NCBI GenBank assembly: GCA_016932615.1
Contig: JAFGCN010000017.1
Coordinates: forward strand, 1 to 49,270
DNA: 49,270 bases
DNA from: Candidatus Aenigmatarchaeota archaeon
GTDB lineage: Archaea; Aenigmatarchaeota; Aenigmatarchaeia; QMZS01
Direction of reading: 5' to 3'
The notes under the pieces: model-generated
The model's input: the letters and a program-made list of their open reading frames with translations, nothing else
What the model was told of the DNA's origin: nothing
Databases searched by the model: none
Program-made: the position numbers and the translations under genes
In this document: piece after piece, positions 1 through 49,270 of the stretch
Numbering within the stretch: position 1 is the stretch's first letter
Layout of the letters: every line of letters begins with the position of its first letter

Positions 1-895
1 GGATATTCTGTTTTTCCAGTATATCTATCCATCCCTCTATCTGCTCATTTGTGACGCCAAATTTTTCCTGGACTTCCTTGACCGGGATTGGGCCTTTTCT
101 TAGAAGCTCTACAAAGAGGTCGATGCTGGTCTCGATGATATCACTTCCTTCAAAACTCTGCTCTATCGCTTTCTTACTAAGGTGGTCCAGTATTTTTTTT
201 GAACATATGGTCCCAATTAGGCTCCCCTTGTTGGTTACGATAAGAATGTCTGTGTTTCTGGTAGACATTTCCTCAAGGGCTTTTTGAATGGGTTTATCTG
301 ATTCTATCATATAGGTTGCATCATTGAAGTCCTTTGCAATTGCCTTTTCAAAACCTTTGTTTTGAAGAGACTTTAATATGCTTAAGTGAGTAATGATGCC
401 GGTAACAGCGTATTTTTTTGAAACTATGACAAATGAATTCTTCTCCAGCAGGATCAGGACGTCTTTAATTGGCAAATCTTCACTTACTACTTCTGCGGGC
501 TCAGCAAGGTCTATGGTCTTGGTCTGCGCCAGGACTTTTTTTAGGGTGTCCTGCTCAGTTTCTTTTTTTTCTCTGGCTTTTTCTGGAGACCTATCTATTT
601 TCCGGGAAGACCCTTTTTTTTGAATATGCTTTTTTGAGGTTTCTCGAAGGAGAGTCTCCCTTATTTTTCTTTTACCCACATTTTTCACGGATTTTTTGCT
701 ATTTTTAAAATTGCCCTTAATACCTGCCGCCTTTTTTAGAAGCTTTTCTTTCTTTTCAATGGTTTTCTTTTTCTGGCTTGAATTTTTCTTATGGCGGGGG
801 CTTACATTTTTTTTAGCGTTAGGCAAATCGCGCCTGGCCTTAATTGCCTTTGTTTTGGATTTTATCGGATTTGCCTTCTTTGAGAACTTCCTCAT
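1..895 (-). CDS. CBS-domain pair protein with a lysine-rich N-terminal tail. The 3' end runs off the window, so it is absent from the ORF track.
   Basis: Manual reverse-strand translation from ATG (cat at 893-895) gives MRKFSKKANPIKSKTKAIKARRDL...VSKKYAVTGIITHLSILKSLQNKGFEKAIAKD...ILIVTNKGSLIGTICSKKILDHL with no stop down to position 1. Two CBS-like h-x-G-h-h-T/S motifs follow a basic K/R-rich tail of about 120 aa. Confidence 0.5.
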   Translation of the reverse strand, partial: MRKFSKKANPIKSKTKAIKARRDLPNAKKNVSPRHKKNSSQKKKTIEKKEKLLKKAAGIKGNFKNSKKSVKNVGKRKIRETLLRETSKKHIQKKGSSRKIDRSPEKAREKKETEQDTLKKVLAQTKTIDLAEPAEVVSEDLPIKDVLILLEKNSFVIVSKKYAVTGIITHLSILKSLQNKGFEKAIAKDFNDATYMIESDKPIQKALEEMSTRNTDILIVTNKGSLIGTICSKKILDHLSKKAIEQSFEGSDIIETSIDLFVELLRKGPIPVKEVQEKFGVTNEQIEGWIDILEKQNI

Positions 896-914
896 AATAT
901 AGTTATATAGATTT

Positions 915-1310
915 ATGAAGGGTCAGATTTCCGTAGAAATGCTTATCGTTGTGGGCTTAGGCATGCTTATAGTAAGCATATATATACTATATGGATATGC
1001 CTCTATAGATAGCTATAAGAAAGGAAACGACCAGTTTTTGCTAAAAGATTCTCTTGAAAAAATCGCAACTACCGCAAAGTTTGTAGCTCTTCAGGGGGAG
1101 CCGGCAAAACAGACTGTGAATGTGTGTTTTCCAATGTCTCTTGAAACCTGCTCTGTTTACAACACTACTCTTCAGTGTTCCCTCAGGACTGGCGAGTATA
1201 TTTATCAGGATTCTGAAGTGGTTTTGAATGGCACAATGCCCGGTATTTCTGGTTGCTGGAACATTGTTGTGGAAGCCAACCCTGCGTTTGTCAATCTTTC
1301 CATATCATGA
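915..1310 (+). CDS. Small pilin-like protein with a class III (archaeal type IV prepilin) signal peptide
   Basis: N-terminus MKGQISVEMLIVVGLGMLIV has the K-G-Q / hydrophobic stretch pattern cleaved by archaeal prepilin peptidases. First gene of a translationally coupled operon whose stop overlaps the next start. Confidence 0.6.
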   Translation: MKGQISVEMLIVVGLGMLIVSIYILYGYASIDSYKKGNDQFLLKDSLEKIATTAKFVALQGEPAKQTVNVCFPMSLETCSVYNTTLQCSLRTGEYIYQDSEVVLNGTMPGISGCWNIVVEANPAFVNLSIS

Positions 1311-1675
1311 GATGCCAGGCGTCTGTTGAGCTTCTTTTGCTTCTTGGAATTCTTTCTGTGATTTTTGCCATATCTTTTAGCTATTATGTTGGATATGGAA
1401 TATACCAGGCCTCCGTTTCGACAGGCGGTGACTATCGTTCGGTATGCAAGCAGATTGCAGGCGAGATTGACAGTGCCCTTCGCATTGGCCCGGATTATGA
1501 GAGGTCATTTTATCTTCCTTATGGAGACTATAACGCAACACTCCAGAATTATGAGATTGTCGTTAATTATCCTTCTGGCATGGCAGTCTGTTACACATAC
1601 GTAAATATCACTCGGAACCTGACTATTGGAAAAAATACCGTAATATATAATGGAACCGGCTTCTACCTTGAGTAG
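1307..1675 (+). CDS. Small pilin-like protein (start chosen at the ATG overlapping the upstream stop; the track ORF starts at 1253)
   Basis: In-frame ATG at 1307 gives MRCQASVELLLLLGILSVIFAISF, a Q-A-S-V-E-L hydrophobic N-terminus resembling a class III signal peptide. ATGA overlap with the upstream gene. Confidence 0.45.
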   Translation: MRCQASVELLLLLGILSVIFAISFSYYVGYGIYQASVSTGGDYRSVCKQIAGEIDSALRIGPDYERSFYLPYGDYNATLQNYEIVVNYPSGMAVCYTYVNITRNLTIGKNTVIYNGTGFYLE

Positions 1676-2144
1676 AGCATCAAAGGGCCAGATGCTTTCA
1701 TTTGATTTCCTGATTGTGTGCTCGGTTTTCCTTTTCCTCGGAGCGCTTTTAGTCATCCAGGCGGGATATGCCGTAAAGGAGTCGATGGAGATTGAGCGAA
1801 AGGATGTTATTTTGAGGGATGCGAACACCCTGGGGGAAATTTTTTTCAGGGAGGGGTATCCGCGAGACTGGAATGCAGCGAATGTGCAGATACTGGGGCT
1901 TGAATCTTCAGGAAGGATTAGCGATGAAAAGCTGGAAAAATTTGGGCAGCTCGATGTAGGGCGTACAATGATCCTTATGGGGCTTGAAAGTGAATATAAT
2001 ATTACCGTTTTATGCGGCGATGAAGTTGTTAGGTCGTACGGGGCGGCTTATGATGGTGCCTCGTCTATTGTCAAGAAAGAGCGTGTCGTGGTTTTGGAGA
2101 ATGGGACTATTGCAACAGTAAGGGTTCTTGTTTTTGAAAGATGA
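1650..2144 (+). CDS. Small pilin-like protein with a class III signal peptide (alternative TTG start at 1668)
   Basis: SRASKGQMLSFDFLIVCSVFLFLGALLV contains KGQ followed by a hydrophobic helix. The stop overlaps the ATG of the next gene (atga at 2141-2144). Confidence 0.55.
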   Translation: MEPASTLSRASKGQMLSFDFLIVCSVFLFLGALLVIQAGYAVKESMEIERKDVILRDANTLGEIFFREGYPRDWNAANVQILGLESSGRISDEKLEKFGQLDVGRTMILMGLESEYNITVLCGDEVVRSYGAAYDGASSIVKKERVVVLENGTIATVRVLVFER

Positions 2145-5100
2145 AGGGAATTGTGTTTTCGCTGGATTTAGTGCTGGGGATTTCACTTATGGTGCTTCTC
2201 CTGGCATCAAATTACTATCTTTTTTCGCCACAACCCTTTTATGAGGAAACCGGGATGGACCAGAAGTCTGCCCTTGCAAGAGATTTTCTGGAAGCTCTTG
2301 CAACGATGCGCGTCAATGAAACAACACAAAGCCCGACGCTTAACCAGCTCAAGGGAGGAGGGCTGACGGACGATGAGATGGAACTTTCTGTCCTGGACTT
2401 CATTTTGACCTACTGGGCTTACTCGAATCGGGAGGGTGATTACACTAAAAGGGATTATGCGGAAAATATAACAAAGGAACTGATAAACGCCACAAGGTGC
2501 CTGGAGCGATATAATTTTTCCCTTAGCATAGGCAGCGACCCGGTGGTTGGAGACTATGCCGGCACGCAAAATTCTGTTGTAGTTTCCTCCCTGATTGAAA
2601 ATACCTACAGCTCAAACTCAAGGCATGGCTATATGGCAAGGGCTTACCTGAATGGGATAAAAACTGAGCGGTCAAGATATTTGTACTTTGGAGGGTTTGT
2701 GGGTCAGGGAAATATTTCGGCTCTTCTTGAGCTTCCGGAATATGAGTCTGTTACCGGGGCGGAGCTCAATGTTTTTTCCGGGGCAAACCTGTCTCTTTAT
2801 ATAAACAGTAATTTTTCGGGGTATTTTTCCATAAACGAAAGCGCCCCTAATTTTACCGCAAATATTGTTTCCTCCGGCATCAACATCTCCAACTTCCGGG
2901 AAGGTAACAATACCTTAGGGATTTTATTTAATTCCACGGATTACCGCTATTCATATATTGGAGGTGGATTTCTTCGTGTCGATTATACAACAAGTGCCTT
3001 TTACGATGAAAAGCCGGGTCTGGTTGAGGAATACAGATTTCCTGGAATAGAAGGGCTTATCAATGTTTATGATGGGGTGTATCTTCAGGGAAACGTCACC
3101 GAAATACACCTTCACTATTATAATGAAATCCCGGGTTCTGAGGTTTACCTTAATTTTGCCAATGCCACGCTTTACAACAGCAATGCTTCCGGGGAGTCAT
3201 TAATTGAACTCAATGAATCGAACATTTCCGAAGGCCTTGCGGGGGCAGGGCTTAATGTGCAGGGTTTGACAGGAAGCACTGTGCCCTTGAGGGTGGGAAT
3301 AAGGAGCCTTAATTATACCCGGGGTCAGGGTTTTGGAGATGCCGTGCTGATAACTGATGTTTCTGGCAGTATGAGCACGTGCGATGTTTACTCGAACAAT
3401 TCCTGCGACTGCGATGCGCCTCCACCATGCTACCGAAACAGGATAAATGTTGCAAAGGATTCCGATCGGGAGTTTGTCAGTGGAATGCTGGGGCTTAATG
3501 GAAACAGGGTTGGGCTCGTCTCTTTCGATGATGCGCTTTCAGGATCCATATCTCTGACGGGGGACAACCAGACGCTTCAGAGCGAAATAGATACCTATGT
3601 TTCCGGTGGAGGAACTTGCATATGTTGTGGTATTGAAAAAAGTACAGAACTTCTTTCACAAAAATACCTTTCCGTTGACGCTTTGCCGAGCGGCTCGATA
3701 TGGAAGTACACTACAAGCTATCCTCTTTTGGCCCCTCCGGAAATGGACGGAAGAAACTGGACCGACAAAGACTACAATGATTCCGCATGGGCGGAGGGTC
3801 CTGCTGCCCTTGGATTTTTTAACATAAGCTGGGACTACCGAAGGCAGCTTAACCTTTCAAATGCCGCCGGAGCCCTTTACAGCTATCCTGTCAGGATATC
3901 AATTAACCTTTCTGGAGATTACTCTGACGGCAGGGTAAAGCAGTACTGTGGGGATGCAAGGTTTACATATTATAATTCAACCTCCGGCACCGAAACTGAA
4001 CTTCCCTACCTTATTGAAAGCTGCAACCTTTCTGGCAGCGACAATGCCACTTTTTGGGTCAGCGTGCCTTACATGGCTGCAAGCTCAGAAACAACACTTT
4101 ACCTATACTATGGAAACCCCTCAGCATCCCCTGGAAATAACCTTTCAATTTGCCCCGCAGGTGTTCAGGGCGGAAGATGCCTGCTGTTTTATGGCGGCTT
4201 TGAGGATTCTTCTGCCGTCGGACCTACAGGGTTTAATACTTCTGTCTGGTCGGTGGATTATGGAAGCGATGGCGATGAGTGTAGAGTTCACACAGACTCG
4301 GCGGACGTGCGCACTGGCTCTTGGGGTGGGGAGATGGAGGAAGGCGACGAGGGAGAGGTTGCCATAAGCACTCGTGATGGGCTGCTGAACCTTTCGGGCT
4401 GCACTAACTGCCGTCTTGATTTTTGGATTAAGCTCACCACCAACTGGGAAGATGCTGACCGGATATATGTCGATGTTTATGATGGCTCCTGGCATTATGG
4501 AGAGCTGAATTTGAATGGAGAAACTTACGATACCGGAAACTGGCACCAATTTACACTCAATCTTTCTGAGTATGATACCTCTAGCCCAGTCAGGGTGAGG
4601 TTTGATAATGAAGCTAGCGATGATAACGAGGAAGCTCATCTGGATGATGTAATGATATATCACTATGCCCTCTCCGAGCCGTATCTTGGATCGATAGGCA
4701 GCCAGGAAGGGACAACTGCCGTATTAAGTTCGAATGTCTCCACAGTTTTGGCAAATAATGGTGGGGACTACTACTTCAGGAAAAAGTTCTTTATCGAAAG
4801 CACAGAAATGCTAATAAATTCTTCCCTATATGTTTTTTCTGACGATGCCGCTGAAGTTTACCTCAATGGAAACCTTATCGACAATGATACTTCAGAGCAT
4901 AATGCCTCCTACTGGAACCGCGTTATGCCTTTTGATAAATCTCTTTTCCGGCTCGGCTGGAATGTGGTTTCTGCAAGGGTTAAAAATGACGACTCCTCTG
5001 CGGCTCTTTTTGACCTGCGCCTGGAAACTGTTGTCGGAAGAAAAAGGGCAATGCTTGTAATGAGTGATGGCGGTGCTAATTATGAGTGCACACCCTGGCA

Positions 5101-6013
5101 GTACAGCACTTATCAGGGTCCGGTGGATGCAATCCAATACTCCTGCAATGCGAGGGATGACAATATTACGGTATATTCTGTTGCTTTTGGCTCTGATGCA
5201 GACACACTAACACTCAAGAAAATCGCCTGCTGGAACTGCTCTGCAAATAATTGGCTTCCAGGGGAAAATGAGACCAACTGCTCGAAGTACTTCCAGAGCA
5301 ACAATGAGGAGGAGCTTATGGAAATCTATAAGAGGATAGCTGATGATATTGTCAACATGTCTGCGCAGCGCCAGGCGGTTTACGTTCAGGGTGACTGGGG
5401 CTTTAGAAACGTGCTGTACAATGATTCGCGTATGAGCATAAACCTTACAGAGGAATCAGTTTTTGGAGAAGGTGAATTTTTGCTTACCTTTGAGAAAAAC
5501 TGCACAGGCGGATACTGCATTCTTAACAAGTCTGCTGATGTTTCCCTGATTGACGCAAGAGTTACTTCTTATTCGGGTGATTATTGGGCCGACCTGATTC
5601 AGGTTTCAAACTCTTCAGGGCACGTTTCAACGATTTACAACTTGTCAACATATGGGGATTTTGAAGTTCTGGGAGACCCTTACAGCATAAAGCTTCCTTC
5701 GGATTTCTTTTCCGACGGAGCAAACAACATTACGCTTTATCACGGCATCGAGAACGGAAACCCTCAAAACCAGTCGAAGGCATACCGGGTCATATATTCC
5801 ATAAAAGTTCCGGGTTCGGTGGGATATGGTGGGGATGAATTTGTGTTTAATACCTCACAGGAGGCAAGAGACAATGCAACTGAGCGGCTTATACAGCATA
5901 TTGAATCAAAGACCGGAGAGGAAATCAGCAGCTATGAGATAAGCACTTCTCTTACAATAGAAGGCATAAGGGAACTTTCACAAATTGCTCTTGTGAGGTT
6001 TATTATGTGGTAA
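2141..6013 (+). CDS. Large pilin-like-N-terminus surface protein with an interrupted vWA domain. A jelly-roll (LamG/ConA-like) and a PA14-like region lie in the insertion. Candidate pilus-associated adhesin.
   Basis: N-terminus MKGIVFSLDLVLGISLMVLLL is pilin-like. The vWA metal-ion-binding (MIDAS) motif DAVLITDVSGSMS is near nt 3340, followed by NRVGLVSFDD and SGGGTCICCGIEKSTELL. The rest of the vWA (RAMLVMSDGGANYEC...ITVYSVAFGSDADTLTLKKIA) appears only near nt 5040-5235. Dozens of N-x-S/T sequons throughout. Confidence 0.75.
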   Translation: MKGIVFSLDLVLGISLMVLLLASNYYLFSPQPFYEETGMDQKSALARDFLEALATMRVNETTQSPTLNQLKGGGLTDDEMELSVLDFILTYWAYSNREGDYTKRDYAENITKELINATRCLERYNFSLSIGSDPVVGDYAGTQNSVVVSSLIENTYSSNSRHGYMARAYLNGIKTERSRYLYFGGFVGQGNISALLELPEYESVTGAELNVFSGANLSLYINSNFSGYFSINESAPNFTANIVSSGINISNFREGNNTLGILFNSTDYRYSYIGGGFLRVDYTTSAFYDEKPGLVEEYRFPGIEGLINVYDGVYLQGNVTEIHLHYYNEIPGSEVYLNFANATLYNSNASGESLIELNESNISEGLAGAGLNVQGLTGSTVPLRVGIRSLNYTRGQGFGDAVLITDVSGSMSTCDVYSNNSCDCDAPPPCYRNRINVAKDSDREFVSGMLGLNGNRVGLVSFDDALSGSISLTGDNQTLQSEIDTYVSGGGTCICCGIEKSTELLSQKYLSVDALPSGSIWKYTTSYPLLAPPEMDGRNWTDKDYNDSAWAEGPAALGFFNISWDYRRQLNLSNAAGALYSYPVRISINLSGDYSDGRVKQYCGDARFTYYNSTSGTETELPYLIESCNLSGSDNATFWVSVPYMAASSETTLYLYYGNPSASPGNNLSICPAGVQGGRCLLFYGGFEDSSAVGPTGFNTSVWSVDYGSDGDECRVHTDSADVRTGSWGGEMEEGDEGEVAISTRDGLLNLSGCTNCRLDFWIKLTTNWEDADRIYVDVYDGSWHYGELNLNGETYDTGNWHQFTLNLSEYDTSSPVRVRFDNEASDDNEEAHLDDVMIYHYALSEPYLGSIGSQEGTTAVLSSNVSTVLANNGGDYYFRKKFFIESTEMLINSSLYVFSDDAAEVYLNGNLIDNDTSEHNASYWNRVMPFDKSLFRLGWNVVSARVKNDDSSAALFDLRLETVVGRKRAMLVMSDGGANYECTPWQYSTYQGPVDAIQYSCNARDDNITVYSVAFGSDADTLTLKKIACWNCSANNWLPGENETNCSKYFQSNNEEELMEIYKRIADDIVNMSAQRQAVYVQGDWGFRNVLYNDSRMSINLTEESVFGEGEFLLTFEKNCTGGYCILNKSADVSLIDARVTSYSGDYWADLIQVSNSSGHVSTIYNLSTYGDFEVLGDPYSIKLPSDFFSDGANNITLYHGIENGNPQNQSKAYRVIYSIKVPGSVGYGGDEFVFNTSQEARDNATERLIQHIESKTGEEISSYEISTSLTIEGIRELSQIALVRFIMW

Positions 6014-6014
6014 T

Positions 6015-7262
6015 ATGAATGGCTTTCTTTATTCCGGGCTTATGGTTCTGGTCCTGTTTGCTCTTTTTTCAATAATGCTTGTGCAAAGGGAAAGAGTAAG
6101 CGAAGAAAGAGAAACATTTTCACTTAACGATAGGCTGATGGATATGGATGCTTCTTATGACAGCATAGAGCGCAGCATACATACCCTTTGTGATGTTTCG
6201 CTCAGGCGCGCCATAATATCATCCGAGAACTCGGTTTTGATTGATGGGGTATCATTTTTTTCTGGCGGGCAAAAAGCTCCGGACGCAATAAAGCAGCTGA
6301 TGTGGAATGGAACACTGCCAGCTACCGGCGAGGAAGTAACATTTATGGAAAATAACACTCTTGAGCACAATCTGGAGCTCCTTGAGGAATATTATTCTCG
6401 TAACCCAAAGGGATACAATGTCTCAATAGACTTTGGCTATGAGAGTGCAAAGGTCGGGCTTTATGATGCCTTTAATGTCTTCATAAACTCTACCGTTGAG
6501 GTGAATATTTCGAAAGAAGGTGTGGCGAACCTTTCTAGAAGATTTATTGTTCTGGAGAAAGTTTCAATCTTGGGGTTTGAAGACCCGCTTTACCTGGAAA
6601 ACCTTACCGGGGGAACGCTTTCCCGGGTTTTCAACAAAAGCCAGCATACTGATAACTTTACCCGAAGGGTGCCTCTGATTGTTTTATCCGGAAATGGGAA
6701 CTGTTATGGTGAGCTTACGGACGATGCAGGCGCTTCTGAAAAGGAACATAAAATATTCTTCAATGATACTGTTTATCCCGGCCTGGATTCATTTTGTGGG
6801 GTGGTTTACGAGTCAGGAAGCGAGCCTGCTACAAGCTACCTGAGAGTGGATTCGCTGGCGGGGCTTTCATCTCTGTCAGGCCAAAGCTTTCTTATTTTTG
6901 GAAGCGCTGAATCATGGAGTGAGGAAGATGGGCTTTTGGACGTTTCAAATCTCATTGTTCATGTCCGGGAAGGAAGCTATATAAACTCAAGCAGCGCCCC
7001 CAGCTTTTTCGACGCGCTGGAGGGAACATTTGAATGCACTTATTGCGCCGAGTATGGCCCTGTGGGTCTTGAGACCGTACTTGACAAAAACATCCTTTCC
7101 GCACCGGAACTTCACATCAATGTAAACACAACCGCCTCCAACACGCTTCATGAATACCTCCAGGGGCAGGCGGGGGAAAAGTTTGGGCTGAACGAATCCT
7201 CAGTTGACCCGACATTTTATGAATTCCGGCTGGATGGCTCCTCCGGAAGTTATCTTGGTTAG
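6015..7262 (+). CDS. Secreted or membrane-anchored glycoprotein with a hydrophobic, pilin-like N-terminus; last gene of the operon
   Basis: MNGFLYSGLMVLVLFALFSIMLV is a hydrophobic N-terminus. Starts 2 nt after the upstream stop. Many N-x-S/T sequons. No recognisable catalytic motifs. Confidence 0.5.
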   Translation: MNGFLYSGLMVLVLFALFSIMLVQRERVSEERETFSLNDRLMDMDASYDSIERSIHTLCDVSLRRAIISSENSVLIDGVSFFSGGQKAPDAIKQLMWNGTLPATGEEVTFMENNTLEHNLELLEEYYSRNPKGYNVSIDFGYESAKVGLYDAFNVFINSTVEVNISKEGVANLSRRFIVLEKVSILGFEDPLYLENLTGGTLSRVFNKSQHTDNFTRRVPLIVLSGNGNCYGELTDDAGASEKEHKIFFNDTVYPGLDSFCGVVYESGSEPATSYLRVDSLAGLSSLSGQSFLIFGSAESWSEEDGLLDVSNLIVHVREGSYINSSSAPSFFDALEGTFECTYCAEYGPVGLETVLDKNILSAPELHINVNTTASNTLHEYLQGQAGEKFGLNESSVDPTFYEFRLDGSSGSYLG

Positions 7263-7285
7263 TTGAGAGGTTTATTTTTTCAATA

Positions 7286-7335
7286 CCCCAGGGCTTGCCC
7301 TGGTTGGGAGGAGGTCATTTTGTTTGTGAAATTTG
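7286..7335. terminator. Putative bidirectional terminator region between convergent genes
   Basis: Inverted repeat CCAGGGC-tt-GCCCTGG at 7288-7303 followed by a T-rich tract (tcattttgtttg). Lies between the convergent ends of 6015-7262 (+) and 7409-7837 (-). Confidence 0.3.
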
Positions 7336-7408
7336 GCGGCCTGTAGAATATAGTTTCTTTGGAGCGGCTAAAAGAAAAAAGGTTAAACTAAAAAGCAAAA
7401 AGAATGAC

Positions 7409-7837
7409 TTACTGGAAGTATCCGGATTGAAGTGTCTGCGTTCTTGTCTGTGAAAGTGAGCTTCCCGCTTTTGTGTAGGTCAGGCTGGCACCAACATCAT
7501 TTGCTCCGTTATTAGGTACATAGAGTATAAATACCTGGTTTGCATTGACCGTTGCTGGGCTTGGAAGAACACATCCGCTGGGAAGGCATGCTGTCAAATT
7601 TATTCCTTCCCCCCTGTTCTTAACTTCAAGCGCGAGGTGGCTGCCGTTGTACGAGTGTGCATTGTATGCAAAGTCGCTGAAGCATGGTGTGCAAGGTGGG
7701 GTAGTTGTGCTTGAGCCGGAGCTGAATACTCCCATGGAGTAAAGGGCAGCTACTGCAATTACAACTATCGCTATTGCTATGCCGTAAGTCATTAAGTATT
7801 CTAAGGACACCTGTCCTTTGAATCTTCGTGCATTCAT
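7409..7837 (-). CDS. Archaeal type IV pilin (class III signal peptide); likely major pilin
   Basis: MNARRFKGQVSLEYLMTYGIAIAIVVIAVAALY is the canonical positively charged residues, KGQ, then VSLEYL hydrophobic helix. The C-terminal domain is S/T-rich with N-x-S/T sequons. Confidence 0.8.
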   Translation of the reverse strand: MNARRFKGQVSLEYLMTYGIAIAIVVIAVAALYSMGVFSSGSSTTTPPCTPCFSDFAYNAHSYNGSHLALEVKNRGEGINLTACLPSGCVLPSPATVNANQVFILYVPNNGANDVGASLTYTKAGSSLSQTRTQTLQSGYFQ

Positions 7838-7882
7838 AACTATTGTAAGATGTTATATATAAGTTTAGCAGTATGCCACTGG

Positions 7883-8041
7883 CTACTCTTTTTCAATTGC
7901 CCACTTGCCTTTTTTCCTGCCCATAAGAGAGTACTTTCTGCACTTGGATGAGCAAAAGTGCATATTTTGTCCTTTATTGTTGACATACAGTATGCCTATT
8001 CCCTTCTTCACAGTTTTGCCGCAAAAAAAGCAGTTTACCAT
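7883..8041 (-). CDS. rpl24e: Ribosomal protein L24e (52 aa; below the ORF-track size cutoff)
   Basis: Manual translation gives MVNCFFCGKTVKKGIGILYVNNKGQNMHFCSSKCRKYSLMGRKKGKWAIEKE, the C4 zinc-ribbon signature (CFFCG...FCSSKC) of L24e. It starts 3 nt after the S28e stop. Confidence 0.85.
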   Translation of the reverse strand: MVNCFFCGKTVKKGIGILYVNNKGQNMHFCSSKCRKYSLMGRKKGKWAIEKE

Positions 8042-8043
8042 AT

Positions 8044-8232
8044 TTATACCCCCACAACCTCCATATCGGTCTCCTTAAGGTAAATTACATCTCCCTCCTT
8101 GACTCTACCGATTACCGCCCGGTTAAGCACCTTATTTTGCTTTGTTCCTTCGATTATACGGCACTTTACAAGCGAAATCCCTTTTGGGCCTTTCCTTTTG
8201 AGAACCTTGATTACTTCGGCTGCGTCTGCCAT
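8044..8232 (-). CDS. rps28e: Ribosomal protein S28e (start taken at the internal MADAAEV; the track ORF extends to 8253)
   Basis: MADAAEVIKVLKRKGPKGISLVKCRIIEGTKQNKVLNRAVIGRVKEGDVIYLKETDMEV matches the S28e pattern (AEVIEI...G.VREGDIL.L.E). It has the conserved S28e-L24e adjacency. An AT-rich TATA-like element (TTTAAAT) lies about 21-27 nt upstream of the ATG. Confidence 0.8.
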   Translation of the reverse strand: MADAAEVIKVLKRKGPKGISLVKCRIIEGTKQNKVLNRAVIGRVKEGDVIYLKETDMEVVGV

Positions 8233-8254
8233 ATTTAAGATACCGATTAACATT

Positions 8255-8296
8255 TAAATTAGCAGATTTTACTATTTTAAACAAATATTTATCCTT
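8255..8296. promoter_or_regulatory. Divergent AT-rich promoter region for rps28e (-) and the HTH regulator gene (+)
   Basis: The 44-bp intergenic region is almost entirely A/T, with TTTAAAT / TTTTAAAC TATA-like elements about 20-27 nt from each ATG. This is consistent with leaderless archaeal transcripts. Confidence 0.35.
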
Positions 8297-9007
8297 ATGG
8301 AATACCTGGAGGAGCTTAAAAAGAAGATTGCAGGCGAAATCGTGCTGTCTGAGAATGCCGGCGAAACCATAAAAAAGTGGAGACAGCTCTTTAGAATCTC
8401 CCAGACGGAGCTTGCTTCAAAGCTTGAAATAAGCCCTTCAGTCATATCGGACTACGAGTCCGGGCGCAGGAAATCCCCCGGGACAAAGCTTATCCACAGG
8501 GTGGTAGAGTCTCTTATGGATATAGACTCTGAGCGTGGGGGAAAGATAATCGAGGAATTTACCGGAATCTACAAGGGGAACAAATTTAGCTCATTTGTGC
8601 TTGCCATGAAGGAGTTTTCGAGGCCAGTTGGCATAAAGGAGTTTTTAAAGGAAATTGACGGGGAGGTCTGCTACCCGTTTTTGGACGAGAATATCTATGG
8701 CTACTCGCTTATCGACAGTGAAGCGGCAATTATTCACTTCTCCCCGACAGATATTACTACAATAACCTCCCTTATCAACAACCACTGCCTGATTTTTACC
8801 AACCTTTCGAGGGGCAGGTCCCCGCTTATTGCCATACGGCTTGCAAACCTGAGGCCCGGCCTGGTGGTGCTTCACGGCATAGAGAAGGTTGACGACACAG
8901 CATTAAGGACCGCCAGGATAGACAAAATACCTCTTGCGATATCGTACACCTCCACAAAAGACCGGCTTTTGGAGCGGCTTAAGGCAGTTGATAAGCTATT
9001 TGGATAG
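8297..9007 (+). CDS. HTH (XRE/Cro-C1-type) DNA-binding protein with an uncharacterised C-terminal domain
   Basis: WRQLFRISQTELASKLEISPSVISDYESGRR is a classic HTH_3 helix-turn-helix motif. The remaining ~150 aa have no recognisable motif. Confidence 0.55.
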   Translation: MEYLEELKKKIAGEIVLSENAGETIKKWRQLFRISQTELASKLEISPSVISDYESGRRKSPGTKLIHRVVESLMDIDSERGGKIIEEFTGIYKGNKFSSFVLAMKEFSRPVGIKEFLKEIDGEVCYPFLDENIYGYSLIDSEAAIIHFSPTDITTITSLINNHCLIFTNLSRGRSPLIAIRLANLRPGLVVLHGIEKVDDTALRTARIDKIPLAISYTSTKDRLLERLKAVDKLFG

Positions 9008-9296
9008 TTTTGAACTTTTCAGGGCCGTACACCAGCAGGTATTTTACGCTTTGGCCACCGGGCGGGGCTTTTCCGACACTAACAGGAAAGCAGAGAGTTT
9101 CTTCAAGGCGGGTCTCAATTTCACTTTCCTCCATGGAAGCGAGCTTTCCGCTTTTTTCGAGGTTGCTAAGCCCGCCATATATCTTTTCTTCATATTCCGG
9201 GCTTGCTGCATGATTGGAGCTGAGCACGGCTATGGCAGAGATTATAATTAGCGAGGCTATGAGCGCTTCAAGTGAGAAAAAATAGCCTTTTTGCAT
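8979..9296 (-). CDS. Small pilin-like protein (start at the internal MQKGYFFSLEALIA; the track ORF 8979-9587 probably over-extends)
   Basis: MQKGYFFSLEALIASLIIISAIAVL has KG followed by a hydrophobic helix, resembling a class III signal peptide. The region upstream of this Met has no coding-like character and overlaps a plus-strand ORF. Confidence 0.4.
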   Translation of the reverse strand: MQKGYFFSLEALIASLIIISAIAVLSSNHAASPEYEEKIYGGLSNLEKSGKLASMEESEIETRLEETLCFPVSVGKAPPGGQSVKYLLVYGPEKFKTIQIAYQLP

Positions 9297-9320
9297 AATA
9301 AAGATACTACAAGTATATTG

Positions 9321-9698
9321 ATGGGGGATTGGAAAGGAGTGATAATCGAAGAAAGTTTGGGCAATAAAGAGCTTCTTGAGGATGCTGAGATTGTTGGGAG
9401 GTATAAACGGGATTTGGAAAGTGAAGGGGAAAAGGGCTTGTTTCACTTTTACAAGGTCAGGGTTTCGGATGATGTTATAGAAAAGGTGATCCGGAAGGGC
9501 AAAAGTGCAATAAAGCGGGGCTGGTATATTCACCTGTGCAAGGATGACCTTATGGTCATAATTTACAAGGACCGTAGCTTTCGGCACATAAAAGGGGACA
9601 AGGAGAGCTTGGTCGAGCTGAGGGATTATGGGAAATCAATAGGAATAGGTGATGCCCGGCTTCCAGATGAGTCTTTCTTAGAGAATCCCTGGGCTTAG
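9321..9698 (+). CDS. Hypothetical protein (start uncertain: 9291 or 9321)
   Basis: ORF of about 125 aa (MGDWKGVIIEESLGNKELLEDAEIVGRY...). No recognisable motif. Coding-like composition. Confidence 0.3.
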   Translation: MGDWKGVIIEESLGNKELLEDAEIVGRYKRDLESEGEKGLFHFYKVRVSDDVIEKVIRKGKSAIKRGWYIHLCKDDLMVIIYKDRSFRHIKGDKESLVELRDYGKSIGIGDARLPDESFLENPWA

Positions 9699-9760
9699 AG
9701 ACTATTCCAGTGACCTTACGATAAAACCCTTCTCCAGAACCTCTTCTTCTGCCCAGAAGT

Positions 9761-9961
9761 TCAGGTTTTTGTATTCATCACAAAAGCCACCTTCTTTTCC
9801 AGGACTCTCCTAGTGTAACTCTTTTTTCTTGGGCCCCATTCTTTGAGAAGGAGTGTGTCGCCAGGTGAGCAGTCAAAATCTGCAAGACGAAGGTCAAACT
9901 TTTTTTTGCCGCTTAGGGCTCTTTCGAAAAGGTCGGGCCAGGATTTCTTTTCGATACGCAT
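9761..9961 (-). CDS. Small PUA/ASCH-like (DUF3850-like) protein
   Basis: MRIEKKSWPDLFERALSGKKKFDLRLADFDCSPGDTLLLKEW resembles the DUF3850/ASCH beta-barrel signature (W/P..F.AI.SGKKTFE.R.ND.....GD.L.L.E). Confidence 0.35.
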   Translation of the reverse strand: MRIEKKSWPDLFERALSGKKKFDLRLADFDCSPGDTLLLKEWGPRKKSYTRRVLEKKVAFVMNTKT

Positions 9962-9995
9962 AATTGATTTTTTCTTATATCCTACTAGTATAATT

Positions 9996-11129
9996 ATGAG
10001 AGTTCCCTTGACCGGAGCGCACGCGGCAACTGAGGCAATCCGGCAGATAAACCCTGATGTTTTTGCAGCTTATCCAATAACCCCTCAGACGCCGATAATA
10101 GAGAAATACTCGAAGTTTATCGCAGATGGTGTTGTCAGCACTGAAATGGTGAGGGTGGAGTCCGAGCACTCTGCGATGTCTGCCTGTGTAGGCAGTTCTG
10201 CGGCAGGGGCAAGAACATTTACTGCCTCAAGCTCGCAGGGTCTTGCGCTCATGTTTGAGATTTTGCCTATAGCTTCCTCACTTCGCCTTCCAATCGTGAT
10301 GCAGGCCGTCGCAAGGGCCCTTTCAGGCCCTATCAACATACACTGTGACCATAGCGACATCATGGCCTGCCGTGACACCGGCTGGATACAGATTTTTTCC
10401 GAAAACGCCCAGGAGGCGTATGAAAATACCTTCCTTGCAACAAAGCTTGCGGAGAGAGTTTCACTTCCTGCGATGGTGGTGCAGGATGGGTTTGTAACCT
10501 CCCATTCGGTAGAGGGCGTCGAGCTTCTTGAAGACAAGGTGGCTGCAAAGTTTGTTGGAAATTATTCACCGAAATTTGCCCTGCTTGACCTGAAACATCC
10601 CGTAACTCTTGGGCCTTTTGCGCTTCAGGATTACTACTATGAATTCAAGATGCAGCAGGAGGCTGCGATGTCAAATGCGAAGAAGGAATACCTGAAAGTA
10701 GGGCGCGAGCTTGGTCTAGTTACGAGAAAAAAGTATCCTTATTTTGAGCCATACCGGCTAAGGGACGCAAAGTCCGTTATTGTCGCTGCCGGCTCGACGG
10801 CAGGAGTGATAAAGGATGTTGTTGACGAGCGGCGGGCAAAGGGCGAGAAAGTAGGGCTTTTGAAAATAAAGCTGTTCAGGCCGTTTCCGACAAAAGAAAT
10901 CGAGCAGGCGCTCAGGGGAAAGGCAGTTGCTGTTCTGGACAGGAGCATGTCTTTTGGCGCAAAGCCGCCATTGTATCTCGACATAAAAGACGCCTGCGGA
11001 AAAGCAGCCAGTTATATTTACGGGCTTGGCGGAAGAGACATCTTCTCTTCCGACATCCACAAGGTATTTGACGAACTGAAGAAGAAAAAGCTGGATGGTC
11101 AGGTAAAGTATATAGGTCTTAGAAGCTGA
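9996..11129 (+). CDS. porA: Pyruvate/2-oxoacid:ferredoxin oxidoreductase alpha subunit (PorA-like). The start is at the internal ATG 9996; the upstream part of track ORF 9843 is not coding.
   Basis: MRVPLTGAHAATEAIRQINPDVFAAYPITPQTPIIE...SEHSAMSACVGSSAAGARTFTASSSQGLALM shows the PorA/KorA N-terminal and transketolase-C-like core motifs. A TATA-like tttcttatat lies about 20 nt upstream. Confidence 0.8.
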   Translation: MRVPLTGAHAATEAIRQINPDVFAAYPITPQTPIIEKYSKFIADGVVSTEMVRVESEHSAMSACVGSSAAGARTFTASSSQGLALMFEILPIASSLRLPIVMQAVARALSGPINIHCDHSDIMACRDTGWIQIFSENAQEAYENTFLATKLAERVSLPAMVVQDGFVTSHSVEGVELLEDKVAAKFVGNYSPKFALLDLKHPVTLGPFALQDYYYEFKMQQEAAMSNAKKEYLKVGRELGLVTRKKYPYFEPYRLRDAKSVIVAAGSTAGVIKDVVDERRAKGEKVGLLKIKLFRPFPTKEIEQALRGKAVAVLDRSMSFGAKPPLYLDIKDACGKAASYIYGLGGRDIFSSDIHKVFDELKKKKLDGQVKYIGLRS

Positions 11130-11183
11130 TTCCAATTATCCAGAATTATGCTTATATATAATAATCTATCTAATACTATAGTT

Positions 11184-12593
11184 ATGGCAAGCCTTTTGCA
11201 GCACTTCGAAAGAGCTTTTAGTGCTTACCGAAAGAACCTGATTCCGTATACATTCTCGGCGCTTCTTGTTTGCTTTGCTGCCGTTTTTGTCATGTTCCTT
11301 GGAATGCTTGTTTTCGTGCTTAACTCGGAGTCTGTCTTTTACTCGGAGGAGTTTATGAACCAGGCGGAGCTTGACCCTGCAGTAGTGTTGCTCGCATTGA
11401 TGACACCGGGAAACATAGCGATACTCTTTACCTTCTCTTTTTTGGCTCTCGTTGCATTCCTGTATATGTCTGCCGGAGTTTATGGAGTTTGTCTTGAGGG
11501 GCTCAGGGGAAGAGTCTCTGTAAGGGCATTTTTCAGTTCCGTTGCAAGGCGTGGCGGGTCGTACCTAATCGCTTCACTCATCCTTTTAGGTTTCCTGATG
11601 GGATTTATCGTGCTTGCAATGTTTGTTCCAATATTTCTTTTTGTAAGCATGCCTGTTGCTGCGGCAGTTCAGTCTTATCTTGTCTGGTTTTTGCTCATTT
11701 ATTTCCTGGGCTTCCTTCTTACGCCTTTCTTCTTCTCTGTCCTTCCAGCCATAGTTTCCGGAAGGGGGATAATAAATGCTTTCAGGGAGAGTATGGCTGT
11801 AGGCAGGGATAATTACCTTGAGCTTTTGCTTCTTGAGGTGCTTCTCTTTACAGGTTTTTTTGTTTCTGCGCTCATTCCATACATTTGGGCGGGAATTTTG
11901 TTTTTCATTTCCGTGCCTATTGCTACATTTGTCAACTGCTCCTTTTACCTTGACAGGGTAAGCCCAGCTAAGATGGGTGCGCACAAAGAATCCCCAAAGC
12001 AACCTTCCGGGCAGAGAAGAATTCCTGCAAGGGTTATGCCTGCCAGGGCTGCGGCTGAAAACCAAAGGCCTGCAAAGGAAAGCGAGTTTATAGAGGAGCC
12101 GCCCGTTGACTTTACAGTTTCAGAGTCAAAGAAAAAGCTTGTTTCGGAGCTTAGAGAAAGGGCTATTTCGGAAGACCGGAAAAAACAAGGGCAAAAGAAA
12201 AAGCAGGTGTCCGCTGCAACCGCCAGAAAGAAGAAAAAAGATACTCTCAAGACAAAATCGGCAAAGAAGCCAAAGTTGAAGAAGCCGATTGTGAAAAAGA
12301 AGCCTGCAGAAAAAAAGCAAAAAAAGAAAGTGCCTGTGAAAGAAGCCCGCGCGAAAAAGGCAGGCCCAGCAACTAAGGAAACTGCTGCCGAGCCCGCAGC
12401 AATTGCCCCCATTCCAAGCGCACCTTCAAAAGCTCCTTTAAAAAAGAAGCCCGTGAAGAAAGTGAAAACTCCTGCCGCAAGGCATTCAATTGTGCAGAGG
12501 GCAATTGCAAAGCACACGACTGCAAAGAACCGGGACATTGAGCTTTTCCAGCAGCTGGAGTTGCCAAAAAATAAGCCAAAGAAGGGCAAGTGA
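11184..12593 (+). CDS. Polytopic membrane protein with a C-terminal histone-H1-like lysine-rich tail of about 140 aa (alternative start 11148)
   Basis: About 6 predicted TM helices (e.g. IPYTFSALLVCFAAVFVMFLGMLVFVL). Conserved SGRGIINAFRES segment. The tail reads KKQGQKKKQVSAATARKKKKDTLKTKSAKKPKLKKPIVKKKPAEKKQKKKVPVKEARAKKAGPATKE. Paralogous to the next gene. Confidence 0.6.
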   Translation: MASLLQHFERAFSAYRKNLIPYTFSALLVCFAAVFVMFLGMLVFVLNSESVFYSEEFMNQAELDPAVVLLALMTPGNIAILFTFSFLALVAFLYMSAGVYGVCLEGLRGRVSVRAFFSSVARRGGSYLIASLILLGFLMGFIVLAMFVPIFLFVSMPVAAAVQSYLVWFLLIYFLGFLLTPFFFSVLPAIVSGRGIINAFRESMAVGRDNYLELLLLEVLLFTGFFVSALIPYIWAGILFFISVPIATFVNCSFYLDRVSPAKMGAHKESPKQPSGQRRIPARVMPARAAAENQRPAKESEFIEEPPVDFTVSESKKKLVSELRERAISEDRKKQGQKKKQVSAATARKKKKDTLKTKSAKKPKLKKPIVKKKPAEKKQKKKVPVKEARAKKAGPATKETAAEPAAIAPIPSAPSKAPLKKKPVKKVKTPAARHSIVQRAIAKHTTAKNRDIELFQQLELPKNKPKKGK

Positions 12594-12630
12594 GTGCTAG
12601 AGGGCTATTAATTATATAATATAGTCAATT

Positions 12631-13512
12631 ATGGTGACATTTACAGAACACCTCAGACGAAGTTTCGGAGCTTATATTCGCAATTTCCGGGTAATAGCGC
12701 TTGCGCTCATCATTGCAGCAATTCCGTCGGCAATGCTGGTGGGGCTCGGATTTTACGCAGTGTCTGACTTCTCTTTTGGCGAAGCGGGGCGACTTGCAAA
12801 GGAGACCTACTTTGCTGACAGAGTTTCTATTTGGGAGGACTCACCTTACCCTCCTGAACTGTTTTCCCCCTGGTTTTTTGTGTTCGAGGGCCTGGCGGCC
12901 ATCGTGACATCATATATGCTTGCGGGAACCTATGGGGTATGCCTTTCTGCCATAAAAGGGCGGCCATCTCTTTCTGATTTTTTCAGGTCTCTTCGGGAAA
13001 GTGGGGTTACCCTTGTTTTGTCAAAAATCGCACTTCTTGCAGGGCTTACTGTTTCGCTTGTGCTTTTGTTTCTTACAGGCCTTGTTTTCGCAGCGGTTGC
13101 TAACGCAATTTTCTCGGTTTCTGAAGGGCTGCTTGGCATGCTTTTCGTTCTGTTTTTTATCCTGATAATCGCTCCTATTTTGCCTCTTGTGCTGCTCGTG
13201 TCCCCTTCAGTTGTTTCTGGCAGAAGCGTAGTTGAGGCGTTCAGGGAGAGTTACGCCCTGGGCATTAAGCATTATTGGGGGATTGTTGGGCTTATCCTGG
13301 TGGCTATGGTTCTGATGGTTGTAAGCGGAATTCTGGGTGTTTTAAATGCCCTGGCGGCACTTCTTTTTTCCGGATTTTTTGTTTCACCCCTGATTGCGCT
13401 GCTGCTGTCCTCATACTACCTTGATAAATCAGGCAAAAAACAGGCAAGGGGCTCTGAGATGACGCCACGGAATGCGGCAAAGAAGAAAGTGACACAATCG
13501 AGGAGGAAGTGA
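12631..13512 (+). CDS. Polytopic membrane protein, a paralogue of the preceding gene but without the lysine-rich tail
   Basis: Shares block order with 11184-12593: FGAYIRNFRVIALALII vs FSAYRKNLIPYTFSALLV; VSGRSVVEAFRESYALG vs VSGRGIINAFRESMAVG; YGVCLSAIKGRPSLSDFF vs YGVCLEGLRGRVSVRAFF. Confidence 0.6.
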   Translation: MVTFTEHLRRSFGAYIRNFRVIALALIIAAIPSAMLVGLGFYAVSDFSFGEAGRLAKETYFADRVSIWEDSPYPPELFSPWFFVFEGLAAIVTSYMLAGTYGVCLSAIKGRPSLSDFFRSLRESGVTLVLSKIALLAGLTVSLVLLFLTGLVFAAVANAIFSVSEGLLGMLFVLFFILIIAPILPLVLLVSPSVVSGRSVVEAFRESYALGIKHYWGIVGLILVAMVLMVVSGILGVLNALAALLFSGFFVSPLIALLLSSYYLDKSGKKQARGSEMTPRNAAKKKVTQSRRK

Positions 13513-14762
13513 CAATGATGCTTAATTTTCTTGGAGGGTGCAATGAAGTGGGGAGAGCCGGCTTTGTGGCAAGTGACAGGAATTCGAATCTTCTTCTTGA
13601 GTATGGGGTAAAGCTTCAGCCAAAAATAGAGCTCCCTTCAGTTCCTACCGTAAAGCTCGACGGCGTTTTTATTTCACACGCTCACCTTGACCATAGCGGA
13701 ATGGCGCCGCTTCTTTACCGGCTCCAGAACCCAAAGCTCTATGCAACTTCCGCAACGATGGACCTTATGCATCTCCTTCTTGAAGACTACATAAAGGTCG
13801 GAAAGCTTACGAGGGGCTTTTCCGAGTTTACTGCCCGCGACATGGACATGATGAACCGAAATTTCAAGCGGTGCTCTTACAATAAGCAGTTTCGTGTCGG
13901 AAACCTCGACTGCAGGATTTTTCCGGCGTACCACATCCCAGGAAGCGCTTCGATTCATTTAAGAGGCGCAAAGTCGCTTCTTTTCACAGGCGATATTGCT
14001 CAGTCCAAGACCTACCTTCTGGGCTACCACCACATAAACTATCCAAAGACCGACTGCCTTATGATGGAAACAACTTATGCCGCTGAAGACCATCCGGACA
14101 GGGAAAGAGAAGAGAAGAGGTTCATTGAGAAAATAAAGGAATATGCCGGAGGCATAGTCCTTCTTCCAAGCTTTGCTGTCGGAAGGGCGCAGGAGCTTCT
14201 TCTGATGCTCCACGCAAACGGGATAAAGCAGGACATTTATCTTGACGGCATGGCGCAAAAAGCGGCGGACATAATACTCTACCACAAAAATGAGCTTAGG
14301 GATGCGCATGAGCTTAAGGAAGCGATGAAGAAAGCGCACTTTGTGAAGACAAAGAAGCAGAGAGCCGCCATATGCAAGAAGGGTGGGATTGTACTGACGA
14401 CTTCAGGCATGCTTAGCGGAGGACCAATATGCTATTACCTCAGGAAAGTGCGGGACGATTCCGATGCTTGCCTTCTTCTTACTGGCTACCAGGCGGAAAA
14501 CACTCCCGGTTATGGCGTGCTTAAGACGGGCTACTTTGAAAATGAGGAGGATGGCCGGTACAAGGTGAATCTTGAGGTGATGAAATACGATTTTAGCGGC
14601 CATGCCGGAAGAAGCGAACTCTTTGGCCTGATTAAAAATGTAAAGCCGAAAACGGTCGTGTGCGTTCATGGAGAGCATACCAAGAGATTCTCTGAGGAAG
14701 TCCGCGACAGGTTTCACATTGAGGCATTTGCACCCAGGAATGGAGACGTACTTGAGGTTTAG
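13509..14762 (+). CDS. beta-CASP family metallo-beta-lactamase RNase (aCPSF2-like, no KH domains)
   Basis: HAHLDHSG (HxHxDH zinc motif), a later downstream D/H motif region, GRAQELLLML and a C-terminal VHGEHT motif characteristic of beta-CASP nucleases. 417 aa. Overlaps the upstream stop by 4 nt. Confidence 0.75.
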   Translation: MTMMLNFLGGCNEVGRAGFVASDRNSNLLLEYGVKLQPKIELPSVPTVKLDGVFISHAHLDHSGMAPLLYRLQNPKLYATSATMDLMHLLLEDYIKVGKLTRGFSEFTARDMDMMNRNFKRCSYNKQFRVGNLDCRIFPAYHIPGSASIHLRGAKSLLFTGDIAQSKTYLLGYHHINYPKTDCLMMETTYAAEDHPDREREEKRFIEKIKEYAGGIVLLPSFAVGRAQELLLMLHANGIKQDIYLDGMAQKAADIILYHKNELRDAHELKEAMKKAHFVKTKKQRAAICKKGGIVLTTSGMLSGGPICYYLRKVRDDSDACLLLTGYQAENTPGYGVLKTGYFENEEDGRYKVNLEVMKYDFSGHAGRSELFGLIKNVKPKTVVCVHGEHTKRFSEEVRDRFHIEAFAPRNGDVLEV

Positions 14763-14806
14763 ATTTCTGTTTTTGCCCGGGCATGCGATTCTATTTTATT
14801 TCATAA

Positions 14807-16603
14807 GTGTATTCAGTTATGCCAAAAGTTCTTCTGGGAAAGAACATTATCGACAAGCCCGTCAATTGGGAGATTGAAAAGGAAAAAAACCCGCATCTGC
14901 TCGTTTTGGGGACTTCCGGGTGCGGAAAGACGGAAACCCTGAAGGCGATAATACATGACCTTAACGCCGCAAAGGTGCCTTCACTTATAATTGATTTTCA
15001 CAGCGAGTTTTCCGGGGTCGGGGATAAAGTCCTGAATATGAGGGACTCAGGAATGAACCCTCTTGAGTTTTCAGAGCATGAAACTCCTGAGTCGGTAGTT
15101 TATGAGGTTTCAGGAATCATAAAGAAGATATTCGGGCTTGGCGAGATACAGCAGTCAATAATCAGGCAGGCGCTGAAAAACAGCTACCTTGAAATGGGAA
15201 TTGATGTTCGAAGGGAAGGCCCCGCGGAAAGCTATCCTACCTTTTCAGATGTAAAACAGCATATATACCAGCTTGAAACTCCATCAACAAAGAGAAACAT
15301 AGAGTCTCTCATGAGTAGAATTGACCCTCTTTTTGAGCTTGAGCTTTTCCAGAGCAGCAACCAGATTGCTTTTTCAGACCTCCTGAACGGGACGACTGTA
15401 GTTGACCTGAAGAACTTTCCGACCGAAGAGATAAAGTCGGTTATCGCGGAGTTTTTCCTTGCAAAGCTATCTTATTATATCTACTCGCTTGAAAAGTCAA
15501 AGCAGATGAAGCTTTATGTTGTTGTAGATGAGGCGCACCGCCTTATGTATGAGGGCTCTCCTCTGGACCGTTTTTTGAGGGAGTCCAGAAAGTATGGCGT
15601 TGGAGTGATTCTTGCTTCGCAGCGGCCCACAGACTTTAACGAAACAGTTCTCGCCAATGCGGGCGTGTTATTAAGCTTTCAGTGCACACTGGAGAAGGAT
15701 GCAGTTTTTGTGGGAAAGCAACTGGGCCTTGACTCAAAGAAGGTAAGAAACTTGATTGAGCCAGGAATTGGTTATGTCAAGTTCTCGCGGTCCGATAAGG
15801 CCGAGCGGGTCCATATAACCCGGCTTCAGGACAGGATGACCGAAGAGGAAAAAGCGAAAATGAAGGAGCAGGCGAAATATTCCGGCAAAAAAACCGAGAA
15901 GCGCGAGCCACAAAAAGTGGTTCCCCGGGTTAAGCCAGAAGACCTCTTAATTGAAAACGATTCTCTGGGAAAAGATGGTCCTGATGAGGAAGAGGTTACT
16001 GCTGAGAGAAAGGAGCCGGTTTATGACGAGCGGGAGGAAGAGCCGCAGGAAGATGCCCTGGGCGCAGAGGAAGCCTTGGCGGAGAATGAAGATGAATCCG
16101 AAGACAAGGGGCGGGAGGAGACTTCAGATGATGAAGCGCCGAAAAAAGAAAGAAAAAGGCATCCTGATGACAGTGGCGGCGAAAAAACAAGGGAGGAGCT
16201 CGAAGAAGAATACCGAAAGAAGGAAATCGAGGAGGAACTTGAGCGCAAAAAAAGCGAAGCGGTGGAATCAGATGAACGCCGGGAAAAGCATGTACACCAC
16301 GAGACGCACAGGCAATCAGAATCCGGGGGCGATTTTTCACTTTCAAAGCTATTCTTTTTCGACAACGAATCGATCGGAATCCGCCCAGTTGTAAGGGCTG
16401 CCTTTATCACGCTCATGTTTATTGCGGGTTTTTGGCTTCTGATTATGCTTAACATGAACTGCTGGCTGTTCTTCTGCCTTGCTGTTTTGTGGACTCCCCT
16501 TACTGCTGAGCTTTTCAGGGTGGAGGGACACTCGAAGATAATTTTTGACATTTTCCGGCTTATTTTTACCCTGGTGCTGGTTTACCTTTTTGTAGTCTTT
16601 TAG
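14807..16603 (+). CDS. HerA/DUF87-like P-loop ATPase with an acidic low-complexity linker and a C-terminal double-TM anchor
   Basis: Walker A LVLGTSGCGKTE, Walker B LYVVVDEAHRL and the arginine-finger region ILASQRPTDF match the HerA/VirB4/DUF87 fold. Residues ~390-510 are a D/E-rich linker (EEEVTAERKEPVYDEREEEPQED...). The last ~80 aa have two hydrophobic helices (FITLMFIAGFWLLIML; IFDIFRLIFTLVLVYLFVVF). Confidence 0.75.
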   Translation: MYSVMPKVLLGKNIIDKPVNWEIEKEKNPHLLVLGTSGCGKTETLKAIIHDLNAAKVPSLIIDFHSEFSGVGDKVLNMRDSGMNPLEFSEHETPESVVYEVSGIIKKIFGLGEIQQSIIRQALKNSYLEMGIDVRREGPAESYPTFSDVKQHIYQLETPSTKRNIESLMSRIDPLFELELFQSSNQIAFSDLLNGTTVVDLKNFPTEEIKSVIAEFFLAKLSYYIYSLEKSKQMKLYVVVDEAHRLMYEGSPLDRFLRESRKYGVGVILASQRPTDFNETVLANAGVLLSFQCTLEKDAVFVGKQLGLDSKKVRNLIEPGIGYVKFSRSDKAERVHITRLQDRMTEEEKAKMKEQAKYSGKKTEKREPQKVVPRVKPEDLLIENDSLGKDGPDEEEVTAERKEPVYDEREEEPQEDALGAEEALAENEDESEDKGREETSDDEAPKKERKRHPDDSGGEKTREELEEEYRKKEIEEELERKKSEAVESDERREKHVHHETHRQSESGGDFSLSKLFFFDNESIGIRPVVRAAFITLMFIAGFWLLIMLNMNCWLFFCLAVLWTPLTAELFRVEGHSKIIFDIFRLIFTLVLVYLFVVF

Positions 16604-16663
16604 CTTTTTGAAATACAGGCACCAAAGTTTATAAAAATCAAAACTCTCAAAAAAATCAAAAGT

Positions 16664-17017
16664 TTATGCAAGCACTCTTTCCATGTCTTTTGCCTTCAAA
16701 AACTGCAAGCGGTTGTCTATTTCCCTCGACAGGAGCTTAAAGAAGATTATCTGGTCGTCTGCGAATTTTCTCTGCTTTCCAGCAGACTCGCTTTTGGCAA
16801 GCTCTTCTCCGACTGCGCCAAAGAAGGTGGCCCATGCGTCGCATACATCTCTTGTCGCTCTCAGTTTTTTGGGGTCTCGTTCAAGCTCAGCTTTCTTAAT
16901 CTCCTTGAGGAGGAAACTTACTGCCTTGTTATAATCATTTTCGGTTTTCTTGGCAAATTCCCTGATGTTCTTGACTGGCTTTTTGGTGGTTTTCCCGGAA
17001 GTTTTTTTCTGTTTCAT
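16664..17017 (-). CDS. Small basic alpha-helical hypothetical protein
   Basis: 117-aa ORF immediately downstream of 17021-17794 on the same strand. K-rich N-terminus. No motif recognised. Confidence 0.35.
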   Translation of the reverse strand: MKQKKTSGKTTKKPVKNIREFAKKTENDYNKAVSFLLKEIKKAELERDPKKLRATRDVCDAWATFFGAVGEELAKSESAGKQRKFADDQIIFFKLLSREIDNRLQFLKAKDMERVLA

Positions 17018-17020
17018 ATT

Positions 17021-17794
17021 TTAAATTCGGGAGTAAGCCCCCTGAACTGCTTTGCCGCTGCTGCTAACTCTGCCTTTCAGCTTCCATGCCCCTATGCCTA
17101 CTGCTCCAGCGCCAAGCACTGCTGCTATGGCCATCGGGTCGACAGAGCCGGAGTCGGTTGTCAGAAGGTCCTGCGCTTTTTCAATCGCTTGCTGTACGAT
17201 TCCCTGGTCTGATGTACTGCCTACTGCGGGTTCGGTTGCAACAGGGCTGGAAACATCCGCTAATGAGGGGGTGGTTAGTGCAGGATTGTAGCCTGAAGAT
17301 CCGGGAGTGTTGTCCCTGATAAGGCCAAGGTAGCTGGATTGTGTGGAGCTAAGCTCGCCTGCGTAGGATATAGCTCCTGCATCTTTTATTACCGCCTGTC
17401 CTAGCTCTGAGCCCGCTTCTGGCAAGTCCAGCCAAGAGGCATCTGGAATCTGCCCTGCATCATTAAGTGTTCTAAGGGCTTCTTCGGCAGTTTGGGTTTT
17501 GGTCGCATGCTCATAGAGCTTTGATGCTTCGCTTAGGTTGCCTTTGGTGGCATGCACATAGAAGTTCATGAGCAGGGAGTCACTACTCAGGTAGTCTGCC
17601 CCTTCAATTGGAGAGCCTGCACCGCTGGTAGCTGTGCTGGCTAGTCCGCTGGAATAAGCTGTGTCTGTTGTCATTGAAGAGCTGGCTCCTGTGCTGCTGT
17701 ATGTTGCGTTAACTGTTTCGCCAATGTTCGCAGTAATGGAATCAGGCGTAAGAGCATCTGATCCGCTTAAACTTTCGTGTAATCCTCGTCTCAT
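17021..17794 (-). CDS. Ser/Thr/Ala-rich low-complexity protein with a C-terminal hydrophobic anchor and basic tail
   Basis: S/T-rich tracts (ATYSSTGASSSMTTDTAYSSGLASTATSGAGS). The C-terminus MAIAAVLGAGAVGIGAWKLKGR resembles a C-terminal sorting/anchor signal. No N-terminal signal peptide is obvious from this start. Confidence 0.4.
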   Translation of the reverse strand: MRRGLHESLSGSDALTPDSITANIGETVNATYSSTGASSSMTTDTAYSSGLASTATSGAGSPIEGADYLSSDSLLMNFYVHATKGNLSEASKLYEHATKTQTAEEALRTLNDAGQIPDASWLDLPEAGSELGQAVIKDAGAISYAGELSSTQSSYLGLIRDNTPGSSGYNPALTTPSLADVSSPVATEPAVGSTSDQGIVQQAIEKAQDLLTTDSGSVDPMAIAAVLGAGAVGIGAWKLKGRVSSSGKAVQGAYSRI

Positions 17795-17842
17795 ATAATA
17801 GTATATTGCTTGAGAAGATATATAGTAGTTCCACTTTGGAGT

Positions 17843-18955
17843 TTACTCCAGAAGCCCTTTATTTTCCTCAATTATCTCCCTGAAGGCGTTTACTACTCTG
17901 TCGATTTCAGCGTCGGTCAGGAGGTAAGTTGAGAGTTTCATAGACTTTGTCCTTCCGGGCTTTATTCCGCCGATGCCCCGGTCTTTTAATGCCGAGTGGA
18001 GGAAAAAGCCCCTTTTCTTGTGCTTTTCGGAAATCCTGAAGAATGGATTTGTTTCAAAATTCAGAAGGTCGTGATTGTGCGGCTTTTCGCCGAGCTGAAC
18101 CATCCCAAGCTTTTCCATTTCCCTTGAAAACCTTCTTGCCTTTTCAATCTCCTCATCCCATCGTTTTATTCTCTCTTTAACAGCAGGAAAGGAGGCAATA
18201 AGTGTCATCAGCGTTGCGCCCCTTGAAGAGCAGCCAAGAATCTCTACTTCCTTGTTTTTGGCAAGCGCGCTTATACGAAACAGCTTTTCAGACCATTCCT
18301 TTGTGGTTCCCAGGACCCCGATGGGCCCGCTTGCAGCCATGGACTTGTGGCCTGAGCCAATTATGAAGTCAGCGCCTAATTCAGTCATGGATAGCGGCAT
18401 CCTTCCTACAGAGTACGCGCCGTTGATTGCAAAGGGCACTTTGAAGTCCGAGCAGATTTTTGCAAGCTTTGCGGCGTCAGGCAGGTTTCCATAAGACCCG
18501 TCAGGGTAAGTGAGGACAACAAGCGCGGGCTTTTCCTCCTGCAAGAACTTTACGTAATTTTCGACGTCGATTTTGTGTTCCGGGCTTCCCGAGGAGTCGA
18601 CCATTTTTACGTCAAGCCCCGAAAGCTCGGCTGAAACGAGCGTCGTGTAGTGGGCATTTCCGTCCACGAGCACGTATTCCCCGTTGTCTTTCAGGGTGTG
18701 CATAATGGCGAACATCGCTTCTCTTGCCCCGTTCGTTGTCCTTGCAACGTCGCAGCCCAAAAATTCCGGGAGGTCTTTGTAGATGAACTCCTGAATGTTT
18801 GGCTTTTGCACCATATCGAGCCGCCCGCCGCAGAAGTCGCATACCGAGTAGCCGTCCCCCCATTCGACCAGGGCCTGTTTTGCTTCAGGCGTCAGAATTC
18901 CTCCTCTCTGGATAGGGTTAAGGTTGATTTCAGGGCGTTCGCGTGCAAGGTCCAT
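17843..18955 (-). CDS. pscS: O-phosphoseryl-tRNA:Cys-tRNA synthase (SepCysS), PLP-dependent
   Basis: NLNPIQRGGILT near the N-terminus. CDFC at residues 39-42, Arg79 and His-Tyr at residues 102-103 correspond to the catalytic residues Cys39/Cys42, Arg79 and His103/Tyr104 described for Archaeoglobus SepCysS. GSGHKS provides the PLP-binding lysine. 370 aa. Confidence 0.7.
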   Translation of the reverse strand: MDLARERPEINLNPIQRGGILTPEAKQALVEWGDGYSVCDFCGGRLDMVQKPNIQEFIYKDLPEFLGCDVARTTNGAREAMFAIMHTLKDNGEYVLVDGNAHYTTLVSAELSGLDVKMVDSSGSPEHKIDVENYVKFLQEEKPALVVLTYPDGSYGNLPDAAKLAKICSDFKVPFAINGAYSVGRMPLSMTELGADFIIGSGHKSMAASGPIGVLGTTKEWSEKLFRISALAKNKEVEILGCSSRGATLMTLIASFPAVKERIKRWDEEIEKARRFSREMEKLGMVQLGEKPHNHDLLNFETNPFFRISEKHKKRGFFLHSALKDRGIGGIKPGRTKSMKLSTYLLTDAEIDRVVNAFREIIEENKGLLE

Positions 18956-18990
18956 AAAATTCTAAGGAAAGTATATTAGTAGCTGCCAGA

Positions 18991-19641
18991 TTAAAGCTTA
19001 AGGGTCTTTTTCAGTTCCGAACCTTTGATGGCTGAATCCTTGTCAGCGTATTCGTATTGTTTTCCCTGCACAGTTTCAAATTCCTCTTCGATGTTTTCCC
19101 ATGGGAAAAGGAAGGACAATGGAAATATTCCCTTTTCTTTGCATTCTTCTTCGCTAAGCGCCCTTGTCTCGTTCGTAAGGTTTCCATAGAAGCACTCTTC
19201 AACCCCGCTCATTTTCTGATAGGAATGGTCTGCGTGGTCTGCTGCATACAAGATCCTGCAGCCCGGAAAGGACTCCTTCAGGTCATTTATTGCAGTTTGG
19301 GCGGTGAGCCCGAAGCAGTGGTTTCCTTCAACAACGAGAAGGGTGGGTTTTTCCGGAAGTTCGGAAGTTTGAAGCCGCAATATTGCCCGGAGCTCCATAT
19401 TCCCCTCACTGAAAAAATACTTGTACTGGACCGGAAGAATCCTCAGGACCTTAAGCTTGTAGGCAAGGGTTGTTCCCGGAATTGCCCCCGCCCGAAGTAT
19501 CGGGACAACTGCATCTACCTTCAGGTTGCTTCTGAGGACATAATCTGATACTTTATCTGCCAGGATTTCCAGGGTTTTGCCATACTCCTGCCAGCTTAGC
19601 TGCCTGAAGTCCTCTTTTTTGTAATTTGAAAGGTAGCCCAT
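18991..19641 (-). CDS. Type I phosphoribosyltransferase-domain protein
   Basis: LLVVEGNHCFGLTA resembles the PRPP-binding motif (hydrophobic x4, D/E, then small residues) of PRTases. 216 aa. Confidence 0.45.
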   Translation of the reverse strand: MGYLSNYKKEDFRQLSWQEYGKTLEILADKVSDYVLRSNLKVDAVVPILRAGAIPGTTLAYKLKVLRILPVQYKYFFSEGNMELRAILRLQTSELPEKPTLLVVEGNHCFGLTAQTAINDLKESFPGCRILYAADHADHSYQKMSGVEECFYGNLTNETRALSEEECKEKGIFPLSFLFPWENIEEEFETVQGKQYEYADKDSAIKGSELKKTLKL

Positions 19642-19696
19642 AATAATAGCTGATTTTGGCTATTTTAGGGTTTCAAATAGATTAAGTCCATTATTT

Positions 19697-21580
19697 ATGA
19701 GACTCCTCCTGATTCACTCGGACAAATTGGATTTCAAGGCGAATAAAAAGGCCTTAAAAGACGCTGAGGTGCCTAAGGAAACCGAGGGGCACTTCAAGGA
19801 CTGCCTGGTGGTTTTCTGGACTGCTGAAGACACAGACACCAACGCGGACAATATCGCGGAAAACGCCTTTAACGAGATAAAGTCAGTTGCAGGGCAGATA
19901 AACGAGAAAAACATCATTCTTTACCCTTACGTTCACCTCCTTTTTGGCGCCAAGCCCGCAGGAAAAGACCTGGCGCTTGAAATCGAGGGAAAGCTTGAGG
20001 AGAAGCTAAAAGCAGAGTTCGAGGTCCACAAGGCGCCGTTTGGTTATTACAAGAGCTTTGGAATCGAGTGCAAGGGACACCCTCTTTCGGAGCTTAGCCG
20101 GGTGATTGGAGGCGAGAAAAAGGAGATTGTCTCCGAAGCCCTGAAAAAGGAGGAAACGCTGAAATCAAAATTCTATGTTTTCGAGCCGGGCGGAAATGAG
20201 ACTGAAATCCGGATTGAGGACGGAAAGCTTATTGGCTTTAACTTTTCAAAATTCCCGAAGTTCGAAAAGCTCGTAAAGTATGAGCTTGCAAAGAACCGGG
20301 CAGTTGACGTCGAACCGCCCCACATAAAGCTGATGAAGAAGCTTGAATTGGCCGATTACGAGCCGGCCTCAGACCCTGGAAACATGAGGTATTACCCGAA
20401 AGGAAGGATGATAAAGGCGCTTCTTGAGGAATGGGTCACCAAAAATATGCTTGAGTACGGAGCGATGGAGGTCGAGACTCCTTTGATGTATGACTTAAAC
20501 CACCCGACGCTTAAGAAATACCTGAACCGCTTTCCCGCAAGGCAGTACCAGATTGACACTCCAAACAAGAAAGTGTTTTTGAGGTTTGCCGCGTGCTTTG
20601 GCCAGTTCTTGATGGCGCACGACGCAAACATCTCCTACAGGAATCTGCCTTTACGGCTGTATGAGCTTACAAGGTATAGCTTCCGGGTCGAGCAGAGGGG
20701 AGAGCTTGCGGGCCTCAGGCGTCTTCGGGCGTTTACGATGCCTGACTGCCACGCAATGTGCGCTGATATGGAAGAGTCAAAGGTGGAGATGATGAAGCGC
20801 TTTGACTTGGCTAAGAAAGTGCAGGAGGGAATCGGGCTTACAATTGAAAATGACTTCGAGTTTGCGCTTCGCCTGGTCAGAAAGTTCTATGACGAGAACA
20901 AGGAGTTTGTCCACAAGCTCATAGACAAGATGGGTAAGCCCGTTCTTGTGGAGATTTGGGAGGACCAGTTCTTCTACTTTGTGCTTAAGCACGAATGGAA
21001 CTTTGTCGATGCGCTTGACAAGGCGGCAACCCTTACGACCGACCAGTTCGATGTAGAAAACTCGAAGACGTACGACATAAACTACGTGAAAAGCGACGGC
21101 ACTGAGGAAAAGCCGGTAATTCTTCACCTGTCACCGAGCGGCGCAATTGAGAGGGTGCTTTACGCAGTCCTTGAAAAATGCGCCATGGAGCAGGCGAAAG
21201 GAAAAAACCCCATTTTGCCTTTGTGGCTTTCGCCCACACAGGTAAGAATCTGCCCGGTGTCCGACGAGTTTGTGGGGCCGGCGGTTGAATTTTCCGAGAA
21301 GCTCGAGAAAAACGGCATAAGATCTGACGTGGATGACAGGATGGAGTCGATTCCAAAGAAAGTGAGAAGCGCAGAAATCGACTGGGTTCCCCTGATAATT
21401 GTTTTCGGAGAGAAGGAGAAGTCCGGCGAGCTTGTGGTGCGCTTCAGGGAAACCGGAAAAACCGAGAAGATGTCGTTCGACGGGCTTGTCAAGTACATGA
21501 ATGAGAACACGAATGGGATGCCTTTCAGGCCGCTTCCCGTGCCAAAGCTTCTTACCAGGCAGGTCAAGTTTGTCGGATGA
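19697..21580 (+). CDS. thrS: Threonyl-tRNA synthetase, archaeal type with N-terminal editing domain
   Basis: The N-terminal MRLLLIHSD...VVFWTAEDTD editing domain is archaea-specific. Class II motif 2, FRVEQRGELAGLRRLRAFTMPDCHAMC (Zn-binding C/H), and motif 3 GAIERVLYAVLE are present, followed by an anticodon-binding C-terminus. Confidence 0.9.
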   Translation: MRLLLIHSDKLDFKANKKALKDAEVPKETEGHFKDCLVVFWTAEDTDTNADNIAENAFNEIKSVAGQINEKNIILYPYVHLLFGAKPAGKDLALEIEGKLEEKLKAEFEVHKAPFGYYKSFGIECKGHPLSELSRVIGGEKKEIVSEALKKEETLKSKFYVFEPGGNETEIRIEDGKLIGFNFSKFPKFEKLVKYELAKNRAVDVEPPHIKLMKKLELADYEPASDPGNMRYYPKGRMIKALLEEWVTKNMLEYGAMEVETPLMYDLNHPTLKKYLNRFPARQYQIDTPNKKVFLRFAACFGQFLMAHDANISYRNLPLRLYELTRYSFRVEQRGELAGLRRLRAFTMPDCHAMCADMEESKVEMMKRFDLAKKVQEGIGLTIENDFEFALRLVRKFYDENKEFVHKLIDKMGKPVLVEIWEDQFFYFVLKHEWNFVDALDKAATLTTDQFDVENSKTYDINYVKSDGTEEKPVILHLSPSGAIERVLYAVLEKCAMEQAKGKNPILPLWLSPTQVRICPVSDEFVGPAVEFSEKLEKNGIRSDVDDRMESIPKKVRSAEIDWVPLIIVFGEKEKSGELVVRFRETGKTEKMSFDGLVKYMNENTNGMPFRPLPVPKLLTRQVKFVG

Positions 21581-22191
21581 TTATGCCTTATCTGGAGAGC
21601 ATTCTCTTGGGGGTTTCTCTAGCTGCAATTCCCGGCCCGGTATTTTTTGAGGTAATGCGGAGAACTTTAGCCCGGGGCTTTGGGAAGACATCCCTGCTGA
21701 TTCTTGGCGTCTTCTTGGCTGATTTTTTGCTTCTGGTCTTGACCTTTTATGGCCTAAGCCAGTTTCTTGCAATTGGCTGGCTAAGTGTAGCAATGTATCT
21801 AGCAGGAGGGCTTCTCCTCATATTCATAGGGGTTAGCTCGATGCGAATAAGTGAAAAAGAAATCAAACAGGCGTCGAAGAAGAAAGCTTCGGAAACCAAC
21901 TCTGCCTTTATGGGTTTTGGCCTTGCTTTTACAAGCCCACTGTCGATTGCCGTTTGGATTTCCCTGGGTGGATCCTACCTTGCCCAGTACGCAGTGCGCT
22001 CAGTTGCGCTTACCCATATGCTTATGCTTGCCTTTGGAGTCATGGTTTTCTTTTTTGGCCTTGCTTTTGCGGTTCACACGTTCAGGGGCAAGATTGAGTC
22101 CAAATACATTTTGGCAACTTCAAAACTGTTTGGCCTGGTTCTGATATGCTATGGGGTTTATGCTTTGTCCGGCTTGGCAAATTTTGCCTGA
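21577..22191 (+). CDS. LysE/RhtB-family amino-acid exporter
   Basis: Six TM helices. AIPGPVFFEVM is the LysE-type PGP motif. 204 aa. Overlaps the thrS stop by 4 nt. Confidence 0.65.
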   Translation: MIMPYLESILLGVSLAAIPGPVFFEVMRRTLARGFGKTSLLILGVFLADFLLLVLTFYGLSQFLAIGWLSVAMYLAGGLLLIFIGVSSMRISEKEIKQASKKKASETNSAFMGFGLAFTSPLSIAVWISLGGSYLAQYAVRSVALTHMLMLAFGVMVFFFGLAFAVHTFRGKIESKYILATSKLFGLVLICYGVYALSGLANFA

Positions 22192-22265
22192 CTGCAGGCA
22201 TTTTATTTTTTGGCAGAGCTTCTTTTCAGCCCAAGTGCTGCAAAAAGCGCGAGAAGATAGCAGGA

Positions 22266-22667
22266 TTATCTTTTTTCTAAAACCCGCTTGAGGTTTTGCA
22301 AAATGTCCTCTGTAAATGGGCATTCCAGTTCACCTTCGTTCATCCATTCAAAATAGGTCATTTCAGTTCTACGTTCATCCAATTCTTTGTAAGTGTACCT
22401 CACGTGATAATTTCCCTCCCGGTCGGATAGCGTGAATATTTTTCCTGGCTCGTATTCTATAACTTTGTAGAAATTCCACTTGCCTTCTTTTCCGCGATTT
22501 TTGTAGTTTGTGCCGATTTTGGGCGGGTAATCTTCGGCAACTTCTTCCTGAATGGAAGGAATCCAGAGGTGCGTGTTGCACGGGTCTGTCGTAAAATCGA
22601 AAACTTCTTCAATTGGTTTATCAATCCTGACTGTGATGCTGTTTTCTTTCATGCTTAATAATGCCAA
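22266..22667 (-). CDS. SRPBCC (START/Bet v1/polyketide cyclase-like) domain protein
   Basis: About 130 aa with ITVRIDKPIEEVFDFTTDP...W.P and a C-terminal helix, typical of the SRPBCC ligand-binding fold. Visibly lower GC than neighbouring genes. Confidence 0.45.
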   Translation of the reverse strand: MALLSMKENSITVRIDKPIEEVFDFTTDPCNTHLWIPSIQEEVAEDYPPKIGTNYKNRGKEGKWNFYKVIEYEPGKIFTLSDREGNYHVRYTYKELDERRTEMTYFEWMNEGELECPFTEDILQNLKRVLEKR

Positions 22668-22696
22668 TATTCTCTAATAGGGCGGCTACTGATGAT

Positions 22697-24664
22697 TCAT
22701 ACTTCTTTAATCCCAAGTTCCCTTAGGTACTTGAATGTTTTGTCATAGAACTCTGGAAGTCTGGTGGCGTCATTAAGGTCTCCTTCAGGTATAAATATCA
22801 CTAGGCCTTGTCTTGCCCGCGTGAGCAGTACTCGATAAGTATTTTTTAGATAATTTTGGTTTTCCTTTTCTCTCATAGTTTGCCAACCTTTTCCTCTGAA
22901 AAGTTTATAGGCCCAACCCCCATCTTCAAATCTGAGGTCAGCGTCCCATGCGACACACACCCAATCAAGCTCTAGACCTTGTATGTCAAATTCTGTAGCC
23001 ACATCTTCAAGATAGAATGATGATCTAACATCTTCTTTAGGATTTAAGAACCAATTTTTGGCATTAATCTTTACCTGGACGCATAACCCATAGGGTTTTA
23101 GTCTATATGCTCCAGAGCTAGCGACGAGACCTATTCTTTCTGAACCTCTTGCTTTTTGTTTCAGCCAGACTTTTGCTTTATTGATGTCCCTCGTAACCAC
23201 AATTGGGTATTTACCCTCTAACTGAGGGACTATATCTATTGCAGATTCTTTATCGCAGTCTAAAAGCGATTTGATGAACTTGGATACATTTTCACTTCTG
23301 AATGAGCGAATATCTGTGCTTAGGTGTAAATCCTCAATAGAATGATATATTAATTCACCAAGTAGCTCTTGGAGGTTAGCCCCTTGAGTATATTCTACTT
23401 CAGATATCTCTGTTGAAAGATAGATTTGCCAATGGGCGAACTTTTTTCTCAATGCTGTGAACCATTCAGGCAAACCGGCCTCCCCCGTATTTATCTCTTG
23501 ACCTCCACCAATCAAGCATATAATAACTGCCCAGTCTTTGTGGCGATCCATTATGCTGATTAGAAACTCTGGTTCAGACATGTCAAAATTTAGGACTCCT
23601 TTTTTCTTCTGCATAAATGCCGAGGTTTGTTTGTGGGTCCATGCTCTTTGGGCTTCATCGAAGATTACAACCTTCTCAAGGGGAGGGGTCTTAACACTTA
23701 AGGCATCATCTCTAAAGTGATGAATATTTTGAATGAATGCTTTGGATTTCTTTAAAGCTTTTGTCTTTGTAACTTTCTCTTGGGAAGTTTTAACCTCGTT
23801 TCTAGCTAACGCCTCTTGTAATACGTCTACTAGGGGGCCATTTCCGGATAAAAAGACCGCATGCTCTTCTTCAATGAATTTGTGCCTTTCATTTGCTAGA
23901 TTCAATCCAGCAAGAGTTTTTCCTGCCCCCGGAACTCCAGTAATAAAACAAATCGCTTTAATTTTTTCTTGTTTTGCTTTATCAATTATTTGATTTATGG
24001 CTTCTGCAGTTCTGCTTAGATTAATCTTTCCAGAATCCGAACGGGATATTTCTTCAACACTATGCCCCTGGTATAAGGCCTGTGCGGCTTCGATAATTGT
24101 GGGTGTTGGCATATATACTGAATTTTCCCAGTCGTAAGGGTTAATTTCTCTTTCCTTGTGTTTGGTAAGGACCTCAGCTATGGTTTTGGAGAGATTTGAG
24201 GAGTTACAATAGAGGGGTTGAAAGATGCCATCTTCATATACCTTCAACTCAGCGTGTTTCTCAGGAGCATTAGTTGCTACTAGAATGGGCACTAATTTAA
24301 TATTATGGCTCCCTTCTTGAAAATTTTTTAGGTCTACAGCATAGTCCACCACTTGATCTATTGCACTTTTTGGATAATCTGAACTGCCTACCTTGAATTC
24401 TAGAACAAAAACCATTCCCGATACAATGAGTATTACGTCTACCCTGCGACCCATTCTTGGGATTGAATACTCGAAAAGAATATGGCCTTTTTCGAAGTTC
24501 GCCAGTTGTTCTTTAAGTAGGATTATTTCCTGCAACCAAGCGTTTCTTTGTTGCTCTTCTAATCTAAATTCATGATTTTCAGTTAAGTTTCCTAAAATTG
24601 TCTGAGAATCATCTGTTAAGAATTCACTCAAGGGTCTTGAATAGTAAGAGCGTTTCATAATCAT
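22697..24664 (-). CDS. DUF2075-type nuclease-ATPase (N-terminal PD-(D/E)xK/NERD-like domain fused to an SF1-like P-loop NTPase); defence-associated family
   Basis: The N-terminal GRRVDVILIVSGMVFVLEFK gives a D...E-x-K nuclease motif. Walker A FITGVPGAGKT, Walker B VVIFDEAQRAW and C-terminal VLLTRARQGLVIF (SF1 motif VI-like). Markedly AT-richer than the flanking genes. Confidence 0.75.
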   Translation of the reverse strand: MIMKRSYYSRPLSEFLTDDSQTILGNLTENHEFRLEEQQRNAWLQEIILLKEQLANFEKGHILFEYSIPRMGRRVDVILIVSGMVFVLEFKVGSSDYPKSAIDQVVDYAVDLKNFQEGSHNIKLVPILVATNAPEKHAELKVYEDGIFQPLYCNSSNLSKTIAEVLTKHKEREINPYDWENSVYMPTPTIIEAAQALYQGHSVEEISRSDSGKINLSRTAEAINQIIDKAKQEKIKAICFITGVPGAGKTLAGLNLANERHKFIEEEHAVFLSGNGPLVDVLQEALARNEVKTSQEKVTKTKALKKSKAFIQNIHHFRDDALSVKTPPLEKVVIFDEAQRAWTHKQTSAFMQKKKGVLNFDMSEPEFLISIMDRHKDWAVIICLIGGGQEINTGEAGLPEWFTALRKKFAHWQIYLSTEISEVEYTQGANLQELLGELIYHSIEDLHLSTDIRSFRSENVSKFIKSLLDCDKESAIDIVPQLEGKYPIVVTRDINKAKVWLKQKARGSERIGLVASSGAYRLKPYGLCVQVKINAKNWFLNPKEDVRSSFYLEDVATEFDIQGLELDWVCVAWDADLRFEDGGWAYKLFRGKGWQTMREKENQNYLKNTYRVLLTRARQGLVIFIPEGDLNDATRLPEFYDKTFKYLRELGIKEV

Positions 24665-24739
24665 AGTTTAAGATAAATGCACTCAGGCACATACTAAGAG
24701 ATATGCTTCCTATAAATACCTCCTCTCCCAATACTAATA

Positions 24740-25486
24740 ATGGTGTGGGAATACGTCTTGGTTGTAATTCTTCTTGCTATTATTGCTTCAGGCCTGCGGC
24801 TTCTTTACCAGTACGAGAGGGGAGTCGTTTTCACGCTTGGAAGGTACAGCCACGTAAAGGACCCTGGGCTTGTCTGGATAGTTCCGGTCTTCCAGACGAT
24901 GAGAAAGATGGACATACGGATAAAGACGTCAGACATTCCGCGCCAGGAAGTCATAACCAAAGATAACATTCCAATTCTTGCAAACACTGTCGTTTACTTC
25001 AAGGTCGAAAAGCCAGCTGATGCAGTCATTAAGATTGAGGACTTCGAGTACGCAGTCCGGCAGTACACCCAGGCGGCCTTAAGGGACGTAGTCGGAAACA
25101 GCGAGCTTGATTTTGTCCTGACGGAAAGGGAAAAGATCGCCTCAAGCATCAAGAAGATTGTCGACAGCGAGACTTCCGGCTGGGGGGTCGACATAGAATC
25201 GATCAAGATTCAGGAGATAGAGCTTCCGGCAGAGATGAAGCGCGCGATGGCAAAGCAGGCAGAGGCCGAGAGGGAAAGGCGCGCGGTAATAATAGCCGCA
25301 GAGGGCGAACTGAAGGCATCCGAGAACCTCAGGAAGGCATCCGAAAACCTGTCCAAAAGCCCGGCGGCAATTCACTTGAGAACTCTTCAGACGATAAGGG
25401 ACATCGCCTCAGACCCTTCGGAAAAAATCGTCCTCTTCCTTCCTTCGGACGCAGGCGACGTGTTTAAACGGGCTTTCAAAAAATAA
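24740..25486 (+). CDS. SPFH/band-7 (stomatin/prohibitin) family membrane protein
   Basis: N-terminal TM followed by YERGVVFTLGRY...IPRQEVITKDNIPILANTVVYFKV and a C-terminal coiled coil with AEAERER, typical of the stomatin-like fold. A TATA-like cctataaatacc lies about 27 nt upstream. Confidence 0.85.
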   Translation: MVWEYVLVVILLAIIASGLRLLYQYERGVVFTLGRYSHVKDPGLVWIVPVFQTMRKMDIRIKTSDIPRQEVITKDNIPILANTVVYFKVEKPADAVIKIEDFEYAVRQYTQAALRDVVGNSELDFVLTEREKIASSIKKIVDSETSGWGVDIESIKIQEIELPAEMKRAMAKQAEAERERRAVIIAAEGELKASENLRKASENLSKSPAAIHLRTLQTIRDIASDPSEKIVLFLPSDAGDVFKRAFKK

Positions 25487-25498
25487 GGTGGCGTAAAA

Positions 25499-26164
25499 AT
25501 GCTTGAAAAAAAGATAAGGTATCTTCAGATTGCGTTTAACGGCGGGCTTTCTTCTGTCGAGGAAATACTTCCGCAGATTCCTGCAAATGAGCGGATTCTT
25601 ATCGAGGCGGGAACTCCATTCATAAAGAAGGAGGGCTTTCGGGGGATAAGGAGAATTTCAGAGCTTTGGAAAGGCATGGTTGTTGCAGACCTCAAGACAA
25701 TGGACGGGGCAGTCGGTGAAGTTGAGCTTGCATATCGCGCCGGAGCGACTGCCGCAACGGTTCTTGGAAGCGCTTCAAAGGAAACGCTTGACCTGTTCAT
25801 AAAAAAGTGCAGCGAATTCCGGATGGTTTCGATGATTGACCTTATCGGGGTCGAAGAGCCGCTAAAAATTCTGTTGGGCTTGAAGGTGCCCCCGTCGGTT
25901 GTGGTGCTTCACAGGGGCCGCGACGAGGAGACGACAAGGGGAAAAGTGATTAAGTACAGGCATATAAACAAGATTAAAAGCAAGTTCGATGTCCTGATTT
26001 CTGCGGCGGGAGGAGTCGACCTCAAGGAGGCGAGCAGCGCGATTTTTAACGGGGCAAACATAGTCGTGGTAAACCTGGTAAGCGAGGACGACCCCTGGAC
26101 GGGGATAGGCCTGGTAGAAGACATACCGAAGGTGGCGGAGGAGTTTTTGGAGACAATAGACTAA
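25499..26164 (+). CDS. Orotidine-5'-phosphate decarboxylase superfamily protein, most similar to 3-hexulose-6-phosphate synthase / KGPDC
   Basis: LQIAFNGG...LIEAGTPFIKKEG...VVADLKTMDGA...AGATAATVLG matches the HPS/KGPDC signature (DhiEvGTPl...aDlKt.D.G). Confidence 0.55.
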   Translation: MLEKKIRYLQIAFNGGLSSVEEILPQIPANERILIEAGTPFIKKEGFRGIRRISELWKGMVVADLKTMDGAVGEVELAYRAGATAATVLGSASKETLDLFIKKCSEFRMVSMIDLIGVEEPLKILLGLKVPPSVVVLHRGRDEETTRGKVIKYRHINKIKSKFDVLISAAGGVDLKEASSAIFNGANIVVVNLVSEDDPWTGIGLVEDIPKVAEEFLETID

Positions 26165-26721
26165 AATTTTCTCCACTTCCCGAATGTTGTTGTTTCATCG
26201 AGCATGTTGTTTTTTTCTTTTGAGAGAAAGCCGATTTTCATGAAGCTCTCGCAGCGCATCTTTCCCTGGATGTAGAGTGACTTGTATTTTCCTGTCGAGT
26301 ATATGCCGGACATCACGCCTTCGAGTGCCAGCAGCTTTTTCAGCCCCTCAAGCTGCTCAACGCCGCCGGAAACTTTTATGAGCCGTTTTTGCGAGGAGAC
26401 TGAACTTTTGCCTTCAAAAAACCCGCGAAGAAAAGCTCTCCTCTTTTCCGAAGTGTCCAGCGCTTCAGTGGGCAGTTTTTCCTTGTCAAAGGGAAGCGAA
26501 AGGCCGATTTTTTTCAAAAGGCCTTCGACCTCTTCTTTTTGGCTAAGCGACACCTCAATTGCTTTTCCCTTTTTTATCCGGGCTTTTCCAAATTCAATAA
26601 GGCGGGAAAAGACAATTTCCGAAAATTCTTCCCGCTTTGTCTGGAATTCTATCCGGTGGCCTTTGCCCAGCTTAACCGAGCCGGAAGCGTACAGGAGCCC
26701 CAAAAGCTCAAAATCTCGCAT
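26161..26721 (-). CDS. Protein with two degenerate LAGLIDADG-like motifs (start at the internal MRDFELLG; the track ORF extends to 26784)
   Basis: ELLGLLYASGSVKL and RRAFLRGFFEGKSSVS sit about 100 aa apart, the spacing of a two-motif LAGLIDADG fold. The first motif lacks the catalytic acidic residue. Confidence 0.3.
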   Translation of the reverse strand: MRDFELLGLLYASGSVKLGKGHRIEFQTKREEFSEIVFSRLIEFGKARIKKGKAIEVSLSQKEEVEGLLKKIGLSLPFDKEKLPTEALDTSEKRRAFLRGFFEGKSSVSSQKRLIKVSGGVEQLEGLKKLLALEGVMSGIYSTGKYKSLYIQGKMRCESFMKIGFLSKEKNNMLDETTTFGKWRKF

Positions 26722-26742
26722 AATATATAAAAGAATCCAAAA

Positions 26743-27702
26743 TTGTGTATGGGGGAAGCAGAGTATGTTAAGGAAATCAAGCATGGCGCAGTTGGTTTCA
26801 AGCTTCCCACTTTGATTGACCTTAATCCTAAAACCGAAAACAGCGTTACCAACAGGGTAGAGACCCCGACAAGCAGGAATTATGTTTCAAGAGACGAAGA
26901 AACAGGAGCAGTAAAGCCCAACAAGCAGAAAGACGCAAGAGAGCTGGCCGGGGAAATTTACCGCAAGATTGGAGATCTTCACGCGAAAGGCAGGAAGCTC
27001 GATGAAATATATGATTTACTTGAGAAGGAGGGCTATGAGTATGCTGCAATCGAGCCGGTTTTCATCGATTATCTTGAGAAGTGCCGCGGTTCTCTGGGGC
27101 AGCAAGGACAGCAACAGCAAAGGCCGCCCGCCGCAAGCCCTGCGCCAGGCACTGCAGGAATGGTTGCTCCAAGGCCGCAGGGAAATCCGTCTTTCCAGGG
27201 AGAGCACGAGCTTGAGCTTGTTGAGATTCACGCAAACCCGCCTGAAATGCCCAAAGCAGAAGAAATGCCAAGAGGCGACAGAAGAATGGAATCCGTTGGC
27301 CAGCCAGGTGCAGAACAGTCGCCTCCCGCAGAGGAGGATGGAATCGGGCGAAGCACTGGGGACTTTGCGCCTCTTTTCGTAAAGGTCGGAAAATACCGGG
27401 AAACGCTCGAGCATCTAAACGACCTTGAAAATTACCTAAAAGGCATGACACGGCTCCTGGAGCTCGTTTCTGAGCTTGAACAGGTGAGGGTCATGAATAT
27501 CTCTGCAATCGAGAAACTGCAGAAAAAGGCGATTGCAACCTCTTCGAAGCTTTCTTCAGGGCTTCTGAAGCCAAGAGGCATGCAGCTGGAAGGCACGAGG
27601 GACAGCGAGGTTGAGCTTACAAAGCTGGGGGATGTCATTTCCGACCTGAGCAAGGAACTAACAATCCTGAAAAAGGAAGTGGATAAGCTGGGGCAGGTAT
27701 AG
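26743..27702 (+). CDS. Hypothetical protein with a Q/P-rich linker and a C-terminal coiled coil
   Basis: 319-aa ORF. Middle region QQGQQQQRPPAASPAPG. The C-terminal ~110 aa have a heptad-like pattern (LELVSELEQVRVMNISAIEKLQKK...LTILKKEVDKLGQ). Confidence 0.4.
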   Translation: MCMGEAEYVKEIKHGAVGFKLPTLIDLNPKTENSVTNRVETPTSRNYVSRDEETGAVKPNKQKDARELAGEIYRKIGDLHAKGRKLDEIYDLLEKEGYEYAAIEPVFIDYLEKCRGSLGQQGQQQQRPPAASPAPGTAGMVAPRPQGNPSFQGEHELELVEIHANPPEMPKAEEMPRGDRRMESVGQPGAEQSPPAEEDGIGRSTGDFAPLFVKVGKYRETLEHLNDLENYLKGMTRLLELVSELEQVRVMNISAIEKLQKKAIATSSKLSSGLLKPRGMQLEGTRDSEVELTKLGDVISDLSKELTILKKEVDKLGQV

Positions 27703-27712
27703 TCCGGAAGGG

Positions 27713-28663
27713 TTACTCTGGCTTTTTGGCTTCCTTTCTTTTTTTGTGGGGCACTTTTTCAAGTAGTTCGCATACCTTGCATATTTCCTTGGACGTAATC
27801 TCTCCGCAACTCTCACATTCTGCGGCTTTTCCGGTTTTCTGAAACTTCTCCCTTAAGGGAGGTATGATGATATCGGCAAATTTCACAATCTGGAAGAGAG
27901 TTCCGGGGTACTTTTTCTCAAGGTCGTAGAGGTACTTTCTGATGGTCTTTCTGACGGACTCTTTTCCATAAGGGCACCTTTTTTTGCCGTAATAAGGGAT
28001 TTTCAGGGCATCGCAGTAAAGGAAAAGCTCCTCTTCAGGTATCTCCCGCAGTGGCTTAAGCCGCGGCACGAATTTCTCGATTTTTTTGTTTTTCACGATA
28101 GGCCCTAGCCGTATGAATTTATCGAGGTTTCCAAAGACGAAATTCATGAAGACCGATTCTGCCTCGTCATTAAGGTTGAAGCCGTACGCAAGCTTTGTGG
28201 CCCCAAGCTCCCGCGCCTTTCGGTTCAAAAGCCCCCTTCTTAAAACGCCGCAAAAGGTGCATGCGTTCAGCTCTGGATTGTGCTTCATCAGTTCGGGGAG
28301 TGGCCCCCCATATTCCTCTTCAAAGGAGTACACGTAATGGGGCACGCCAAGCTTTTTGCACAAAATTGAGCTTTTCCTGATGGTCTTAAGCCGGTATTCT
28401 CCGATGCCCTCGTCAATTGAAACCGCAAATATCTCCATGTCGCGCCTTTTCTTTACAATCTCTGCCAGGATGTAGAGTGCGCTGGAGCTGTCTTTTCCCC
28501 CCGAAAGCGCAACGCCTACCTTATCCCCCCTGGAGAGCAGATTATTGGTCCTTATGACCCTTTTTACTTTCTTTTCAATGGACTGCACGAAGCATTTTCT
28601 GCACAGTTCCGTGCCCTCGTAGGTCCTCGTAAAATAAGTTTCCCTGCCGCATTTGCAAGCCAT
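27713..28663 (-). CDS. PP-loop ATPase tRNA 2-thiolation enzyme (NcsA/Ctu1/TtuA family)
   Basis: PP-loop VALSGGKDSS. An N-terminal CxxC...CxxC zinc finger (CKCG...CRKC) and a C-terminal CESCG...CKVC are characteristic of the TtuA/NcsA group. Confidence 0.8.
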   Translation of the reverse strand: MACKCGRETYFTRTYEGTELCRKCFVQSIEKKVKRVIRTNNLLSRGDKVGVALSGGKDSSSALYILAEIVKKRRDMEIFAVSIDEGIGEYRLKTIRKSSILCKKLGVPHYVYSFEEEYGGPLPELMKHNPELNACTFCGVLRRGLLNRKARELGATKLAYGFNLNDEAESVFMNFVFGNLDKFIRLGPIVKNKKIEKFVPRLKPLREIPEEELFLYCDALKIPYYGKKRCPYGKESVRKTIRKYLYDLEKKYPGTLFQIVKFADIIIPPLREKFQKTGKAAECESCGEITSKEICKVCELLEKVPHKKRKEAKKPE

Positions 28664-28808
28664 AAATATATGTGCGTTATTTGCCTATTTTCCTTGTTTT
28701 TCTGCCTGCCGGCAAGAGCGTTATTTTGATTGGTTCTTTGCCCATTTTCACATTCACTACCTAAAGATACTTTAGCCAGGCATTACATTACGGCTACAAC
28801 TGCTAAAA

Positions 28809-28820
28809 AGTATATATATG
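28809..28820 (+). promoter_or_regulatory. TATA-box-like element upstream of the giant surface-protein gene
   Basis: aaagtatatatatg centred about 30 nt upstream of the ATG at 28848, within a 180-bp non-coding AT-rich region. Confidence 0.3.
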
Positions 28821-28847
28821 ACATTATCCTAATTAGTAGAGAGCAAG

Positions 28848-31800
28848 ATGTCACTGCCTTGGAAAAAGGGGTCGAGCGCTTCATTTAAATTGAGTCTATG
28901 CCTGATAACGCTTATTTTGCTCGCCTTTTGCGTTAATGCGGACACTTATTCGGCGTTTTGCACCACAGGCACCGAAATTTATACAGATAAGCCGGATTAC
29001 GAGCCGGGAGAGACTGTGAATATTACCGGGCACGGCTTTCTGCCAAAGGCACCATTAAATATTACGATTACCCGGCCGGACCGTGTTACCGACTCCTGCG
29101 GCTCTTCTTCCTGCTATTTTAGGTTCTTGAATGGCACCCTGATATCCGACAGGGAAGGGTCTTTTTTTGATTATCTTTACCTTCTTAACGGCATAACCGG
29201 AAATTACACCGTCCGGGTGACTGACGGCAAAAATTATGCGGAATTCTGCTTCATGGATGGCCGGAATATTACAAACGTGACTCTTGACGGCTTAAGCAGC
29301 GTTTCAGTTCTTCCAAGCGCTTCCATTACTGCTGCGGTAACCCTTGTTTCGACATCCGGCAGCTACTGGCGCTCCACAATGTACCAGATTGAGGGTGAAA
29401 GCGCCGTGTGCGTGGATACGCCAGACCACACTGAGTCAGGAACTCACACTTATACAGAGCCCTTTTCAATAACAGCCCCTTCTGCGCCCGGCGTTTATGA
29501 TGCCAGTTTTATCGCTTATCTTAACAATGACTGTACAGGAAGCAGCCCAAGCAATACCTATACTTTAATCGACGGCATAACAGTCACATCTGACGCCGTA
29601 TGCGGCGATGGGGAGATTGAAGCGCCCGAATCCTGCGATGATGCTAATACCGACGATGCTGACGGCTGCTCGTCTTCCTGCCAGGTGGAATCCGGCTGGT
29701 CCTGCGCTGGTGAGCCAAGCTCTTGCGCAGAAGTGTGCGGAAATGGCATAATAACTGCAACCGAGGAGTGTGATGATGCCAACACTGATGACTCCGATGG
29801 ATGCGGCTCATCCTGCGCCATTGAAGCCGGTTGGTCCTGCACAGGTGAGCCGAGTGAGTGCCTGGTGTATAATCCTGCCCTTCCAAGCTCTTGCGGAATA
29901 GATATTGCGCTTATTATAGACAATTCCGGGAGCATTGACAACTCGGAGCTCACGGCAATGAAAAACGCGTTTAAGGGCTTTGTTGACGCTTTCCTGCCGG
30001 ATACCCCCACCCACATAGCGGTTGTCAAGTTCAATACTGATGGAGACCTTGTTTTGGACTATAGCGGAGACGCAACCGAAATAAAGAATGCAATTGATTC
30101 GGTGTCGACAAGCGATGGCTACACCAACTGGGACGATGGGCTAAAGGAGGCGCAGGATGAGTTTGACAACTCGCCAAAGCCGGACTTGTACGTTTTTGCT
30201 TCTGACGGGCAGCCGAACCGCCATGGCGACCCGGCAGTGGATGGAGAGCCCGAGTCTCTTGCTGCAGCTATAGAAAGGGCAAACCAGTTAAAGCTGTCTG
30301 GCGTAAGGATAATCACTCTTGGAATTGGCGTTACAGGTGACGGCGCTTCCAACCTTAAAGCAATCTCAAGCGAGGATGCCTACTATTCCTCAGGATTTGA
30401 CACCCTTGCGGATGACTTGGCTGACCTTGCCGATGAGCTTTGCGGAGGCACGATAACAGTAAGGAAGCTGGTTGACGGAAGCCCTGCAGGCGGCTGGGAA
30501 TTTTCGGCAAGCGTAACCGATGGAGAATCAATCCCGGCAACTTCCACAACCGGTGAAGATGGCTTCATAGACCCGGTTTTTGACATAAACATAACAGACA
30601 CGGTTTCAACTGTGGACATAACAGAAACTCCCAAGCAGGGATATAATTTTGTCAGCGCAGCTTGCAAAGACCAGGATGAAAATCCGGTGGGAACGCCTGG
30701 CGTTGGAACGGTTACTGGAATAGTGATTGGTCCAAATGATGCGGTTTACTGTGAATTTAACAACAGCGGGGTTTTGTGCAGCGAGCACTCCAATTCAGAG
30801 TCCTGTGAGGAAGATGAGGGCTGCAAGTGGTGCCCTTCCTGCAACAACCCTTTCAGGAATGTTTATTATCCTCTCGGAAACTGCATAAGCGAGTCTGCTG
30901 AATGCGCCTGGAATGGCTGCTCGGTCGAATGCGGAGCCGAGTGCGATACTGAGACTCCATGCCTTCCAAAGCAGGATGAGAATTACTGCTACTATGGCGG
31001 AGAATGCAATTCCTCATGCTTATGCGGTTACTTGTCCCAGTTCTGCCCACCACCTGGGACTGAAGATAATGGAACCTGCTACTATGGCGAGCAGTCCTGC
31101 ACCGAAAACGGCTGCCAGGTTACAAGCGCAGAAATGTCTTGCCCGGGGCTTGTTTGCGATGAGATTCTTGGCCCTGTGGACATGATTGGGCCTGTAACCA
31201 GTAATTTCACTGCTGACCCGATTCCACCTCAATTCCTTCCAGGGCCACTTCCAGCAAAGTGGCTGGTAAACATCAGCGCCCTTGAAACAGAGGACTGCTC
31301 GAATGTTTCTGCTGCGGAATATTTTGTTTCAAAGAATGTTTGCTATTATCCTCCGGACACTGAGAGGGGAACGCCTATGGGTGCGCTTGACGGCTCTTTT
31401 GGCGGGCTTGTGGAATTGGTAAACACAACTCACACATTTAATGAGGAAAACGACGGGCTTTACTGCTTTTCCATAAGGGGCAAAAACGACGCTGGCTACT
31501 GGGGCAATATATACTGCGACTGCATAAATGTGGATACCCAGGTTCCGCTTGACCCGACAAATGTTACGCTTACGCCTTATATATGCAACCAGAACAGGAC
31601 TTTGAACGCAAAGGTCTGTGACGCAGAGTCGGATGTTGTGGGCGGCGAATATTATTTTGACATATTTACGGACTGGATTCCTGGCGGGCAGGGCCTTTTG
31701 ATGTATGTGCAGAGCCAATATGTACTTGAAGAGCCCGAAGGAAGATATTTTTGCGCTAACCTGAATGCCACTATAGACGTCACAAATGTGTCTGATGGCT

Positions 31801-34800
31801 GCCACTGGGTGCGGCTTCACGGAGTGGATGATGCTGGAAACTGGGGAAAGCCAAGCCCCAACTACCAGCACAAGTTTATACTTGATAAGACCCCTCCAAG
31901 GACAAACAAGATGATTAATGGAACGGTTATTCCTTGCGATTTGGCAGATGACGGCGAGGGCAACGCGCTTGACGCAGGGTGCTTTTACACCGTGCAGGGA
32001 ACCGAGATTCTTCTCGAAGGGTTTGATGACCTTGGGTCCCAGAACGAATCCTGCCGGGCGGAATCCCTGACAACCTGGTACAGAATCAGATGGAGAAATA
32101 ACTGGACAAGCCCTTGGGAGGACTGGTCAATCTGGACTCTTTACAGGGAGCCGATTGTCCTGAGAGAAGACTCAATACACGAGATAGAATATTATTCTGA
32201 AGACTCGTGTGGAAACGCGGAAACTCACCACTACGAGCTTGACATAGTTGACACTGCGGAGCCGAAAACCGAAAAAACAATTGAAGGAGTAAGGCTTGAA
32301 GGCGACGGCCAGACTTTTGACTGGTGGATTACCCAGGAGTCGACAATTATCCTTAACTGTACAGATACTGACCCTCACCCTGTCAGCGGAGTAACTCTTT
32401 ACTGGAGGTATAAGGTGGATGGTGGGAACTTTACCGGCTGGAATGAGGTGTTTGGAGGATATGATGCTTTCAGCTATCCTGAAGACTCGGTTCACACACT
32501 GGAATATTACTGCACGGATATTCTTGGAAACAGGGAAGAAACGCAGGTTGAGGTCGACAAGGTGGACACAACCCCGCCTGAAACTAACAAGACTTATGGC
32601 TGGCCATTGTTCGATACTGATGGCTCATACCCCAAGTGGATAAACTCCAGCACTCCCGTCACATTGGAATCAACTGACGGCGGCGAAATATGCGCAGTCG
32701 GAGTCGATAAGACTTACTGGATGAACACGATAGTTAACGATTATATGTGCGAGGAAGCGCCTCTAAACTGCCAGCCAGTCCATGACTTCGAGGATGAGGG
32801 CTGGACAGAATATACTGCCCCGTTCTACAAGACTGAAACCTCATGCCACCTTATAGAATACTGGTCTGAAGACAGGCTTGGAAACCGCGAGAGAATAAAA
32901 GCCCAGTGCGTATTCGTGGATAACGAGCCGCCGGTAAGCGTGAAAGGCATTCAGGGGCCTCAGATAGAAACTGACTGCAGGGAGATTGGTGAGGGTAACT
33001 ACTCGGATGGCTGCTATTATGTGACAACTGAAACTGAGGTCACCTTGGAATGCCGGGACTCTCTACCACACCCGGTCGGAAACGTTGATTTATTCTACAA
33101 AATCGACTGGAAGAATGCTACAGGAGACACCTGGATTTCCGGAACCTGGATAAAAAGCACAAACCCGGTTACATTTTCGTACGAAAATGATTCTTTCCAC
33201 CTGCTCGAGTGGTACTGCATAGACGCCCTTGGAAATGCCGAAGAAGTTAGAACCGAGCTTGACATGGTTGATTCAAGCCCGCCTGAGGTAGTAAAGCAAG
33301 TGAACGGCGCCCTAATGGGAAACAGCACTATTGATTGGTACCTCAATGGCACTTCAAACATCACACTCAACTGCACGGATGTCATGCCCCACCCTGTCGG
33401 CGACGTTACGCTTAACTGGACTTTATACTGGAGCGAGGAGTGTATCAGGCCGGACTGGGAGGAGCTTGCAAGTGGAGTCACCGATGGCTACAAGTCATTT
33501 ACAAGCTTCAGGGATTCCTGCCACAAGCTGGTTTACTGGTGCTCTGACGCCCTTGAAAACACGGGCCCTCTTACAGAAGAAATTGACGCTGTTGACACCA
33601 AGCCGCCGGTTTCATGGAAGGATATTAACGGCACGTACGTAAACTGCACAGAGGGAGAGGTTTGCGACAAGTGGATTACCCAGAATACACTTCTTGAGCT
33701 TTACTGCGAAGACCAGGCCCCTCACCCCGTGGGCGGCGTTAAGATTTATTACAGGTACTTTGTGGATGATGTCCTCTTCCAGGACTGGACAGAATACACA
33801 AGGGCGATAAATTATGGCGAGGACTCGGTTCACCGGCTTGAGTGGTATTGCGTCGATGCACTTGGCAATAAGGAAGAGACCCAGGTTGAAATTGATAAGG
33901 TGGACACAACCCCACCTGAAATGAACAAGATTATCGGAGAGCCGAAGATTGAATGCACTGAAGGTGAGGGCTGCGATTACTGGCTTCGCGACCACTACAC
34001 AAATATCACCCTCGACCCTGTTGATGGAGGAGACGTTTGCGCAATAGACCGGGTGCAGTGCGATTACTGGTACCTTGTAAACAACACGACCTGGGAAGGG
34101 CCGTTTGAATACAGGGGGCCGATAGTGTTTACTGAGGACTGCCTTCACGAGCTCCACATTTCCTGCCGTGATGCCTTAGGCAATGTAGTTAACGATACTG
34201 AACTTTTCAGGGTTGACTCACAGCCGCCGGTTACTGTCAAGAGCTTTATCGGCCCGAAGTATCCTGCCTCCGAAAAGGACGAGGAGCAGTTTGAGCTTAC
34301 TGAAGAGCAGGCAGAAAACTTTTGGATGAGGGACCATGTGACTGTAGTTGAGCTTAACGCGACAGACACAATAGAGCCATGTGCTGTCGGCATAAGAGAG
34401 TTGTGGTACCGGGTTGGAAAGGACATGGACGGAGACGAAATGGTCGATGGATTGGAGATGGGCAACTGGAGCGTCGTTACAGGAAGCTATGTAAACTTCA
34501 CGGTTAATGAGGACTGCCTTCACAAAATTGAGTGGTACTCAGTGGATATGCTTGGAAACACTGAGGAAAAGCGGTCCCAATACCATAGGGTCGATTCAAC
34601 GCCGCCGGTTACAACAAAGACTTTCGATGGCCCTACCTGGGACGACACAGACAAGACAAATCCCTACTGGGAAAATTACTGGGTTTCAAATGAAACTGAT
34701 ATAATACTTTTGGCAGTCGATGAGGCAAGCCCTTGCGCTGTTGGCGTGGACTACATACACTACGAACTCTGGTGGGACTCTGACGGTGACGGAGAAGTCG

Positions 34801-37800
34801 ACATGAAGATTGATGATGAAAATGCCTCCTCTTCAATCGTTACAATTAACCTTGAGCGGGACTGCATTCACAAAATTGTCTGGTATGCAGTAGACCTTCT
34901 TGGAAACCCTGAAGATGAGCATATACAGTACCACAAGGTAGACCAGACCCCACCCAGGACTTACAAGCTGATTGAAGGGTCGATGTGCAATGCAACTGAA
35001 GAGGACCTAGAGCTATTCAACCTCACTCTTGATGAGGAAATAGAGTCCTTCTGGCTTACAAGCAACTCTACCATAACACTCTCAGCGGTTGAGGGGATGA
35101 CTAACTGCTCATCAGGGCTTGACCACCTTCACTATGAGGTTTGGTACAGCGAGGACGGAACTGGAGATGAGTGGGTGAAGTTGGATGAACAGGACGTGCC
35201 TGCAAACGGAAGCTCAGAACTAAACACTACCCTAACTCTTGGCGAGGACTGCCTTCACAAAATTGTCTGGTATGCCGTCGACCGGGTTGAAAATATAGAA
35301 AAGGTACACATTCAGTACCACAGGGTCGACAACCACGCGCCTGAAATCCTGAAGGAAGTCGGCTGGCCAAGTATTTACATGGGCAAAAACCCTCAGACCG
35401 GAGAGGATGCCTGGGATATTACCACCGATACTCCGATAAGCCTTGATGGGACTTACGATGCTCTTGAGCCGTGCGCTTCGGGAAGGACAAAGATCGAGTA
35501 CAGCATATGGTACGATGGAAGCGGAATCTGGGACAGCTGGAAGACTTACACTGGAGAGTTTAACCTTCTTGGCGACTCCACCCACCGGCTGAAAGTGAGG
35601 GTCACGGACTGCCTGGGAAACACAGTTGAAGATATAGAGACTTTCGTGGTCCATGAGAATCTTCCGGGTGAGGAATGCAAGGTTCCAATAAAGTACTCAG
35701 GAATGTTTGGCTGGGAGTGGCGTTCAGTAGAGATACCTGAGATGATGGTGGACCTGTACACAAACGACTCGAGAATGTGGAATGTCATGAAGCTCATGGA
35801 AGGACAGTATGATATCATCTACTTCCAGGACTACCTTACTGGGGACTGGACCTCTTATGACCCTGAGCGGCTGAACAACGAAACAGGAGAGCCGATGAAC
35901 AGCCTGAATGATTTTGACCAGGGTCCCGGAAAGTATTATATAAAGCTCAAGGATGACGCAAGGTACATGAGCTACTTTGTCATTTTCAATGACCTTCGGG
36001 AGGGCTGCTCCATGGATCTTACGGAGTGCTGGGACCGGCTCGATAACGATGCTGATGGGTACTGGGATTACCCTTACGATACGGAGTGCCTGGATAGAGA
36101 GGATGGCCTTGAGATTTCCGTTTGCGGAAATGGCATCACGGAGCGGTTTGAGGAATGCGATGACAATAACACGCAGGGAGGAGATGGTTGCTCAGAGGAA
36201 TGCACGCTTGAGCTGGTAAATGACTCCTGCGTTTCCGAGAAAGGTTATACTCTTAATGCCGATTTCGATGAAGGCACTTTGTCGGGTCTGGAACACACCA
36301 CCGTCCCAGACCAGCTTCAGATTATTGAGGGGCAGGTTACGACCTACCCGATACTTTGGGTTGCAAATGCCGGGGAAGATTCTGTTTCGAAATGGGACAC
36401 TTCGCAGAATAGGGAGCTTGCAAGGTACCACACCTGGTTTGGAGTTCTTGCTGACCATGGGGCATGGTCTGGCGCTGCCCCATCCAGGACGGCAGTTGAC
36501 ACTGACGGAAACTGCTATGTCGCAAACAGGCACTTTGACGATTACCCGGCAGATGTCATAAAGATTCTTGCAAATGACTGGATTGACAGGAACGGAAACG
36601 GGATAATGGACACTTCATATGACGCAAACAATAATTCAGTAATCGAGGGGGGGGAAATGCTCCCAATGAATGACACAAATGGAAACGAAAGGATTGACCC
36701 CGAGGAGATAACCGATGAGAGGGTTGCCTGGGTTGCGACTGTCGGGCCTTCAAGTGGCCTTGGAAGGGGGCTTGCAATAGACCTCGAAGGAAATATCTGG
36801 CTTGGCCTTTTCAATGAAAGGTCCTACTATAAGCTTAACGGGACTGACGGAAGTGTAATTCAGGGCCCGATTTATGTTGGGGCGCACACGCCTTATGGCG
36901 CTTTGGTCGACCGATATGGCTTCCTTTGGGGCGCATCCCTTGACAATAACCTGCTTAAGCTTGACACCAATACAGGAAACTGGACGATTTATACGCACAG
37001 CGGCAGCAACTATGGAATTGCTCTTGGATATGACTCTGAGGGCAGCACCCAGGTTTATCTTGGGTACCATAACCCTTACCTTCAGTTTAATTCTTCCGAT
37101 GAGACCTTCAGCCAGCCGGCAACTTCAGACTATTATTCTTATGGAGTTGCGACGGATTCAGAAGGGAACATCCTTTCCGGCAGCAACTCGGATGGCCGCA
37201 TGGGAAAATACGCGCCTGATGGAAGCTTGATATGGCTTGCTCCTGCACAGGTGGCCTCTGAGATAAGAGGCACTGTTGTTGACAGTGATGATAATGTCTG
37301 GGCAATTCACAGGGGAGACAGCAAGATGGCAAAGTTCAACGGAACTGATGGGTCTCCTTTAGGTGTGTTTGACACGGGACTTCAGCCATATACCTATAGT
37401 GATGCAAGCGGGCTCGGGCTTAGGGGCTCTATTTCAGTTGGGGTATGGACGGTTGTCTTTGACTCGAAAAAGAACGGAACTTCTTTTGACGCGGTTTCCT
37501 GGACGGGCTATTCCCCTAACGGGACATCAATTACCGTGAAGGTGAGAAGTTCTTCAGATAATTTGTCCTGGTCCTCCTGGGAGACTGCGCAAAATGGCGT
37601 TTCTCTCAGCACAACACCTGATGGAAGGTATCTTCAGGTTGAAGCTACTTTGAAGGGTGTTGCAGGTTCCGAGTCACCAATACTTTATGACTTGTCTGTT
37701 CAGGCGACCTGTTCAGACGATCTGGATGCAAGGATTGATTCATGCACAGACCTTGATGGGGATGGTTATTCCATAGAGGGAGAGGATTGCGGTCCTGTCG

Positions 37801-38471
37801 ACTGCAACGATGGCAATAACGCCTCCTGGAGGGTTGGCACCTTCTATTATGACGGTGACGAGGATGGGTTCCACCTTTGGGGAGAGGAAAACCAGAATGA
37901 AGAAGACCTGTTTTCGATATGCTACGGCTCTGAAATCCCAATTGGTTACTCGGAAAGCACTTCCGGGAGGGATTGCGATGATGATGATTCTGCAGTAAGC
38001 CCTGCAGCGCAGGAGATTTGCAATAACACTATTGATGACGATTGCGATGGCCTGGTTGACTGCGATGATGAGCAGTGCGAAGCTGAATGCTCTGAGGAAG
38101 AAAGCGGGAACGGCGCAGAAGATGAGCTTTCCTGCGAGCCGGAGCTTACTTGCGATTATGGAATATGCGCGGATGACTCCTGGTGCATGGACAATGTCTG
38201 CACGCCGCAGGGCTATGAAATCGGAAGATTTGTGTCCGAGAGCGTTACGAGCTGGAATTATGGCTGCGACGCTTACTGCGGCTCAACAACCTCGCAAAAC
38301 CAGTGCGCCTCCTCTGAAGGCGATGCAATAGGCACTGCTGCCTGCGGGAGGTGCGAGTGCTGGCACGATACCGAAACGAGCTGCGCTGATGAACTTGACA
38401 ATGACTGCGACGAATTGATTGATTGTGATGACCCTGACTGTAGTCAGGATGATAATTGCATTCCTGTGTGA
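28848..38471 (+). CDS. Giant secreted multidomain surface protein (3207 aa): signal peptide, Cys-rich repeats, vWA, about 11 tandem Ig-like repeats, beta-propeller-like region, MopE-like Cys/Asp repeats
   Basis: Signal peptide MSLPWKKGSSASFKLSLCLITLILLAFCVNA. CGDGEIEAPESCDDANTDDADGCSSSC and CGNGIITATEECDDANTDDSDGCGSSC at nt ~29596-29860 (a third copy near 36118-36213). vWA metal-ion-binding (MIDAS) motif IALIIDNSGSID (~29901). About 11 repeats of ~115 aa, each ending in ...H.LE(W/Y)YC.D.LGN.E......VD.TPP.T.K, at nt ~31885-35680. NGTDGS-containing propeller-like repeats at ~36350-37440. C-terminal DLDGDGYS...DCNDGN / DCDDDDS...CNNTIDDDCDG motifs. No TM or C-terminal anchor. Confidence 0.8.
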   Translation: MSLPWKKGSSASFKLSLCLITLILLAFCVNADTYSAFCTTGTEIYTDKPDYEPGETVNITGHGFLPKAPLNITITRPDRVTDSCGSSSCYFRFLNGTLISDREGSFFDYLYLLNGITGNYTVRVTDGKNYAEFCFMDGRNITNVTLDGLSSVSVLPSASITAAVTLVSTSGSYWRSTMYQIEGESAVCVDTPDHTESGTHTYTEPFSITAPSAPGVYDASFIAYLNNDCTGSSPSNTYTLIDGITVTSDAVCGDGEIEAPESCDDANTDDADGCSSSCQVESGWSCAGEPSSCAEVCGNGIITATEECDDANTDDSDGCGSSCAIEAGWSCTGEPSECLVYNPALPSSCGIDIALIIDNSGSIDNSELTAMKNAFKGFVDAFLPDTPTHIAVVKFNTDGDLVLDYSGDATEIKNAIDSVSTSDGYTNWDDGLKEAQDEFDNSPKPDLYVFASDGQPNRHGDPAVDGEPESLAAAIERANQLKLSGVRIITLGIGVTGDGASNLKAISSEDAYYSSGFDTLADDLADLADELCGGTITVRKLVDGSPAGGWEFSASVTDGESIPATSTTGEDGFIDPVFDINITDTVSTVDITETPKQGYNFVSAACKDQDENPVGTPGVGTVTGIVIGPNDAVYCEFNNSGVLCSEHSNSESCEEDEGCKWCPSCNNPFRNVYYPLGNCISESAECAWNGCSVECGAECDTETPCLPKQDENYCYYGGECNSSCLCGYLSQFCPPPGTEDNGTCYYGEQSCTENGCQVTSAEMSCPGLVCDEILGPVDMIGPVTSNFTADPIPPQFLPGPLPAKWLVNISALETEDCSNVSAAEYFVSKNVCYYPPDTERGTPMGALDGSFGGLVELVNTTHTFNEENDGLYCFSIRGKNDAGYWGNIYCDCINVDTQVPLDPTNVTLTPYICNQNRTLNAKVCDAESDVVGGEYYFDIFTDWIPGGQGLLMYVQSQYVLEEPEGRYFCANLNATIDVTNVSDGCHWVRLHGVDDAGNWGKPSPNYQHKFILDKTPPRTNKMINGTVIPCDLADDGEGNALDAGCFYTVQGTEILLEGFDDLGSQNESCRAESLTTWYRIRWRNNWTSPWEDWSIWTLYREPIVLREDSIHEIEYYSEDSCGNAETHHYELDIVDTAEPKTEKTIEGVRLEGDGQTFDWWITQESTIILNCTDTDPHPVSGVTLYWRYKVDGGNFTGWNEVFGGYDAFSYPEDSVHTLEYYCTDILGNREETQVEVDKVDTTPPETNKTYGWPLFDTDGSYPKWINSSTPVTLESTDGGEICAVGVDKTYWMNTIVNDYMCEEAPLNCQPVHDFEDEGWTEYTAPFYKTETSCHLIEYWSEDRLGNRERIKAQCVFVDNEPPVSVKGIQGPQIETDCREIGEGNYSDGCYYVTTETEVTLECRDSLPHPVGNVDLFYKIDWKNATGDTWISGTWIKSTNPVTFSYENDSFHLLEWYCIDALGNAEEVRTELDMVDSSPPEVVKQVNGALMGNSTIDWYLNGTSNITLNCTDVMPHPVGDVTLNWTLYWSEECIRPDWEELASGVTDGYKSFTSFRDSCHKLVYWCSDALENTGPLTEEIDAVDTKPPVSWKDINGTYVNCTEGEVCDKWITQNTLLELYCEDQAPHPVGGVKIYYRYFVDDVLFQDWTEYTRAINYGEDSVHRLEWYCVDALGNKEETQVEIDKVDTTPPEMNKIIGEPKIECTEGEGCDYWLRDHYTNITLDPVDGGDVCAIDRVQCDYWYLVNNTTWEGPFEYRGPIVFTEDCLHELHISCRDALGNVVNDTELFRVDSQPPVTVKSFIGPKYPASEKDEEQFELTEEQAENFWMRDHVTVVELNATDTIEPCAVGIRELWYRVGKDMDGDEMVDGLEMGNWSVVTGSYVNFTVNEDCLHKIEWYSVDMLGNTEEKRSQYHRVDSTPPVTTKTFDGPTWDDTDKTNPYWENYWVSNETDIILLAVDEASPCAVGVDYIHYELWWDSDGDGEVDMKIDDENASSSIVTINLERDCIHKIVWYAVDLLGNPEDEHIQYHKVDQTPPRTYKLIEGSMCNATEEDLELFNLTLDEEIESFWLTSNSTITLSAVEGMTNCSSGLDHLHYEVWYSEDGTGDEWVKLDEQDVPANGSSELNTTLTLGEDCLHKIVWYAVDRVENIEKVHIQYHRVDNHAPEILKEVGWPSIYMGKNPQTGEDAWDITTDTPISLDGTYDALEPCASGRTKIEYSIWYDGSGIWDSWKTYTGEFNLLGDSTHRLKVRVTDCLGNTVEDIETFVVHENLPGEECKVPIKYSGMFGWEWRSVEIPEMMVDLYTNDSRMWNVMKLMEGQYDIIYFQDYLTGDWTSYDPERLNNETGEPMNSLNDFDQGPGKYYIKLKDDARYMSYFVIFNDLREGCSMDLTECWDRLDNDADGYWDYPYDTECLDREDGLEISVCGNGITERFEECDDNNTQGGDGCSEECTLELVNDSCVSEKGYTLNADFDEGTLSGLEHTTVPDQLQIIEGQVTTYPILWVANAGEDSVSKWDTSQNRELARYHTWFGVLADHGAWSGAAPSRTAVDTDGNCYVANRHFDDYPADVIKILANDWIDRNGNGIMDTSYDANNNSVIEGGEMLPMNDTNGNERIDPEEITDERVAWVATVGPSSGLGRGLAIDLEGNIWLGLFNERSYYKLNGTDGSVIQGPIYVGAHTPYGALVDRYGFLWGASLDNNLLKLDTNTGNWTIYTHSGSNYGIALGYDSEGSTQVYLGYHNPYLQFNSSDETFSQPATSDYYSYGVATDSEGNILSGSNSDGRMGKYAPDGSLIWLAPAQVASEIRGTVVDSDDNVWAIHRGDSKMAKFNGTDGSPLGVFDTGLQPYTYSDASGLGLRGSISVGVWTVVFDSKKNGTSFDAVSWTGYSPNGTSITVKVRSSSDNLSWSSWETAQNGVSLSTTPDGRYLQVEATLKGVAGSESPILYDLSVQATCSDDLDARIDSCTDLDGDGYSIEGEDCGPVDCNDGNNASWRVGTFYYDGDEDGFHLWGEENQNEEDLFSICYGSEIPIGYSESTSGRDCDDDDSAVSPAAQEICNNTIDDDCDGLVDCDDEQCEAECSEEESGNGAEDELSCEPELTCDYGICADDSWCMDNVCTPQGYEIGRFVSESVTSWNYGCDAYCGSTTSQNQCASSEGDAIGTAACGRCECWHDTETSCADELDNDCDELIDCDDPDCSQDDNCIPV

Positions 38472-38482
38472 GGTGACTTAAG

Positions 38483-39373
38483 ATGAACGCAAAACTTGTT
38501 TTGGCTGGTTTTTTCTTGCTTCTGGTGTCTGTGGCTCCTGCATTTGCCGCTTTTCCGGGAGACTGGTGGGGACGAGCTTATGTAGGAAGCGACCTTGCGC
38601 CTGACGGGACTCCCGTAAGCGCTTACATTGACGGGGAGTTGTATGACACGACCCTTGTTGGGGAGAGGATTGGCCCTGGCTACTATGAGCTTATTGTTTC
38701 AGATGCAGATGAAGGCGACACAATCGTGTTTAAGATTGGCTCAGTTGAAGCGCAGGAGGGGGCTGTTTTTTCTGATGGCTCTCACGAGCAGCTTGACCTG
38801 ACGCTTGCTGGCCCCGCGTGTGGCGACACACTATGCAACGGAGAGGAGTCTTCTTCCACCTGCCCTGAAGATTGCCCTCCAGCCCAGACCACTTCCTCGA
38901 GCAGTTCCAGCCATTCATCAAGCTCGTCTATAACCCCTTCTTCTTCATCAAGCTCGGATGATGTCGAGGGGCTTGAGTGGGTTACGGTAAATAAAACAGA
39001 AAAATGCAGCGAGAACTGGACTTGTGAGGACTGGTCAGAGTGCATAAATGGTTTCCAGACCAGGGTTTGCATAGACCTTAATGATTGCTCCACATTTGAT
39101 GATATGCCTCCAGTGTCACAGGAGTGTGATTTCTCGTCGGTTGAAGTTACCTGCGGTGACGGCATATGCAGCCCCGGGGAAATATGCGAAGCAGACTGCG
39201 CGCCTAAGACAGAGAGCCCAAGCGAGAATGGTGACGACTTGCTTACCAATATATTTACAGGAAGGTTCCTTACAAGCCCTACCGGGATAGGTATTGGGAT
39301 TTTGCTCCTGCTTTTGATTGGCTTGGGATATTACTTTTTTATCTACAGGAAGAAAAAGAAAACTGCAGAATAA
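38483..39373 (+). CDS. Secreted Cys-rich protein with a Ser-rich linker and a C-terminal TM anchor plus KKKK stop-transfer tail
   Basis: Signal peptide MNAKLVLAGFFLLLVSVAPAFA. CGDTLCNGEESSSTCPEDCP and CGDGICSPGEICEADC motifs. TTSSSSSSHSSSSSITPSSSSSS linker. C-terminus GIGIGILLLLLIGLGYYFFIYRKKKKTAE. Starts 12 nt after the giant gene. Confidence 0.6.
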   Translation: MNAKLVLAGFFLLLVSVAPAFAAFPGDWWGRAYVGSDLAPDGTPVSAYIDGELYDTTLVGERIGPGYYELIVSDADEGDTIVFKIGSVEAQEGAVFSDGSHEQLDLTLAGPACGDTLCNGEESSSTCPEDCPPAQTTSSSSSSHSSSSSITPSSSSSSDDVEGLEWVTVNKTEKCSENWTCEDWSECINGFQTRVCIDLNDCSTFDDMPPVSQECDFSSVEVTCGDGICSPGEICEADCAPKTESPSENGDDLLTNIFTGRFLTSPTGIGIGILLLLLIGLGYYFFIYRKKKKTAE

Positions 39374-39382
39374 GGGTTGTTT

Positions 39383-39572
39383 TGCCTCTGCGGGGAATTT
39401 CGCTTCAACCCCCTGCCTTAGGGTTATTTGAGGGCTGTTTTTTCGAACCCCGGATCACCTCCTAGCTGCCATTTGATTCCAAGAAATTTTTTCTTGGGGT
39501 TGTCAGACCTTTAGCCAATTAAGCTGAAGGGATGACCGCAGGGAAGCATGTTATCCACTACACTACAGAGGC
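39383..39572 (-). tRNA. tRNA-Arg(GCG) with two introns (anticodon loop 37/38, and T-loop)
   Basis: Minus strand: acceptor GCCUCUG/CAGAGGC (7 perfect bp), U8 A9, D-arm GUGU-AGUGGAUA-ACAU, anticodon stem CUUCC / GGAGG with loop CUGCGG interrupted after G37 by about 70 nt. T-stem CGGGG, then UUCGAAA, then about 45 nt inserted before CCCCG. Discriminator A. Total 190 nt for an ~76-nt mature tRNA. Confidence 0.55.
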
Positions 39573-39610
39573 ATAAATTTATTGCCTGAAAATTGATTAA
39601 ACGTGCAAAT

Positions 39611-40339
39611 TCAGCTCGCTTGACTGTTTGCAAGGCCCGCAAGAGGGTCAGTAGGGGTGTTTTCGCTTTCAGACCTCTCGATTTCCTTTTTTATTTCCTC
39701 CATTTCCCTGACATCTATATCGATGTCTTCGAATATAATTTCCTGGTGGACAGAAACCTTCTGCTGGTTTGCCAGGTGAAGCATGGCGACAAAATACTTT
39801 GCAGACTCCAGCTGCTCTTTTCCTTTTGTGATGGTGTAGTAGGTAGTTTTCCTTATTTTTCTTAGCTCCCTGTAGACCCTGTCGACATAGTTGTCTATGT
39901 CAAGCTCCAGGAGCTTTTTTATGTTCTCGATTTTGTGCTCCTTGTTTATGCGTATTTCTTCTTTTACCTGCGTGTCCTTTACAATCTTTCCAAGGGCGTA
40001 AGTAAGCTCTTCGAAGGTGATGTTTCGCACAGGTATTCTCTTGATAGGCATTTCAAGCAGGTTGATGCCGTTTATGTCAAGAACTTCCGGGATTCTTTCC
40101 TGGACCGGCTTTTCCATAAGCGTTTCTGACTTCATCCTGAGAAGGACTGCTGAGATGAGTATAAACCTTGCCGGAATCCTGAAGTTTATGGTCTCAAGCT
40201 TTGAAAGGTGCTCTACAAGGGCTTCGGAAAGCACCACAATGTTTATGTTCCAGAGGTCCATGCCTTTTTCGAGCACTATTTCTTTCAGGGCGGACTCCCA
40301 GTCGGAACCATTGACTATCAAATCCAGAACTTTGTCCAT
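39611..40339 (-). CDS. scpA: Segregation and condensation protein A (ScpA, kleisin). Start at the internal MDKVLDL; the track ORF extends to 40630.
   Basis: MDKVLDLIVNGSDWESALKEIVLEKGMDLWNINIVVLSEALVEHL...ILISAVLLRMKSETL matches the ScpA N-terminal signature (LDL...G.DW......DPW.IDI..L...Y). C-terminal winged-helix region. The 40339-40630 extension overlaps the promoter region of the divergent gene. Confidence 0.65.
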   Translation of the reverse strand: MDKVLDLIVNGSDWESALKEIVLEKGMDLWNINIVVLSEALVEHLSKLETINFRIPARFILISAVLLRMKSETLMEKPVQERIPEVLDINGINLLEMPIKRIPVRNITFEELTYALGKIVKDTQVKEEIRINKEHKIENIKKLLELDIDNYVDRVYRELRKIRKTTYYTITKGKEQLESAKYFVAMLHLANQQKVSVHQEIIFEDIDIDVREMEEIKKEIERSESENTPTDPLAGLANSQAS

Positions 40340-40421
40340 AATCAAACATATTTGTATTTTTATGCCATGCTTCTGCGCCGTCTGAGCATTTTTGAATATT
40401 CCTAATATATAATATACCTTT

Positions 40422-40988
40422 ATGGACCTCCTCGAATGCCTTAACTTTCTGAAGGATAACGGAATCAGCATAGCGAGCACTAAGCATGTGCGGGGCATGC
40501 CTGAGGAGTTTCCTGTAGTGCTCAAGGCAAATGTTTTGGAGCACAAGTCTGAACAGAACCTGGTGCGGATTATACACTGCCCTGGGGAGTTTGGCGAGGC
40601 GTGGCACAAGATGGGAAAAACCCAGGACATACTGGTTCAGGAGAGGGTTTCCGGCATAGAGCTGATACTTGGAATACATACGGATGAGACCTTTGGCAAG
40701 GTGATAATGGCTGGGGCAGGAGGCATATTTACCCAGGTCATGATGGACGTTTCCTTCCGTGCAGTCCCGCTAACAAGGCAGGATGCCTCAGAGATGATAA
40801 AAGAGCTTAGGATTTACGAGGTCCTGAAGGGCTTTCGGGGCAAAAGCTATGACTTGTCCCTCGTGGAGGACGCGATACTGAAGCTTTCAGAAATCGCAGA
40901 AAACCACCCTGAGATTAGCAGCCTGGACATTAACCCCTTCATAATCAATGACCGACGGGGCGTGGCAGTTGACTGCAGGATATTTTGA
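40422..40988 (+). CDS. ATP-grasp domain protein related to ADP-forming acetyl-CoA synthetase beta subunit
   Basis: GISIASTKHV...FPVVLKANVLEHKSEQNLVRI and ELILGIHTDETFGKVIMAGAGGIFTQVMMDVSFRAVPLT...LDINPFII match the ACD beta / ATP-grasp_5 pattern. 188 aa. Confidence 0.6.
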   Translation: MDLLECLNFLKDNGISIASTKHVRGMPEEFPVVLKANVLEHKSEQNLVRIIHCPGEFGEAWHKMGKTQDILVQERVSGIELILGIHTDETFGKVIMAGAGGIFTQVMMDVSFRAVPLTRQDASEMIKELRIYEVLKGFRGKSYDLSLVEDAILKLSEIAENHPEISSLDINPFIINDRRGVAVDCRIF

Positions 40989-41058
40989 AAGCCCTACTGT
41001 TGTAGTGCTATTGTCACGCTCTTTGGTATATTAATAAGCCACCGGAAGGGAGTTTATT

Positions 41059-41655
41059 ATGGCAAAGGCGGTAACTCGGGAAGATGTACTGGATAGGGTA
41101 GCCCTTTTTGGCTTTCCTAGGGTTTCTGGTTTCAGGGAGCCGTTTCCTGTAAGAGAGGGGCTTGGTTTTGTTTTACCCCGGTATGTGGAATATGCTCCCA
41201 GGTATGTGGCAGCGGGAGACGACGTGCTTCAGACGCCAGGTTGCGCCTTGGAGCTTTATCCTGACCTGTCGGGTACCAGGCCTGAATGGTACCCTTATGG
41301 ATTTGACTTTGCCGGTTTGAAGGAGGACAAGTTTCCAAAGGGAAGCGATTTTGATTATGATGTTATTGGTGTGGGAGTAATTGGAGGTTTAATAGGTCCC
41401 GCAAGGACTGCATTTAAGTTTCCTGGAGAAGTCGTAAGAGGGGTAGCACAACTTGAGGGTTTGGATTCAAGCGGCACAACCCTCTACAAAGTGCTTAATT
41501 TTGGCAAAGGAAAAACGCTAGGGGATATACTGCCTACCGTAGAAAAGGTATTGGGGGCTGGAGAGGAACTTGAGAGGATAGCTAAAAGAAGGATTGATGA
41601 ACAGATGCGTGCAGAGGTCAGGTCTGTGGTGGAGGAATTTCAGGACCTTAAGTAG
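41059..41655 (+). CDS. Hypothetical protein; no recognisable motif; visibly higher GC than neighbours
   Basis: 198-aa ORF with coding-like composition. Sits immediately upstream of the tRNA cluster. Confidence 0.4.
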   Translation: MAKAVTREDVLDRVALFGFPRVSGFREPFPVREGLGFVLPRYVEYAPRYVAAGDDVLQTPGCALELYPDLSGTRPEWYPYGFDFAGLKEDKFPKGSDFDYDVIGVGVIGGLIGPARTAFKFPGEVVRGVAQLEGLDSSGTTLYKVLNFGKGKTLGDILPTVEKVLGAGEELERIAKRRIDEQMRAEVRSVVEEFQDLK

Positions 41656-41674
41656 ATTAGGGAGTAGTTTGATG

Positions 41675-41765
41675 AAATATAGCCCCGCACGGTCAGTCCT
41701 TCTTTCTTAAAAAGAAAGAAGGTCCGACACCACCAAGAAAGAACTGCCCTCTTTGGCTAAATTGT
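41675..41765 (-). pseudogene. Degenerate partial copy of the adjacent intron-containing tRNA (tRNA fragment / pseudo-tRNA)
   Basis: Minus strand ...GGTGGTGTCGGACC-[CCTTCTTTCTT/AAGAAAGAAGG hairpin]-ACTGACCGTGCGGGGC-TATA parallels the neighbouring tRNA's GTGGTGTAGCGGCC, its CCTTTTCTT/AAGAAAAGG hairpin, ...GCGCGGGGC-TATA. It lacks a T-arm and the 5' acceptor strand. Confidence 0.35.
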
Positions 41766-41773
41766 TAATTTAT

Positions 41774-41952
41774 AGCCCCGCGCGGATTCGAATTCCGCGA
41801 AAAGTTTTCTTTTGGGGGTTGTAAGACCTTTTCTTATCAAGAAAAGGGATTTCCGCGGTCACAGGCTAGCTTCAATCATTGGCTAAGGATTTCTCCCGCC
41901 TCAAACCTTTGATTTCCAAAGGCCTGTATGCTTGGCCGCTACACCACGGGGC
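41774..41952 (-). tRNA. tRNA gene with about 100 nt of intervening sequence (intron or introns); anticodon not confidently assigned
   Basis: Minus strand: 5' GCCCCGU pairs with 3' GCGGGGC (7 bp). D-arm UGUA-GCGGCCAAGCA-UACA. Perfect T-arm GCGGA-AUUCGAA-UCCGC immediately before the 3' acceptor strand. Discriminator U. 179 nt in total. The internal hairpin CCUUUUCUU-GAU-AAGAAAAGG looks like an intron element. Confidence 0.45.
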
Positions 41953-42149
41953 TATAAAATAAAATACCTTCAAAATTATGAATATGTGGCAAAAACTCAA
42001 GGAAATCCGGAAAACCTCCAAATTCCTGAAGGTTACCCCCGAGCAGGCACCTAGTACCTTAAGAAGGTTCAAGAAAGAGATTGAAGAGAAGAAATAATGC
42101 TTGAATAGTTATATTTAGATTATTGATTATTATAGTCATTGTTTTTGAC

Positions 42150-42227
42150 AGGATACGGTAAGTGGTCAAACCCTCCAGTTTGTCGAACTGGCGCCTAAGT
42201 GACTTCGTGGGTTCGAATCCCACTCCT
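42150..42227 (+). tRNA. tRNA-Asp(GUC)-like gene with a recognisable anticodon arm, T-arm and 3' acceptor strand but no canonical 5' acceptor strand
   Basis: Anticodon stem CCAGU/ACUGG with loop UUGUCGA (U33, GUC). T-arm GUGGG-UUCGAAU-CCCAC. 3' strand UCCUUAU + U. The upstream sequence GGATACGGTAAGTGGTCAAACCC has a D-loop-like GUGG, but the 5' strand complementary to UCCUUAU is absent. The variable region is 15 nt, too long for tRNA-Asp. This suggests non-canonical introns or a split/permuted gene. Confidence 0.4.
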
Positions 42228-42252
42228 TATTCGATTGCCTAAAGGCTCTTAG

Positions 42253-43224
42253 TCAAAACCCAAGTAAATTCGTCTGCGCCGGCTTTTTCATTTCGAGCTT
42301 GTCAAGACCTTTGTTTACCCTATCTTCCGAGAAGTCATGCTCCTTGCAGAGAAGCCCGATTACCTTTTCCCTGTCGGGCCTGCCAAAAACAATATCATAA
42401 GTTTCTTCTACGGGTGGGTTCATGAAAAACTCGAAGAGGTCCTCCATTTCTATCTCGAACTCCCAAGCCACCTGCTTTTTTATCTCTTCAAGCGTCCCGA
42501 ATTTTTCGACCAAGGCAAGGGCTTTTTTCGGTCCTATCCCTGAGACTCCTTTGGGGTTATAGTCGGTTCCCACGAGAAGGCCGATCATTATCAGCTGCTT
42601 TCTTGTGAGCTTTTGCCGGGCAAGCTCAATCATCTGTAGGGTTTCTGCCTTTGAAACTGACAGGTTTCGGATAGTCTTCGGGCAGCCGAAAAGAAGGGAA
42701 TCAAAATCCTGTGTTACGGCGGCATATGCCTTTCCGTCCTGGCAGATTTTGGCGCACTGGGCCTCCCCCTCGCTTTTTGCCTGAATCACAGGGATTCCCA
42801 TGCACTCCAGAAGTTTTTTGCTTTCCTCCACCATCTCGTCGGAAACGACTGCGCTTCTCTGGGCGTACTTTCTTGCCTCCTCGAGCCGCCCCTCCTCCAT
42901 GGCTTTTTCCCACTTCTCTTTGGCATTCGTTCTTGCCTCCATCCTGCTGTCAAGCTCGGACCTTTTTGCTTCTGGGGGCTTGCCGTCAAAGACATAGACC
43001 AATTTCAGCCCCCTCTCCAGGAAATTGATGTTCCTGTAGAAGAGCCCCGACAAGTGGCTTGTTACCTGGCCTTTTGAGTCCATAAGGGGCGTTCCGTCCG
43101 CCTGGCGGATGTTTCCAAGGAACTGGTAAATCATGTTGAGCGCGTCTATTGCGAGGACTTTGCCTGAAAGGGAGGGCAGTTCAATCTGCTCGGAGACCAG
43201 AATTTCCGAAATGTTGACACCCAT
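42253..43224 (-). CDS. fen: Flap endonuclease 1 (FEN-1)
   Basis: MGVNISEILVSEQIELPSLSGKVLAIDALNMIYQFL...LVYVFDGKPPEAK (N-domain), the central I-domain with GIPVIQAKSEGEAQCA, an H3TH motif (GTDYNPKGVSGIGPKKA) and a C-terminal PCNA-binding-like tail (TNLLGF). Confidence 0.9.
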   Translation of the reverse strand: MGVNISEILVSEQIELPSLSGKVLAIDALNMIYQFLGNIRQADGTPLMDSKGQVTSHLSGLFYRNINFLERGLKLVYVFDGKPPEAKRSELDSRMEARTNAKEKWEKAMEEGRLEEARKYAQRSAVVSDEMVEESKKLLECMGIPVIQAKSEGEAQCAKICQDGKAYAAVTQDFDSLLFGCPKTIRNLSVSKAETLQMIELARQKLTRKQLIMIGLLVGTDYNPKGVSGIGPKKALALVEKFGTLEEIKKQVAWEFEIEMEDLFEFFMNPPVEETYDIVFGRPDREKVIGLLCKEHDFSEDRVNKGLDKLEMKKPAQTNLLGF

Positions 43225-43265
43225 AATATCTGATTCTGGGGCTTATTTGATTAATTTATTTCCAC

Positions 43266-43389
43266 CTTACTTTATGGGGCGGTAGCTCAGCTTGGGAGAG
43301 CGCACGGCTGAAGCATCCCTGAAAGGGCCAATAGGGTCATTTTGGGACTTAGTTACCGTGATGTCGTGGGTTCAAACCCCACCCGCCCC
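43266..43389 (+). tRNA. tRNA-Phe(GAA) with a 41-nt intron at the canonical 37/38 position
   Basis: GGGGCGG-UA-GCUC-AGCUUGGGA-GAGC-G-CACGG-CUGAAG[41-nt intron]A-CCGUG-AUGUC-GUGGG-UUCAAAC-CCCAC-CCGCCCC-A. All stems are perfect Watson-Crick. CCA is not encoded. Confidence 0.85.
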
Positions 43390-43492
43390 ATCCTCAAGAC
43401 ACTCGGATAATCGCTAGAGGAAGCAATTCAATTATAATGCAACGTTGTGGGATGCACCGTATTATCCAGTATGCCCTATTTAGTAATATGCT

Positions 43493-43504
43493 CCTATATA
43501 TGCC
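43493..43504 (+). promoter_or_regulatory. TATA-box-like element upstream of glmS (leaderless arrangement)
   Basis: cctatatatgcc centred about 25 nt upstream of the glmS ATG at 43523. Confidence 0.35.
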
Positions 43505-43522
43505 AAATTTTCAAGGTCATTC

Positions 43523-45334
43523 ATGTGCGGCATAATTGGGTACATAGGCAGAAGGGAGGCATTTTCAATCCTTATATCGGGGCTTCAGCGCATGGAGTAC
43601 CGGGGATATGACAGCTATGGCTTTTGCGTGCTTGACCGGAATGCCAATCCCCATCTATTCAGAAGGGTCGGAAAGGTTTCGGATTTGGATAAAAGTTTGC
43701 CTGTCGGAACTCATTCGGGGAATCTTGGCATTGCGCATACACGATGGGCAACCCATGGTGAGGTTACAGAGAAAAATGCCCACCCGCACACGGACTGTAA
43801 AAACAATGTTTTCGTTGTCCATAACGGGATAATTGAGAATTACAAGTATTTGAAAGATGGACTGGTCCAGGAAGGCCACAAATTTTCTTCCGATACCGAT
43901 ACAGAAGTCGTAGCACACCTTATAGAGAAGTTTTTCAGCGGAAATCTTGAAATTGCGGTAAGAAAAGCGTTAAACTGCATCAAGGGAACATATGGCTTGG
44001 CGGCAATATGCCGGCAGGACCCAGGCAAGATTGTTGCAGCGCGCTGCGGAAGCCCCTTGCTGATAGGTATCGGGGAAAAAGAGCTCCTTGTTGCCTCTGA
44101 CCCTGCTGCAGTGATTGCCCATACAAGGAAAGTAATCTATCTTAATGAGGGCGAAATGTCAATTCTTACTCCGGAAAGCCACTTCATATTTACCGAGAGG
44201 CCTTTTCGGGAGATAGAGTGGAAACTGGCAGATGTGGAGAGGGGCGTCCATCCACATTATCTGCTAAAGGAGATACTGGAGCAGCCGGAGAGTATCAAAA
44301 ACTGCCTTAGAGGCCGGCTTATGCCAGAAGAAGGCAGAGCCCAGCTTGGAGGCCTGAAAAATTTTGAGGAGCGTCTGAAGGAAATTGAGAGGATTTATGT
44401 TGTGGCATGCGGCACCGCAAGGCATGCAGGGCTTATTGCAGAGCTGATGTTTGAAGAATATGCTGGCATTACGACCAAGGTGGATGTTTCTTCCGAGTTC
44501 AGGTACCGCAAGTCGACTATAGACCGAAAGTCCGCTATGCTTGCAATCTCCCAGTCGGGAGAAACTGCGGATACGCTTGCTGCAATAAGGGATGCAAAGG
44601 CAAAGGGGATTCTGACACTAGGCATTACAAATGTAATTGATTCGACCCAGGCAAGGGAAACCGATGCAGGGCTCTACACTCATGCCGGGCCCGAGATAAG
44701 CGTCGCTTCCACAAAGGCCTTTACGACGCAGCTGGCGGTTCTTTCACTGATGACCCTTTACCTTGGGAGGCAGAGGGGGCTTTCACGTGAAGATGGGAGG
44801 AAAATTACCCTGGAACTGGAGAAGATTCCGCAGCTTGTGCAGCAAACAATCAACAATTGCTCTTCTATGAGGGTACTTGCAGAGAAATACAAGGGCTTTG
44901 AGAATTATCTCTATCTTGGCAGGAAATATAGCTATCCAGTTGCAAGGGAAGGCGCCCACAAGATTAAGGAAACAGCATATGTGCATGCCGAGGGATGCCG
45001 GGGCGGAGAACCAAAGCACTGCGAGTTGGCTCTTGTGTCCGAAAAGTTTCCCTGTGTCTGCGTTGTCCCAAGCGACAGCGTGTATCGGAAGATGATTTCC
45101 AATATGGAGGAAGTAAAGGCCAGAAAGGGAAGGATTCTTGCCATAGCGACGGAAGGAAACAATGAAATAAAGACTATCGCTGATGATGTCCTATATATAC
45201 CAAAGACAATTGAGATGCTGACCCCCATCCTTAGCACGATTCCCCTGCAGCTATTTTCATATTATGCCGGGGTCGCGCGGGGCTGCGAGATAGATAAGCC
45301 CAAAAATCTGGCAAAGTCAGTGACTGTAGAATGA
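43523..45334 (+). CDS. glmS: Glutamine--fructose-6-phosphate aminotransferase (isomerising), GlmS
   Basis: N-terminal MCGIIGYIG (the catalytic Cys of Ntn-type glutaminases) and two SIS domains (SQSGETADT; the C-terminal ...KPKNLAKSVTVE pattern). 603 aa. Confidence 0.95.
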   Translation: MCGIIGYIGRREAFSILISGLQRMEYRGYDSYGFCVLDRNANPHLFRRVGKVSDLDKSLPVGTHSGNLGIAHTRWATHGEVTEKNAHPHTDCKNNVFVVHNGIIENYKYLKDGLVQEGHKFSSDTDTEVVAHLIEKFFSGNLEIAVRKALNCIKGTYGLAAICRQDPGKIVAARCGSPLLIGIGEKELLVASDPAAVIAHTRKVIYLNEGEMSILTPESHFIFTERPFREIEWKLADVERGVHPHYLLKEILEQPESIKNCLRGRLMPEEGRAQLGGLKNFEERLKEIERIYVVACGTARHAGLIAELMFEEYAGITTKVDVSSEFRYRKSTIDRKSAMLAISQSGETADTLAAIRDAKAKGILTLGITNVIDSTQARETDAGLYTHAGPEISVASTKAFTTQLAVLSLMTLYLGRQRGLSREDGRKITLELEKIPQLVQQTINNCSSMRVLAEKYKGFENYLYLGRKYSYPVAREGAHKIKETAYVHAEGCRGGEPKHCELALVSEKFPCVCVVPSDSVYRKMISNMEEVKARKGRILAIATEGNNEIKTIADDVLYIPKTIEMLTPILSTIPLQLFSYYAGVARGCEIDKPKNLAKSVTVE

Positions 45335-45431
45335 TTTACTGCAACTTACCCCCCAAAGCACTCATTCTAGCTGCACAAAACCCCCTTTCACCGTAAATTC
45401 CTTATTTATATTTTAGAAGGGTAGTATAGGT

Positions 45432-46703
45432 ATGGCATCAAACAAGACACATGTGAATCTAGTAACGATAGGTCACGTCGACCACGGAAAGAGTACATCT
45501 GTAGGACGGCTCCTTTTCGACAGCGGCGCTGTTAGAGAGGAGACCATGAGAAAGCTAAAGGATGAGGCAAAAGAAAAGAAAAAGGAAACCTTTGAATTTG
45601 CTTTCGTAATGGACAGCTTGAAGGAAGAGCGAGAAAGGGGCGTAACGATAGACGTAGCATTCAAGAGTTTTGAGACTCCAAAATACTACTTCACTATTAT
45701 CGACGCACCTGGCCACAGGGACTTTGTTAAGAACATGATTGTCGGTACTTCTCAGGCAGATGTAGCCATCTTGGTTGTTTCTGCAAGGGAAGGAATCCAG
45801 GACCAGACCAAGGAGCACGCGTTCCTTGCAAAGATTCTTGGAATCAACCAGGTAATCGTGTCAATTAACAAGATGGACGCTGTGGAGTACAAGCAGGACC
45901 GATTCAATGAAATCAAGGGACAGGTTGAGAAGCTTCTTACTGGCGCAGGATTCAAGCCAGACACAGTTAAATACATTCCTGCTTCCGCATACGTTGGAGA
46001 CAACATAGCAAAGAAGAGCACCAACATGCCTTGGTACACCGGACCTACAATATTGGAGGCCTTGGACCAGATTACCCCACCTCAGAGACCTACGGACAAG
46101 CCGCTTCGGCTTCCAGTTCAGGATGTTTATTCCATTACTGGTGTCGGTACGGTTCCAGTAGGCAGGGTTGAGACAGGCACTGTCAAGCCAAACCAAGCGG
46201 TACTCATAATGCCTGGAGGCGTTAAGGCAGAGATTAAGTCCATCGAGATGCACCACCAAGCCCTTACAGAGGCGAAGGCGGGTGATAACATTGGATTTAA
46301 CCTCAGGGGAGTCGGCAAAAATGACATCAAGAAAGGTGACGTTCTTTGTGACCCTAACAGCCCGGCAACAGTTGCAGAGGAGTTCACGGCGCAGATTATT
46401 GTCCTGAACCACCCCACTGTGATTGCGGCAGGTTACACCCCGGTGTTCCACGTGCACACCGCCCAGGTTACCTGCACAATTACCGAGATTGTCAAGAAGA
46501 TGGACCCCAAGACAGGTCAGACCGTTGCTGAACATCCAGACTACATAAAGACTGGTGACGCTGCAATCATCAAGGTAAAGCCAACAAAGCCCATGGTAAT
46601 TGAGACGCAGAGCACATACCCTCAGCTTGCAAGATTTGCACTGAGAGATATGGGTCAGACCGTTGCTGCAGGCATCTGCATAGATGTTGTACCTAAGAAG
46701 TAA
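45432..46703 (+). CDS. tuf: Translation elongation factor 1-alpha (aEF-1alpha / EF-Tu family)
   Basis: G1 [10 protein letters not shown]3 DAPGH, G4 NKMD, and domains II/III with the conserved ...GRVETG... and C-terminal ...[14 protein letters not shown]. Confidence 0.95.
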
Positions 46704-46714
46704 TTTTGAACTGT

Positions 46715-46740
46715 TTTTTCTATTTTAATGTTTCTATCCA
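46715..46740 (+). terminator. T-rich putative transcription terminator downstream of tuf
   Basis: ctgttttttctattttaatgtttc: oligo-T tracts of the kind used as archaeal termination signals, 12-35 nt after the tuf stop. Confidence 0.3.
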
Positions 46741-46801
46741 GATTATCGACTATCGTTTTAGATTTCACCAAGAGATTTATTATTTTTCTTTATGAAAAAG
46801 T

Positions 46802-46981
46802 ATGTTCCTGACATTTAGGGAAGGGCATTGTCCCGTTTGCGGGATAATGGGAGAAAAGGACGGACACTACCTAAGGTGCATAAACTGCGAAACGCTCTTT
46901 TCGAAGTTCGGAATACTTCAGGAACCATTTGAAGGTTCACTCCCCTTTGAGGAGTTCGATGAAATCTTCCAGGACAACTAA
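46802..46981 (+). CDS. Small zinc-ribbon protein (59 aa; below the ORF-track cutoff)
   Basis: Manual translation gives MFLTFREGHCPVCGIMGEKDGHYLRCINCETLFSKFGILQEPFEGSLPFEEFDEIFQDN, with CPVCG...CINCE forming a C4 zinc ribbon. Confidence 0.35.
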   Translation: MFLTFREGHCPVCGIMGEKDGHYLRCINCETLFSKFGILQEPFEGSLPFEEFDEIFQDN

Positions 46982-47073
46982 TGGCGAAAAACGGCTCTCT
47001 TTGAACGGCAAAGGAAGCTTACAGAGGGGTACTTATGCTCAATTTGTTTTTATTTATTAGGAGATTTACTGTT

Positions 47074-47571
47074 ATGGGATTTGGCTTTTTGAGTAAAAAG
47101 CGCGATAAAAAACAAGATTATGCCTCCGGTTGGTTGATTTGCCTGACTGTGGTTTTGCTGCTTTTTATTGTCTGGACAGTGAGTAGCGTCTATGAGATTG
47201 GCCAGTCTGTCAGTTGGCTGGGCAGTGAAGCGTCCTCTGGGTTTGAAATGGCAGAGTTTGAGCGGGGCTGCGAAATTCTTTCGGAAGTTTACGGGTGCAG
47301 CGAGGAGGCAGTATCGCGGGTAGAGCCCTCCTACTCCGGGCAGCATACGTTTGGGCCATTAGACAACTGGAATTTTCTTAATGTTTGCAAAGGGTACCTT
47401 AACAACCCGCTTGCTACTCCAAAAGACTGCATAAATGCCTGCTGGAGGTGTTCTGGCATTGCGCCCGGAAGCAGCTGCGTTACAGATGAAGACTGCTACC
47501 TTTTGCTTGGAGACACGTCACGATGTGTCTTGTTGGAATCTGGCTCTGGCCTATGTACCTATAAGGAATAA
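47074..47571 (+). CDS. Small Cys-rich protein with an N-terminal signal anchor (start at MGFGFL; the track ORF starts at 47035)
   Basis: MGFGFLSKKRDKKQDYASGWLICLTVVLLLFIVW gives a basic stretch plus a TM helix. The ectodomain has about 10 Cys (CKGY...CINACWRCSG...CVTDEDCY...CVLLESGSGLC). Confidence 0.4.
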   Translation: MGFGFLSKKRDKKQDYASGWLICLTVVLLLFIVWTVSSVYEIGQSVSWLGSEASSGFEMAEFERGCEILSEVYGCSEEAVSRVEPSYSGQHTFGPLDNWNFLNVCKGYLNNPLATPKDCINACWRCSGIAPGSSCVTDEDCYLLLGDTSRCVLLESGSGLCTYKE

Positions 47572-47592
47572 GGTGGGGCGGATTATAAAACA

Positions 47593-48579
47593 TTAAGCAT
47601 AAACCCCCGCAAGCTTTTTGCCGCATTTTTTGCATGCTTTTGGGGGCGGAGTAATTTTATATCCTGACCTGGAAACCATAAGCTCGCCGCAGGAAGCGCA
47701 GAGAGTATCTCTGCTAAGGTCTTCAGGAATATTTCCCAGGTAGACGTGGTCCAGGTTTTTCTTTGCAACCTTATGCAGTTTTTTGAGTGTTTCAAGGGGC
47801 GTTGGAGGAACGTCAGTCATCAGGTACATCGGGAAAAATCTGGAGATGTGGAGGGGCGTTTCTCTTCCAAGATTTTCGCTTACCCATTCTGTAATTTCAC
47901 CCATCCATTTTTCAGAGTCATTGTGGCCAGGGATTATAAGCATAGTTATTTCAATCCAGACCTTTCGCTTTTTGTATTCCTTAAGGGCTGATAGGACTGG
48001 TTTCAAGGAGGCAAGGCAGAGTGAGCTGTAGACCTTCTCGTCCCCTTTTATGTCCACGTTTACTGCATCAAGGTACTTGGACATTTTTGCAATTGGCTCC
48101 TTTTGGGTATATCCATTTGAGACCCAGACGTTTTTGAGCCCCTGCCTTTTTGCAAGCTTCATCACATCAAGGGCGTACTCGTAGAATACGGTTGGCTCGG
48201 TGTAGGTATAGGCAATGGACTGGCAGTTGTTTTTCCTTGCTGCCTCAACCACTTCTTTTGGCCCAGTATTTTTTCCAAATATCTCTTTGGGTTTTGAGAT
48301 GTCGAAATTCTGGCAGAACTTGCAGGCCAGGTTACATCCCACGGTTGCAATTGACAGGGCTCTTGTTCCTGGCAGGAAGTGGTAGAATGGCTTTTTCTCG
48401 ATAGGGTCTACTGCAATTGAGCATAGCTTTCCATAGACAAGCGAAAACAGCTTTCCTTCAATGTTCTTTCTTACGGAGCAGAATCCTGCCTTTCCTTCGC
48501 CGATAAGGCAACTTCTTGCACAAAGCTGGCAGCGGACCTTTTTTTCGGGAAGCTTTTCGTAAAATAGGGCTTCTTTCAT
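47593..48579 (-). CDS. Radical SAM enzyme of the AmmeMemoRadiSam system (AmrS-like; PflA-type activase fold)
   Basis: CNLACKFCQN gives the CxxxCxxC radical SAM cluster motif. N-terminal CQLCARSC...C and C-terminal CASCG...CKKCG are additional Cys clusters typical of AmrS. 328 aa. Confidence 0.7.
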   Translation of the reverse strand: MKEALFYEKLPEKKVRCQLCARSCLIGEGKAGFCSVRKNIEGKLFSLVYGKLCSIAVDPIEKKPFYHFLPGTRALSIATVGCNLACKFCQNFDISKPKEIFGKNTGPKEVVEAARKNNCQSIAYTYTEPTVFYEYALDVMKLAKRQGLKNVWVSNGYTQKEPIAKMSKYLDAVNVDIKGDEKVYSSLCLASLKPVLSALKEYKKRKVWIEITMLIIPGHNDSEKWMGEITEWVSENLGRETPLHISRFFPMYLMTDVPPTPLETLKKLHKVAKKNLDHVYLGNIPEDLSRDTLCASCGELMVSRSGYKITPPPKACKKCGKKLAGVYA

Positions 48580-48598
48580 AAGATATATAGATTATATT

Positions 48599-49270
48599 AT
48601 GAACTGCTGTTGCAGAGTTTCCAATATCCAAAAATATTCTTTGCTGTTCCTGCTGGCTATTTTTGGCTTGGCGCTTGTATTTGGCGAAAGCATTCTGCTG
48701 GACTTTGTCTACCCGACCGAGCAGAATGCAAGCTCCATAAACCACCCATGGTTTGAGATTAACACAACGATAGACACGGGCAACTTTAGCGAATTTATCC
48801 TTAACTGGAATGGGAGCAACACTAGCTACACCAACGCTTCCCCAGAAATAAGCTCTTACAACTCCAGCAGGTATTTGTTCTACAAGAACATATCTGGCCT
48901 GTCTGAGGGCACATACACATATTATGCTTGGGCTAATGACACGGACAATAACCTTACTCAAACAGATGAGCGAATAGTTACCATTGACCTTACAGCGCCC
49001 ACCTTAACAAACCTCGCTCTAAACGACACCTCACCCTTAGCCGCAGGAAACGTAACCTTCACACTTGACTTCTCCGAAGAGATGAACGTTTCAGTCAGCC
49101 CAATCGTCAAAATACAGAACACCTCCGAGTACACAATAACCGCAACCGGCTGGTCAAACTCAACCAGATGGGTTGGCTGGTATAACTTCACAATCTCCAC
49201 CGGTGACGGAAACTACACAATCAACGTGACCGGCGCAGAAGACTTGGCAGGAAACTTGATGGTGCCTGAC
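48599..49270 (+). CDS. Secreted N-glycosylation-sequon-rich protein. The 3' end runs off the window, so it is absent from the ORF track.
   Basis: Manual translation from ATG 48599 reads through to the window end without a stop: MNCCCRVSNIQKYSLLFLLAIFGLALVFGESILLDFVYPTEQNASSINHPWFEINTTIDTGNFSEFILNWNGSNTSYTNAS... This is a signal peptide followed by a dense run of N-x-S/T sequons. It displaces the two minus-strand track ORFs 48458-48961 and 48958-49200. Confidence 0.5.
   Translation, partial: MNCCCRVSNIQKYSLLFLLAIFGLALVFGESILLDFVYPTEQNASSINHPWFEINTTIDTGNFSEFILNWNGSNTSYTNASPEISSYNSSRYLFYKNISGLSEGTYTYYAWANDTDNNLTQTDERIVTIDLTAPTLTNLALNDTSPLAAGNVTFTLDFSEEMNVSVSPIVKIQNTSEYTITATGWSNSTRWVGWYNFTISTGDGNYTINVTGAEDLAGNLMVPD

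Follow-up and report, generated by a model that had tools for sequence, protein, structure and literature searches.

The genes at positions 915 to 7262 of the contig analyzed here probably encode the minor pilins and adhesin of an Epd/Tad-like archaeal type IV pilus, with its major pilin encoded at 7409 to 7837 and its ATPase and two half-size FlaJ/TadC-like platform genes located beyond the left contig end. The contig belongs to a metagenome-assembled genome of “Candidatus Aenigmarchaeota” (DPANN), and the window, i.e., the whole stretch of 49,270 nucleotides that was analyzed, is this one entire contig. A first-pass annotation had proposed a candidate minor-pilin and adhesin module, and the set indeed has such a layout.

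Gene organization and linkage to pilus machinery

All six open reading frames (ORFs) of the first-pass annotation were confirmed at their coordinates, as were the junctions of the five overlapping or abutting genes on the forward strand, namely, g1 (915 to 1310), g2 (1307 to 1675), g3 (1650 to 2144), g4 (2141 to 6013), and g5 (6015 to 7262). ATGA overlaps join g1 to g2 (1307 to 1310) and g3 to g4 (2141 to 2144); g2 and g3 overlap by 26 nucleotides, provided that g3 starts at 1650, and a single spacer base separates g4 from g5 (TAA T ATG). The sixth gene, g6 (7409 to 7837, reverse strand), is convergent with g5 and is preceded, in its upstream sequence, by its own TTATATATA box. The intergenic region between g5 and g6 (7263 to 7408) contains oligo-T runs on both strands, which, as read from the sequence, are likely archaeal terminators for the operon and g6. 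At the left edge of the window, a reverse-strand gene (2 to 895) encodes a CBS-domain protein with a Lys-rich N-terminal half (Pfam CBS, E = 5.4e-9), possibly a regulator. The gene is cut by the contig end ~14 codons short of its stop, and its product shares 38% identity with the CBS protein of the related locus L014, in an alignment reaching residue 286 of 300.

A scan of species-representative genomes returned 341 stretches encoding a g4 relative, and most of the 80 related DPANN loci retained share the gene order g1-g2-g3-g4-g5. Genes for a FlaI/TadA-like ATPase (T2SSE) and/or a FlaJ/TadC-like platform (T2SSF) lie within 10 kb in 22 of the 29 loci flanked by at least 8 kb on each side and are absent within that distance in the other 7; the T2SSE gene, where found, is usually 1.3 to 4.4 kb from g4. 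The related ATPase matches FlaI (E = 3e-86), TadA (E = 8e-59), and the bindosome ATPase BasE (E = 7e-39). Of the two related platform genes, one matches the N-terminal and the other the C-terminal half of FlaJ. In Aenigmatarchaeota, the CBS gene is a conserved neighbor of the pilus ATPase gene. The ATPase gene directly follows it in seven loci (L002, L007, L009, L011, L014, L018, and L087), including the closest one (g4 60% identical), and the two platform genes come next wherever the contig extends far enough; in the differently arranged locus L089, the CBS gene also adjoins the ATPase gene.

As already remarked in the first-pass annotation, the window has no ATPase or platform gene (T2SSE and T2SSF unmatched in the main ORFs scanned). 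Elsewhere in the window, none of the main ORFs that were scanned matched a prepilin peptidase family. When multi-transmembrane ORFs lying up to 10 kb away in the related loci were screened for the GxGD motif, no prepilin peptidase candidate emerged. Because the contig breaks in the CBS gene, which the ATPase gene follows in seven relatives, the window probably contains the core set of minor pilins from a complete pilus locus rather than an orphan cassette, with the ATPase and the two half-size platform genes most probably just past the left contig end.

Prepilin-like N-termini and the small subunits

The class III (prepilin-type) N-termini proposed for the five operon products and the convergent gene are conserved in their orthologues. 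With an arrow at the predicted cleavage site, they read MKG↓QISVEMLIV (g1), MRC↓QASVELLLL (g2), ..SKG↓QMLSFDFLIV (g3), MKG↓IVFSLDLVLG (g4), MNG↓FLYSGLMVL (g5), and ..RRFKG↓QVSLEYLMTYG (g6). The narrower claim that a basic stretch and then K/R-G occur in every product needs correcting for g2, which has Cys instead of Gly at −1, and for g5, in which the Gly is not preceded by a basic residue. In the orthologues, A, G, or S occupies −1 in 40 of 41 cases for g2 (making the window's Cys unusual), and K or R precedes the Gly in 40 of 42 for g5. A strict FlaFind-type pattern would presumably pass g1, g3, and g6 only. Each of the six products has one hydrophobic 19-mer, at the extreme N-terminus, and no C-terminal anchor. 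When the window ORFs of at least 45 residues were scanned, the basic-small-hydrophobic pattern recurred only in a membrane protein, a shadow ORF, and one signal peptide of the Sec type.

Judged at the sequence level, the prepilin-like pattern is not due to chance, because its conservation is position specific (Q at +1 and E at +5 or D at +6) across ~40 positional orthologues per gene. Q+1 and E+5 are conserved in g1 and g2 (logos) and g6 (alignment), and D+6 is conserved in g3 and g4; the pair Q+1/E+5 has been published as the signature of Epd pilins that EppA processes (PMC3875500). We infer that the signal peptides are cleaved. Pfam and NCBIfam placed no pilin family above threshold for the window's own small proteins (Class_IIIsignal, E = 0.2 to 0.4 for g1 and g6). 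The N-glycosylation sequon density of g2, g4, and g5 is 5 to 10 times that of cytoplasmic proteins, as expected for archaeal exported proteins.

The minor pilin-like proteins g1 (131 aa) and g2 (122 aa) are paralogues (hhalign, 98.7% over 110 columns). At its N-terminus, g1 combines a small residue at −1 with Q at +1 and E at +5, the signature of the Epd/EppA type, and its logo shows Q+1 in 33 of 37 orthologues and E+5 in the same number; for g2, the counts are 38 and 39 of 41. Class_IIIsignal (PF04021) is matched by 28 of the 67 g1/g2 orthologues and DUF7266 by 13. The third minor pilin-like protein, g3 (164 aa), is related to DUF7287, which is matched by 11 of 42 orthologues (best E = 4.8e-8; E = 0.031 for the window's g3), and both Q+1 and D+6 are present in 39 of 42; its public gene call begins at 1692, so that the cleavage motif is lost. 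The pilin-like g5 (415 aa; logo, (K/R)G↓xx(Y/F)(T/S)) is alone in the set in lacking a conserved acidic residue at +5 or +6. Its structure model, which covers the N-terminal half, has a long N-terminal helix (residues 2 to 77) and a four-stranded sheet (residues 135 to 184) at a pLDDT of ~50 to 90 (mostly 70 to 90); g5 has no significant match in PDB, Foldseek, or Pfam. The convergent g6 (142 aa), whose prepilin-like N-terminus had likewise been pointed out, is the candidate major pilin. Q, E, L, T, Y, and G of its N-terminus are invariant across 23 orthologues, it adjoins platform genes in many other DPANN loci, and its profile weakly matches subunits of the multi-chain filament entries 8fk7 (E = 0.0017), 8q30 (E = 0.0087), and 8fj5 (Pilin_N; E = 0.045). 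Comparisons by hhalign connect g1, g2, g3, the g4 N-terminus, and g6.

The vWA protein and its published analogues

The 1,290-residue g4 (NCBI MBN2095265.1, annotated as a “DUF2341 domain-containing protein”) is a candidate modular pilin-like adhesin. Its plan looks like a pilin-like module, a beta-sandwich, and a vWA domain interrupted by a ~450-residue insert rich in beta structure; an AlphaFold2 model covers residues 1 to 1200 (mean pLDDT, 76.3). The prepilin-like N-terminus and helical module (residues 1 to 150; 2141 to 2590) begin with MKG↓IVFSLD (D at +6) and a hydrophobic helix at residues 2 to 28, and the consensus across loci is (K/R)(G/A)xxF(S/T)xDA. Aligned with the g4 N-termini, the g3 family gave an hhalign probability of 96.8% (E = 2.4e-10, 132 columns). 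This sequence comparison shows homology to g3 over roughly the first 150 residues of g4, which therefore looks like a modular pilin. The models of g4 and g5 have helical N-terminal modules and no significant match to the canonical pilin fold.

The conserved beta-sandwich (residues 175 to 358; 2663 to 3214) carries the motifs FGGFVGQGN and YIGGGF and the invariant glycines G184, G185, G188, G190, G275, and G276; its block-mean pLDDT is 75 to 94, mostly above 80, and its Foldseek matches are arrays of carbohydrate-binding-like sandwiches. The metal-ion-binding (MIDAS) motif that had been noted in the vWA domain proved complete and intact, with D406-x-S408-x-S410 (3356 to 3370) and T492 (3614 to 3616) in the N-terminal part of the domain (residues 399 to 515; 3335 to 3685) and D976 (5066 to 5068) in the C-terminal part (residues 967 to 1075; 5039 to 5365). 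Delimited by Pfam, alignment, and model, the insert between them (residues 516 to 966; 3686 to 5038) contains DUF2341 (residues 603 to 667; 3947 to 4141; E = 5.6e-10, 40 bits versus a cutoff of 23.4) and a jelly-roll-like domain (about residues 877 to 966). Inserts in the vWA domain differ by lineage, and short g4 forms of ~850 to 900 residues (P0020, P0022, P0048, and P0111) are gapped across most of residues ~507 to 988. The conserved C-terminal beta domain (residues 1076 to 1290; 5366 to 6010), modelled as far as residue 1200, has the motifs TSYSGDYW and LGDP and invariant Y1144, S1145, W1149, G1178, and D1179. In total, g4 has 51 N-glycosylation sequons, or 3.95 per 100 residues, versus 0 to 0.76 in the window's cytoplasmic proteins.

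For the Epd-type (clade 1) pili of Methanococcus maripaludis and Thermococci (EpdA-E, EppA, and EpdJ/K/L), minor pilins and large DUF2341 “PilY-like” tip adhesins were proposed earlier (Makarova, Koonin, and Albers 2016, PMC4858521). In its features, our locus resembles that system: the pilin signal peptide ends in a small residue followed by Q+1 and E+5 (PMC3875500), there are several minor pilins per operon and two TadC-like platform genes, and g4 carries DUF2341, as do the large Epd proteins. Unlike in Epd, the large protein is pilin-like in its own right, with a MIDAS vWA domain at its core (in PMC4858521, vWA is present only as the cytoplasmic regulator ArnB), DUF2341 is no more than an insert, lineage specific and missing in the short forms, the neighborhood has no EppA or FleN/MinD gene, and the major pilin has ~140 rather than ~70 residues.

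Bacterial Tad/Flp pili (TadE/TadF and TadG; in Caulobacter, CpaJ/CpaK and CpaL) likewise combine small minor pilins with a large pilin-like protein, and in g4, as in TadG/CpaL, a beta-rich insert interrupts the vWA domain (MIDAS DxSxS, T, D). CpaL has been modelled at the pilus tip along with the minor pilins (PMC11870444), and the related loci share with Tad a split TadB/TadC-like platform and a TadA-like ATPase. The differences are that Pfam TadE is unmatched by the g1/g2 orthologues (1 of 67, at E = 0.033), that the Pfam scan gives g4 no TadE/G-like family, that g4 has an additional beta-sandwich and C-terminal domain, and that the archaeal envelope implies no secretin. We offer common descent of g4 and TadG as a hypothesis. 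In Streptococcus sanguinis PilB, a bimodular type IV pilin, one of the modules is a vWA domain (PDB 7b7p; PMC8179133); g4, three times larger, is 15% identical to it. Unlike in PilB, the pilin module of g4 is g3-like (DUF7287-like) and helical, and Pfam and NCBIfam did not detect the bacterial N-methylation motif family here.

The PilY1 comparison drawn in the first-pass annotation gives way to these two, since g4 is itself pilin-like. PilY1 carries a C-terminal beta-propeller and does not belong to the pilins, whereas g4 has a prepilin-like N-terminus and its Pfam scan returned no PilY1/PilC family. What the PilY1 and FimU-PilVWX system of type IVa pili shares with our locus is the pairing of a large vWA-containing protein with four or five minor pilins, there forming a priming/tip complex (PMC11870444). 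The vWA tip adhesins of sortase/type V pili (Mfa5, SpaC, RrgA, GBS104, and PitA) share only the vWA fold with g4. Their assembly, by sortase or lipoprotein strand exchange, is unrelated to the type IV pathway.

Published work already offers close analogues in TadG/CpaL of bacteria, PilB of S. sanguinis, and the tip adhesins with DUF2341 that were predicted for the Epd pili of Methanococcus. The novelty first claimed for the arrangement is reduced by the Epd tip-adhesin model (PMC4858521) and by conserved type IV pilus loci reported in cluster-2 DPANN (Hamm et al. 2024, PMC11291902; Makarova et al. 2019, PMC6393860). Like ours, the latter loci occur in Nanohalo-, Woese-, Nano-, and Aenigmarchaeota and have CpaF/TadC machinery, and their “dark-matter” proteins were predicted to be pilins (PMC6393860, PMC11291902). 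Those reports highlight coiled-coil proteins or unspecified pilins (PMC11291902, PMC6393860), and neither a vWA pilin-like giant nor the five-gene module is mentioned anywhere in their searchable text or supplements.

Alternative readings and a proposed assembly

We give hardly any credence to the idea that plain signal anchors or Sec signal peptides account for the N-termini and that the proteins are unrelated surface proteins clustered by chance. Although the small proteins lack an above-threshold Pfam/NCBIfam pilin family and g5 has no detectable family, the conservation of Q+1 and E+5 or D+6 falls right after (K/R)(G/A/S), PF04021 is matched among the g1/g2 orthologues, hhalign joins g1, g2, g3, the g4 N-terminus, and g6, and T2SSE and T2SSF genes are tightly linked; moreover, no AXA-type Sec cleavage site follows the helices, and the genuine Sec-type giant of the window differs in look. 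That g4 sits at the pilus base as a membrane anchor or assembly factor, reportedly the original proposal for TadG, is also improbable: its invariant, intact MIDAS, several carbohydrate-binding-like sandwiches, very high sequon density, and lineage-variable vWA inserts fit an exposed, ligand-binding, diversifying protein, and CpaL/TadG is now modelled at the tip (PMC11870444).

The accessory adhesin cassette suggested in the first-pass annotation, with products assembled in trans by a machine encoded elsewhere, has only a slightly better chance. It draws on the lack of ATPase, platform, and peptidase genes in the main ORFs scanned, on the 7 of 29 loci with no nearby machinery, and on a proposed in-trans exchange of pilin sets between archaeal ATPase/TadC modules (PMC4858521). 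Against this, the contig ends inside the CBS gene, next to the expected ATPase site, as judged from seven Aenigmatarchaeota loci, the closest included, and machinery linkage is the rule across DPANN. Less improbable, though still unlikely, is a short pseudopilus or surface assembly like the Sulfolobus bindosome, a non-filament use of class III signal peptides, in which g4 would be a cell-body adhesin or receptor instead of a long-pilus tip protein. The BasE match of the related ATPase and the use of class III signal peptides by non-filament archaeal surface proteins (PMC4858521) favor it, and the filament is deduced here from genes; however, the locus has a dedicated, highly conserved g6 with a major-pilin-like invariant N-terminus and weak matches to archaeal filament subunits, and its four small and one large subunits mirror the priming complexes of true pili.

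In the Epd/Tad-like pilus that we favor, all six products would enter the membrane via their single N-terminal helix, and a prepilin peptidase encoded elsewhere would cleave them after the (K/R)(G/A/S) motif. The helices of g1, g2, g3, and g5 and the g3-like module of g4 would form a priming complex on the platform, below which the ATPase would polymerize g6, so that the complex would be carried to the pilus tip. There, g4 would display its MIDAS vWA domain and several beta-sandwich, carbohydrate-binding-like domains, which may bind a ligand on a host cell or surface; we infer both this ligand and the order of assembly. Alone among the subunits, g5 lacks a conserved acidic residue in its helix and may therefore form the outermost cap, a role suggested, like the tip location of g4, by analogy with bacterial systems (here, GspK/PilX). 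As g4 looks like a pilin fused to a metal-dependent adhesion domain, it is a good candidate for how tiny, mostly host-dependent DPANN cells grip a host or surface.

Gene layout and prepilin-like N-termini

Five tightly packed genes on the forward strand, g1 (915-1310, 131 aa), g2 (1307-1675, 122 aa), g3 (1650-2144, 164 aa), g4 (2141-6013, 1290 aa), and g5 (6015-7262, 415 aa), face a convergent gene on the reverse strand, g6 (7409-7837, 142 aa), which is the candidate major pilin; the six ORFs have exactly the coordinates proposed in the first-pass annotation. ATGA overlaps join g1 to g2 and g3 to g4, the overlap of g2 with g3 spans 26 nt, and a single base separates g4 from g5. The g4 product is identical to NCBI MBN2095265.1, a "DUF2341 domain-containing protein" from a Candidatus Aenigmarchaeota MAG, and the window is the complete 49,270-bp contig of that record. 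In the public annotation, g3 begins only with the ATG at 1692 (150 aa), a start that cuts off the conserved KGQ cleavage motif; as orthologs share this motif, it belongs to g3. On the same, reverse strand, the genes for ribosomal proteins S28e and L24e (7838-8253) precede g6, which is 45 nt downstream of them and has its own TTATATATA box about 17 to 25 nt upstream of its ATG. In several related Aenigmatarchaeota loci, an extra gene encoding a protein of about 260 to 280 aa with a Sec-type signal peptide is located between g4 and g5 (13014-13799 in L007, 4868-5647 in L008, 7208-7996 in L009, and 12652-13494 in L018); the window is without it.

Each of the six products has a single hydrophobic 19-mer, always at the extreme N terminus, preceded by MKG in g1 and g4, SKG in g3, RRFKG in g6, MRC in g2, and MNG in g5. 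As judged from sequence, all six conform to the class III (prepilin) type of signal peptide and are predicted to be cleaved. The K/R-G pair first attributed to every product is found in g1, g3, g4, and g6; g2 has Cys at the −1 position, and g5 lacks the basic residue. The Cys of g2 (1307-1315) contrasts with Ala, Gly, or Ser in 40 of 41 orthologs, and the Asn preceding Gly in g5 (6015-6023) contrasts with Lys or Arg in 40 of 42, so that the predicted N termini of the window's g2 and g5 are atypical. Elsewhere among the window ORFs scanned, the basic-small-hydrophobic pattern was observed only in the Sec-type signal peptide of a 3207-aa protein, in one membrane protein, and in one shadow ORF.

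The ortholog logos (arrow, predicted cut) read (K/R)(A/G/S)↓Q-x-(S/A)-x-E-(Y/F)-L for g1 and g2, (K/R)(G/A)↓Q-x-F-S-x-D-F for g3, and (K/R)G↓x-x-(Y/F)-(T/S), with no acidic residue, for g5; the g4 N termini listed across loci give (K/R)(G/A)↓x-x-F-(S/T)-x-D-A, and the g6 alignment gives (K/R)(G/A)↓Q-x-x-x-E-(Y/F)-L-x-T-Y-G. Both Q+1 and E+5 are thus present in g1, g2, and g6; for the Epd pilins processed by EppA in Methanococcus maripaludis, the published signature consists of a leader with a small residue at its end, Q+1, and E+5 (PMC3875500). Sequon densities of 3.95 per 100 aa in g4, 3.3 in g2, and 3.1 in g5, versus 0 to 0.76 in cytoplasmic proteins of the window, are consistent with export and N-glycosylation of these three products.

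When the six window proteins themselves were scanned with Pfam and NCBIfam, every pilin match was subthreshold, and their ortholog sets were therefore scanned as well. PF04021 (Class_IIIsignal, DUF361; Epd/EppA-type pilins) scored 11.1 bits with g1 and 12.0 bits with g6 against a cutoff of 23.7, and it matched 28 of the 67 g1/g2 orthologs and 4 of the 23 g6 orthologs at an E value of ≤0.05. DUF7266 matched 13 of the 67 g1/g2 orthologs (best E value, 4.8e-8). The DUF7287 match to g3 reached 15.3 bits against a cutoff of 27 and yet spanned the full profile length, and 11 of 42 g3 orthologs matched this family (best E value, 4.8e-8), for which we found nothing in the literature searched. Further, g1 and g2 are full-length paralogs (hhalign, 98.7%), and an N-terminal segment is common to g1, g2, and g6 (hhalign, 96%). 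Against the PDB, the g6 profile gave weak matches to subunits of the multichain filament entries 8fk7 (E value, 0.0017), 8q30 (0.0087), and 8fj5 (Pilin_N; 0.045). For g5, the ortholog set gave no match in Pfam or among PDB sequences; its AlphaFold2 model is poor (pLDDT, 57.7), with only residues 1 to 185, a long helix and a four-stranded sheet, predicted confidently, and a Foldseek search with the model gave no significant match. Profile searches with g3 and g5 in a set of 5.8 billion proteins returned only 19 to 21 matches, either unnamed or labeled Aenigmarchaeota, with no link to Euryarchaeota.

Modular architecture of the vWA protein

The AlphaFold2 model of g4 covers residues 1 to 1200 (mean pLDDT, 76.3) and predicts a hydrophobic helix (residues 2 to 28), a helical module (35 to 123), a beta-sandwich of mostly high confidence (175 to 358), a first vWA part (399 to 515), three beta-rich regions that include DUF2341 (520 to 966), a second vWA part (about 967 to 1075), and a small C-terminal beta domain that starts near residue 1097 and is modeled to 1200. 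Pfam places VWA_2 at residues 402 to 507 (36.3 bits; cutoff, 27), the C-terminal part of a VWA at 966 to 1030, and DUF2341 at 603 to 667 (40 bits; cutoff, 23.4). The vWA domain and metal-binding (MIDAS) site noticed at first reading are confirmed: g4 combines a vWA fold with the DxSxS...T...D residues D406, S408, S410, T492, and D976, all of which are invariant or nearly so across 68 homologs. The g3 family aligns to g4 from residue 1 to about 150 (hhalign probability, 96.8%; E value, 2.4e-10; 132 columns), and g4 is therefore a g3-like module fused to adhesin modules. Short forms of g4 (about 850 to 900 aa) lack most of residues 507 to 988 or so; hence their vWA is uninterrupted, and the insert of about 450 aa is a variable addition. 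Foldseek matched the g4 model to carbohydrate-binding-like sandwich arrays, as in reelin, Vip3, Cry protoxins, SGBP-B, and BcsB.

The comparison with PilY1 made in the first-pass annotation had to be abandoned. The PilY1/PilC tip adhesin is a non-pilin with a C-terminal beta-propeller, whereas g4 has a prepilin-like N terminus and, as far as its C-terminal region is modeled (to residue 1200), a small beta domain, and no PilY1/PilC family was found for it in the Pfam scan at an E value of ≤1; TadG/CpaL and PilB fit instead. Caulobacter CpaL, a TadG ortholog, has been described as a pilin-like module joined to a MIDAS-containing vWA domain that a beta-rich insert divides, and it is modeled at the tip alongside CpaJ and CpaK (PMC11870444). 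It is the closest architectural match to g4, which in its predicted structure likewise leads from a pilin-like module into a vWA domain that is broken up by an insert rich in beta strands. At the N terminus, no TadE/G-like motif was detected by sequence: the Pfam scan of g4 returned no TadE or Tad family. A single TadE match (E value, 0.033) was observed among the 67 g1/g2 orthologs.

Among archaeal systems, Epd-type pili have been proposed to comprise at least five minor pilins and two large DUF2341 proteins as PilY-like tip adhesins (Makarova et al. 2016, PMC4858521); that account mentions TadG for bacteria only and brings up vWA solely as a cytoplasmic regulator. Like these (clade 1) pili, the operon includes a large DUF2341 protein, but the DUF2341 of g4 lies in the insert that the short family forms lack. 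In M. maripaludis, a transposon screen for defects in transformation yielded repeated hits in a DUF2341 gene of the epd region (PMC10133366).

The window encodes two different vWA giants. The second (28848-38471, forward strand; 3207 aa with 129 Cys residues) has a VWA domain at residues 352 to 519, DUF4215 repeats, and a SpaA-like domain and is followed by a 296-aa secreted protein (region 28848-39373, forward strand). On account of its Sec-type signal peptide, we excluded it from the pilus system. Two adjoining paralogous DUF7847 membrane proteins are encoded at 11148-13512 (forward strand), the first of which has a long Lys/Pro/Ala-rich C-terminal tail. A Schlafen-like helicase gene (22697-24664) lies in a low-GC stretch (22000-25000; 0.39 to 0.42 versus about 0.47 elsewhere), and this stretch and a free-standing LAGLIDADG endonuclease-like ORF (26161-26784, reverse strand) are possibly mobile or defense-related DNA.

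Distribution and genomic neighborhood

A scan of one genome per species recovered 341 stretches with g4 relatives. The best 80 of these loci are labeled Aenigmat-, Nanohal-, Alti-, Micr-, and Woesearchaeota, Nanoarchaeota/Nanobdellota, or "uncultured archaeon," and a few are labeled "uncultured Methanosarcinales." Named g4 homologs are all from DPANN lineages or unclassified archaea, and annotations in the family are limited to "VWA/DUF2341 domain-containing" or "hypothetical." MAGs classified as Candidatus Nanohalobium, a genus of which a member has been cultivated, also contain orthologs.

The window proteins and the ATPase and platform proteins of related loci were mapped onto all fetched loci. 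The order g1-g2-g3-g4-g5 is conserved, often followed by T2SSE (the assembly ATPase), two T2SSF genes (the platform), and a g6-like pilin. T2SSE is present in 38 of 81 related loci, usually 1.3 to 4.4 kb from g4, and T2SSE and/or T2SSF occurs within 10 kb in 22 of the 29 loci having at least 8 kb on both sides. The ATPase of related loci matches FlaI (E value, 3e-86), TadA (8e-59), and also BasE in NCBIfam, and of the two platform genes, one matches the N-terminal half of FlaJ and the other its C-terminal half. In some Aenigmatarchaeota loci, the ATPase gene has 1006 codons (15937-18957 in L089 and 14591-17611 in L034); the L089 gene carries an intein, part of which is a LAGLIDADG endonuclease domain.

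In the remainder of the window, Pfam scans of the main ORFs gave no match to T2SSE, T2SSF, or peptidase families. At the edge of the contig, a CBS-domain gene (2-895, reverse strand) aligns with a 300-aa protein of L014 up to residue 286, leaving about 14 codons missing at the contig end. In L002, L007, L009, L011, L014, and L018, T2SSF-T2SSF-T2SSE-CBS occupies one strand and g1-g2-g3-g4 the other, as far as each contig reaches, and seven related Aenigmatarchaeota loci have the CBS gene ahead of that for the ATPase. Among them is the closest relative, L087 (g4 60% identical), in which the gene overlapping the CBS end encodes an ATPase N terminus 56% identical to the L014 ATPase over 118 residues. 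In a second arrangement, that of L089, g1 to g5 are followed by CBS, the intein-containing T2SSE, and two T2SSF genes, and CBS is still beside the ATPase. The window's CBS-domain protein has a very Lys-rich N-terminal half; with its gene adjoining the ATPase in both arrangements, it may be a dedicated pilus regulator.

No prepilin peptidase family (PibD/FlaK/EppA) was matched among the window ORFs scanned, and a regular-expression search for multi-TM GxGD peptidases found no candidate within 10 kb in related loci; the GxGD matches in fetched loci were limited to a K+ channel, platform proteins, and a single further unrelated ORF. Neither an EppA- nor a MinD-like gene was seen in the neighborhoods listed. 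In archaea, the prepilin peptidase is often encoded away from the pilin locus.

A candidate pilus tip complex in DPANN archaea

The first-pass observation is confirmed, and its interpretation was partly right: the reading of minor pilins acting with a vWA adhesin stands, and the conserved prepilin-type N termini, the intact MIDAS vWA, and the recurrent g1-to-g5 order all support such a module. We hypothesize that a prepilin peptidase encoded elsewhere would cleave the six precursors, that a priming complex would form on the FlaJ/TadC-like platform from the minor subunits together with the pilin-like module of g4, and that g6, polymerized by the ATPase beneath this complex, would leave it at the pilus tip, where g4 could bind a ligand on a host or surface through its vWA MIDAS site and sandwich domains. 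Because its helix has no acidic residue, g5 may cap the structure, by analogy with what has been proposed for GspK-type subunits and CpaL (PMC11870444).

Several other readings were weighed against this one. That the same proteins form a short, bindosome-like assembly is unlikely. The first-pass annotation had suggested that the block may be an accessory cassette, and an orphan cassette served in trans would fit a window devoid of machinery genes; this we consider very unlikely, since that absence is best explained by the contig breaking inside the very CBS gene that in relatives leads into the ATPase gene, and machinery genes do lie near most well-covered loci. It is similarly improbable that g4 serves as a basal anchor instead of a tip protein, and we give hardly any credence to a mere cluster of non-pilin surface proteins. 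Starting from the tip complex, a broader reading is possible, although doubtful: the g4 family would be the main DPANN adhesin for host or surface recognition on a conserved type IV pilus tip, with lineage-specific vWA inserts tuning binding, and perhaps also the counterpart of TadG/CpaL by descent. In the latter case, a vWA tip pilin would already have been present in an archaeal Epd-like system of the kind thought to be ancestral to Tad pili.

Type IV pilus loci in DPANN were noted by Makarova et al. 2019 (PMC6393860), and Hamm et al. 2024 stressed coiled-coil proteins, with no mention of vWA in the main text or supplements (PMC11291902). We found no description of a vWA pilin in the DPANN or archaeal pilus literature searched, and a DPANN-wide modular vWA pilin with four partner subunits is apparently undescribed so far. 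It does not overturn current ideas, as a like architecture has been proposed for Epd pili and shown or modeled in bacteria, and the principle is thus established elsewhere. In addition, g4 extends the "modular pilin" principle to an archaeal case and may be linked in evolution to TadG/CpaL of bacterial Tad pili. Cultivated DPANN archaea have to be in physical contact with host cells (PMC11291902, PMC12710345), and yet few of their contact molecules are known. The g1-to-g5 module is a concrete and widely conserved candidate for attachment, in which g4 offers a testable, predicted metal-dependent binding site and comes with defined partner subunits.

Follow-up and report, generated by a model that had tools for sequence, protein, structure and literature searches.

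The window analyzed here, a 49,270-nt stretch comprising a whole contig of a Candidatus Aenigmatarchaeota archaeon, carries an operon in which three small pilin-like genes precede a large ORF for a 1290-aa protein, with further genes for a 415-aa anchored protein and, on the opposite strand, a candidate major pilin (Table 1). The protein on record at NCBI for this metagenome-assembled genome, [quoted passage not shown] is identical to the product of the large ORF, whose reading frame is unbroken and whose GC content is even along the gene. The protein is extracellular in character; it contains 51 NxS/T sequons (3.95 per 100 aa), whereas cytosolic proteins encoded in the window have 0-0.5 per 100 aa. 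An NCBIfam search of the protein gave zero matches, and the Pfam search found none for the regions at aa 28-399 and 1081-1290, both of which are nevertheless conserved in the family.

Table 1. Coordinates of the 1290-aa protein, its domains, and neighboring genes in the window
Feature	Residues or length	Position (nt)	Strand	Basis or remark
Small pilin-like gene 1, MKG/QISVE	131 aa	915..1310	+	QxSxE motif; weak Class_IIIsignal match
Small pilin-like gene 2, MRC/QASVE	122 aa	1307..1675	+	45.8% identity to equivalent L001 gene
Small pilin-like gene 3, KG/QMLSFD	164 aa	1650..2144	+	weak DUF7287 match, E 0.031
Whole ORF	1290 aa	2141..6013	+	read from sequence
Putative class III (prepilin-like) signal/anchor, MKG/IVFSLD then hydrophobic stretch		2141..2221	+	sequence; N-termini of 60 homologs
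N-terminal region, family-conserved, 18 N-glycosylation sequons	aa 28-399	2222..3337	+	present in short and long homologs
vWA, N-terminal half	aa 400-508	3338..3664	+	VWA_2 E 9.4e-9; pLDDT >90; invariant MIDAS
GH2_N-like sandwich, first strands	aa 509-559	3665..3817	+	profile A2 vs 6ed1
Nested module 1, DUF2341 region	aa 560-680 (Pfam match aa 603-667)	3818..4180	+	PF10102
Nested module 2, CBM/MAM/reelin-subrepeat-like beta jelly roll	aa 682-845	4184..4675	+	
Galactose-binding-like sandwich, remaining strands (GGDYYFRKKF ... ALFDLRLE)	aa 870-965	4748..5035	+	profile, pLDDT, DSSP
vWA, C-terminal half	aa 966-1080	5036..5380	+	
C-terminal region, family-conserved	aa 1081-1290	5381..6010	+	aligned in short and long homologs
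Protein with N-terminal hydrophobic anchor, 13 sequons	415 aa	6015..7262	+	38% identity to L001 15236-16465
Candidate major pilin, KG/QVSLEY	142 aa	7409..7837	-	weak Class_IIIsignal match

Our results show that aa 400-508 and 966-1080 together make up a single complete vWA domain, split by an insert, in which the MIDAS is intact. The motifs on which a first-pass annotation had based the same proposal are all found in this ORF where it placed them: DAVLITDVSGSMS starts at aa 400 (nt 3338), NRVGLVSFDD occupies aa 454-463, and SGGGTCICCGIEKSTELL occupies aa 488-505, with RAMLVMSDGGANY (aa 969-981; nt ~5045) and ITVYSVAFGSDADTLTLKKIA (aa 1009-1029) following the insert. The halves match complementary parts of Pfam profiles, aa 402-507 corresponding to positions 2-91 of the 107 in VWA_2 (E 9.4e-9) and aa 966-1030 to positions 102-152 of the 174 in PF00092 (E 9.7e-4). 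In silico removal of aa 509-965 improved the VWA_2 match to E 1.4e-12, covering positions 2-106 of 107, and brought PF00092 to 35.1 bits (curated cutoff, 23.8); each match was then a single stretch crossing the splice point, and a solved vWA structure, 4rck_A, aligned to residues 6-215 of the 234 spliced residues. The N-terminal half contributes beta1 with the MIDAS residues D406-x-S408-x-S410, a Cys-rich loop, alpha1, beta2, beta3, MIDAS T492, and a helix, and the C-terminal half contributes beta4 with MIDAS D976, alpha4, beta5, alpha5, a second Cys-rich loop, beta6, and alpha6, so that both the DxSxS...T...D motif and the complete Rossmann-like alpha/beta fold of the vWA superfamily are present. 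The five MIDAS residues do not vary across an alignment of 94 sequences, both halves are modeled by AlphaFold2 with pLDDT above 90, and the distance from the MIDAS Thr to the MIDAS Asp, 483 aa here, is 25-30 aa (29 in most) in 34 short homologs. The split itself is thus borne out by the complementary halves, the splice, the invariant MIDAS, and the short homologs, while its limits needed adjustment: the C-terminal half does start near nt 5040 but extends to about aa 1080 (nt ~5380) and not to nt 5235, and the insert, put at ~460 aa, is present but is refined to aa 509-965 (nt 3665-5035), or ~455 aa.

The insert is in turn interrupted, and the nesting has three levels: the vWA domain encloses a galactose-binding-like sandwich, which encloses a DUF2341 region and a jelly roll. 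A profile (A2) that joins aa 509-559 to aa 870-964 finds the sugar-binding domain of the GH2 structure 6ed1 at E 3.7e-8 (profile positions 4-131) and also 7kmm, 4cu6, and 3w5m, and some family members match Glyco_hydro_2_N and BetaGal_ABD2, relating the sandwich to GH2 N-terminal sugar-binding domains. Its first piece carries the motif W..Y...W....Y.DS.W..G...LGF; its C-terminal strands are modeled with pLDDT 83-96, with DSSP strands E574-586 then E588-595, and the final strand continues nearly straight into vWA beta4. The segment previously read as PA14-like is accordingly the C-terminal two-thirds of a GH2_N-type sandwich whose first strands lie ~310 residues upstream; the query has no PA14 match, and 2 of 22 spliced homologs match weakly (E 0.008). 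DUF2341 (PF10102) is a clear member of the insert at E 5.6e-10 and 40 bits, against a curated cutoff of 23.4; the first-pass annotation had overlooked both this domain and the nested topology. The DUF2341 region is all-beta (block-mean pLDDT, about 71-81), and a comparison with PDB sequences found no relative. For the jelly roll, the profile search against PDB sequences returned nothing significant (reelin at E about 1), and the Laminin_G profile gave no support for a LamG/ConA label. Inside the large AlphaFold2 model, the nested modules have low confidence (pLDDT 30-80). On the basis of fold and superfamily resemblance, the inserted modules probably bind sugar.

All long forms of the family carry their insert, of ~154-842 aa, at the identical site; it is lacking in the 34 short forms, which have 25-30 aa between the MIDAS Thr and Asp, and in one of these (P0022) an 8-residue loop, GQSEPSRN, takes its place. 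In one homolog (P0062), the insert is ~154 aa and the galactose-binding-like domain is uninterrupted; the inserts of other homologs contain Laminin_G_3, DUF2341, Reelin_subrepeat-B, or InhA-like MAM domains. In P0121, the jelly roll is instead a C-terminal appendage on an unsplit vWA domain; this protein was the sole match in a homolog search with aa 560-868 alone, a search that missed the query itself through a word-index limit. The junction from the galactose-binding-like domain to beta4 is covered by one aligned stretch in at least 130 proteins, 66 of which are new 50%-identity representatives, and the proteins bearing it come from Aenigmarchaeota, Woesearchaeota, Nanoarchaeota, Nanohalarchaeota, and Altiarchaeota. 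A neighbor-joining tree built from non-insert columns and carrying no support values intermixes short forms with long ones, and the MIDAS and core are conserved equally with or without an insert. The loop that joins beta4 to the helix following the MIDAS Thr is a permissive hot spot. According to DSSP, the insert departs after that helix and returns directly at the start of beta4, a strand topology from which it would exit the vWA domain opposite the MIDAS face; because of this placement, the direct coupling of lectin-like and MIDAS binding suggested earlier is unsupported. Since this one site is occupied by different modules in some relatives and empty in others, the insert looks like a swappable adhesion cassette. 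It is possible, if somewhat doubtful, that the alpha3/beta4 loop is a true cassette exchange site at which recombination between alleles or paralogs has, time and again, added, removed, nested, and exchanged lectin-like modules.

The N-termini of 60 homologs share the consensus [KR][GA]-h-h-F-[ST]-h-[DE] followed by ~20 hydrophobic residues. The acidic residue is at +6 family-wide, whereas +5 is the usual position; Pfam and NCBIfam gave no significant class III profile match, nor any TadE/TadG or pilin domain match, for the protein. The operon is collinear, gene by gene, with a locus (L001) in which a short-form ortholog adjoins a T2SSE ATPase gene and two T2SSF genes. Pilin-like genes 1 and 3 are 44.5% and 36.8% identical to the L001 genes at equivalent positions, the latter sharing its variant N-terminal motif with the 1290-aa protein, and L001 has two tandem copies of the 142-aa candidate pilin, at 47-49% identity. 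The order with three small prepilin-like genes is kept in both Aenigmarchaeota and Woesearchaeota. No assembly ATPase or TadC-like gene is present within the window, which ends inside a divergent CBS/HTH gene, and tblastn of the L001 ATPase, T2SSF, and CBS proteins found no match in it. This divergent upstream gene encodes CBS and HTH domains, but it does not resemble the L001 gene significantly, and at this point the synteny is therefore one of position only. The closest structural matches of the 1290-aa protein are pilus tip adhesins. Large DUF2341 proteins at archaeal type IV pilus loci have been predicted to be tip adhesins (PMC4858521), and a DUF2341 protein of the Methanococcus epd locus was hit in a screen for transformation defects (PMC10133366).

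Split or decorated vWA domains are already known from pilus adhesins, and our findings overturn nothing in this respect. The topology has a precedent: in an AlphaFold3 model of Caulobacter CpaL, the vWA domain is likewise split by beta-rich domains (PMC12607857). The CpaL insert (residues 204-383) lies ~40 residues after DxSxS and before the MIDAS Thr and consists of two six-stranded barrels without recognizable relatives, whereas the insert described here lies between the helix of the MIDAS Thr and beta4 and consists of three nested lectin-like sandwiches of ~455 aa. The CpaL/TadG proteins (Caulobacter crescentus, A. actinomycetemcomitans), minor pilin-like vWA proteins of Tad pili, also come from bacterial hosts, and the DPANN protein, with no TadE-like match in Pfam, shares with them a vWA domain split by a beta-rich insert as a topology, in another loop, but not the TadE-like domain. 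The tip adhesins RrgA, GBS104, SpaC, PitA, and Mfa5 carry the arms ARM1 (38 aa) and ARM2 (98-123 aa), located within strand C and after beta4, which form a lid over the MIDAS (PMC7835359). Compared with these arms of sortase-assembled and type V (Mfa5) pili, the insert described here sits before beta4, on the opposite face, and comprises full autonomous domains; in Mfa5, RrgA, and GBS104, moreover, the vWA domain is the guest inside an Ig-like domain. Streptococcus sanguinis PilB, a modular type IV pilin, has a contiguous vWA domain with two small arms flanking the MIDAS, and its crystal entry comprises 420 residues compared with 1290 aa here. In integrins, the alpha I domain is inserted in a propeller and the beta I-like domain in the hybrid domain; nested insertion with a vWA domain and MIDAS is common to both systems, but in integrins the vWA domain is the guest, whereas here it is the outermost host. 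PilY1/PilC resembles the protein in its large size, its vWA domain, its gene position behind the minor pilins, and its presumed location at the pilus tip; it differs in not being a pilin and in its C-terminal beta-propeller, a domain to which Pfam found no match here. Archaeal DUF2341 proteins were likened to PilY1 by Makarova et al. (PMC4858521). The DUF2341 proteins of euryarchaeal epd loci (arCOG03508; MMJJ_08210) resemble ours in containing DUF2341, in the setting of an archaeal type IV pilus locus, and in their predicted function as adhesins, a comparison made by description and through DUF2341 only; the accessible parts of PMC4858521 and PMC10133366 do not mention a vWA scaffold or inserted topology. 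No account of the present family in DPANN archaea turned up in our literature searches.

Taken together, these observations make it fairly probable that the protein is a giant, glycosylated, pilin-like DPANN adhesin displayed at a tip, with a complete MIDAS-containing vWA core and a MIDAS-distal hot spot holding nested lectin-like modules. The ORF product would carry a class III signal peptide, presumably cleaved, and would be coproduced with the three proteins resembling minor pilins as part of a type IV pilus-like system, its most likely position being the pilus tip or close to it. Its vWA core may bind a ligand via a divalent cation at the predicted MIDAS, while the hot spot houses the galactose-binding-like sandwich, itself opened for the DUF2341 region and the CBM/MAM-like jelly roll. 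These modules probably contribute glycan or surface binding beside the MIDAS and probably do not regulate it. Attachment to host cells or substrates might thereby become multivalent and lineage-specific.

The split could in principle be an artifact of chimeric assembly, frameshift, or gene fusion, but we found nothing in favor of this, and the unbroken frame, the identical protein on record, the even GC content, and the recurrence of the junction in independent proteins from many samples lead us to dismiss such an origin. A regulatory role for the insert deserves more weight, in which ligand binding by the lectin-like modules would make the vWA domain switch between a closed and an open MIDAS, or the influence would run the other way, as in a coincidence detector or mechanosensor like the integrin I domain. 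The junctions at either end are very short: ~4 residues follow the helix, and the last sandwich strand passes directly into beta4. This ties the insert rigidly to the core sheet. Integrin I domains do relay the state of the MIDAS to the MIDAS-distal face. The vWA domains of PilY1 and CpaL have also been discussed as mechanosensors (PMC12607857). Allostery nevertheless appears unlikely to us, given that the insert is attached on the face opposite the MIDAS, that MIDAS and core conservation does not depend on it, and that closely related backbones differ freely in whether they have an insert, in its size (up to about 840 aa), and in its makeup, a pattern that fits an add-on better.

Other alternatives concern the pilus. 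The protein may keep its membrane anchor uncleaved and serve as a cell surface adhesin at the level of the S-layer, merely cotranscribed with pilin-like genes; its very large size, its heavy glycosylation as judged from the sequon count, the displaced acidic residue, and the missing profile matches for a class III signal or pilin domain are consistent with this. We regard it as improbable, however, since the prepilin-like gene order is kept in Aenigmarchaeota and Woesearchaeota alike, the [KR][GA]-plus-hydrophobic motif is found family-wide and its variant recurs in the adjacent 164-aa pilin-like protein, and tip adhesins are the closest structural matches. The gene layout, in which a large vWA protein comes after minor pilins as in fimU-pilVWXY1E, could also indicate a factor that primes pilus assembly in the manner of PilY1 and whose insert binds the cell's own envelope glycans and not external targets. 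Deletion of CpaL lowers piliation (PMC12607857), in keeping with such a role, but the variation of the insert among close relatives points to external, diversifying targets, and we consider this reading very improbable, although a role in assembly would be compatible with adhesion. We retain the tip-displayed adhesin as the preferred reading.

DPANN archaea depend on physical contact with host cells, and their attachment proteins are nearly uncharacterized. The split-vWA family offers a concrete and widespread candidate for such proteins, in which a constant, predicted metal-dependent core combined with a variable lectin-like cassette provides a handle on predicting host or substrate specificity. 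The insertion, nested to three levels, exists naturally in "empty," "one-domain," and "nested" forms at a single position, which should also make it useful for studies of permissive-loop evolution and for the engineering of vWA scaffolds. If the loop does act in cassette exchange, the family would be an archaeal counterpart to modular receptor-binding proteins, and the host or surface range of episymbiotic archaea would be set by the inserted modules, with the vWA domain as a constant chassis.

Our results confirm that the vWA domain of the target protein, a candidate adhesin, is split, and support a refined interpretation of it as a three-level nested insertion. The target is identical to a database protein named 'DUF2341 domain-containing protein [Candidatus Aenigmarchaeota archaeon]'. 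In a Pfam search, its aa 402-507 matched VWA_2 positions 2-91 of 107 (E 9.4e-9) and aa 966-1030 matched VWA positions 102-152 of 174 (E 9.7e-4); the two segments are complementary halves. When aa 509-965 were deleted in silico, the resulting 234-residue sequence matched VWA_2 over positions 2-106 of 107 (E 1.4e-12) and PF00092 with 35.1 bits (cutoff 23.8), each in one stretch over the splice point, and the solved vWA protein 4rck_A aligned with it as a single stretch (residues 6-215). Among 119 homologues, the short forms (848-970 aa) matched query aa 1-505/517 and then 967/1001-1290, with few residues between. Across 94 aligned sequences, the MIDAS residues D406, S408, S410, T492, and D976 were invariant, and the spacing from Thr to Asp was 25-30 aa, mostly 29, in 34 short forms; it is 483 aa in the query, 183 aa in the insert-bearing homologue P0062, and 330-871 aa in other long forms. 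The peptide motifs quoted in the first-pass annotation were all found where it had placed them, and its proposal of a vWA domain divided by an insert is borne out by the Pfam halves, the splice test, the homologue alignments, and the MIDAS spacing. These argue against the alternative that the N-terminal segment is a complete, shorter vWA followed by an unrelated domain. The C-terminal half extends further than had been proposed, to about aa 1080 (nt ~5380), and the bounds of the insert were revised to those in the table.

The two modules of the insert, previously taken to lie side by side, are instead nested: the outer module is one beta-sandwich formed from aa 509-559 and aa 870-965, and the second module, a jelly roll (aa 682-845), lies within it. 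Many Woesearchaeota-type homologues share query aa 2-561 and 865-1229 and differ in the intervening material, and the sandwich is unbroken in P0062 (...GRAALGRNLAGLNTLIRRYTGDYYFRKKF...). An outer-module profile, built from the spliced domain of 22 family members, matched, over positions 4-131, the sugar-binding domain at the N-terminus of a GH2 enzyme (6ed1, E 3.7e-8), as well as the equivalent domains of sialate O-acetylesterase, BgaC, and rhamnosidase. Since individual members matched Glyco_hydro_2_N and BetaGal_ABD2, and a profile search for PA14 gave a weak match in 2 of the 22 and none in the query, the earlier term 'PA14-like' is imprecise, and 'galactose-binding-domain-like' fits better. 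Galactose-binding-like modules also form tandem arrays of 6-8 copies in the giant proteins P0122, P0125, and P0133 (1507-2352 aa); the JGI name of P0122, 'single-stranded DNA-binding protein', looks like a misannotation. The jelly roll is autonomous: in P0121 (519 aa, 791-kb contig), a C-terminal domain 45% identical to query aa 682-839 follows an ordinary, unsplit vWA, so that this module is appended to a vWA there and sits nested inside an insert in the query.

The insertion loop is a hot spot, not a one-off. In some homologues it is empty, and in others it holds the sandwich, either by itself or with nested modules of various kinds: DUF2341 in P0005, Reelin_subrepeat-B in P0054, an InhA-like MAM in P0086, and Laminin_G_3, DUF2341, and Reelin_subrepeat-B together in P0030. 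When query aa 865-1090 were searched against 1.84 billion cluster representatives, 332 proteins matched, 118 of them at E <= 1e-10; a single aligned stretch crossed the junction from sandwich to beta4 in 130 proteins collected, 66 of them new representatives. The named members all come from DPANN or related archaea (Aenigmarchaeota, Woesearchaeota, Nanoarchaeota, Nanohalarchaeota, Altiarchaeota, and Norongarragalinales). Insert-free and insert-bearing proteins were interleaved in a neighbour-joining tree from 760 non-insert columns (P0024 and P0028 adjoin P0006; P0020 adjoins P0009, P0010, P0004, and P0007), which suggests that the insert may have been gained, lost, or exchanged repeatedly; because the tree carries no support values, this is a lead rather than a result.

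In the vWA fold, the parallel strands point with their C-terminal ends towards the MIDAS. The structure model has the helix that follows T492 stop at aa 504 and the sandwich begin with a strand at aa 509. The last sandwich strand (aa 954-966) is followed almost at once by beta4 (aa 968-975), and beta4 in turn leads up to the MIDAS Asp976 at its end. As the insert thus enters at the N-terminal end of beta4, the modelled topology places it on the face opposite the MIDAS, which would argue against one binding surface common to the lectin modules and the MIDAS and would be compatible with allostery; the functional coupling between them proposed in the first-pass annotation is unsupported. A second insertion hot spot lies on the MIDAS face, directly after DxSxS, in the query and in P0058, P0065, P0068, P0079, and P0093. 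Several homologues have ~145 extra residues there, without a Pfam match; the loop of the query at this site is 20 residues long, four of them Cys.

In integrins, the vWA is the guest domain, the reverse of the arrangement in the target. The closest precedent for the target is Caulobacter CpaL, a TadG orthologue, whose AlphaFold3 model combines a pilin-like module with one vWA; two beta-barrels that project away from the MIDAS leave this vWA 'divided between two distinct segments', 148-203 and 384-626 (PMC12607857). The CpaL insert, for which no relatives can be recognised, comes ahead of the MIDAS Thr; the target has a nested insert of known lectin-like folds, placed after that Thr and before the MIDAS Asp. 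In the sortase-pilus and type V pilus adhesins RrgA, GBS104, and Mfa5, the MIDAS is covered by a lid formed from the ARM1 (38 aa) and ARM2 (98-123 aa) insertions (PMC7835359), which differ from the insert of the target in both site and scale. The 'modular pilin' idea was established by Streptococcus sanguinis PilB, with a contiguous vWA (PMC8179133). Our literature search turned up no account of this DPANN family.

Features of the target locus and of other genes in the window
Feature	Position (nt)	Strand	Details
Divergent gene, partial	1-~895	-	Lys-rich N-terminus; CBS pair (E 5.4e-9) and HTH
Three small proteins upstream of target			N-termini MKG/QISVE, MRC/QASVE, KG/QMLSFD
Target ORF	2141..6013	+	1290 aa, uninterrupted
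Loop after DxSxS	~3374-3433	+	aa 412-431
Insert	3665-5035	+	aa 509-965
Anchored protein			415 aa; directly after target
Candidate pilin	7409-7837	-	142 aa; KG/QVSLEY
481-aa protein	11148-12593	+	481 aa; multi-pass hydrophobic N-terminal half; long Lys/Pro/Ala-rich tail
PLP enzyme	17843-18955	-	SepSecS family profile PF05889, E 1.9e-40
Schlafen group 3-like helicase	22697-24664	-	PF09848, E 2e-86
Second giant surface protein	28848-38471	+	3207 aa; 129 Cys; 65 sequons

In a run of co-oriented genes, the target gene comes fourth. Its product begins MKG/IVFSLD, followed by a hydrophobic stretch, and the N-terminal pattern [KR][GA]-h-h-F-[ST]-h-[DE] is kept across the family. Each gene of the operon has a collinear counterpart (37-49% identity) in L001, an orthologous locus from another Aenigmarchaeota genome, where the orthologue of the target is the short, insert-free form; a Woesearchaeota locus has the same order, with small genes preceding a giant vWA protein. 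In L001, a divergent gene lies between the pilin operon and genes for a T2SSE ATPase and two T2SSF proteins; our contig breaks off within the corresponding CBS/HTH gene, and the window therefore gives no view of the ATPase. This gene occupies the same position as the separating CBS/DUF4423 gene of L001 and could be a regulator of the locus. The KG/QVSLEY candidate pilin, single in the window, has two tandem copies in L001 (17229-17636 and 17728-18135, minus strand; 47-49% identity). With 51 N-glycosylation sequons, the target reaches 3.95 per 100 aa, versus 0-0.5 in the cytosolic proteins of the window, in keeping with an extracellular protein.

Elsewhere in the window, the 3207-aa protein has a contiguous, ordinary vWA (aa 352-519; PF00092 profile 1-167 of 174, E 7e-15), alongside a SpaA-like prealbumin-fold domain and DUF4215 repeats; the genome thus encodes vWA adhesins of both kinds, split and unsplit. 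The Schlafen-like helicase gene lies in the GC-poorest stretch (0.404 versus ~0.47) and may be an acquired defence gene. For the PLP enzyme, SepSecS, SepCysS, or another relative are candidates.

A passage in PMC4858521 proposes a tip adhesin role for the large DUF2341 proteins of archaeal type IV pilus loci, and one in PMC10133366 describes such a protein, from the Methanococcus epd locus, as recovered in a transformation-defect screen. Taken with this literature, the gene neighbourhood, N-terminal motif, synteny, and sequons lead us to read the target as a pilus-associated modular adhesin, probably located at the tip. It would undergo signal cleavage, and its putative lectin-like modules would bind sugars; the vWA with its MIDAS would form the constant core, to which the inserted cassette may add further, lineage-specific binding. 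At one permissive loop, the family displays a natural series that runs from empty through single to nested, and it is a candidate determinant of host attachment in DPANN archaea.

Follow-up and report, generated by a model that had tools for sequence, protein, structure and literature searches.

In the archaeal DNA analyzed here, a stretch of 49,270 nucleotides (the window) that is a chromosome fragment of Aenigmarchaeota (DPANN), a tiny symbiotic archaeon, we find a gene for an ATPase of the HerA/VirB4 clade whose computationally intact catalytic core is joined through a long charged tether to three predicted C-terminal membrane helices. The reading that we tentatively prefer, at slightly under even chances, is a stand-alone, membrane-tethered ring motor that acts on DNA at the membrane. 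The layout of motor, tether and three helices is conserved in relatives and appears undescribed in the papers searched, and no description of this DPANN family was found in that literature.

Architecture of the protein

The coordinates of all features are given in Table 1. The open reading frame 14807..16603 on the forward strand had been called correctly, but not its start: GTG 14807 is a mechanical ORF start, and the true one is most likely ATG 14819, because the N-termini of homologues (consensus xxxILLGKN) and the position of a TATA-like element fit it. This element could serve the gene as a promoter of its own; the leader would then be very short or missing. The resulting 594-aa protein is 100% identical to the deposited Aenigmarchaeota protein P0001. 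Antisense or out-of-frame ORFs that overlap the linker (15951-16394 on the forward strand, 15996-16346 and 16021-16551 on the reverse strand) are low-complexity shadows of its GAA/GAG-rich stretch.

Table 1. Features of the gene and of its predicted product
Feature	Position	Strand	Residues	Basis and remarks
TATA-like element CTATTTTATTTCA	14791..14803	+		Read from sequence; centre 22 nt upstream of ATG 14819
Gene, 594-aa membrane-anchored HerA/VirB4-clade ATPase (most likely start)	14819..16603	+		ORF and homologue N-termini
ATPase core	14819..15889	+	1-357	RecA-like P-loop fold with helical insert, without N-terminal HAS barrel
Walker A/P-loop VLGTSGCGKTE	14903..14935	+	29-39	Alignment, 41 sequences
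Helical insert between Walker A and Walker B	15041..15388	+	about 75-190	AF2 secondary structure
Walker B KLYVVVDEAHRL, including D237 and E238	15509..15544	+	231-242	Alignment
Arg-finger and sensor-1 region FLRESRKYGVGVILASQRPT	15572..15631	+	252-271	Alignment
Charged tether	15890..16330	+	about 358-504	Composition and AF2
E/R/K-rich helix inside tether	16190..16282	+	458-488	AF2, pLDDT about 80
Pre-membrane segment DFSLSKLFFFDNESIG	16331..16378	+		Conserved K-x-FF(Y/F) motif; alignment of 11 species; short AF2 helix 509-512
Predicted membrane helix 1	16379..16444	+	521-542	Hydropathy, AF2, alignment; conserved Arg before, G.W at end
Predicted membrane helix 2	16460..16513	+	548-565	Hydropathy, AF2, alignment; LFF..A..W.P motif conserved, then charged loop
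Predicted membrane helix 3	16532..16600	+	about 572-594, to C-terminus	Hydropathy, AF2, alignment

The original prediction of a core of the HerA/VirB4/FtsK (DUF87) class is borne out by the Pfam match to DUF87 (PF01935, 'Helicase HerA central domain'), which reaches 40.7 bits against a gathering threshold of 23.2 bits and aligns residues 28-219 with model positions 23-218 of 220, and by the catalytic motifs, which are invariant in 41 relatives. HerA_C, TrwB_AAD_bind and FtsK_SpoIIIE give weaker matches in Pfam, confined to the P-loop. The invariant blocks are Walker A (GTSGCGKT, with G31, S33, G34, G36, K37 and T38), Walker B (VVVDEAH; D237, E238, A239, H240 and R241), RESRKYG (with R257, K258, Y259 and G260) and the sensor glutamine (Q268). 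An Arg finger immediately before strand 4, combined with a sensor-1 Gln, is a hallmark of the HerA/FtsK clade (PMC10853773); the corresponding region aligns to the HerA segment 'REGRKFGVG...SQRP', and the protein falls within the FtsK-HerA superfamily of P-loop NTPases. Computation thus shows an intact catalytic core: both Walker motifs, the trans-acting Arg-finger motif and the sensor-1 Gln are all in place. The helical insert (AF2 helices 90-105, 109-125, 142-151 and 158-172) can be aligned with the DptH C-terminal domain and with HerA, and is probably equivalent to the HerA helix bundle or the TrwB all-alpha domain.

The tether of about 148 aa consists of 37% D+E and 20% K+R, with a net charge of about -26 (-22 over residues 400-520). 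AF2 leaves it disordered save for the charged helix 458-488, which is possibly a single stable alpha-helix spacer, and a repeat check on the linker revealed no tandem repeats. Across the family the linker ranges from 26 to 196 aa in length and from -23 to +16 in net charge, neither being conserved. The highly charged linker described earlier is real, but its acidity varies among relatives and is, as judged from these sequences, a sub-clade quirk and no family feature. The same ranges, with the lack of repeats, rule out a functional DNA mimic as a family trait.

Kyte-Doolittle hydropathy is at least 1.6 in 26 windows of 19 aa, every one of them past residue 518, while 1000 shuffled sequences gave a mean of 1.2 such windows and a maximum of 17, none reaching 26. 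AF2 places three helices here (521-542, 548-565 and 572-593) with pLDDT of about 90, and the alignment of 11 species of the closest group shows the tail motifs FFY, R, G.W.LY and LFF.LA.IW.P. The hydrophobic tail of the original prediction is thus present and conserved, with three helices in place of two, and the outcome that would have counted against it, a C-terminus devoid of transmembrane helices, was not observed. Hydropathy, shuffles, AF2 and conservation agree on a predicted C-terminal membrane anchor, with helices of spanning length; its insertion and topology are likewise predicted. A conserved Arg ahead of helix 1, and K/R residues in the loop that joins helices 2 and 3, are in keeping with a motor in the cytoplasm and a C-terminus facing outwards. 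A search with the 92-aa tail alone against 5.8 billion proteins gave no matches, family members included, by a method that is insensitive to short hydrophobic queries.

Family and gene neighbourhood

The family is restricted to DPANN archaea, is single-copy in Aenigmatarchaeota and forms one clade in the tree, the sister group being archaeal proteins with the same core at their C-terminus. The N-terminal extensions of this sister clade (P0073, P0079 and others) resemble repeated winged helices by eye; they have no Pfam or PDB sequence matches, and AF2 pLDDT there is below 50-66.

Of 70 'ATPase+tail' relatives, 48 keep the membrane tail, and among complete Aenigmatarchaeota species representatives only one lacks it. 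In Woesearchaeota-type members a coiled coil takes its place, in some cases together with a zinc ribbon, and a zinc-ribbon membrane protein lies adjacent to or overlaps the gene in 6-7 of 14 loci of these tail-less relatives. The 3-TM tail profile gives a weak match to one such partner (E = 0.0027). The motor is constant across the family, and the localisation module is swapped; therefore, the selected property appears to be membrane localisation and not linker acidity.

All-against-all ORF clustering of 32 species loci revealed no neighbour family common to the whole family. Synteny is confined to three sub-clades, of several species each, and involves housekeeping genes: exosome/adk/NAC, AlaX, and SepCysS-ThrRS. 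The earlier link to the beta-CASP RNase and the two DUF7847 membrane proteins encoded upstream, as parts of one conserved operon, must be abandoned, since none of the three stands beside any homologue in the 32 loci. NurA, Mre11 and Rad50 are absent from the 13 Pfam-annotated loci and are not recurring neighbours in the 32, so that the arrangement which would have spoken for a repair role, tail-less orthologues beside nurA, mre11 or rad50, did not emerge. The DNA-metabolism genes found near relatives, namely ScpB (3 species), RadA, Orc1/Cdc6 and a Xer-like integrase, are scattered and unconserved. Neither a channel protein (CedA, VirB6 or ComEC-like) nor a DNA-binding domain is fused or conserved nearby.

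Comparison with known motors and competing readings

In profile comparisons the C-terminal domain of DndH (E = 3.6e-36) and mad8 (8e-26) scored best, followed by the NCBIfam models CedB (4e-22), CedD (1e-18) and HerA (2e-13), all three far under their cut-offs. The DndH C-domain and mad8, the closest sequence relatives, both belong to defence systems. Only the C-terminal ATPase domain is shared with DndH/DptH (PDB 7es4), the protein of DndFGH/DptFGH phosphorothioate-dependent restriction. DndH is soluble, measures about 1700 aa and acts together with DndF and DndG; the shared domain comes last of its eight, the others including SF2-like, TRD, inactive methylase and REase domains. In the 594-aa protein, by contrast, the ATPase is N-terminal and stand-alone, followed by tether and membrane helices, without REase, methylase-like domain or DndF/G context, and it does not belong to the eight-domain DndH/DptH family.

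These affinities raise the possibility of an anti-invader ATPase, a membrane-stationed HerA/FtsK-type motor that would intercept or reel in foreign DNA as it enters the cell. Its partners would be restriction enzymes or further effectors from genes at other sites, in the manner of the DndH/DptH C-terminal motor or of mad8 in MADS. This defence role, which the original prediction had left out of account, is the chief competitor of the preferred reading, but we consider it rather unlikely. 'HerA/FtsK capture' for defence systems has already been published (PMC10853773), and tail-less members are often found in restriction-modification or mobilome contexts: a rough survey with a handful of query families detected beside them type I R-M genes (loci L031, L057, L035 and L023), RhuM (L036 and L057), Bro-N/ORF6N (L029, L034, L035, L038 and L056), HNH or PDDEXK nucleases (L028 and L038) and UvrD-PDDEXK with a CARF-like gene (L058). 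The membrane-tailed Aenigmatarchaeota genes, however, including the one studied here, lie in housekeeping surroundings that are syntenic over several species in the three sub-clades, and defence genes are seldom placed in this way. Effectors are neither fused to the ATPase nor regularly next to it, and the sole defence-like gene within 8 kb in the window is a Schlafen-type helicase, 6 kb distant.

The C-terminal ATPase domain of VirB4 (PDB 4ag5) is the second-best structural match. VirB4 itself is no DNA pump, and a VirB4-like or secretion ATPase working on proteins, by extracting or inserting pilins or by exporting surface proteins, possibly in connection with attachment of the episymbiont to its host, is an alternative that we regard as improbable. 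The protein lacks both the large N-terminal domain and the T4SS gene cluster of VirB4, and VirB4 profiles give 20 bits against a cut-off of 643, so it is not a VirB4. Secretion components, pilins and VirB6/CedA included, are not among the conserved neighbours in the loci examined, and the giant ORF at 28848-38471 of the window is without an ATPase domain.

It is scarcely credible that the protein is an ordinary soluble HerA-type repair helicase with an incidental or artefactual hydrophobic C-terminus: DUF87 exceeds its cut-off, Sulfolobus HerA (PDB 4d2i; HerA-NurA end resection) matches the core well in sequence and structure and RadA lies directly upstream in one relative, but, as originally predicted, HerA sensu stricto is contradicted by the missing defining domain (no HAS barrel, Walker A from residue 31), by NCBIfam equivalog scores of 26-50 bits against cut-offs of 800-970, by the absence of a NurA/Mre11/Rad50 operon or partner from every locus examined and by a tail that is conserved, motif-bearing and confidently helical.

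Among membrane-bound DNA motors, the archaeal HerA/VirB4-like ATPases CedB and CedD, which are needed for DNA import (PMC11868833), are the best NCBIfam matches (78.5 bits against 700 and 67 against 600), through the ATPase part of the profiles only. With scores about one tenth of the equivalog cut-offs the protein is neither; the N-terminal TM segment and VirB4-like N-terminal domain of CedB/CedD are missing, and none of their partners CedA, CedA1 and CedA2 was found in the protein or nearby. It is likewise no type IV coupling protein of the TrwB/VirD4/TraG group, defined by N-terminal TM helices, an all-alpha domain and relaxase/T4SS linkage: TrwB (PDB 1e9r) has N-terminal membrane helices and lies in T4SS clusters, whereas the present anchor is C-terminal, and the coupling-protein profiles, too, stay far under their cut-offs. 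With FtsK/SpoIIIE it shares the superfamily and the logic of membrane helices, long low-complexity linker and ring DNA motor; it lacks the series of N-terminal membrane domain, linker, alpha-beta motor and gamma wHTH with a full-length profile match that marks that family. TdtA is a documented membrane-bound relative that moves DNA (PMC5365140). By layout, the protein can also be likened to the nanohaloarchaeal 'SPEARE' giant proteins of a DPANN lineage (TM-ATPase-coiled-coil), which combine a cytosolic VirB4/TraG-like ATPase with a coiled coil and membrane helices (PMC10266531). In these, however, large Ig-like arrays lie outside the cell, on the N-terminal side of the TM, and the 594-aa protein has no extracellular domain. 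A viral packaging ATPase was rejected, the BFVD and PHROGs matches being much weaker than the cellular ones.

A proposed membrane-tethered DNA motor

In the preferred reading, the protein would be a P-loop motor of the HerA/VirB4/DndH-C branch of the FtsK-HerA superfamily, its N-terminal HAS barrel lost or never present, tied by its C-terminus to the cytoplasmic membrane. By analogy with its relatives, the core would assemble into a hexameric ring with active sites between subunits, as the Arg finger implies, and spend ATP on threading a polymer through the pore. DNA, protein or pilin could be this polymer, and we favour DNA. Tether and anchor would let the ring stray no more than some tens of nanometres from the membrane. 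Since the gene in Aenigmatarchaeota is single-copy, has no fixed partner and sits in housekeeping neighbourhoods that are stable within sub-clades, we read it as a candidate housekeeping motor that handles DNA at its contact with the membrane, and not as a soluble end-resection helicase.

Its role could be the passage of DNA into or out of the cell, as for CedB/CedD, coupling proteins and TdtA, or the clearing of DNA at division, as for FtsK. Transfer or uptake is possible but somewhat doubtful, a role other than transfer, septal pumping or defence slightly less likely than that, and a septal or segregation pump less likely again.

To our knowledge, little is known of DNA movement at archaeal membranes beyond the crenarchaeal Ced system, and almost nothing for DPANN episymbionts, whose nucleotides and other building blocks have to come from their hosts; FtsK is generally said to be absent from archaea. 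As a conserved member of the DNA-pump superfamily that is tethered to the membrane and encoded by a single gene, the protein is a concrete, clonable candidate for such movement. Its localisation modules are interchangeable: the 3-TM tail can be fused, a coiled coil with zinc ribbon can stand in for it, or the zinc-ribbon membrane partner can be a separate protein. The compact motor of the DndH and MADS defence systems has in this family stand-alone archaeal relatives. Were the protein only another defence accessory, its interest would be ordinary.

A bolder version, which we think improbable, is that the family forms a self-sufficient archaeal DNA conduit or septal pump, an inverted-topology functional counterpart of FtsK/SpoIIIE or CedAB. 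Six subunits would gather 18 conserved membrane helices beneath one ring motor, with which host-dependent DPANN cells might pull DNA across or away from the membrane, be it for the uptake of host DNA or as the 'missing' DNA translocase of the division site. In Woesearchaeota, motor and zinc-ribbon membrane protein would then be two parts of this machine, encoded by separate but coupled genes.

The gene and its ATPase core

Mechanical ORF calling confirmed the open reading frame 14807–16603 (+), whose fifth codon is an ATG at 14819. Because homologue N-termini start at the equivalent position (consensus xxxILLGKN) and a TATA-like element read from the sequence is centred 22 nt upstream of it, we take the gene to be 14819–16603 (594 aa), probably with a promoter of its own. 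Its product matches, at 100% identity, a 'DUF853 family protein' deposited for a Candidatus Aenigmarchaeota MAG. The window is a DPANN chromosome fragment, and its archaeal housekeeping genes elsewhere encode SepCysS, ThrRS, EF-1alpha, FEN1, GlmS, a kleisin and pyruvate:ferredoxin oxidoreductase.

Residues 1–357 form a compact core in the AF2 model (pLDDT >90), with a helical insert between the Walker motifs (~residues 75–190) and without an N-terminal HAS barrel. Walker A (GTSGCGKT, residues 31–38), Walker B (VVVDEAH, with D237/E238), RESRKYG (with R257) and SQRP (with Q268) are invariant in 41 relatives and align with their counterparts in Sulfolobus HerA and the DptH C-domain; the hallmarks of the HerA/FtsK clade are an Arg finger upstream of strand 4 and a sensor-1 Gln (PMC10853773). 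The computational analysis shows an intact active site of the inter-subunit type.

The original prediction of a HerA/VirB4/FtsK-like DUF87 core was borne out, as these hallmark motifs are present and Pfam DUF87 scores above its cut-off; HerA_C, TrwB_AAD_bind and FtsK_SpoIIIE match only around the P-loop. No NCBIfam model reached its cut-off (CedB, 78.5 bits vs 700; CedD, 67 vs 600; HerA, 50 vs 800; FtsK, 14 vs 1566; mycoplasma VirB4 gave 54 bits). PADLOC models of the DndH C-terminal ATPase and mad8 scored 122 and 89 bits, and the best PDB sequence match was the DptH C-domain (7es4), followed by HerA (4d2i). Viral ATPases were rejected, their fold and profile matches being clearly weaker than the cellular ones. 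The protein belongs only to the FtsK-HerA superfamily and Pfam DUF87.

Linker and membrane tail

The linker (residues 358–505; 37% D+E, 20% K+R, net charge −26) is disordered in the AF2 model except for an E/R/K-rich helix at 458–488, and no tandem repeats were found in it. Across the family its length ranges from 26 to 196 aa and its net charge from −23 to +16; the protein encoded in the window has, with its three closest relatives, the longest and most acidic linkers. Since the linker varies while the membrane tail is kept, the conserved property is tethering and not acidity. An acidic linker behind the ATPase, as originally proposed, is present here, but its acidity is not kept across the family.

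The predicted membrane anchor held up, with three helices in the AF2 model (521–542, 548–565 and 572–593; pLDDT about 90) instead of the two expected. All 26 hydropathy windows of at least 1.6 lie in the tail, whereas 1000 shuffled sequences averaged 1.2 such windows and never exceeded 17; the transmembrane assignment is based on hydropathy and AF2. The tail conserves specific residues beyond hydrophobicity in the alignment of the 11 closest species: K-x-FFY ahead of helix 1, which opens with Arg and closes with G.W.LY; LFF.LA.IW.P within helix 2; then a charged loop, and helix 3 reaching the C-terminus. Computation thus shows a tether that is flexible and charged, and a three-helix membrane module that is conserved at the C-terminus.

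Three long alternative-frame or antisense ORFs over the linker (Table) are Ser/Arg/Lys-rich low-complexity shadows of GAA/GAG-rich coding and unlikely to be genes.

Distribution and neighbourhoods of the family

A word-indexed search gave 64 close clusters (E ≤ 1e-66), and all those with a named source are Aenigmarchaeota or Woesearchaeota. Scanning one genome per GTDB species with two exact peptide patterns gave 32 loci at at least 40% identity, one per genome, a count that does not measure prevalence; identity falls to 24–27% in the next tier. The sources are Aenigmatarchaeota, Woesearchaeota, one Micrarchaeota and MAGs labelled just 'archaeon' or 'uncultured archaeon'; two further MAGs, with a Methanosarcinales label, are probably mis-binned. 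All complete Aenigmatarchaeota representatives keep the membrane tail except one (L023), which has a zinc ribbon in its place; Woesearchaeota and Micrarchaeota members at the species loci lack it.

Among 70 'ATPase + tail' proteins, 48 carry membrane helices, 11 a coiled coil followed by a C-terminal CxxC...CxxC zinc ribbon, and 11 a coiled coil only. When 1.84 billion representatives were searched with a profile, 686 matched at E ≤ 1e-30. The 340-aa core is also the C-terminal domain of 580–880-aa proteins of Bathyarchaeota, Conexivisphaerales and Helarchaeota, with uncharacterised N-terminal regions, and of DndH-like proteins (1500–1880 aa); rarely it follows an N-terminal multi-TM domain (Thermoprotei). 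A rough neighbour-joining distance tree of 184 cores, built without support values, groups the 'ATPase + tail' proteins of DPANN into one 69-leaf clade; its sister is a 38-leaf clade of archaeal 'N-extension + ATPase' proteins, and most DndH-like proteins branch further out. The sister clade (homologues P0073, P0075, P0077–P0079, P0087, about 30 more, and the L010 protein) has a helical N-terminal region of 340–520 aa, modelled by AF2 at low confidence and without a Pfam match.

Membrane-tailed Aenigmatarchaeota genes show synteny with housekeeping genes at sub-clade level only: six species have exosome Rrp4/Rrp41, adenylate kinase and NAC nearby; seven loci have AlaX/AlaRS-type genes, and in four a 234–235-aa AlaX directly precedes the ATPase gene; three, the window among them, have SepCysS; and in three closely related species ScpB is the next gene downstream. 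RadA, Orc1/Cdc6, RPA with RadA, and topoisomerase I are isolated single cases. The proposed link with the upstream membrane-protein pair and RNase failed the neighbourhood check, as these genes recur beside none of the homologues at the 32 species loci.

A zinc-ribbon membrane protein is encoded next to the ATPase in 6–7 of 14 tail-less loci, its gene overlapping or abutting the ATPase stop codon in several. The best non-ATPase match to the Aenigmatarchaeota three-TM tail profile is the N-terminal 75 residues of the partner at L009; the alignment takes in each of the three helices and the iW.P motif but is weak (E 0.0027, 13.6 bits, high compositional bias). This match and the recurrent adjacency suggest that the whole family is coupled to the membrane, through a fused module in Aenigmatarchaeota and through the product of an adjacent gene in some of the Woesearchaeota; these may be fused and split versions of one machine.

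Coordinates of features in the window and at loci holding homologues in other genomes (L numbers, own coordinates)
Feature	Location	Strand	Remarks
VWA/DUF2341 ORF	2141–6013		1290 aa
DUF7847-like membrane protein	11148–12593		multi-pass; ~200-aa extremely lysine-rich C-terminal tail; weak match below Pfam cut-off
DUF7847-like membrane protein	12631–13512		multi-pass tandem paralogue of preceding; weak match below Pfam cut-off
KH-less beta-CASP/metallo-beta-lactamase RNase	13509–14762		GTG start overlaps upstream stop by 4 nt; aCPSF1 273 bits, type VII Cas14 219 bits, both below cut-off
TATA-like element CTATTTTATTTCA	14791–14803	+
Linker-spanning ORF	15951–16394	+
Linker-spanning ORF	15996–16346	−
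Linker-spanning ORF	16021–16551	−
Schlafen group-3 type helicase	22697–24664	−	PF09848, 2e-86; no other defence-like gene within about 8 kb of ATPase
Giant ORF	28848–38471		3207 aa; VWA, DUF4215, SpaA-like, MopE-like motifs
Kleisin (ScpA/Rad21-like)	39611–40630	−	23 kb from ATPase
tRNA-Asp(GTC)	42147–42232		86 nt; ARAGORN only
tRNA	43276–43390		115 nt; Rfam only
Sister-clade ATPase-core gene	L010 6001–8355		Phage_integrase (Xer-like) gene 375 bp downstream
ScpB	L018/L020/L021, about 9550–10070	same as ATPase	27 bp past ATPase stop codon
Partners, one family with extracellular Cys-rich domain	L009 7374–8375; L031 6036–6674; L041 4997–5893; L057 5608–6237
Partners, other zinc-ribbon-plus-TM	L038 9713–10840; L058 6527–7003
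Partner, convergent TM-zinc-ribbon	L023 9276–9740	−

Possible roles

From the families involved, the core would assemble into a hexameric ring threading a polymer through its pore, and six tethers would keep the ring close to the membrane's inner face. By analogy the polymer is most likely DNA, with the caveat that VirB4 is not itself a DNA pump. We favour DNA because each of HerA, FtsK, TrwB, TdtA, CedB/CedD and the DndH motor has a link to DNA movement (PMC10853773, PMC11868833, PMC5365140).

We tentatively prefer a membrane-located housekeeping DNA motor, serving DNA transfer or uptake, or DNA clearance at division, because the gene is single-copy, has stable housekeeping synteny and lacks an effector. 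The synteny and the lack of an effector speak against the main rival, a role in defence, which we consider rather unlikely but which draws on the affinity of the core to DndH and mad8 and on the surroundings of the tail-less relatives. In a survey with few query families, many of these adjoin type I R-M genes (L031, L057, L035, L023), RhuM (L036, L057), Bro-N/ORF6N (L029, L034, L035, L038, L056), HNH or PDDEXK nucleases (L028, L038) and UvrD-PDDEXK (L058). The Woesearchaeota-type context is defence- or mobilome-like, without parallel at the membrane-tailed Aenigmatarchaeota genes.

No NurA, Mre11, Rad50, CedA, VirB6 or pilin partner was found in 13 Pfam-annotated loci or when the ORFs up to 8 kb away at the 32 species loci were clustered all against all. 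Movement of a protein or pilin is improbable, and a plain soluble HerA helicase, lacking here both its repair neighbours and the HAS barrel, is effectively excluded, in line with the original argument against a HerA-NurA repair role.

In function, the protein most resembles the membrane-associated FtsK-HerA members (coupling proteins, CedB/CedD, TdtA and, in inverted order, FtsK), but it does not fit the definition of any of them. Among described layouts, the TM-ATPase-coiled-coil module of nanohaloarchaeal giant proteins comes closest (PMC10266531). In the literature searched we found no description of a DPANN-specific, C-terminally anchored, HAS-less HerA/VirB4-clade ATPase family with interchangeable localisation modules.

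Elsewhere in the window, the giant and the VWA/DUF2341 ORFs contain no ATPase domain and presumably encode proteins for the cell surface or adhesion, of a kind typical of DPANN. The two tRNA calls do not overlap, and the length of the second suggests an intron.

What the first reader, a model, noticed from the sequence alone, without database searches (positions are those of the whole stretch)
22266..24664. Low-GC islet carrying a DUF2075 nuclease-ATPase (defence-type gene) and an SRPBCC protein
The 655-aa protein fuses a PD-(D/E)xK-like N-terminal domain (VDVIL...VLEFK) to a P-loop NTPase with Walker A/B and an SF1-like motif VI (VLLTRARQGLVIF). This is the architecture of the DUF2075 proteins that cluster in prokaryotic defence islands. 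The gene and its small SRPBCC neighbour are visibly AT-richer than the flanking thrS/LysE and SPFH genes. This is consistent with horizontal acquisition and a possible anti-virus or anti-plasmid role.
Basis: partly seen in the sequence, partly recalled or inferred. Interest (0 to 1): 0.65.

Follow-up and report, generated by a model that had tools for sequence, protein, structure and literature searches.

The report
Archaeal Nhi-like nuclease-helicase defence gene
This is a horizontally acquired single-gene antiviral nuclease–helicase of the already described "Nhi-like" family, sitting alone among housekeeping genes of a DPANN archaeon; it is a new member of a known kind, and the small neighbouring SRPBCC gene is not part of it.

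Summary
ORFs lie at 22697–24664(−) (annotated start 24658, 653 aa) and 22266–22667(−) (likely start 22652, 128 aa). The large protein has an N-terminal PD-(D/E)xK nuclease domain and a PF09848 (ex-DUF2075) SF1 ATPase. It matches PADLOC model PDC-S41 end to end (E 9e-297). It is collinear (32 % id, E 2e-53) with the validated Bacillus cereus "Nhi-like" anti-phage protein. An 88 %-identical orthologue of that protein also hits PDC-S41 (E 1e-114), so both belong to one family. Nuclease and ATPase catalytic residues stay invariant or ≥90 % conserved down to about 31–35 % identity. The gene is a strong compositional outlier (GC3 0.343 against 0.519 ± 0.061; codon-bias z ≈ 13). It is also AT-richer than its flanks in 10 of 10 other genomes. 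Contexts are variable and often mobile or defence-type, with no conserved partner. It is absent from all 80 related SPFH loci. The SRPBCC gene is not a partner (0 of 13 homologue loci) and its codon usage is only mildly atypical. There is no defence island here; this is a solo insertion. The family is known, so interest is low to moderate.

The parts
22697..24658 (-). Nhi-like (PADLOC PDC-S41) nuclease-helicase gene, 653 aa. The ORF extends to an upstream in-frame ATG at 24664 (655 aa).
   Evidence: ORF. PDC-S41 at E 9.2e-297, covering 3-654 of 657 model positions. PF09848 at E 2.1e-86. 32% identity and E 2e-53 to the verified B. cereus Nhi-like protein. E 2e-75 over residues 26-632 to its 88%-identical orthologue.
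24149..24658 (-). N-terminal PD-(D/E)xK (restriction-endonuclease-fold) nuclease domain, about aa 1-170. Catalytic candidates are E63 (24470-24472) and D74...E87-x-K89 (24392-24439), with a QxxxY motif at Q102-Y106 (24341-24355).
24029..24130 (-). Conserved linker WENSVYMPTPTIIEAAQALYQGHSVEEISRSDSG (aa 177-210) between the nuclease and ATPase domains. Its role is unknown.
   Evidence: A run of invariant columns (W177, Y182, P184-P186, I188-Q193, L195, Y196, G198, H199) in 40 homologues. It is retained as 'YEPSPSMLEAA' in the Bacillus Nhi-like protein. AF2 confidence is low here, with 10-residue blocks at 53-66.
22787..23959 (-). PF09848 (SLFN-g3 / ex-DUF2075) SF1-type ATPase/helicase domain. 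Motifs: Walker A 23915-23938, Walker B 23645-23662, GGGQEIN 23489-23509, QGLELD 22964-22981, motif VI 22805-22837.
   Evidence: Pfam. The motifs are invariant across the divergent family. Foldseek top hits are the SLFN11/SLFN14 helicase domains, RecD and Upf1. Coordinates checked.
24665..24739 (.). 75-nt divergent intergenic region between the Nhi-like gene and the SPFH gene, holding one TATA-like element (TATTTATA / TATAAATA, 24711-24718). It is a possible bidirectional archaeal promoter (inferred only).
   Evidence: Read directly from the sequence. No experimental or comparative support.
22266..22652 (-). SRPBCC (Polyketide_cyc2) gene, 128 aa, 44 nt downstream on the same strand. It lies inside the low-GC tract but is NOT part of the system.
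   Evidence: Pfam E 1.6e-8. No homologue in any of 13 homologue loci held as DNA, and none among the called genes of the P0002 contig. Its own homologues (about 100, 47-74% identity; the few labelled ones are mostly DPANN) sit in unrelated contexts. GC3 z = -0.9. No oligo-T tract in the 44-nt spacer, so read-through transcription is possible (inference).
22192..22265 (.). Convergent 74-nt spacer between LysE and SRPBCC, with oligo-T tracts on both strands (T6 after LysE, T5 after SRPBCC). It is the likely archaeal termination zone and the left edge of the low-GC tract.
   Evidence: Sequence. GC drop begins at about 22100. The termination role is inferred.

Best explanation
The 653-aa gene encodes a stand-alone Nhi-like defence enzyme. 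An N-terminal metal-dependent PD-(D/E)xK nuclease is fused through a highly conserved linker to an SF1 (Upf1/RecD/Schlafen-type) ATPase/helicase. The most likely mechanism is that the ATPase domain loads on and translocates along invader DNA. It probably recognises features absent from the resting host chromosome, such as free ends, replication intermediates or foreign methylation. The nuclease domain then degrades that DNA and blocks virus or plasmid replication, without any partner protein. The gene was acquired laterally, most plausibly from the low-GC DPANN gene pool. It inserted as a single gene at a synteny breakpoint upstream of the conserved SPFH-OMPdecase-like pair in an Aenigmarchaeota genome. 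Shown here: family membership, intact catalytic motifs, fold, foreign composition, variable context and absence of a partner. Shown in the literature for relatives only: anti-phage activity, selective degradation of phage DNA in vitro, and escape through loss of a phage methylase. Inferred: activity in this archaeon, the target, polarity, and how self is discriminated from non-self.
Against: There are no experimental data for this clade or for any archaeal member, and identity to the verified protein is only about 31-32%. Here the gene stands alone among housekeeping genes, with no other defence system, CRISPR array, integrase or flanking repeat. At least 58% identity between Bacteria and Archaea is unusually high conservation for a defence protein. 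Three or four homologue loci are also purely housekeeping (L004, L007, L008). A strict occupied-versus-empty-site comparison could not be obtained. I could not verify the sequence of PsNhi-like, so its relationship to this clade rests on the authors' naming.
Confidence: 0.75

Rival explanations
1. Abortive-infection or toxic effector. The enzyme is kept inactive and, once triggered by infection (for example by a phage methylase or methylated DNA), degrades DNA indiscriminately, host DNA included. This would stop growth of the infected cell and not selectively clear the invader.
For: Bari et al. note that Nhi slows cell growth and may cause collateral host DNA damage. Nhi-like shares the methylase-loss escape route with Dazbog, and Dazbog was shown to be abortive. 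PsNhi-like is active in vitro only at 1 uM, which suggests it needs activation.
Against: [quoted passage not shown] Nhi is described as degrading phage-specific replication intermediates. Nothing in the sequence separates the two modes.
Confidence: 0.1
2. Housekeeping or repair nuclease-helicase (a Dna2/RecB/AddAB-like role in end resection or replication-fork processing) that only looks like a defence gene.
For: Very strong sequence conservation. RNase HII or RNase H genes lie within 0.1-6 kb in 4 of 14 homologue loci, and MCM and FEN1 lie nearby in L001. Structural similarity to RecD and Upf1. The context in this window is housekeeping.
Against: Patchy distribution: absent from 80 of 80 related loci. 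The neighbourhood differs in every genome. Codon usage is foreign. The gene tree places the window copy closer to a Nanoarchaeota copy (72%) than to the other Aenigmarchaeota copy (65%). The gene occurs on plasmids and in a transposon/R-M cluster. A family member is a verified anti-phage gene.
Confidence: 0.07
3. A cargo gene serving a mobile element and not the host, for example inter-element competition, plasmid or transposon maintenance, or exclusion of rival elements. In this reading it was left behind here as a remnant of an element that has since decayed.
For: Homologues lie on Persicobacter plasmids (56% identity) and on 44 Bacillus plasmids, the listed ones mostly 0.4-0.9 Mb and typed non-mobilizable. 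Others sit next to IS110, TnpV, TnpB, integrases and Bro-N. The gene is AT-rich relative to every host examined.
Against: This window has no element hallmarks: no integrase, repeats, tRNA target or rep gene. All catalytic residues are intact, so it is not a decaying remnant. Anti-MGE and anti-virus roles are not mutually exclusive with the best explanation.
Confidence: 0.08

Closest known systems
Nhi-like (Millman et al. 2022, system SG141; verified protein from Bacillus cereus FSL H8-0482, IMG gene 2729017301), which corresponds to the PADLOC-DB v2 candidate model PDC-S41
   Same: Same two-domain, single-polypeptide architecture and collinear motifs throughout: FEY...RxD...ExK, QxxxY, PxPxxxEAA linker, GxPGAGKT, LSGNGPLVDVLQ, IFDEAQRAW, LIGxGQEI, TEFxxQGLELD, YRVxLTRxRxG. 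BLASTP gives E 2e-53 against the verified protein and 2e-75 against its orthologue. Both hit the PDC-S41 model full length.
   Different: Only about 31-32% identical to the verified protein. The window protein belongs to a separate, tightly conserved clade of about 653 aa (62-75% identity among the top 120 hits; 58-85% among members of labelled or context-inferred taxonomy from Archaea and Bacteria) that has not itself been tested. The host is a DPANN archaeon, not a Firmicute.
Nhi (SERP2475, Staphylococcus epidermidis; Bari et al. 2022)
   Same: N-terminal PD-(D/E)xK nuclease plus a C-terminal SF1 helicase overlapping DUF2075. It is a single-gene system. The protein has nuclease and helicase activities and blocks phage DNA accumulation.
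   Different: No meaningful sequence similarity outside the P-loop region. The PADLOC Nhi model scores 25.6 bits over residues 224-357, against 984 bits for PDC-S41. [quoted passage not shown]
Schlafen group III proteins (human SLFN11, SLFN14, SLFN5, SLFN13)
   Different: About 10-13% sequence identity and TM-score about 0.3 for the whole chain. No Pfam AlbA_2/SLFN-core match in the N-terminal domain. Schlafen nucleases are reported to act on tRNA/rRNA (own knowledge), whereas Nhi and Nhi-like act on DNA.
Other nuclease-helicase defence proteins: Hna, Hachiman HamAB, type I R-M HsdR, Shedu SduA
   Different: Those motors are SF2, or are absent in Shedu. The domain order differs (Hna has a C-terminal nuclease). 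Several are multi-subunit. There are no HsdM/HsdS or HamA-type partners here.

Membership tests
Nhi-like / PADLOC PDC-S41 | Full-length match to the family profile | tested here: met
   PDC-S41 at E 9.2e-297, 983.8 bits, residues 3-654 on model positions 1-652 of 657.
Nhi-like / PADLOC PDC-S41 | Homology to the experimentally verified Nhi-like protein (B. cereus FSL H8-0482) | tested here: met
   32% identity and E 2e-53 over the 399 aa of sequence held in the supplement. 31% identity and E 2e-75 over residues 26-632 to an 88%-identical orthologue. That orthologue hits PDC-S41 at E 1.4e-114.
Nhi-like / PADLOC PDC-S41 | N-terminal PD-(D/E)xK nuclease domain with intact catalytic residues | tested here: met
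   [not shown]
Nhi-like / PADLOC PDC-S41 | C-terminal PF09848 (DUF2075) ATPase with Walker A and B | tested here: met
   PF09848 at E 2.1e-86. GVPGAGKT and FDEAQ conserved.
Nhi-like / PADLOC PDC-S41 | Single-gene system with no obligate partner | tested here: met
   No gene recurs next to the homologue in 14 loci.
Nhi-like / PADLOC PDC-S41 | Confers protection against viruses | not testable with these tools
   Only literature on relatives is available.
Nhi sensu stricto (SERP2475) | Sequence membership in the Nhi profile | tested here: not met
   PADLOC Nhi model scores 25.6 bits at E 1e-6, limited to the P-loop region 224-357.
Schlafen group III | SLFN-g3 helicase domain | tested here: met
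   PF09848. SLFN11 and SLFN14 are the top Foldseek hits.
Schlafen group III | N-terminal Schlafen core (AlbA_2) nuclease domain | tested here: inconclusive
   [not shown]
NERD (PF08378) nucleases | Match to the NERD profile | tested here: not met
   No NERD hit for the whole protein at E <= 0.01, nor for residues 1-185 at E <= 1.
Cas4 / RecB-family nucleases | RecB-type motifs (D, ExK, QxxxY) plus, for Cas4, an Fe-S cysteine cluster | tested here: inconclusive
   D...ExK and QxxxY are present. The Cas4_II model is only at E 0.014. There are no invariant cysteines in the N-terminal domain.
Type I R-M HsdR | HSDR_N nuclease + ResIII + Helicase_C, with HsdM and HsdS partners | tested here: not met
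   ResIII at E 7e-7 only. No Helicase_C or HSDR_N in this protein. No methylase or specificity gene nearby.

The most novel reading that the evidence does not exclude
The tightly conserved clade of about 653 aa to which this gene belongs is not simply another Nhi-like. It shows 58-66% identity between Archaea and Bacteria, has thousands of members, is always AT-richer than its host, and is only about 31% identical to the verified Bacillus protein. It could be a distinct, cross-domain translocating restriction enzyme that depends on DNA modification (type IV-like). In that reading the invariant linker (aa 177-210) or the N-terminal helical region (invariant W41) senses foreign DNA methylation. 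It would then be one of the few defence enzymes working essentially unchanged in DPANN archaea, Thaumarchaeota, Firmicutes and Bacteroidota.
Probability: 0.2. Interest if true: 0.5.

Novelty: new member of a known kind. Interest (0 to 1): 0.27.

Why it matters
The result extends a recently described single-protein antiviral nuclease–helicase family to a DPANN archaeon, a group with small genomes and few known defences. It also shows that PADLOC's untested "candidate" PDC-S41 is the same family as the verified Nhi-like system. In addition, it documents an unusually conserved subclade shared between Archaea and Bacteria. That subclade would be a convenient target for biochemistry, for example on how one polypeptide tells foreign DNA from self DNA, and for comparison with eukaryotic Schlafen helicases. 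For annotating this window, the outcome is ordinary: standard defence finders would flag the gene.

Tried and rejected
1. Empty-site test. A genome-contig scan with ThrRS found only relatives at 60 % identity or less, with no shared gene order. A metagenome scan with SPFH found 80 loci at 70–87 % identity. The SPFH–OMPdecase-like pair is conserved in them, but nothing upstream is shared with the window. The gene's absence is shown; a clean occupied-versus-empty junction is not.

2. Mobility hallmarks. There are no flanking direct or inverted repeats beyond chance-length matches, no nearby tRNA and no integrase.

3. SRPBCC as a partner gene: rejected. It has no homologue in any of 13 homologue loci, and its own homologues sit in unrelated contexts.

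4. NERD or any other Pfam nuclease model for the N-terminal domain: no match.

5. NCBIfam: no model matches.

6. Sequence search of the PDB, with the single sequence and with an N-terminal profile: nothing significant.

7. Literature search for the string "PDC-S41": no papers.

9. Defence island in the window. A PADLOC scan of the 33 other ORFs gave only HerA/DndH-type hits (the HerA-like ORF, by its Pfam domains) and generic SspA/DndA, HTH and pVip hits, which the summary output did not assign to ORFs. There is no CRISPR array.

10. Rfam: no RNA family in the islet.

11. The full sequence of the verified Nhi-like protein could not be retrieved because the supplement text is cut at 399 of 611 aa. 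An 88 %-identical plasmid orthologue was used for the C-terminal half.
Full report
**Observation.** NCBI's own call for this contig, a 49,270-nt MAG contig labelled Candidatus Aenigmarchaeota, starts the large protein two codons in (653 aa, start 24658). It starts the small one at the ATG at 22652 (128 aa). Residue numbers below follow the 653-aa protein. All quoted motifs exist, and I verified their coordinates.

The region is AT-rich. 200-nt windows read 0.34–0.46 GC from about 22100 to 24800, against 0.46–0.56 on either side. At synonymous sites only the large gene is an outlier:
- Its GC3 is 0.343, against 0.519 ± 0.061 for 32 other ORFs (z = −2.9), the lowest in the window.
- Its Karlin codon bias is 0.478, against a null of 0.179 ± 0.023 matched for length and amino-acid composition (z = 12.9).
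- The SRPBCC gene has GC3 0.465 (z = −0.9) and only a mild bias excess (z = 2.9). Its low GC comes from codon positions 1 and 2.

**What the large protein is.**
- Pfam places residues 236–626 of the 655-aa ORF in PF09848 (E 2.1e-86). This family was formerly DUF2075 and is now named "Schlafen group 3 DNA/RNA helicase domain".
- PADLOC-DB matches the whole protein to PDC-S41 (E 9.2e-297, positions 1–652 of 657). The Nhi and AbiO models match only weakly, around the P-loop. To my knowledge "PDC" marks untested phage-defence candidates; the name appears in no paper in the library.
- A 40-sequence alignment of homologues (62–75 % identity) shows invariant E63, D74, E87-x-K89 and Q102-x-x-D-Y106 in the N-terminal part. 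This is a RecB-type PD-(D/E)xK signature.
- The same alignment shows invariant GVPGAGKT (Walker A), FDEAQ (Walker B), GGGQEIN, QGLELD and YRVLLTRARQG.
- The pattern survives a stricter test on 55 sequences at 31–54 % identity. E63, D74, E87, Walker A, D334, R609, R614 and R616 stay invariant. K89, Q102, Y106 and E335 are at least 90 % conserved.
- An AlphaFold2 model of the full protein is confident (pLDDT 82, pTM 0.76). Foldseek places its motor nearest the helicase domains of human SLFN11 and SLFN14, then RecD and Upf1. That identifies it as an SF1B-type fold, with no close solved homologue.
- No Pfam nuclease model, including NERD, matches this domain.

**Link to a verified defence system.** Millman et al. 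[quoted passage not shown] They named it for its architectural identity with Nhi of Staphylococcus epidermidis despite the lack of sequence identity.
- Their supplement lists the verified protein (Bacillus cereus FSL H8-0482, IMG gene 2729017301, 611 aa) and gives its first 399 residues.
- The window protein aligns with it collinearly (32 % identity, E 2e-53), through the nuclease motifs, the linker and the first half of the ATPase.
- An 88 %-identical orthologue on B. cereus plasmid pC1L1 extends the alignment to residues 26–632 (31 %, E 2e-75).
- That orthologue itself hits PDC-S41 full length (E 1.4e-114).
- PDC-S41 and Nhi-like are therefore one family, and the window protein is a member. 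It is not a member of Nhi proper.

**What is known for relatives.**
- Nhi has nuclease and helicase activities and prevents phage DNA accumulation. [quoted passage not shown] This suggests that methylated phage DNA sensitises the phage to the system.
- A purified homologue, PsNhi-like, was among the broadest defenders in E. coli, with more than 20-fold defence against 7 of 11 phages. It degraded T7, SECphi17 and SPO1 DNA but not E. coli chromosomal or plasmid DNA, and only at 1 µM. The authors split it into domains at F163/E164, matching the boundary seen here.
- I could not check the PsNhi-like sequence.

**Evolutionary behaviour.**
- The family is large. The exhaustive search found 5139 clusters (50 % identity) at E ≤ 1e-3 and 1151 at E ≤ 1e-30. 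The two-domain architecture persists down to about 36 % identity.
- The window protein lies in a tight clade of about 653 aa. The top 120 hits are 62–75 % identical to it. Labelled members come from Nano-, Woese- and Aenigmarchaeota, Nitrosopelagicus, Anaerocolumna and Veillonellaceae.
- In a neighbour-joining tree it falls in a subclade whose labelled members are all DPANN. It is 72 % identical to a Nanoarchaeota copy but 65 % to the other Aenigmarchaeota copy. Archaeal–bacterial pairs are 58–66 % identical.
- By contrast, ThrRS from this contig is only 57–60 % identical to its best Aenigmatarchaeota relatives and about 50 % to Thaumarchaeota.
- In 10 of 10 other loci the gene is AT-richer than its flanks, by 0.017–0.144 in GC fraction.
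- Together with the codon-usage anomaly, this supports lateral acquisition, most plausibly from lower-GC DPANN lineages.

**Context.** Fourteen homologue neighbourhoods share no partner gene.
- Many contain mobile or defence genes:
  - integrase, GmrSD, rve, Endonuc_Holl and SRA/McrA (L005);
  - N6/N4 methylase, integrase and Mrr (L001);
  - DUF1016 and Bro-N (L006), and Bro-N again (L093);
  - MNT-type nucleotidyltransferases and MazE (L002);
  - Fic (the P0002 contig);
  - DUF2283/DUF4258 (L090);
  - IS110 (L009);
  - HNH, MazG-like and TnpB (Bacillus plasmid);
- Others are solo insertions among housekeeping genes (L004, L007, L008).
- In this window the gene is of the solo type. Its neighbours are ThrRS, a LysE exporter, SPFH/stomatin and an OMP-decarboxylase-fold protein. 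Further out lie POR, a β-CASP RNase, a HerA-like ATPase, FEN1, GlmS and EF-1α.
- There is no CRISPR array, integrase, nearby tRNA or flanking repeat.
- Eighty metagenomic loci carry SPFH at 70–87 % identity. Of these, 72 keep the SPFH–OMPdecase-like pair, and none has the Nhi-like, SRPBCC or LysE genes. Nothing upstream of SPFH is shared with the window.
- The gene therefore lies at a synteny breakpoint and is lineage-specific, although a clean empty site was not recovered.

**The SRPBCC gene.** It lies 44 nt downstream on the same strand, with no oligo-T tract between the two genes, so it may be transcribed by read-through (inference). It is not part of the system.
- No homologue occurs in any of 13 Nhi-like loci held as DNA.
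- Its roughly 100 homologues form a small family (47–74 % identity) whose few taxon-labelled members are mostly DPANN.
- The two closest homologues sit after a Suf operon in one case, and among detoxification, PIN-VapB and integrase genes in the other.

**Mechanism.** I consider it most likely (about 0.75) that the protein is a stand-alone anti-virus/anti-plasmid enzyme. Its SF1 motor would engage invader DNA and its PD-(D/E)xK domain would degrade that DNA.
- Shown here: membership, intact active sites, fold, foreign origin, and the absence of a partner.
- Shown only for relatives: defence activity and selective DNA degradation.
- Inferred: activity in this archaeon, 5'→3' polarity (from the SF1B-like fold), and the self/non-self cue. 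The cue could be free ends or replication intermediates as proposed for Nhi, or foreign methylation as suggested for Nhi-like.
- Rivals: abortive infection with host-DNA degradation (0.10), a housekeeping repair role (0.07), and a function serving a mobile element (0.08).

**Novelty and score.** The architecture, the family and its defence role are published. Defence-annotation tools already carry models that capture this gene, and DefenseFinder-based censuses of archaeal genomes, including DPANN, already list Nhi. This is a new, archaeal member of a known kind.

Three points of mild interest remain:
- PDC-S41 and Nhi-like are equivalent.
- The conserved clade is shared across the two domains.
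- The family's most conserved segment is an unexplained linker (aa 177–210), which the model predicts with low confidence.

Interest is about 0.27.

Noticed in passing
[not shown]
   Followed up: yes
window 24029-24130 (aa 177-210 of the Nhi-like protein): The most conserved stretch of the whole family is the linker 'WENSxYxPTPTIIEAAQALYxGHSVxEISRSDSG' between the nuclease and ATPase domains. It is also retained in the Bacillus verified-type protein. AF2 confidence is low here and no function is known.
   Followed up: partly
L001 3513-4193; L005 8039-9028; P0002 contig 147-845; L007 9493-9849: RNase HII (three times) or an RNase H/RVT_3 gene (once) lies 0.1-6 kb from the Nhi-like homologue in 4 of 14 loci. 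This could be coincidence, an insertion hotspot or a functional link.
   Followed up: no
window 13509-16603: A HerA-like ATPase (14807-16603) gives PADLOC DndH/HerA/mad8 hits down to E 3.5e-36 and Pfam DUF87/HerA_C hits. It sits directly after a beta-CASP/RMMBL nuclease gene (13509-14762), not after a NurA gene. This is an unusual pairing that might be repair-related or a defence module.
   Followed up: partly
window 24740-26164 and L095-L174: The SPFH/stomatin gene and the following OMP-decarboxylase-fold (HPS-like) gene form a tightly conserved pair, adjacent in 72 of 80 related metagenomic loci, while everything upstream varies.
   Followed up: partly
window 22266-22652; L175, L176: The 128-aa SRPBCC protein belongs to a small family of about 100 clusters at 47-74% identity. 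The few members with a taxon label are Nanoarchaeota, unclassified archaea and one 'bacterium'. The family has variable contexts and unknown function.
   Followed up: partly
window 28848-38471 and 2141-6013: Two giant ORFs (3207 aa with VWA and DUF4215 domains; 1290 aa with VWA_2 and DUF2341) are probably surface or adhesion proteins, as expected for an episymbiotic DPANN archaeon.
   Followed up: no
window 43276-43390 (+) and 42147-42232 (+): Rfam finds a 115-nt tRNA, probably intron-containing, at 43276-43390 that ARAGORN did not report. ARAGORN reports an 86-nt tRNA-Asp at 42147-42232 that Rfam did not report at gathering threshold.
   Followed up: no
[not shown]
   Followed up: no
window 24711-24718: A single TATA-like element (TATTTATA / TATAAATA) lies between the divergent Nhi-like and SPFH genes. 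It sits about 47 nt upstream of the first ATG of the former and about 22 nt upstream of the ATG of the latter, so it may be a bidirectional archaeal promoter with a leaderless SPFH transcript (inference).
   Followed up: no
window 21577-21580; 26743-26784; 915-1675: ThrRS and LysE overlap by 4 nt (ATGA). The LAGLIDADG-like ORF (26161-26784, minus strand) overlaps the start of the next ORF by 42 nt. Two small ORFs at 915-1675 have the next-lowest GC3 in the window (0.41).
   Followed up: no

What the first reader, a model, noticed from the sequence alone, without database searches (positions are those of the whole stretch)
28848..38471. 3207-aa secreted giant protein combining Myxococcales-type Cys-rich repeats, vWA, about 11 Ig-like tandem repeats, a beta-propeller and MopE-like repeats
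The giant ORF has a cleavable-looking signal peptide but no TM segment and no C-terminal sorting motif. It carries two adjacent CGxGxxExxExCDDxNxxDxDGCxxxC repeats (and a third 6 kb downstream), which is the signature of the so-called Myxococcus cysteine-rich repeat. After these come a vWA domain with an intact MIDAS, a long Cys-rich EGF-like stretch, about 11 tandem ~115-aa beta-sandwich repeats separated by VD-TPP-T-K linkers, a region of NGTDGS-type blade repeats and a C-terminus with DLDGDG / DCDDxD / CNNTIDDDCDG motifs of the MopE-like putative metal-binding type. This mixture of repeat classes in a single archaeal protein is unusual. It suggests a calcium-dependent, heavily glycosylated adhesin or matrix protein, possibly acquired or assembled by domain shuffling.
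Basis: partly seen in the sequence, partly recalled or inferred. Interest (0 to 1): 0.75.

Follow-up and report, generated by a model that had tools for sequence, protein, structure and literature searches.

The report
Giant surface adhesin of DPANN archaeon
This is a real 3207-residue secreted, modular, adhesin-like surface protein of an uncultured Aenigmarchaeota (DPANN) archaeon; it is one member of a family of similar giants, and each of them is paired with a small membrane-anchored partner gene, so it is interesting but not exceptional.

Summary
The ORF (28848-38471, +) is real. The identical protein is already in NCBI as 'VWA domain-containing protein [Candidatus Aenigmarchaeota archaeon]'.
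- Sec signal peptide and no other hydrophobic segment.
- Three TIGR02232/DUF4215 Cys repeats.
- A VWA domain with intact MIDAS.
- Eleven divergent ~105-125-aa tandem Ig-like units, which match NCBIfam's OmpL47-type domain (AF2 pLDDT 92).
- A seven-bladed beta-propeller plus beta-sandwich (pLDDT 95).
- A borderline MopE-like Cys/Asp tail.

The 'EGF-like' label has no HMM support. The repeats are not repeated at DNA level, so a collapse artefact is unlikely.

The architecture is not unusual for its lineage. At least 13 giants of 1.8-4 kaa share the 660-aa N-terminal head at 50-64% identity and the Ig-like stalk, but carry different C-terminal modules; those that could be placed come from DPANN MAGs. 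The propeller is a mobile module, 45-63% identical to stand-alone proteins of distant phyla.

New here: in 9 of 9 loci examined, a gene just downstream encodes a signal peptide, stalk and TM-anchored protein. In one further homologue it is fused to the giant. It is the likely anchor for the anchorless giant.

Verdict: new member of a known kind (giant adhesin-like proteins of episymbiotic archaea); function is inferred, not shown.

The parts
28807..28820 (+). A/T-rich TATA-like box (AAAGTATATATAT) about 30 nt upstream of the ATG; possible archaeal promoter giving a very short leader
   Evidence: Read directly from the sequence. It is a consensus resemblance only and was not tested.
28848..38471 (+). 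Giant gene, 3207 codons plus stop
   Evidence: The identical protein is in NCBI as a VWA domain-containing protein of a Candidatus Aenigmarchaeota MAG, on a contig of 49270 bp (P0001).
28848..28940 (+). Sec-type signal peptide (aa 1-31: K-rich n-region, h-region LSLCLITLILLAF, then VNA|D)
   Evidence: It is the only hydrophobic window in the protein. A31 is invariant in the family alignment.
28941..29597 (+). N-terminal 'head', apparently two tandem domains (aa 32-250), family-specific, with no Pfam model
   Evidence: Only a weak MG2 hit (19 bits) and no PDB sequence hit. It is 40-60% identical in the family. In 1.84e9 representatives, 1029 clusters match at E<1e-3 and 24 at E<1e-30, mostly at protein N-termini; many match only aa ~138-248, hence the two-domain reading. 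No structure was predicted for it.
29598..29867 (+). Two adjacent Myxococcus-type Cys-rich acidic repeats (TIGR02232 / DUF4215), aa 252-278 and 297-323 with flanks
   Evidence: TIGR02232 scores 91.5 bits for this piece; Pfam DUF4215 matches; regex positions are.
29883..30446 (+). von Willebrand factor A domain with complete MIDAS (D358, S360, S362, T426, D453)
   Evidence: PF00092 scores 56.1 bits and PF13519 37.9 bits. The MIDAS residues are invariant in 7 homologues.
30447..30773 (+). Prealbumin-like (SpaA_4 / CnaB-like) beta-sandwich, aa 534-642
   Evidence: PF24514 scores 31.9 bits against 27.3 on the isolated piece and 22.7 on the whole protein. Together with the VWA domain it is 43-46% identical to proteins of CPR bacteria.
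30774..31172 (+). Cys-rich stretch (21 Cys in 133 aa), unclassified
   Evidence: Counts are. There is no Pfam or NCBIfam hit. Some homologues have weak Dicty_CTDC or faint Disintegrin hits here.
31173..31880 (+). aa 776-1011: conserved in the family, probably two more divergent beta-sandwich domains ending in VDTQVPLDP and LDKTPP linkers
   Evidence: The linker motifs are, and homologue alignments run through this region. No HMM hit. The fold was not predicted.
31881..35648 (+). Eleven tandem Ig-like (OmpL47-type) units of 103-129 aa, each beginning with VDxxPP
35676..35963 (+). aa ~2277-2372: domain that forms the extreme C-terminus of several family members (motif ..YWSxGWN..FFLP..WYYDG..W..)
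   Evidence: It is 24-30% identical to the C-terminal regions of P0002, P0004, P0007 and the L008 giant. It has no family model.
36006..36203 (+). Short MopE-like motif (CWDRLDNDADGYWDYPYDTEC) followed by the third TIGR02232 repeat (aa 2426-2452); junction before the propeller
   Evidence: TIGR02232 scores 42.1 bits for the 30-aa piece; regex position is. The MopE-like label on the short motif is my reading of the sequence, not an HMM hit.
36225..37712 (+). Seven-bladed beta-propeller plus C-terminal beta-sandwich (aa 2460-2955), a mobile module also found as a stand-alone secreted protein
36585..36707 (+). Three EF-hand-like loops (DRNGNGIMD, DANNNSVIEGGE, DTNGNERIDPEE) inserted in blade 2 of the propeller
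   Evidence: The sequence is. D2580, N2582, D2609 and E2620 are invariant, and D2592 and E2603 nearly invariant, in 70 homologues. In the model the insert is a non-strand segment at residues 120-171.
37713..38468 (+). Cys/Asp-rich C-terminal tail (26 Cys, 28% D+E) with MopE-like motifs
   Evidence: PF11617 scores 30.8 bits against 27 on the piece and 22.6 on the whole protein. NF033662 scores 31.2 against 41.
38470..38476 (+). Shine-Dalgarno-like GGTGA overlapping the giant's stop codon (TGAGGTGActtaagATG)
   Evidence: Read from the sequence. It implies co-transcription and possibly coupled translation with the next gene. This is inference.
38483..39373 (+). Partner gene: 296-aa type-I membrane protein (signal peptide, ~85-aa beta domain, Ser-rich stalk, WxCxxWSxC..QTRxC Cys motif, TGxFL, TM helix, KKKK tail)
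   Evidence: Translation is and features. A gene of the same build lies 5-100 nt downstream of the giant in all 9 loci examined, the window's own included. It is fused to the giant in P0014.

Best explanation
The gene encodes a Sec-exported, disulfide-rich, probably N-glycosylated fibre-like surface protein of an Aenigmarchaeota (DPANN) cell, used for attachment to another cell or to a matrix.

Shown:
- A signal peptide and no membrane segment.
- A conserved ~660-aa N-terminal head: a family-specific region that looks like two domains, two DUF4215 repeats, a VWA domain with complete MIDAS, and a prealbumin-like domain.
- A stalk of 11 Ig-like units, possibly 13.
- A seven-bladed propeller carrying three conserved EF-hand-like loops.
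- An acidic Cys-rich tail.

Inferred:
- The MIDAS head binds an acidic ligand through a divalent cation. The VWA + CnaB-like tip adhesins of Gram-positive pili are my analogy for this (from memory).
- The Ig-like stalk projects the head tens of nanometres from the cell.
- The C-terminal propeller and Cys-rich part lie near the membrane or add a second specificity, either lectin-like or enzymatic.
- The protein has no anchor of its own. It is held on the cell by the co-transcribed small type-I membrane protein encoded 11 nt downstream.

The gene belongs to a family (placed members are DPANN) built by module exchange on a constant head and stalk.
For: Domain evidence:
- The MIDAS and EF-hand-like residues are invariant across homologues.
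- Sequons are enriched 2.4-fold, z about 8.
- There is one hydrophobic segment only.

Host lineage:
- The context is archaeal (FEN1, kleisin, tRNAs longer than standard, probably intron-bearing).
- NCBI labels the source Aenigmarchaeota.
- Relatives sit in Aenigmatarchaeota and Micrarchaeota-labelled MAGs and in an MAG labelled only 'uncultured archaeon'.

Family: at least 13 giants share the head at 50-64% identity and carry 4-10 stalk units, with variable C-termini.

Anchor partner:
- It is present in 9 of 9 loci examined.
- A Shine-Dalgarno-like sequence overlaps the giant's stop codon.
- It is fused in frame in P0014. That locus is syntenic with L001 and lacks a separate partner gene.
- MopE motifs sit in the giant's tail here but in the partner's ectodomain in L002 and L008.

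Precedents:
- Giant surface proteins of DPANN archaea are proposed host-interaction devices (PMC10266531).
- OmpL47 is reported as a surface-exposed Leptospira protein (title of PMC2698987; I did not open the paper).
- DUF4215 proteins occur in diatom adhesive trails (bioRxiv 10.1101/2023.03.06.531300).
Against: - There is no experimental datum for this protein or any homologue: no expression, localisation, ligand or host.
- The link between giant and partner rests on synteny, one fusion and domain migration. No interaction was modelled or measured.
- The partner's N-terminal domain comes in two unrelated flavours, which is odd for a conserved docking interface.
- The orientation (head distal, C-terminus proximal) is inferred only from the fusion and from MopE migration.
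- The propeller module is 45-63% identical across phyla. Such conservation is more typical of an enzyme or a specific receptor than of a generic adhesion domain.
- Whether this organism N-glycosylates proteins was not checked.
Confidence: 0.6

Rival explanations
1. It is a structural envelope or matrix component (S-layer-associated or released matrix protein) rather than a specific adhesin. In this reading it builds or decorates the cell's own surface layer, and the partner protein is simply another envelope protein.
For: - Heavy sequon enrichment and high Cys content fit envelope glycoproteins.
- VWA domains also mediate matrix assembly (bioRxiv 10.1101/2023.03.06.531300).
Against: - From my general knowledge, S-layer proteins are usually of moderate size, and I would not expect their distal modules to be swapped between close relatives as they are here.
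- The intact MIDAS and the long Ig-like stalk are typical of adhesins.
Confidence: 0.2
2. It is a tethered enzyme. The highly conserved propeller module would be catalytic (lyase- or lactonase-like) and act on a host or environmental polymer, while the head and stalk only position it.
For: - The module is 45-63% identical across Euryarchaeota, Lokiarchaeum, Chloroflexota, Planctomycetes and Proteobacteria, with more than 45 invariant positions.
- Some homologues carry the source label 'streptogramin lyase'.
- Stand-alone homologues carry dockerin, PKD or EF-hand accessories, as secreted enzymes do.
Against: - No catalytic residues could be assigned.
- Pfam Vgb_lyase and SGL hits are far below threshold (13.9 against 50 and 19.8 against 26.3).
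- Only one other family member (P0002) has the module, so it is accessory to the family's common function.
- This rival is not exclusive of the adhesin model.
Confidence: 0.15
3. The ORF is an assembly or annotation artefact: collapsed or chimeric repeats, or a read-through of several genes.
For: It comes from a metagenome-assembled contig. Long repeat-rich genes are prone to mis-assembly, and reads were not available.
Against: - The repeat units are only 28-50% identical at protein level, and there is no DNA-level tandem repeat.
- The frame is open for 9.6 kb.
- Independent assemblies from JGI, ENA and NCBI give collinear homologues of 1.8-4 kaa.
- Each domain boundary gives a confident fold.
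Confidence: 0.02

Closest known systems
Uncharacterised giant VWA/DUF4215 proteins in DPANN and unassigned metagenome contigs (P0002-P0014; L008 Aenigmatarchaeota LacPavin MAG; L007 Micrarchaeota-labelled MAG)
   Same: They share the signal peptide, the N-terminal head region, DUF4215 repeats, the VWA domain with MIDAS, and the prealbumin-like domain at 50-64% identity. They also share the Cys-rich stretch, 4-10 OmpL47-type Ig-like units and a downstream anchored partner gene.
   Different: The C-terminal modules differ. The propeller is shared only with P0002. Others end in the 'YWSxGWN' domain, a lamin-tail domain or other domains, and one (P0014) carries the anchor in the same polypeptide. 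None has been studied experimentally, as far as the literature searches show.
Giant 'SPEARE'-type surface proteins of Nanohaloarchaeota (e.g. SVXNc_0300, 9409 aa; PMC10266531)
   Same: They are very large Sec-exported proteins of DPANN episymbionts with tandem Ig-like/fibronectin-like domains, proposed to mediate host interaction.
   Different: Those proteins are described as membrane-anchored, are 2-3 times longer and contain a VirB4/TraG-like ATPase domain (PMC10266531). Here no TM segment and no ATPase domain was found. No sequence relationship to them was found or tested directly.
Leptospira OmpL47 and the NCBIfam OmpL47-type domain (NF047446)
   Same: The tandem units match the domain model (151.9 bits in total; 9 of 11 units hit individually). 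OmpL47 is reported as surface-exposed (title of PMC2698987; PMC2935396 also discusses it; neither paper was opened).
   Different: It is not an OmpL47 orthologue: the equivalog model NF047441 scores 96 bits against a cutoff of 250. Matches cover only the C-terminal two-thirds of the 68-position model. The predicted fold is an Ig/FN3/PKD-like sandwich rather than a membrane barrel.
VWA-containing tip adhesins of Gram-positive sortase pili (RrgA / SpaC type; from my own knowledge, not tested here)
   Same: A MIDAS-bearing VWA domain is combined with CnaB/prealbumin-like domains on an extracellular fibre. CPR-bacterial homologues of the VWA+SpaA core exist, and one ends in LAETG + TM, a sortase-like signal.
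   Different: The archaeal giant has no LPXTG signal and no pilin polymerisation. It uses a long in-cis Ig-like stalk and a separate anchor protein.
Stand-alone secreted propeller proteins (P0121-P0240; e.g. Lokiarchaeum ossiferum NEF87_001643, 'hypothetical protein')
   Same: The ~495-aa module (seven blades, EF-hand-like insert, C-terminal sandwich) is collinear with them and 45-63% identical.
   Different: Those are 550-1200-aa proteins with a signal peptide or dockerin, PKD or collagen accessories. Here the module is grafted onto the end of a 2400-aa adhesin scaffold.

Membership tests
Myxococcus-type cysteine-rich acidic repeat (TIGR02232 / Pfam DUF4215) | HMM score above the curated cutoff; CGxGxxExxExCDDxNxxxxDGCxxxC spacing | tested here: met
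   TIGR02232 scores 87.5 bits against 20.8 with 3 stretches: 91.5 bits for the pair and 42.1 for the third alone. PF13948 scores 44.5 against 27. A regex finds exactly 3 copies.
von Willebrand factor A domain (PF00092) | HMM above the gathering score, and a complete MIDAS (DxSxS ... T ... D) | tested here: met
   The score is 56.1 bits against 23.8. D358, S360, S362, T426 and D453 are present and invariant in the family alignment A1. Metal binding itself was not tested.
OmpL47-type domain (NCBIfam NF047446) | Domain HMM above the curated cutoff | tested here: met
   The whole protein scores 151.9 bits against 40, with 6 stretches. Single units score 17-30 bits each, and only over model positions ~10-63 of 68, so membership rests on the summed score.
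Leptospira OmpL47 orthologue (NCBIfam NF047441 equivalog) | Equivalog HMM above the cutoff of 250 bits | tested here: not met
   The score is 96.1 bits against 250.
Ig-like / FN3 / PKD-like beta-sandwich fold (tandem units) | Confident all-beta sandwich model with structural matches to Ig-like domains | tested here: met
Beta-propeller (NHL/YVTN/SBBP-like) | Closed toroid of 4-stranded blades; sequence or structure match to known propellers | tested here: met
MopE-like putative metal-binding motif (PF11617) | HMM above the gathering score of 27 bits | tested here: inconclusive
   The score is 22.6 bits on the whole protein (below the cutoff) and 30.8 bits on the isolated C-terminal 253 aa (above it), with one stretch at aa 3042-3071. 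The related NF033662 scores 31.2 against 41. Copper or other metal binding was not tested.
SpaA_4 prealbumin-like fold domain (PF24514) | HMM above the gathering score of 27.3 bits | tested here: inconclusive
   The score is 22.7 bits on the whole protein and 31.9 bits on the isolated 107-aa piece, covering profile positions 1-106 of 107.
   There is no Pfam or NCBIfam hit at E<=1 or E<=0.01 for this piece.
Archaeal C-terminal sorting signals (PGF-CTERM, PEF-CTERM, Loki-CTERM, GGIII-CTERM) | C-terminal motif + TM helix + basic tail, matched by the NCBIfam model | tested here: not met
   The giant has no C-terminal hydrophobic segment and no such hit. The partner protein has a TM helix and KKKK tail, but only sub-threshold hits (GGIII-CTERM 14.9 against 22; Loki-CTERM 12.1 against 19.9).
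Nanohaloarchaeal SPEARE-type giant proteins | Membrane anchorage in the same polypeptide and a VirB4/TraG-like ATPase domain (PMC10266531) | tested here: not met
   No TM segment beyond the signal peptide. No ATPase family appears in the Pfam or NCBIfam scans.
RTX / type-1-secreted giant adhesins (SiiE, MpIBP type; features from my own knowledge) | No N-terminal signal peptide, C-terminal RTX repeats and a T1SS signal | tested here: not met

The most novel reading that the evidence does not exclude
The giant protein and the small downstream type-I membrane protein form a conserved two-component attachment apparatus, found so far in DPANN MAGs. It consists of an anchorless VWA-headed fibre docked, perhaps by disulfides between Cys-rich modules, onto a dedicated glycosylated stalk-and-anchor subunit. 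Modules such as the MopE repeats or the whole anchor move across the gene boundary during evolution. The C-terminal propeller would be a horizontally acquired, calcium-dependent module of a widespread but still nameless family that sets host or substrate specificity.
Probability: 0.35. Interest if true: 0.6.

Novelty: new member of a known kind. Interest (0 to 1): 0.38.

Why it matters
DPANN archaea are thought to live attached to host cells, but the molecules that make the contact are almost unknown outside a few cultivated lineages. This locus gives a concrete, testable candidate for Aenigmarchaeota:
- a MIDAS-bearing head that can be expressed and tested for binding;
- a likely anchor partner;
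- a conserved family in which constant and host-variable parts can be compared.

Two by-products may be more broadly useful. The N-terminal head region (about 1000 clusters) and the ~495-aa EF-hand-bearing propeller module (hundreds of proteins across bacteria and archaea, up to 63% identical) both lack a Pfam model and a known function.

In itself, a giant modular adhesin-like protein in a DPANN genome is expected rather than surprising.

Tried and rejected
1. Collapsed-repeat artefact: rejected. Tandem Repeats Finder found no array in the repeat region, and the units are only 28-50% identical.
2. Homologue search with the head alone (aa 31-250) in the word-indexed database returned one 141-aa fragment, although known homologues exist. 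This is a limitation of the index and is uninformative. The exhaustive HMMER search then found 1029 clusters.
3. Known C-terminal sorting domains in the partner proteins: only sub-threshold hits. I therefore do not claim an archaeosortase-type signal, despite a recurring TGxFL motif before the TM helix.
4. PDB sequence searches for the repeat pair and the head found nothing at E<=1.
5. Pfam on the repeat units, the Cys-rich stretch, aa 776-1011 and aa 2268-2424 gave nothing meaningful.
6. The afdb50 fold library was unavailable, so no annotated AlphaFold neighbours of the propeller were obtained.
7. Literature searches for Aenigmarchaeota + von Willebrand + surface found no paper. A full-text check of one DPANN paper (PMC10936187) gave nothing relevant.
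8. Atypical base composition as a sign of recent transfer of the whole gene: GC is 0.49-0.51 against 0.45-0.50 nearby, which is not distinctive.
9. SPEARE-type and RTX-type classifications were considered and rejected (see the membership tests).
Full report
**The observation**

The window carries a single 9624-nt ORF at 28848-38471 on the + strand, encoding 3207 aa. The exact protein is already public as 'MAG: VWA domain-containing protein [Candidatus Aenigmarchaeota archaeon]', on a contig of 49270 bp, that is, this window (P0001). The neighbourhood is archaeal: FEN1, a kleisin-like protein, archaeal-type ThrRS, EF-1alpha, and two tRNAs longer than standard and so probably intron-bearing.

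There is one hydrophobic segment only (aa 8-30), followed by VNA|D. The C-terminus is acidic and not hydrophobic. The protein contains 129 Cys and 17.8% D+E.

**Domain inventory, N to C**

1. Signal peptide, aa 1-31.
2. A family-specific head, aa 32-250, with no Pfam model. There is only a weak MG2 hit at 19 bits and no PDB sequence hit. Many database matches cover only aa ~138-248, which suggests two tandem domains. No structure was predicted for it.
3. Two adjacent TIGR02232/DUF4215 repeats, scoring 91.5 bits.
4. A VWA domain, aa 352-519, at 56.1 bits. The MIDAS residues D358, S360, S362, T426 and D453 are invariant in seven family members.
5. A prealbumin-like SpaA_4 domain, aa 536-640. It scores 31.9 bits as an isolated piece and 22.7 bits in the whole protein, against a cutoff of 27.3.
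6. A Cys-rich stretch, aa 643-775, with 21 Cys and no family match. The 'EGF-like' label is therefore unsupported.
7. aa 776-1011, conserved in homologues and ending in VDxxxP-type linkers, but without an HMM hit.
8. Eleven tandem units, aa 1012-2267, each opening with VDxxPP.
   - They match NCBIfam's OmpL47-type domain NF047446: 151.9 bits in total, and 9 of 11 units hit individually at 17-30 bits.
   - They do not match the OmpL47 equivalog (96 bits against 250).
   - An AF2 model of unit 6, built on 36 units, has pLDDT 92 and is an eight-stranded sandwich.
9. aa ~2277-2372, a domain that forms the extreme C-terminus of several homologues.
10. A short motif that I read as MopE-like, followed by the third TIGR02232 repeat at aa 2426-2452, scoring 42.1 bits.
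11. aa 2460-2955, modelled with pLDDT 95 and pTM 0.91.
    - I count seven blades from the strand list, plus a C-terminal beta-sandwich.
    - The sequence matches the PknD NHL propeller at E 1.4e-12.
    - Blade 2 carries three EF-hand-like loops whose liganding positions are invariant or nearly so in 70 homologues.
12. An acidic Cys-rich tail, aa 2956-3207, with a borderline MopE match (30.8 bits on the piece, 22.6 on the whole protein, cutoff 27).

**Artefact check**

The units are 28-50% identical at protein level. Tandem Repeats Finder sees no array in the repeat region. Independent assemblies give collinear homologues. I consider an assembly artefact very unlikely, although reads were not available.

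**Glycosylation**

There are 65 N-x-S/T sequons, against 27.6 +/- 4.7 in 2000 shuffles (maximum 44). The reversed motif occurs 25 times. This is a real enrichment and is consistent with selection for N-glycosylation. The glycosylation machinery of the organism was not examined.

**The family**

Thirteen proteins of 1.8-4.0 kaa (P0002-P0014) align with the giant, and the giant of an Aenigmatarchaeota MAG (L008, 3369 aa) does likewise.
- They share the first ~660 aa at 50-64% identity.
- P0002-P0014 contain 4-10 OmpL47-type units.
- The organism-labelled genome scan places relatives in Aenigmatarchaeota and Micrarchaeota-labelled MAGs and in an MAG labelled only 'uncultured archaeon'.
- The VWA+SpaA core alone is 43-46% identical to proteins of CPR bacteria (Paceibacterota, Parcubacteria). 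These have their own anchors, and one ends in LAETG + TM.
- An exhaustive HMMER search with the head alone finds 1029 clusters at E<1e-3 and 24 at E<1e-30. Most matches lie at the N-terminus of proteins ranging from 140 to 3900 aa.

The C-termini vary:
- The propeller is shared only with P0002, at 53% identity.
- P0003, P0004, P0007, P0009, P0010 and L008 end with or near the 'YWSxGWN' domain.
- P0005 and P0008 end in a lamin-tail domain.
- P0006 and P0011 end in another domain.

This is a recurrent architecture.

**The propeller module is mobile**

A search with the C-terminal 798 aa returned 864 proteins at E<=1e-5. The best 120 cover aa ~2460-2955 at 45-63% identity. Many are ~550-700-aa stand-alone proteins; others are longer and carry further domains. 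Most have no Pfam annotation. Named sources include Euryarchaeota, Methanoperedens, Lokiarchaeum ossiferum, Chloroflexota, Planctomycetes, Zoogloea and Chitinivorax. Some are fused to dockerin, PKD, EF-hand or collagen modules. Such high identity across phyla, with more than 45 invariant positions, suggests a specific conserved activity, either ligand binding or catalysis, and horizontal spread.

**The partner gene (new here)**

Eleven nucleotides after the giant's stop codon, and preceded by GGTGA overlapping that stop (TGAGGTGActtaagATG), starts a 296-aa ORF at 38483-39373. It encodes, in order:
- a signal peptide;
- an ~85-aa beta-rich domain;
- a Ser-rich stalk;
- a WxCxxWSxC..QTRxC Cys motif;
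- a TGxFL motif;
- a TM helix;
- a KKKK tail.

Oligo-T tracts follow it.

A gene of the same build lies 5-100 nt downstream, on the same strand, in all nine loci examined: the window itself, L001-L006, L008 and L013. The N-terminal domain occurs in two flavours, and the Cys or MopE modules are optional.

Two further observations link the pair:
- In P0014 the giant itself ends with such an anchor: an FN3-like domain 37% identical to the L006 partner (E 7e-7 in a small database), a G/S/T stalk, FFLG, a TM helix and a basic tail. Its locus, L012, is syntenic with L001 but lacks a separate partner gene.
- MopE motifs sit in the giant's tail in this window but in the partner's ectodomain in L002 and L008.

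Together, the synteny, one gene fusion and the domain migration across the gene boundary argue that the two products act as one unit and that the giant's C-terminal end is the membrane-proximal one. No known sorting-domain model reaches threshold on the partners.

**Mechanism proposed**

Shown: export signal, domain composition, conserved MIDAS and EF-hand-like residues, family modularity and conserved gene pairing.

Inferred: the protein is a glycosylated, disulfide-stabilised fibre.
- Its conserved VWA head binds a ligand through a divalent cation.
- Its stalk of 11 Ig-like domains, possibly 13, projects the head by roughly 40-50 nm. That figure is my estimate, from about 4 nm per Ig-like domain.
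- Its base is tethered to the cell through the small type-I membrane protein.
- The propeller adds a calcium-dependent second function.

This fits what is proposed for giant surface proteins of other DPANN archaea (PMC10266531), but no experiment exists for this family.

**Rivals**

- A structural envelope or matrix protein. The top structural match is an S-layer protein.
- A tethered enzyme. The propeller is strongly conserved and has lyase and lactonase neighbours. This rival is not exclusive of adhesion.
- An assembly artefact, which is very unlikely.

**Comparison with known systems**

The protein is a bona fide carrier of TIGR02232/DUF4215, VWA and OmpL47-type domains. MopE and SpaA_4 membership is borderline, passing on the isolated pieces but not on the whole protein. 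It is not:
- an OmpL47 orthologue;
- a SPEARE-type protein, since it has no TM segment and no ATPase domain;
- an RTX/T1SS adhesin, since it has a Sec signal and no RTX repeats;
- a sortase or archaeosortase substrate.

**Verdict**

This is a new member of a known kind. Modest extra value comes from the conserved anchor partner and from two widespread families that have no model yet (the head and the propeller module).

Noticed in passing
window 38483-39373 (+): A 296-aa type-I membrane protein gene starts 11 nt after the giant's stop codon, with an SD-like GGTGA overlapping that stop. It encodes a signal peptide, a beta domain, a Ser-rich stalk, a WxCxxWSxC Cys motif, a TM helix and a KKKK tail. 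It is conserved downstream of the giant in 9 of 9 loci and fused to it in P0014.
   Followed up: yes
window 36225-37712 (aa 2460-2955 of the giant); proteins P0121-P0240: The propeller + sandwich module belongs to a widespread family with no Pfam model. Members are 45-63% identical across Euryarchaeota, Lokiarchaeum, Chloroflexota, Planctomycetes and Proteobacteria. Three EF-hand-like loops and more than 45 positions are invariant. Function is unknown, and some sources label members 'streptogramin lyase'.
   Followed up: partly
window 28941-29597 (aa 32-250): The N-terminal head has no Pfam model yet matches 1029 clusters at 50% identity (24 at E<1e-30). The matches lie mostly at the N-terminus of proteins of 140-3900 aa. 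Many match only aa ~138-248, which suggests the second half also occurs alone as a separate domain.
   Followed up: partly
window 2141-6013 (+) and 6015-7262 (+): A second large VWA-containing protein (1290 aa, VWA_2 + DUF2341) is followed directly by a 415-aa ORF without a Pfam hit. This may be another surface-protein pair on the same contig.
   Followed up: no
window 42147-42232 and 43276-43390 (+): There are two tRNA genes longer than standard and so probably intron-bearing. ARAGORN calls an 86-nt tRNA-Asp, and Rfam calls a 115-nt tRNA. Each program found only one of the two.
   Followed up: no
window 22000-25000: GC dips to 0.40, against 0.45-0.50 elsewhere, around a Schlafen-group-3-like helicase gene (22697-24664, -). 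This may be a defence or mobile island.
   Followed up: no
window 26161-26784 (-); L006 5213-5641 (-): A free-standing LAGLIDADG-domain ORF lies 2 kb upstream of the giant gene. Another LAGLIDADG ORF lies immediately upstream of the homologous giant in L006.
   Followed up: no
L001 18878-20680; L012 13000-14760: A secreted-type S8 peptidase gene lies one to three genes downstream of the giant in two syntenic homologous loci. It is not present in this window. It might process the giant protein.
   Followed up: no
L010 2870-6640; L011 3025-5460: CPR bacteria (Paceibacterota, Parcubacteria) encode 1256- and 811-aa proteins with the same VWA + SpaA-like core (43-46% identity) and DUF4215 repeats. 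The L011 protein ends in LAETG + TM, a sortase-like signal. The module is thus shared between the two groups of ultra-small episymbionts.
   Followed up: partly
downstream partner proteins of window, L001-L006, L008: A recurring TG(L/A/R)F(L/I) motif sits about 10 residues before the TM helix and basic tail. It is reminiscent of a C-terminal sorting signal, but no NCBIfam sorting-domain model reaches threshold.
   Followed up: partly
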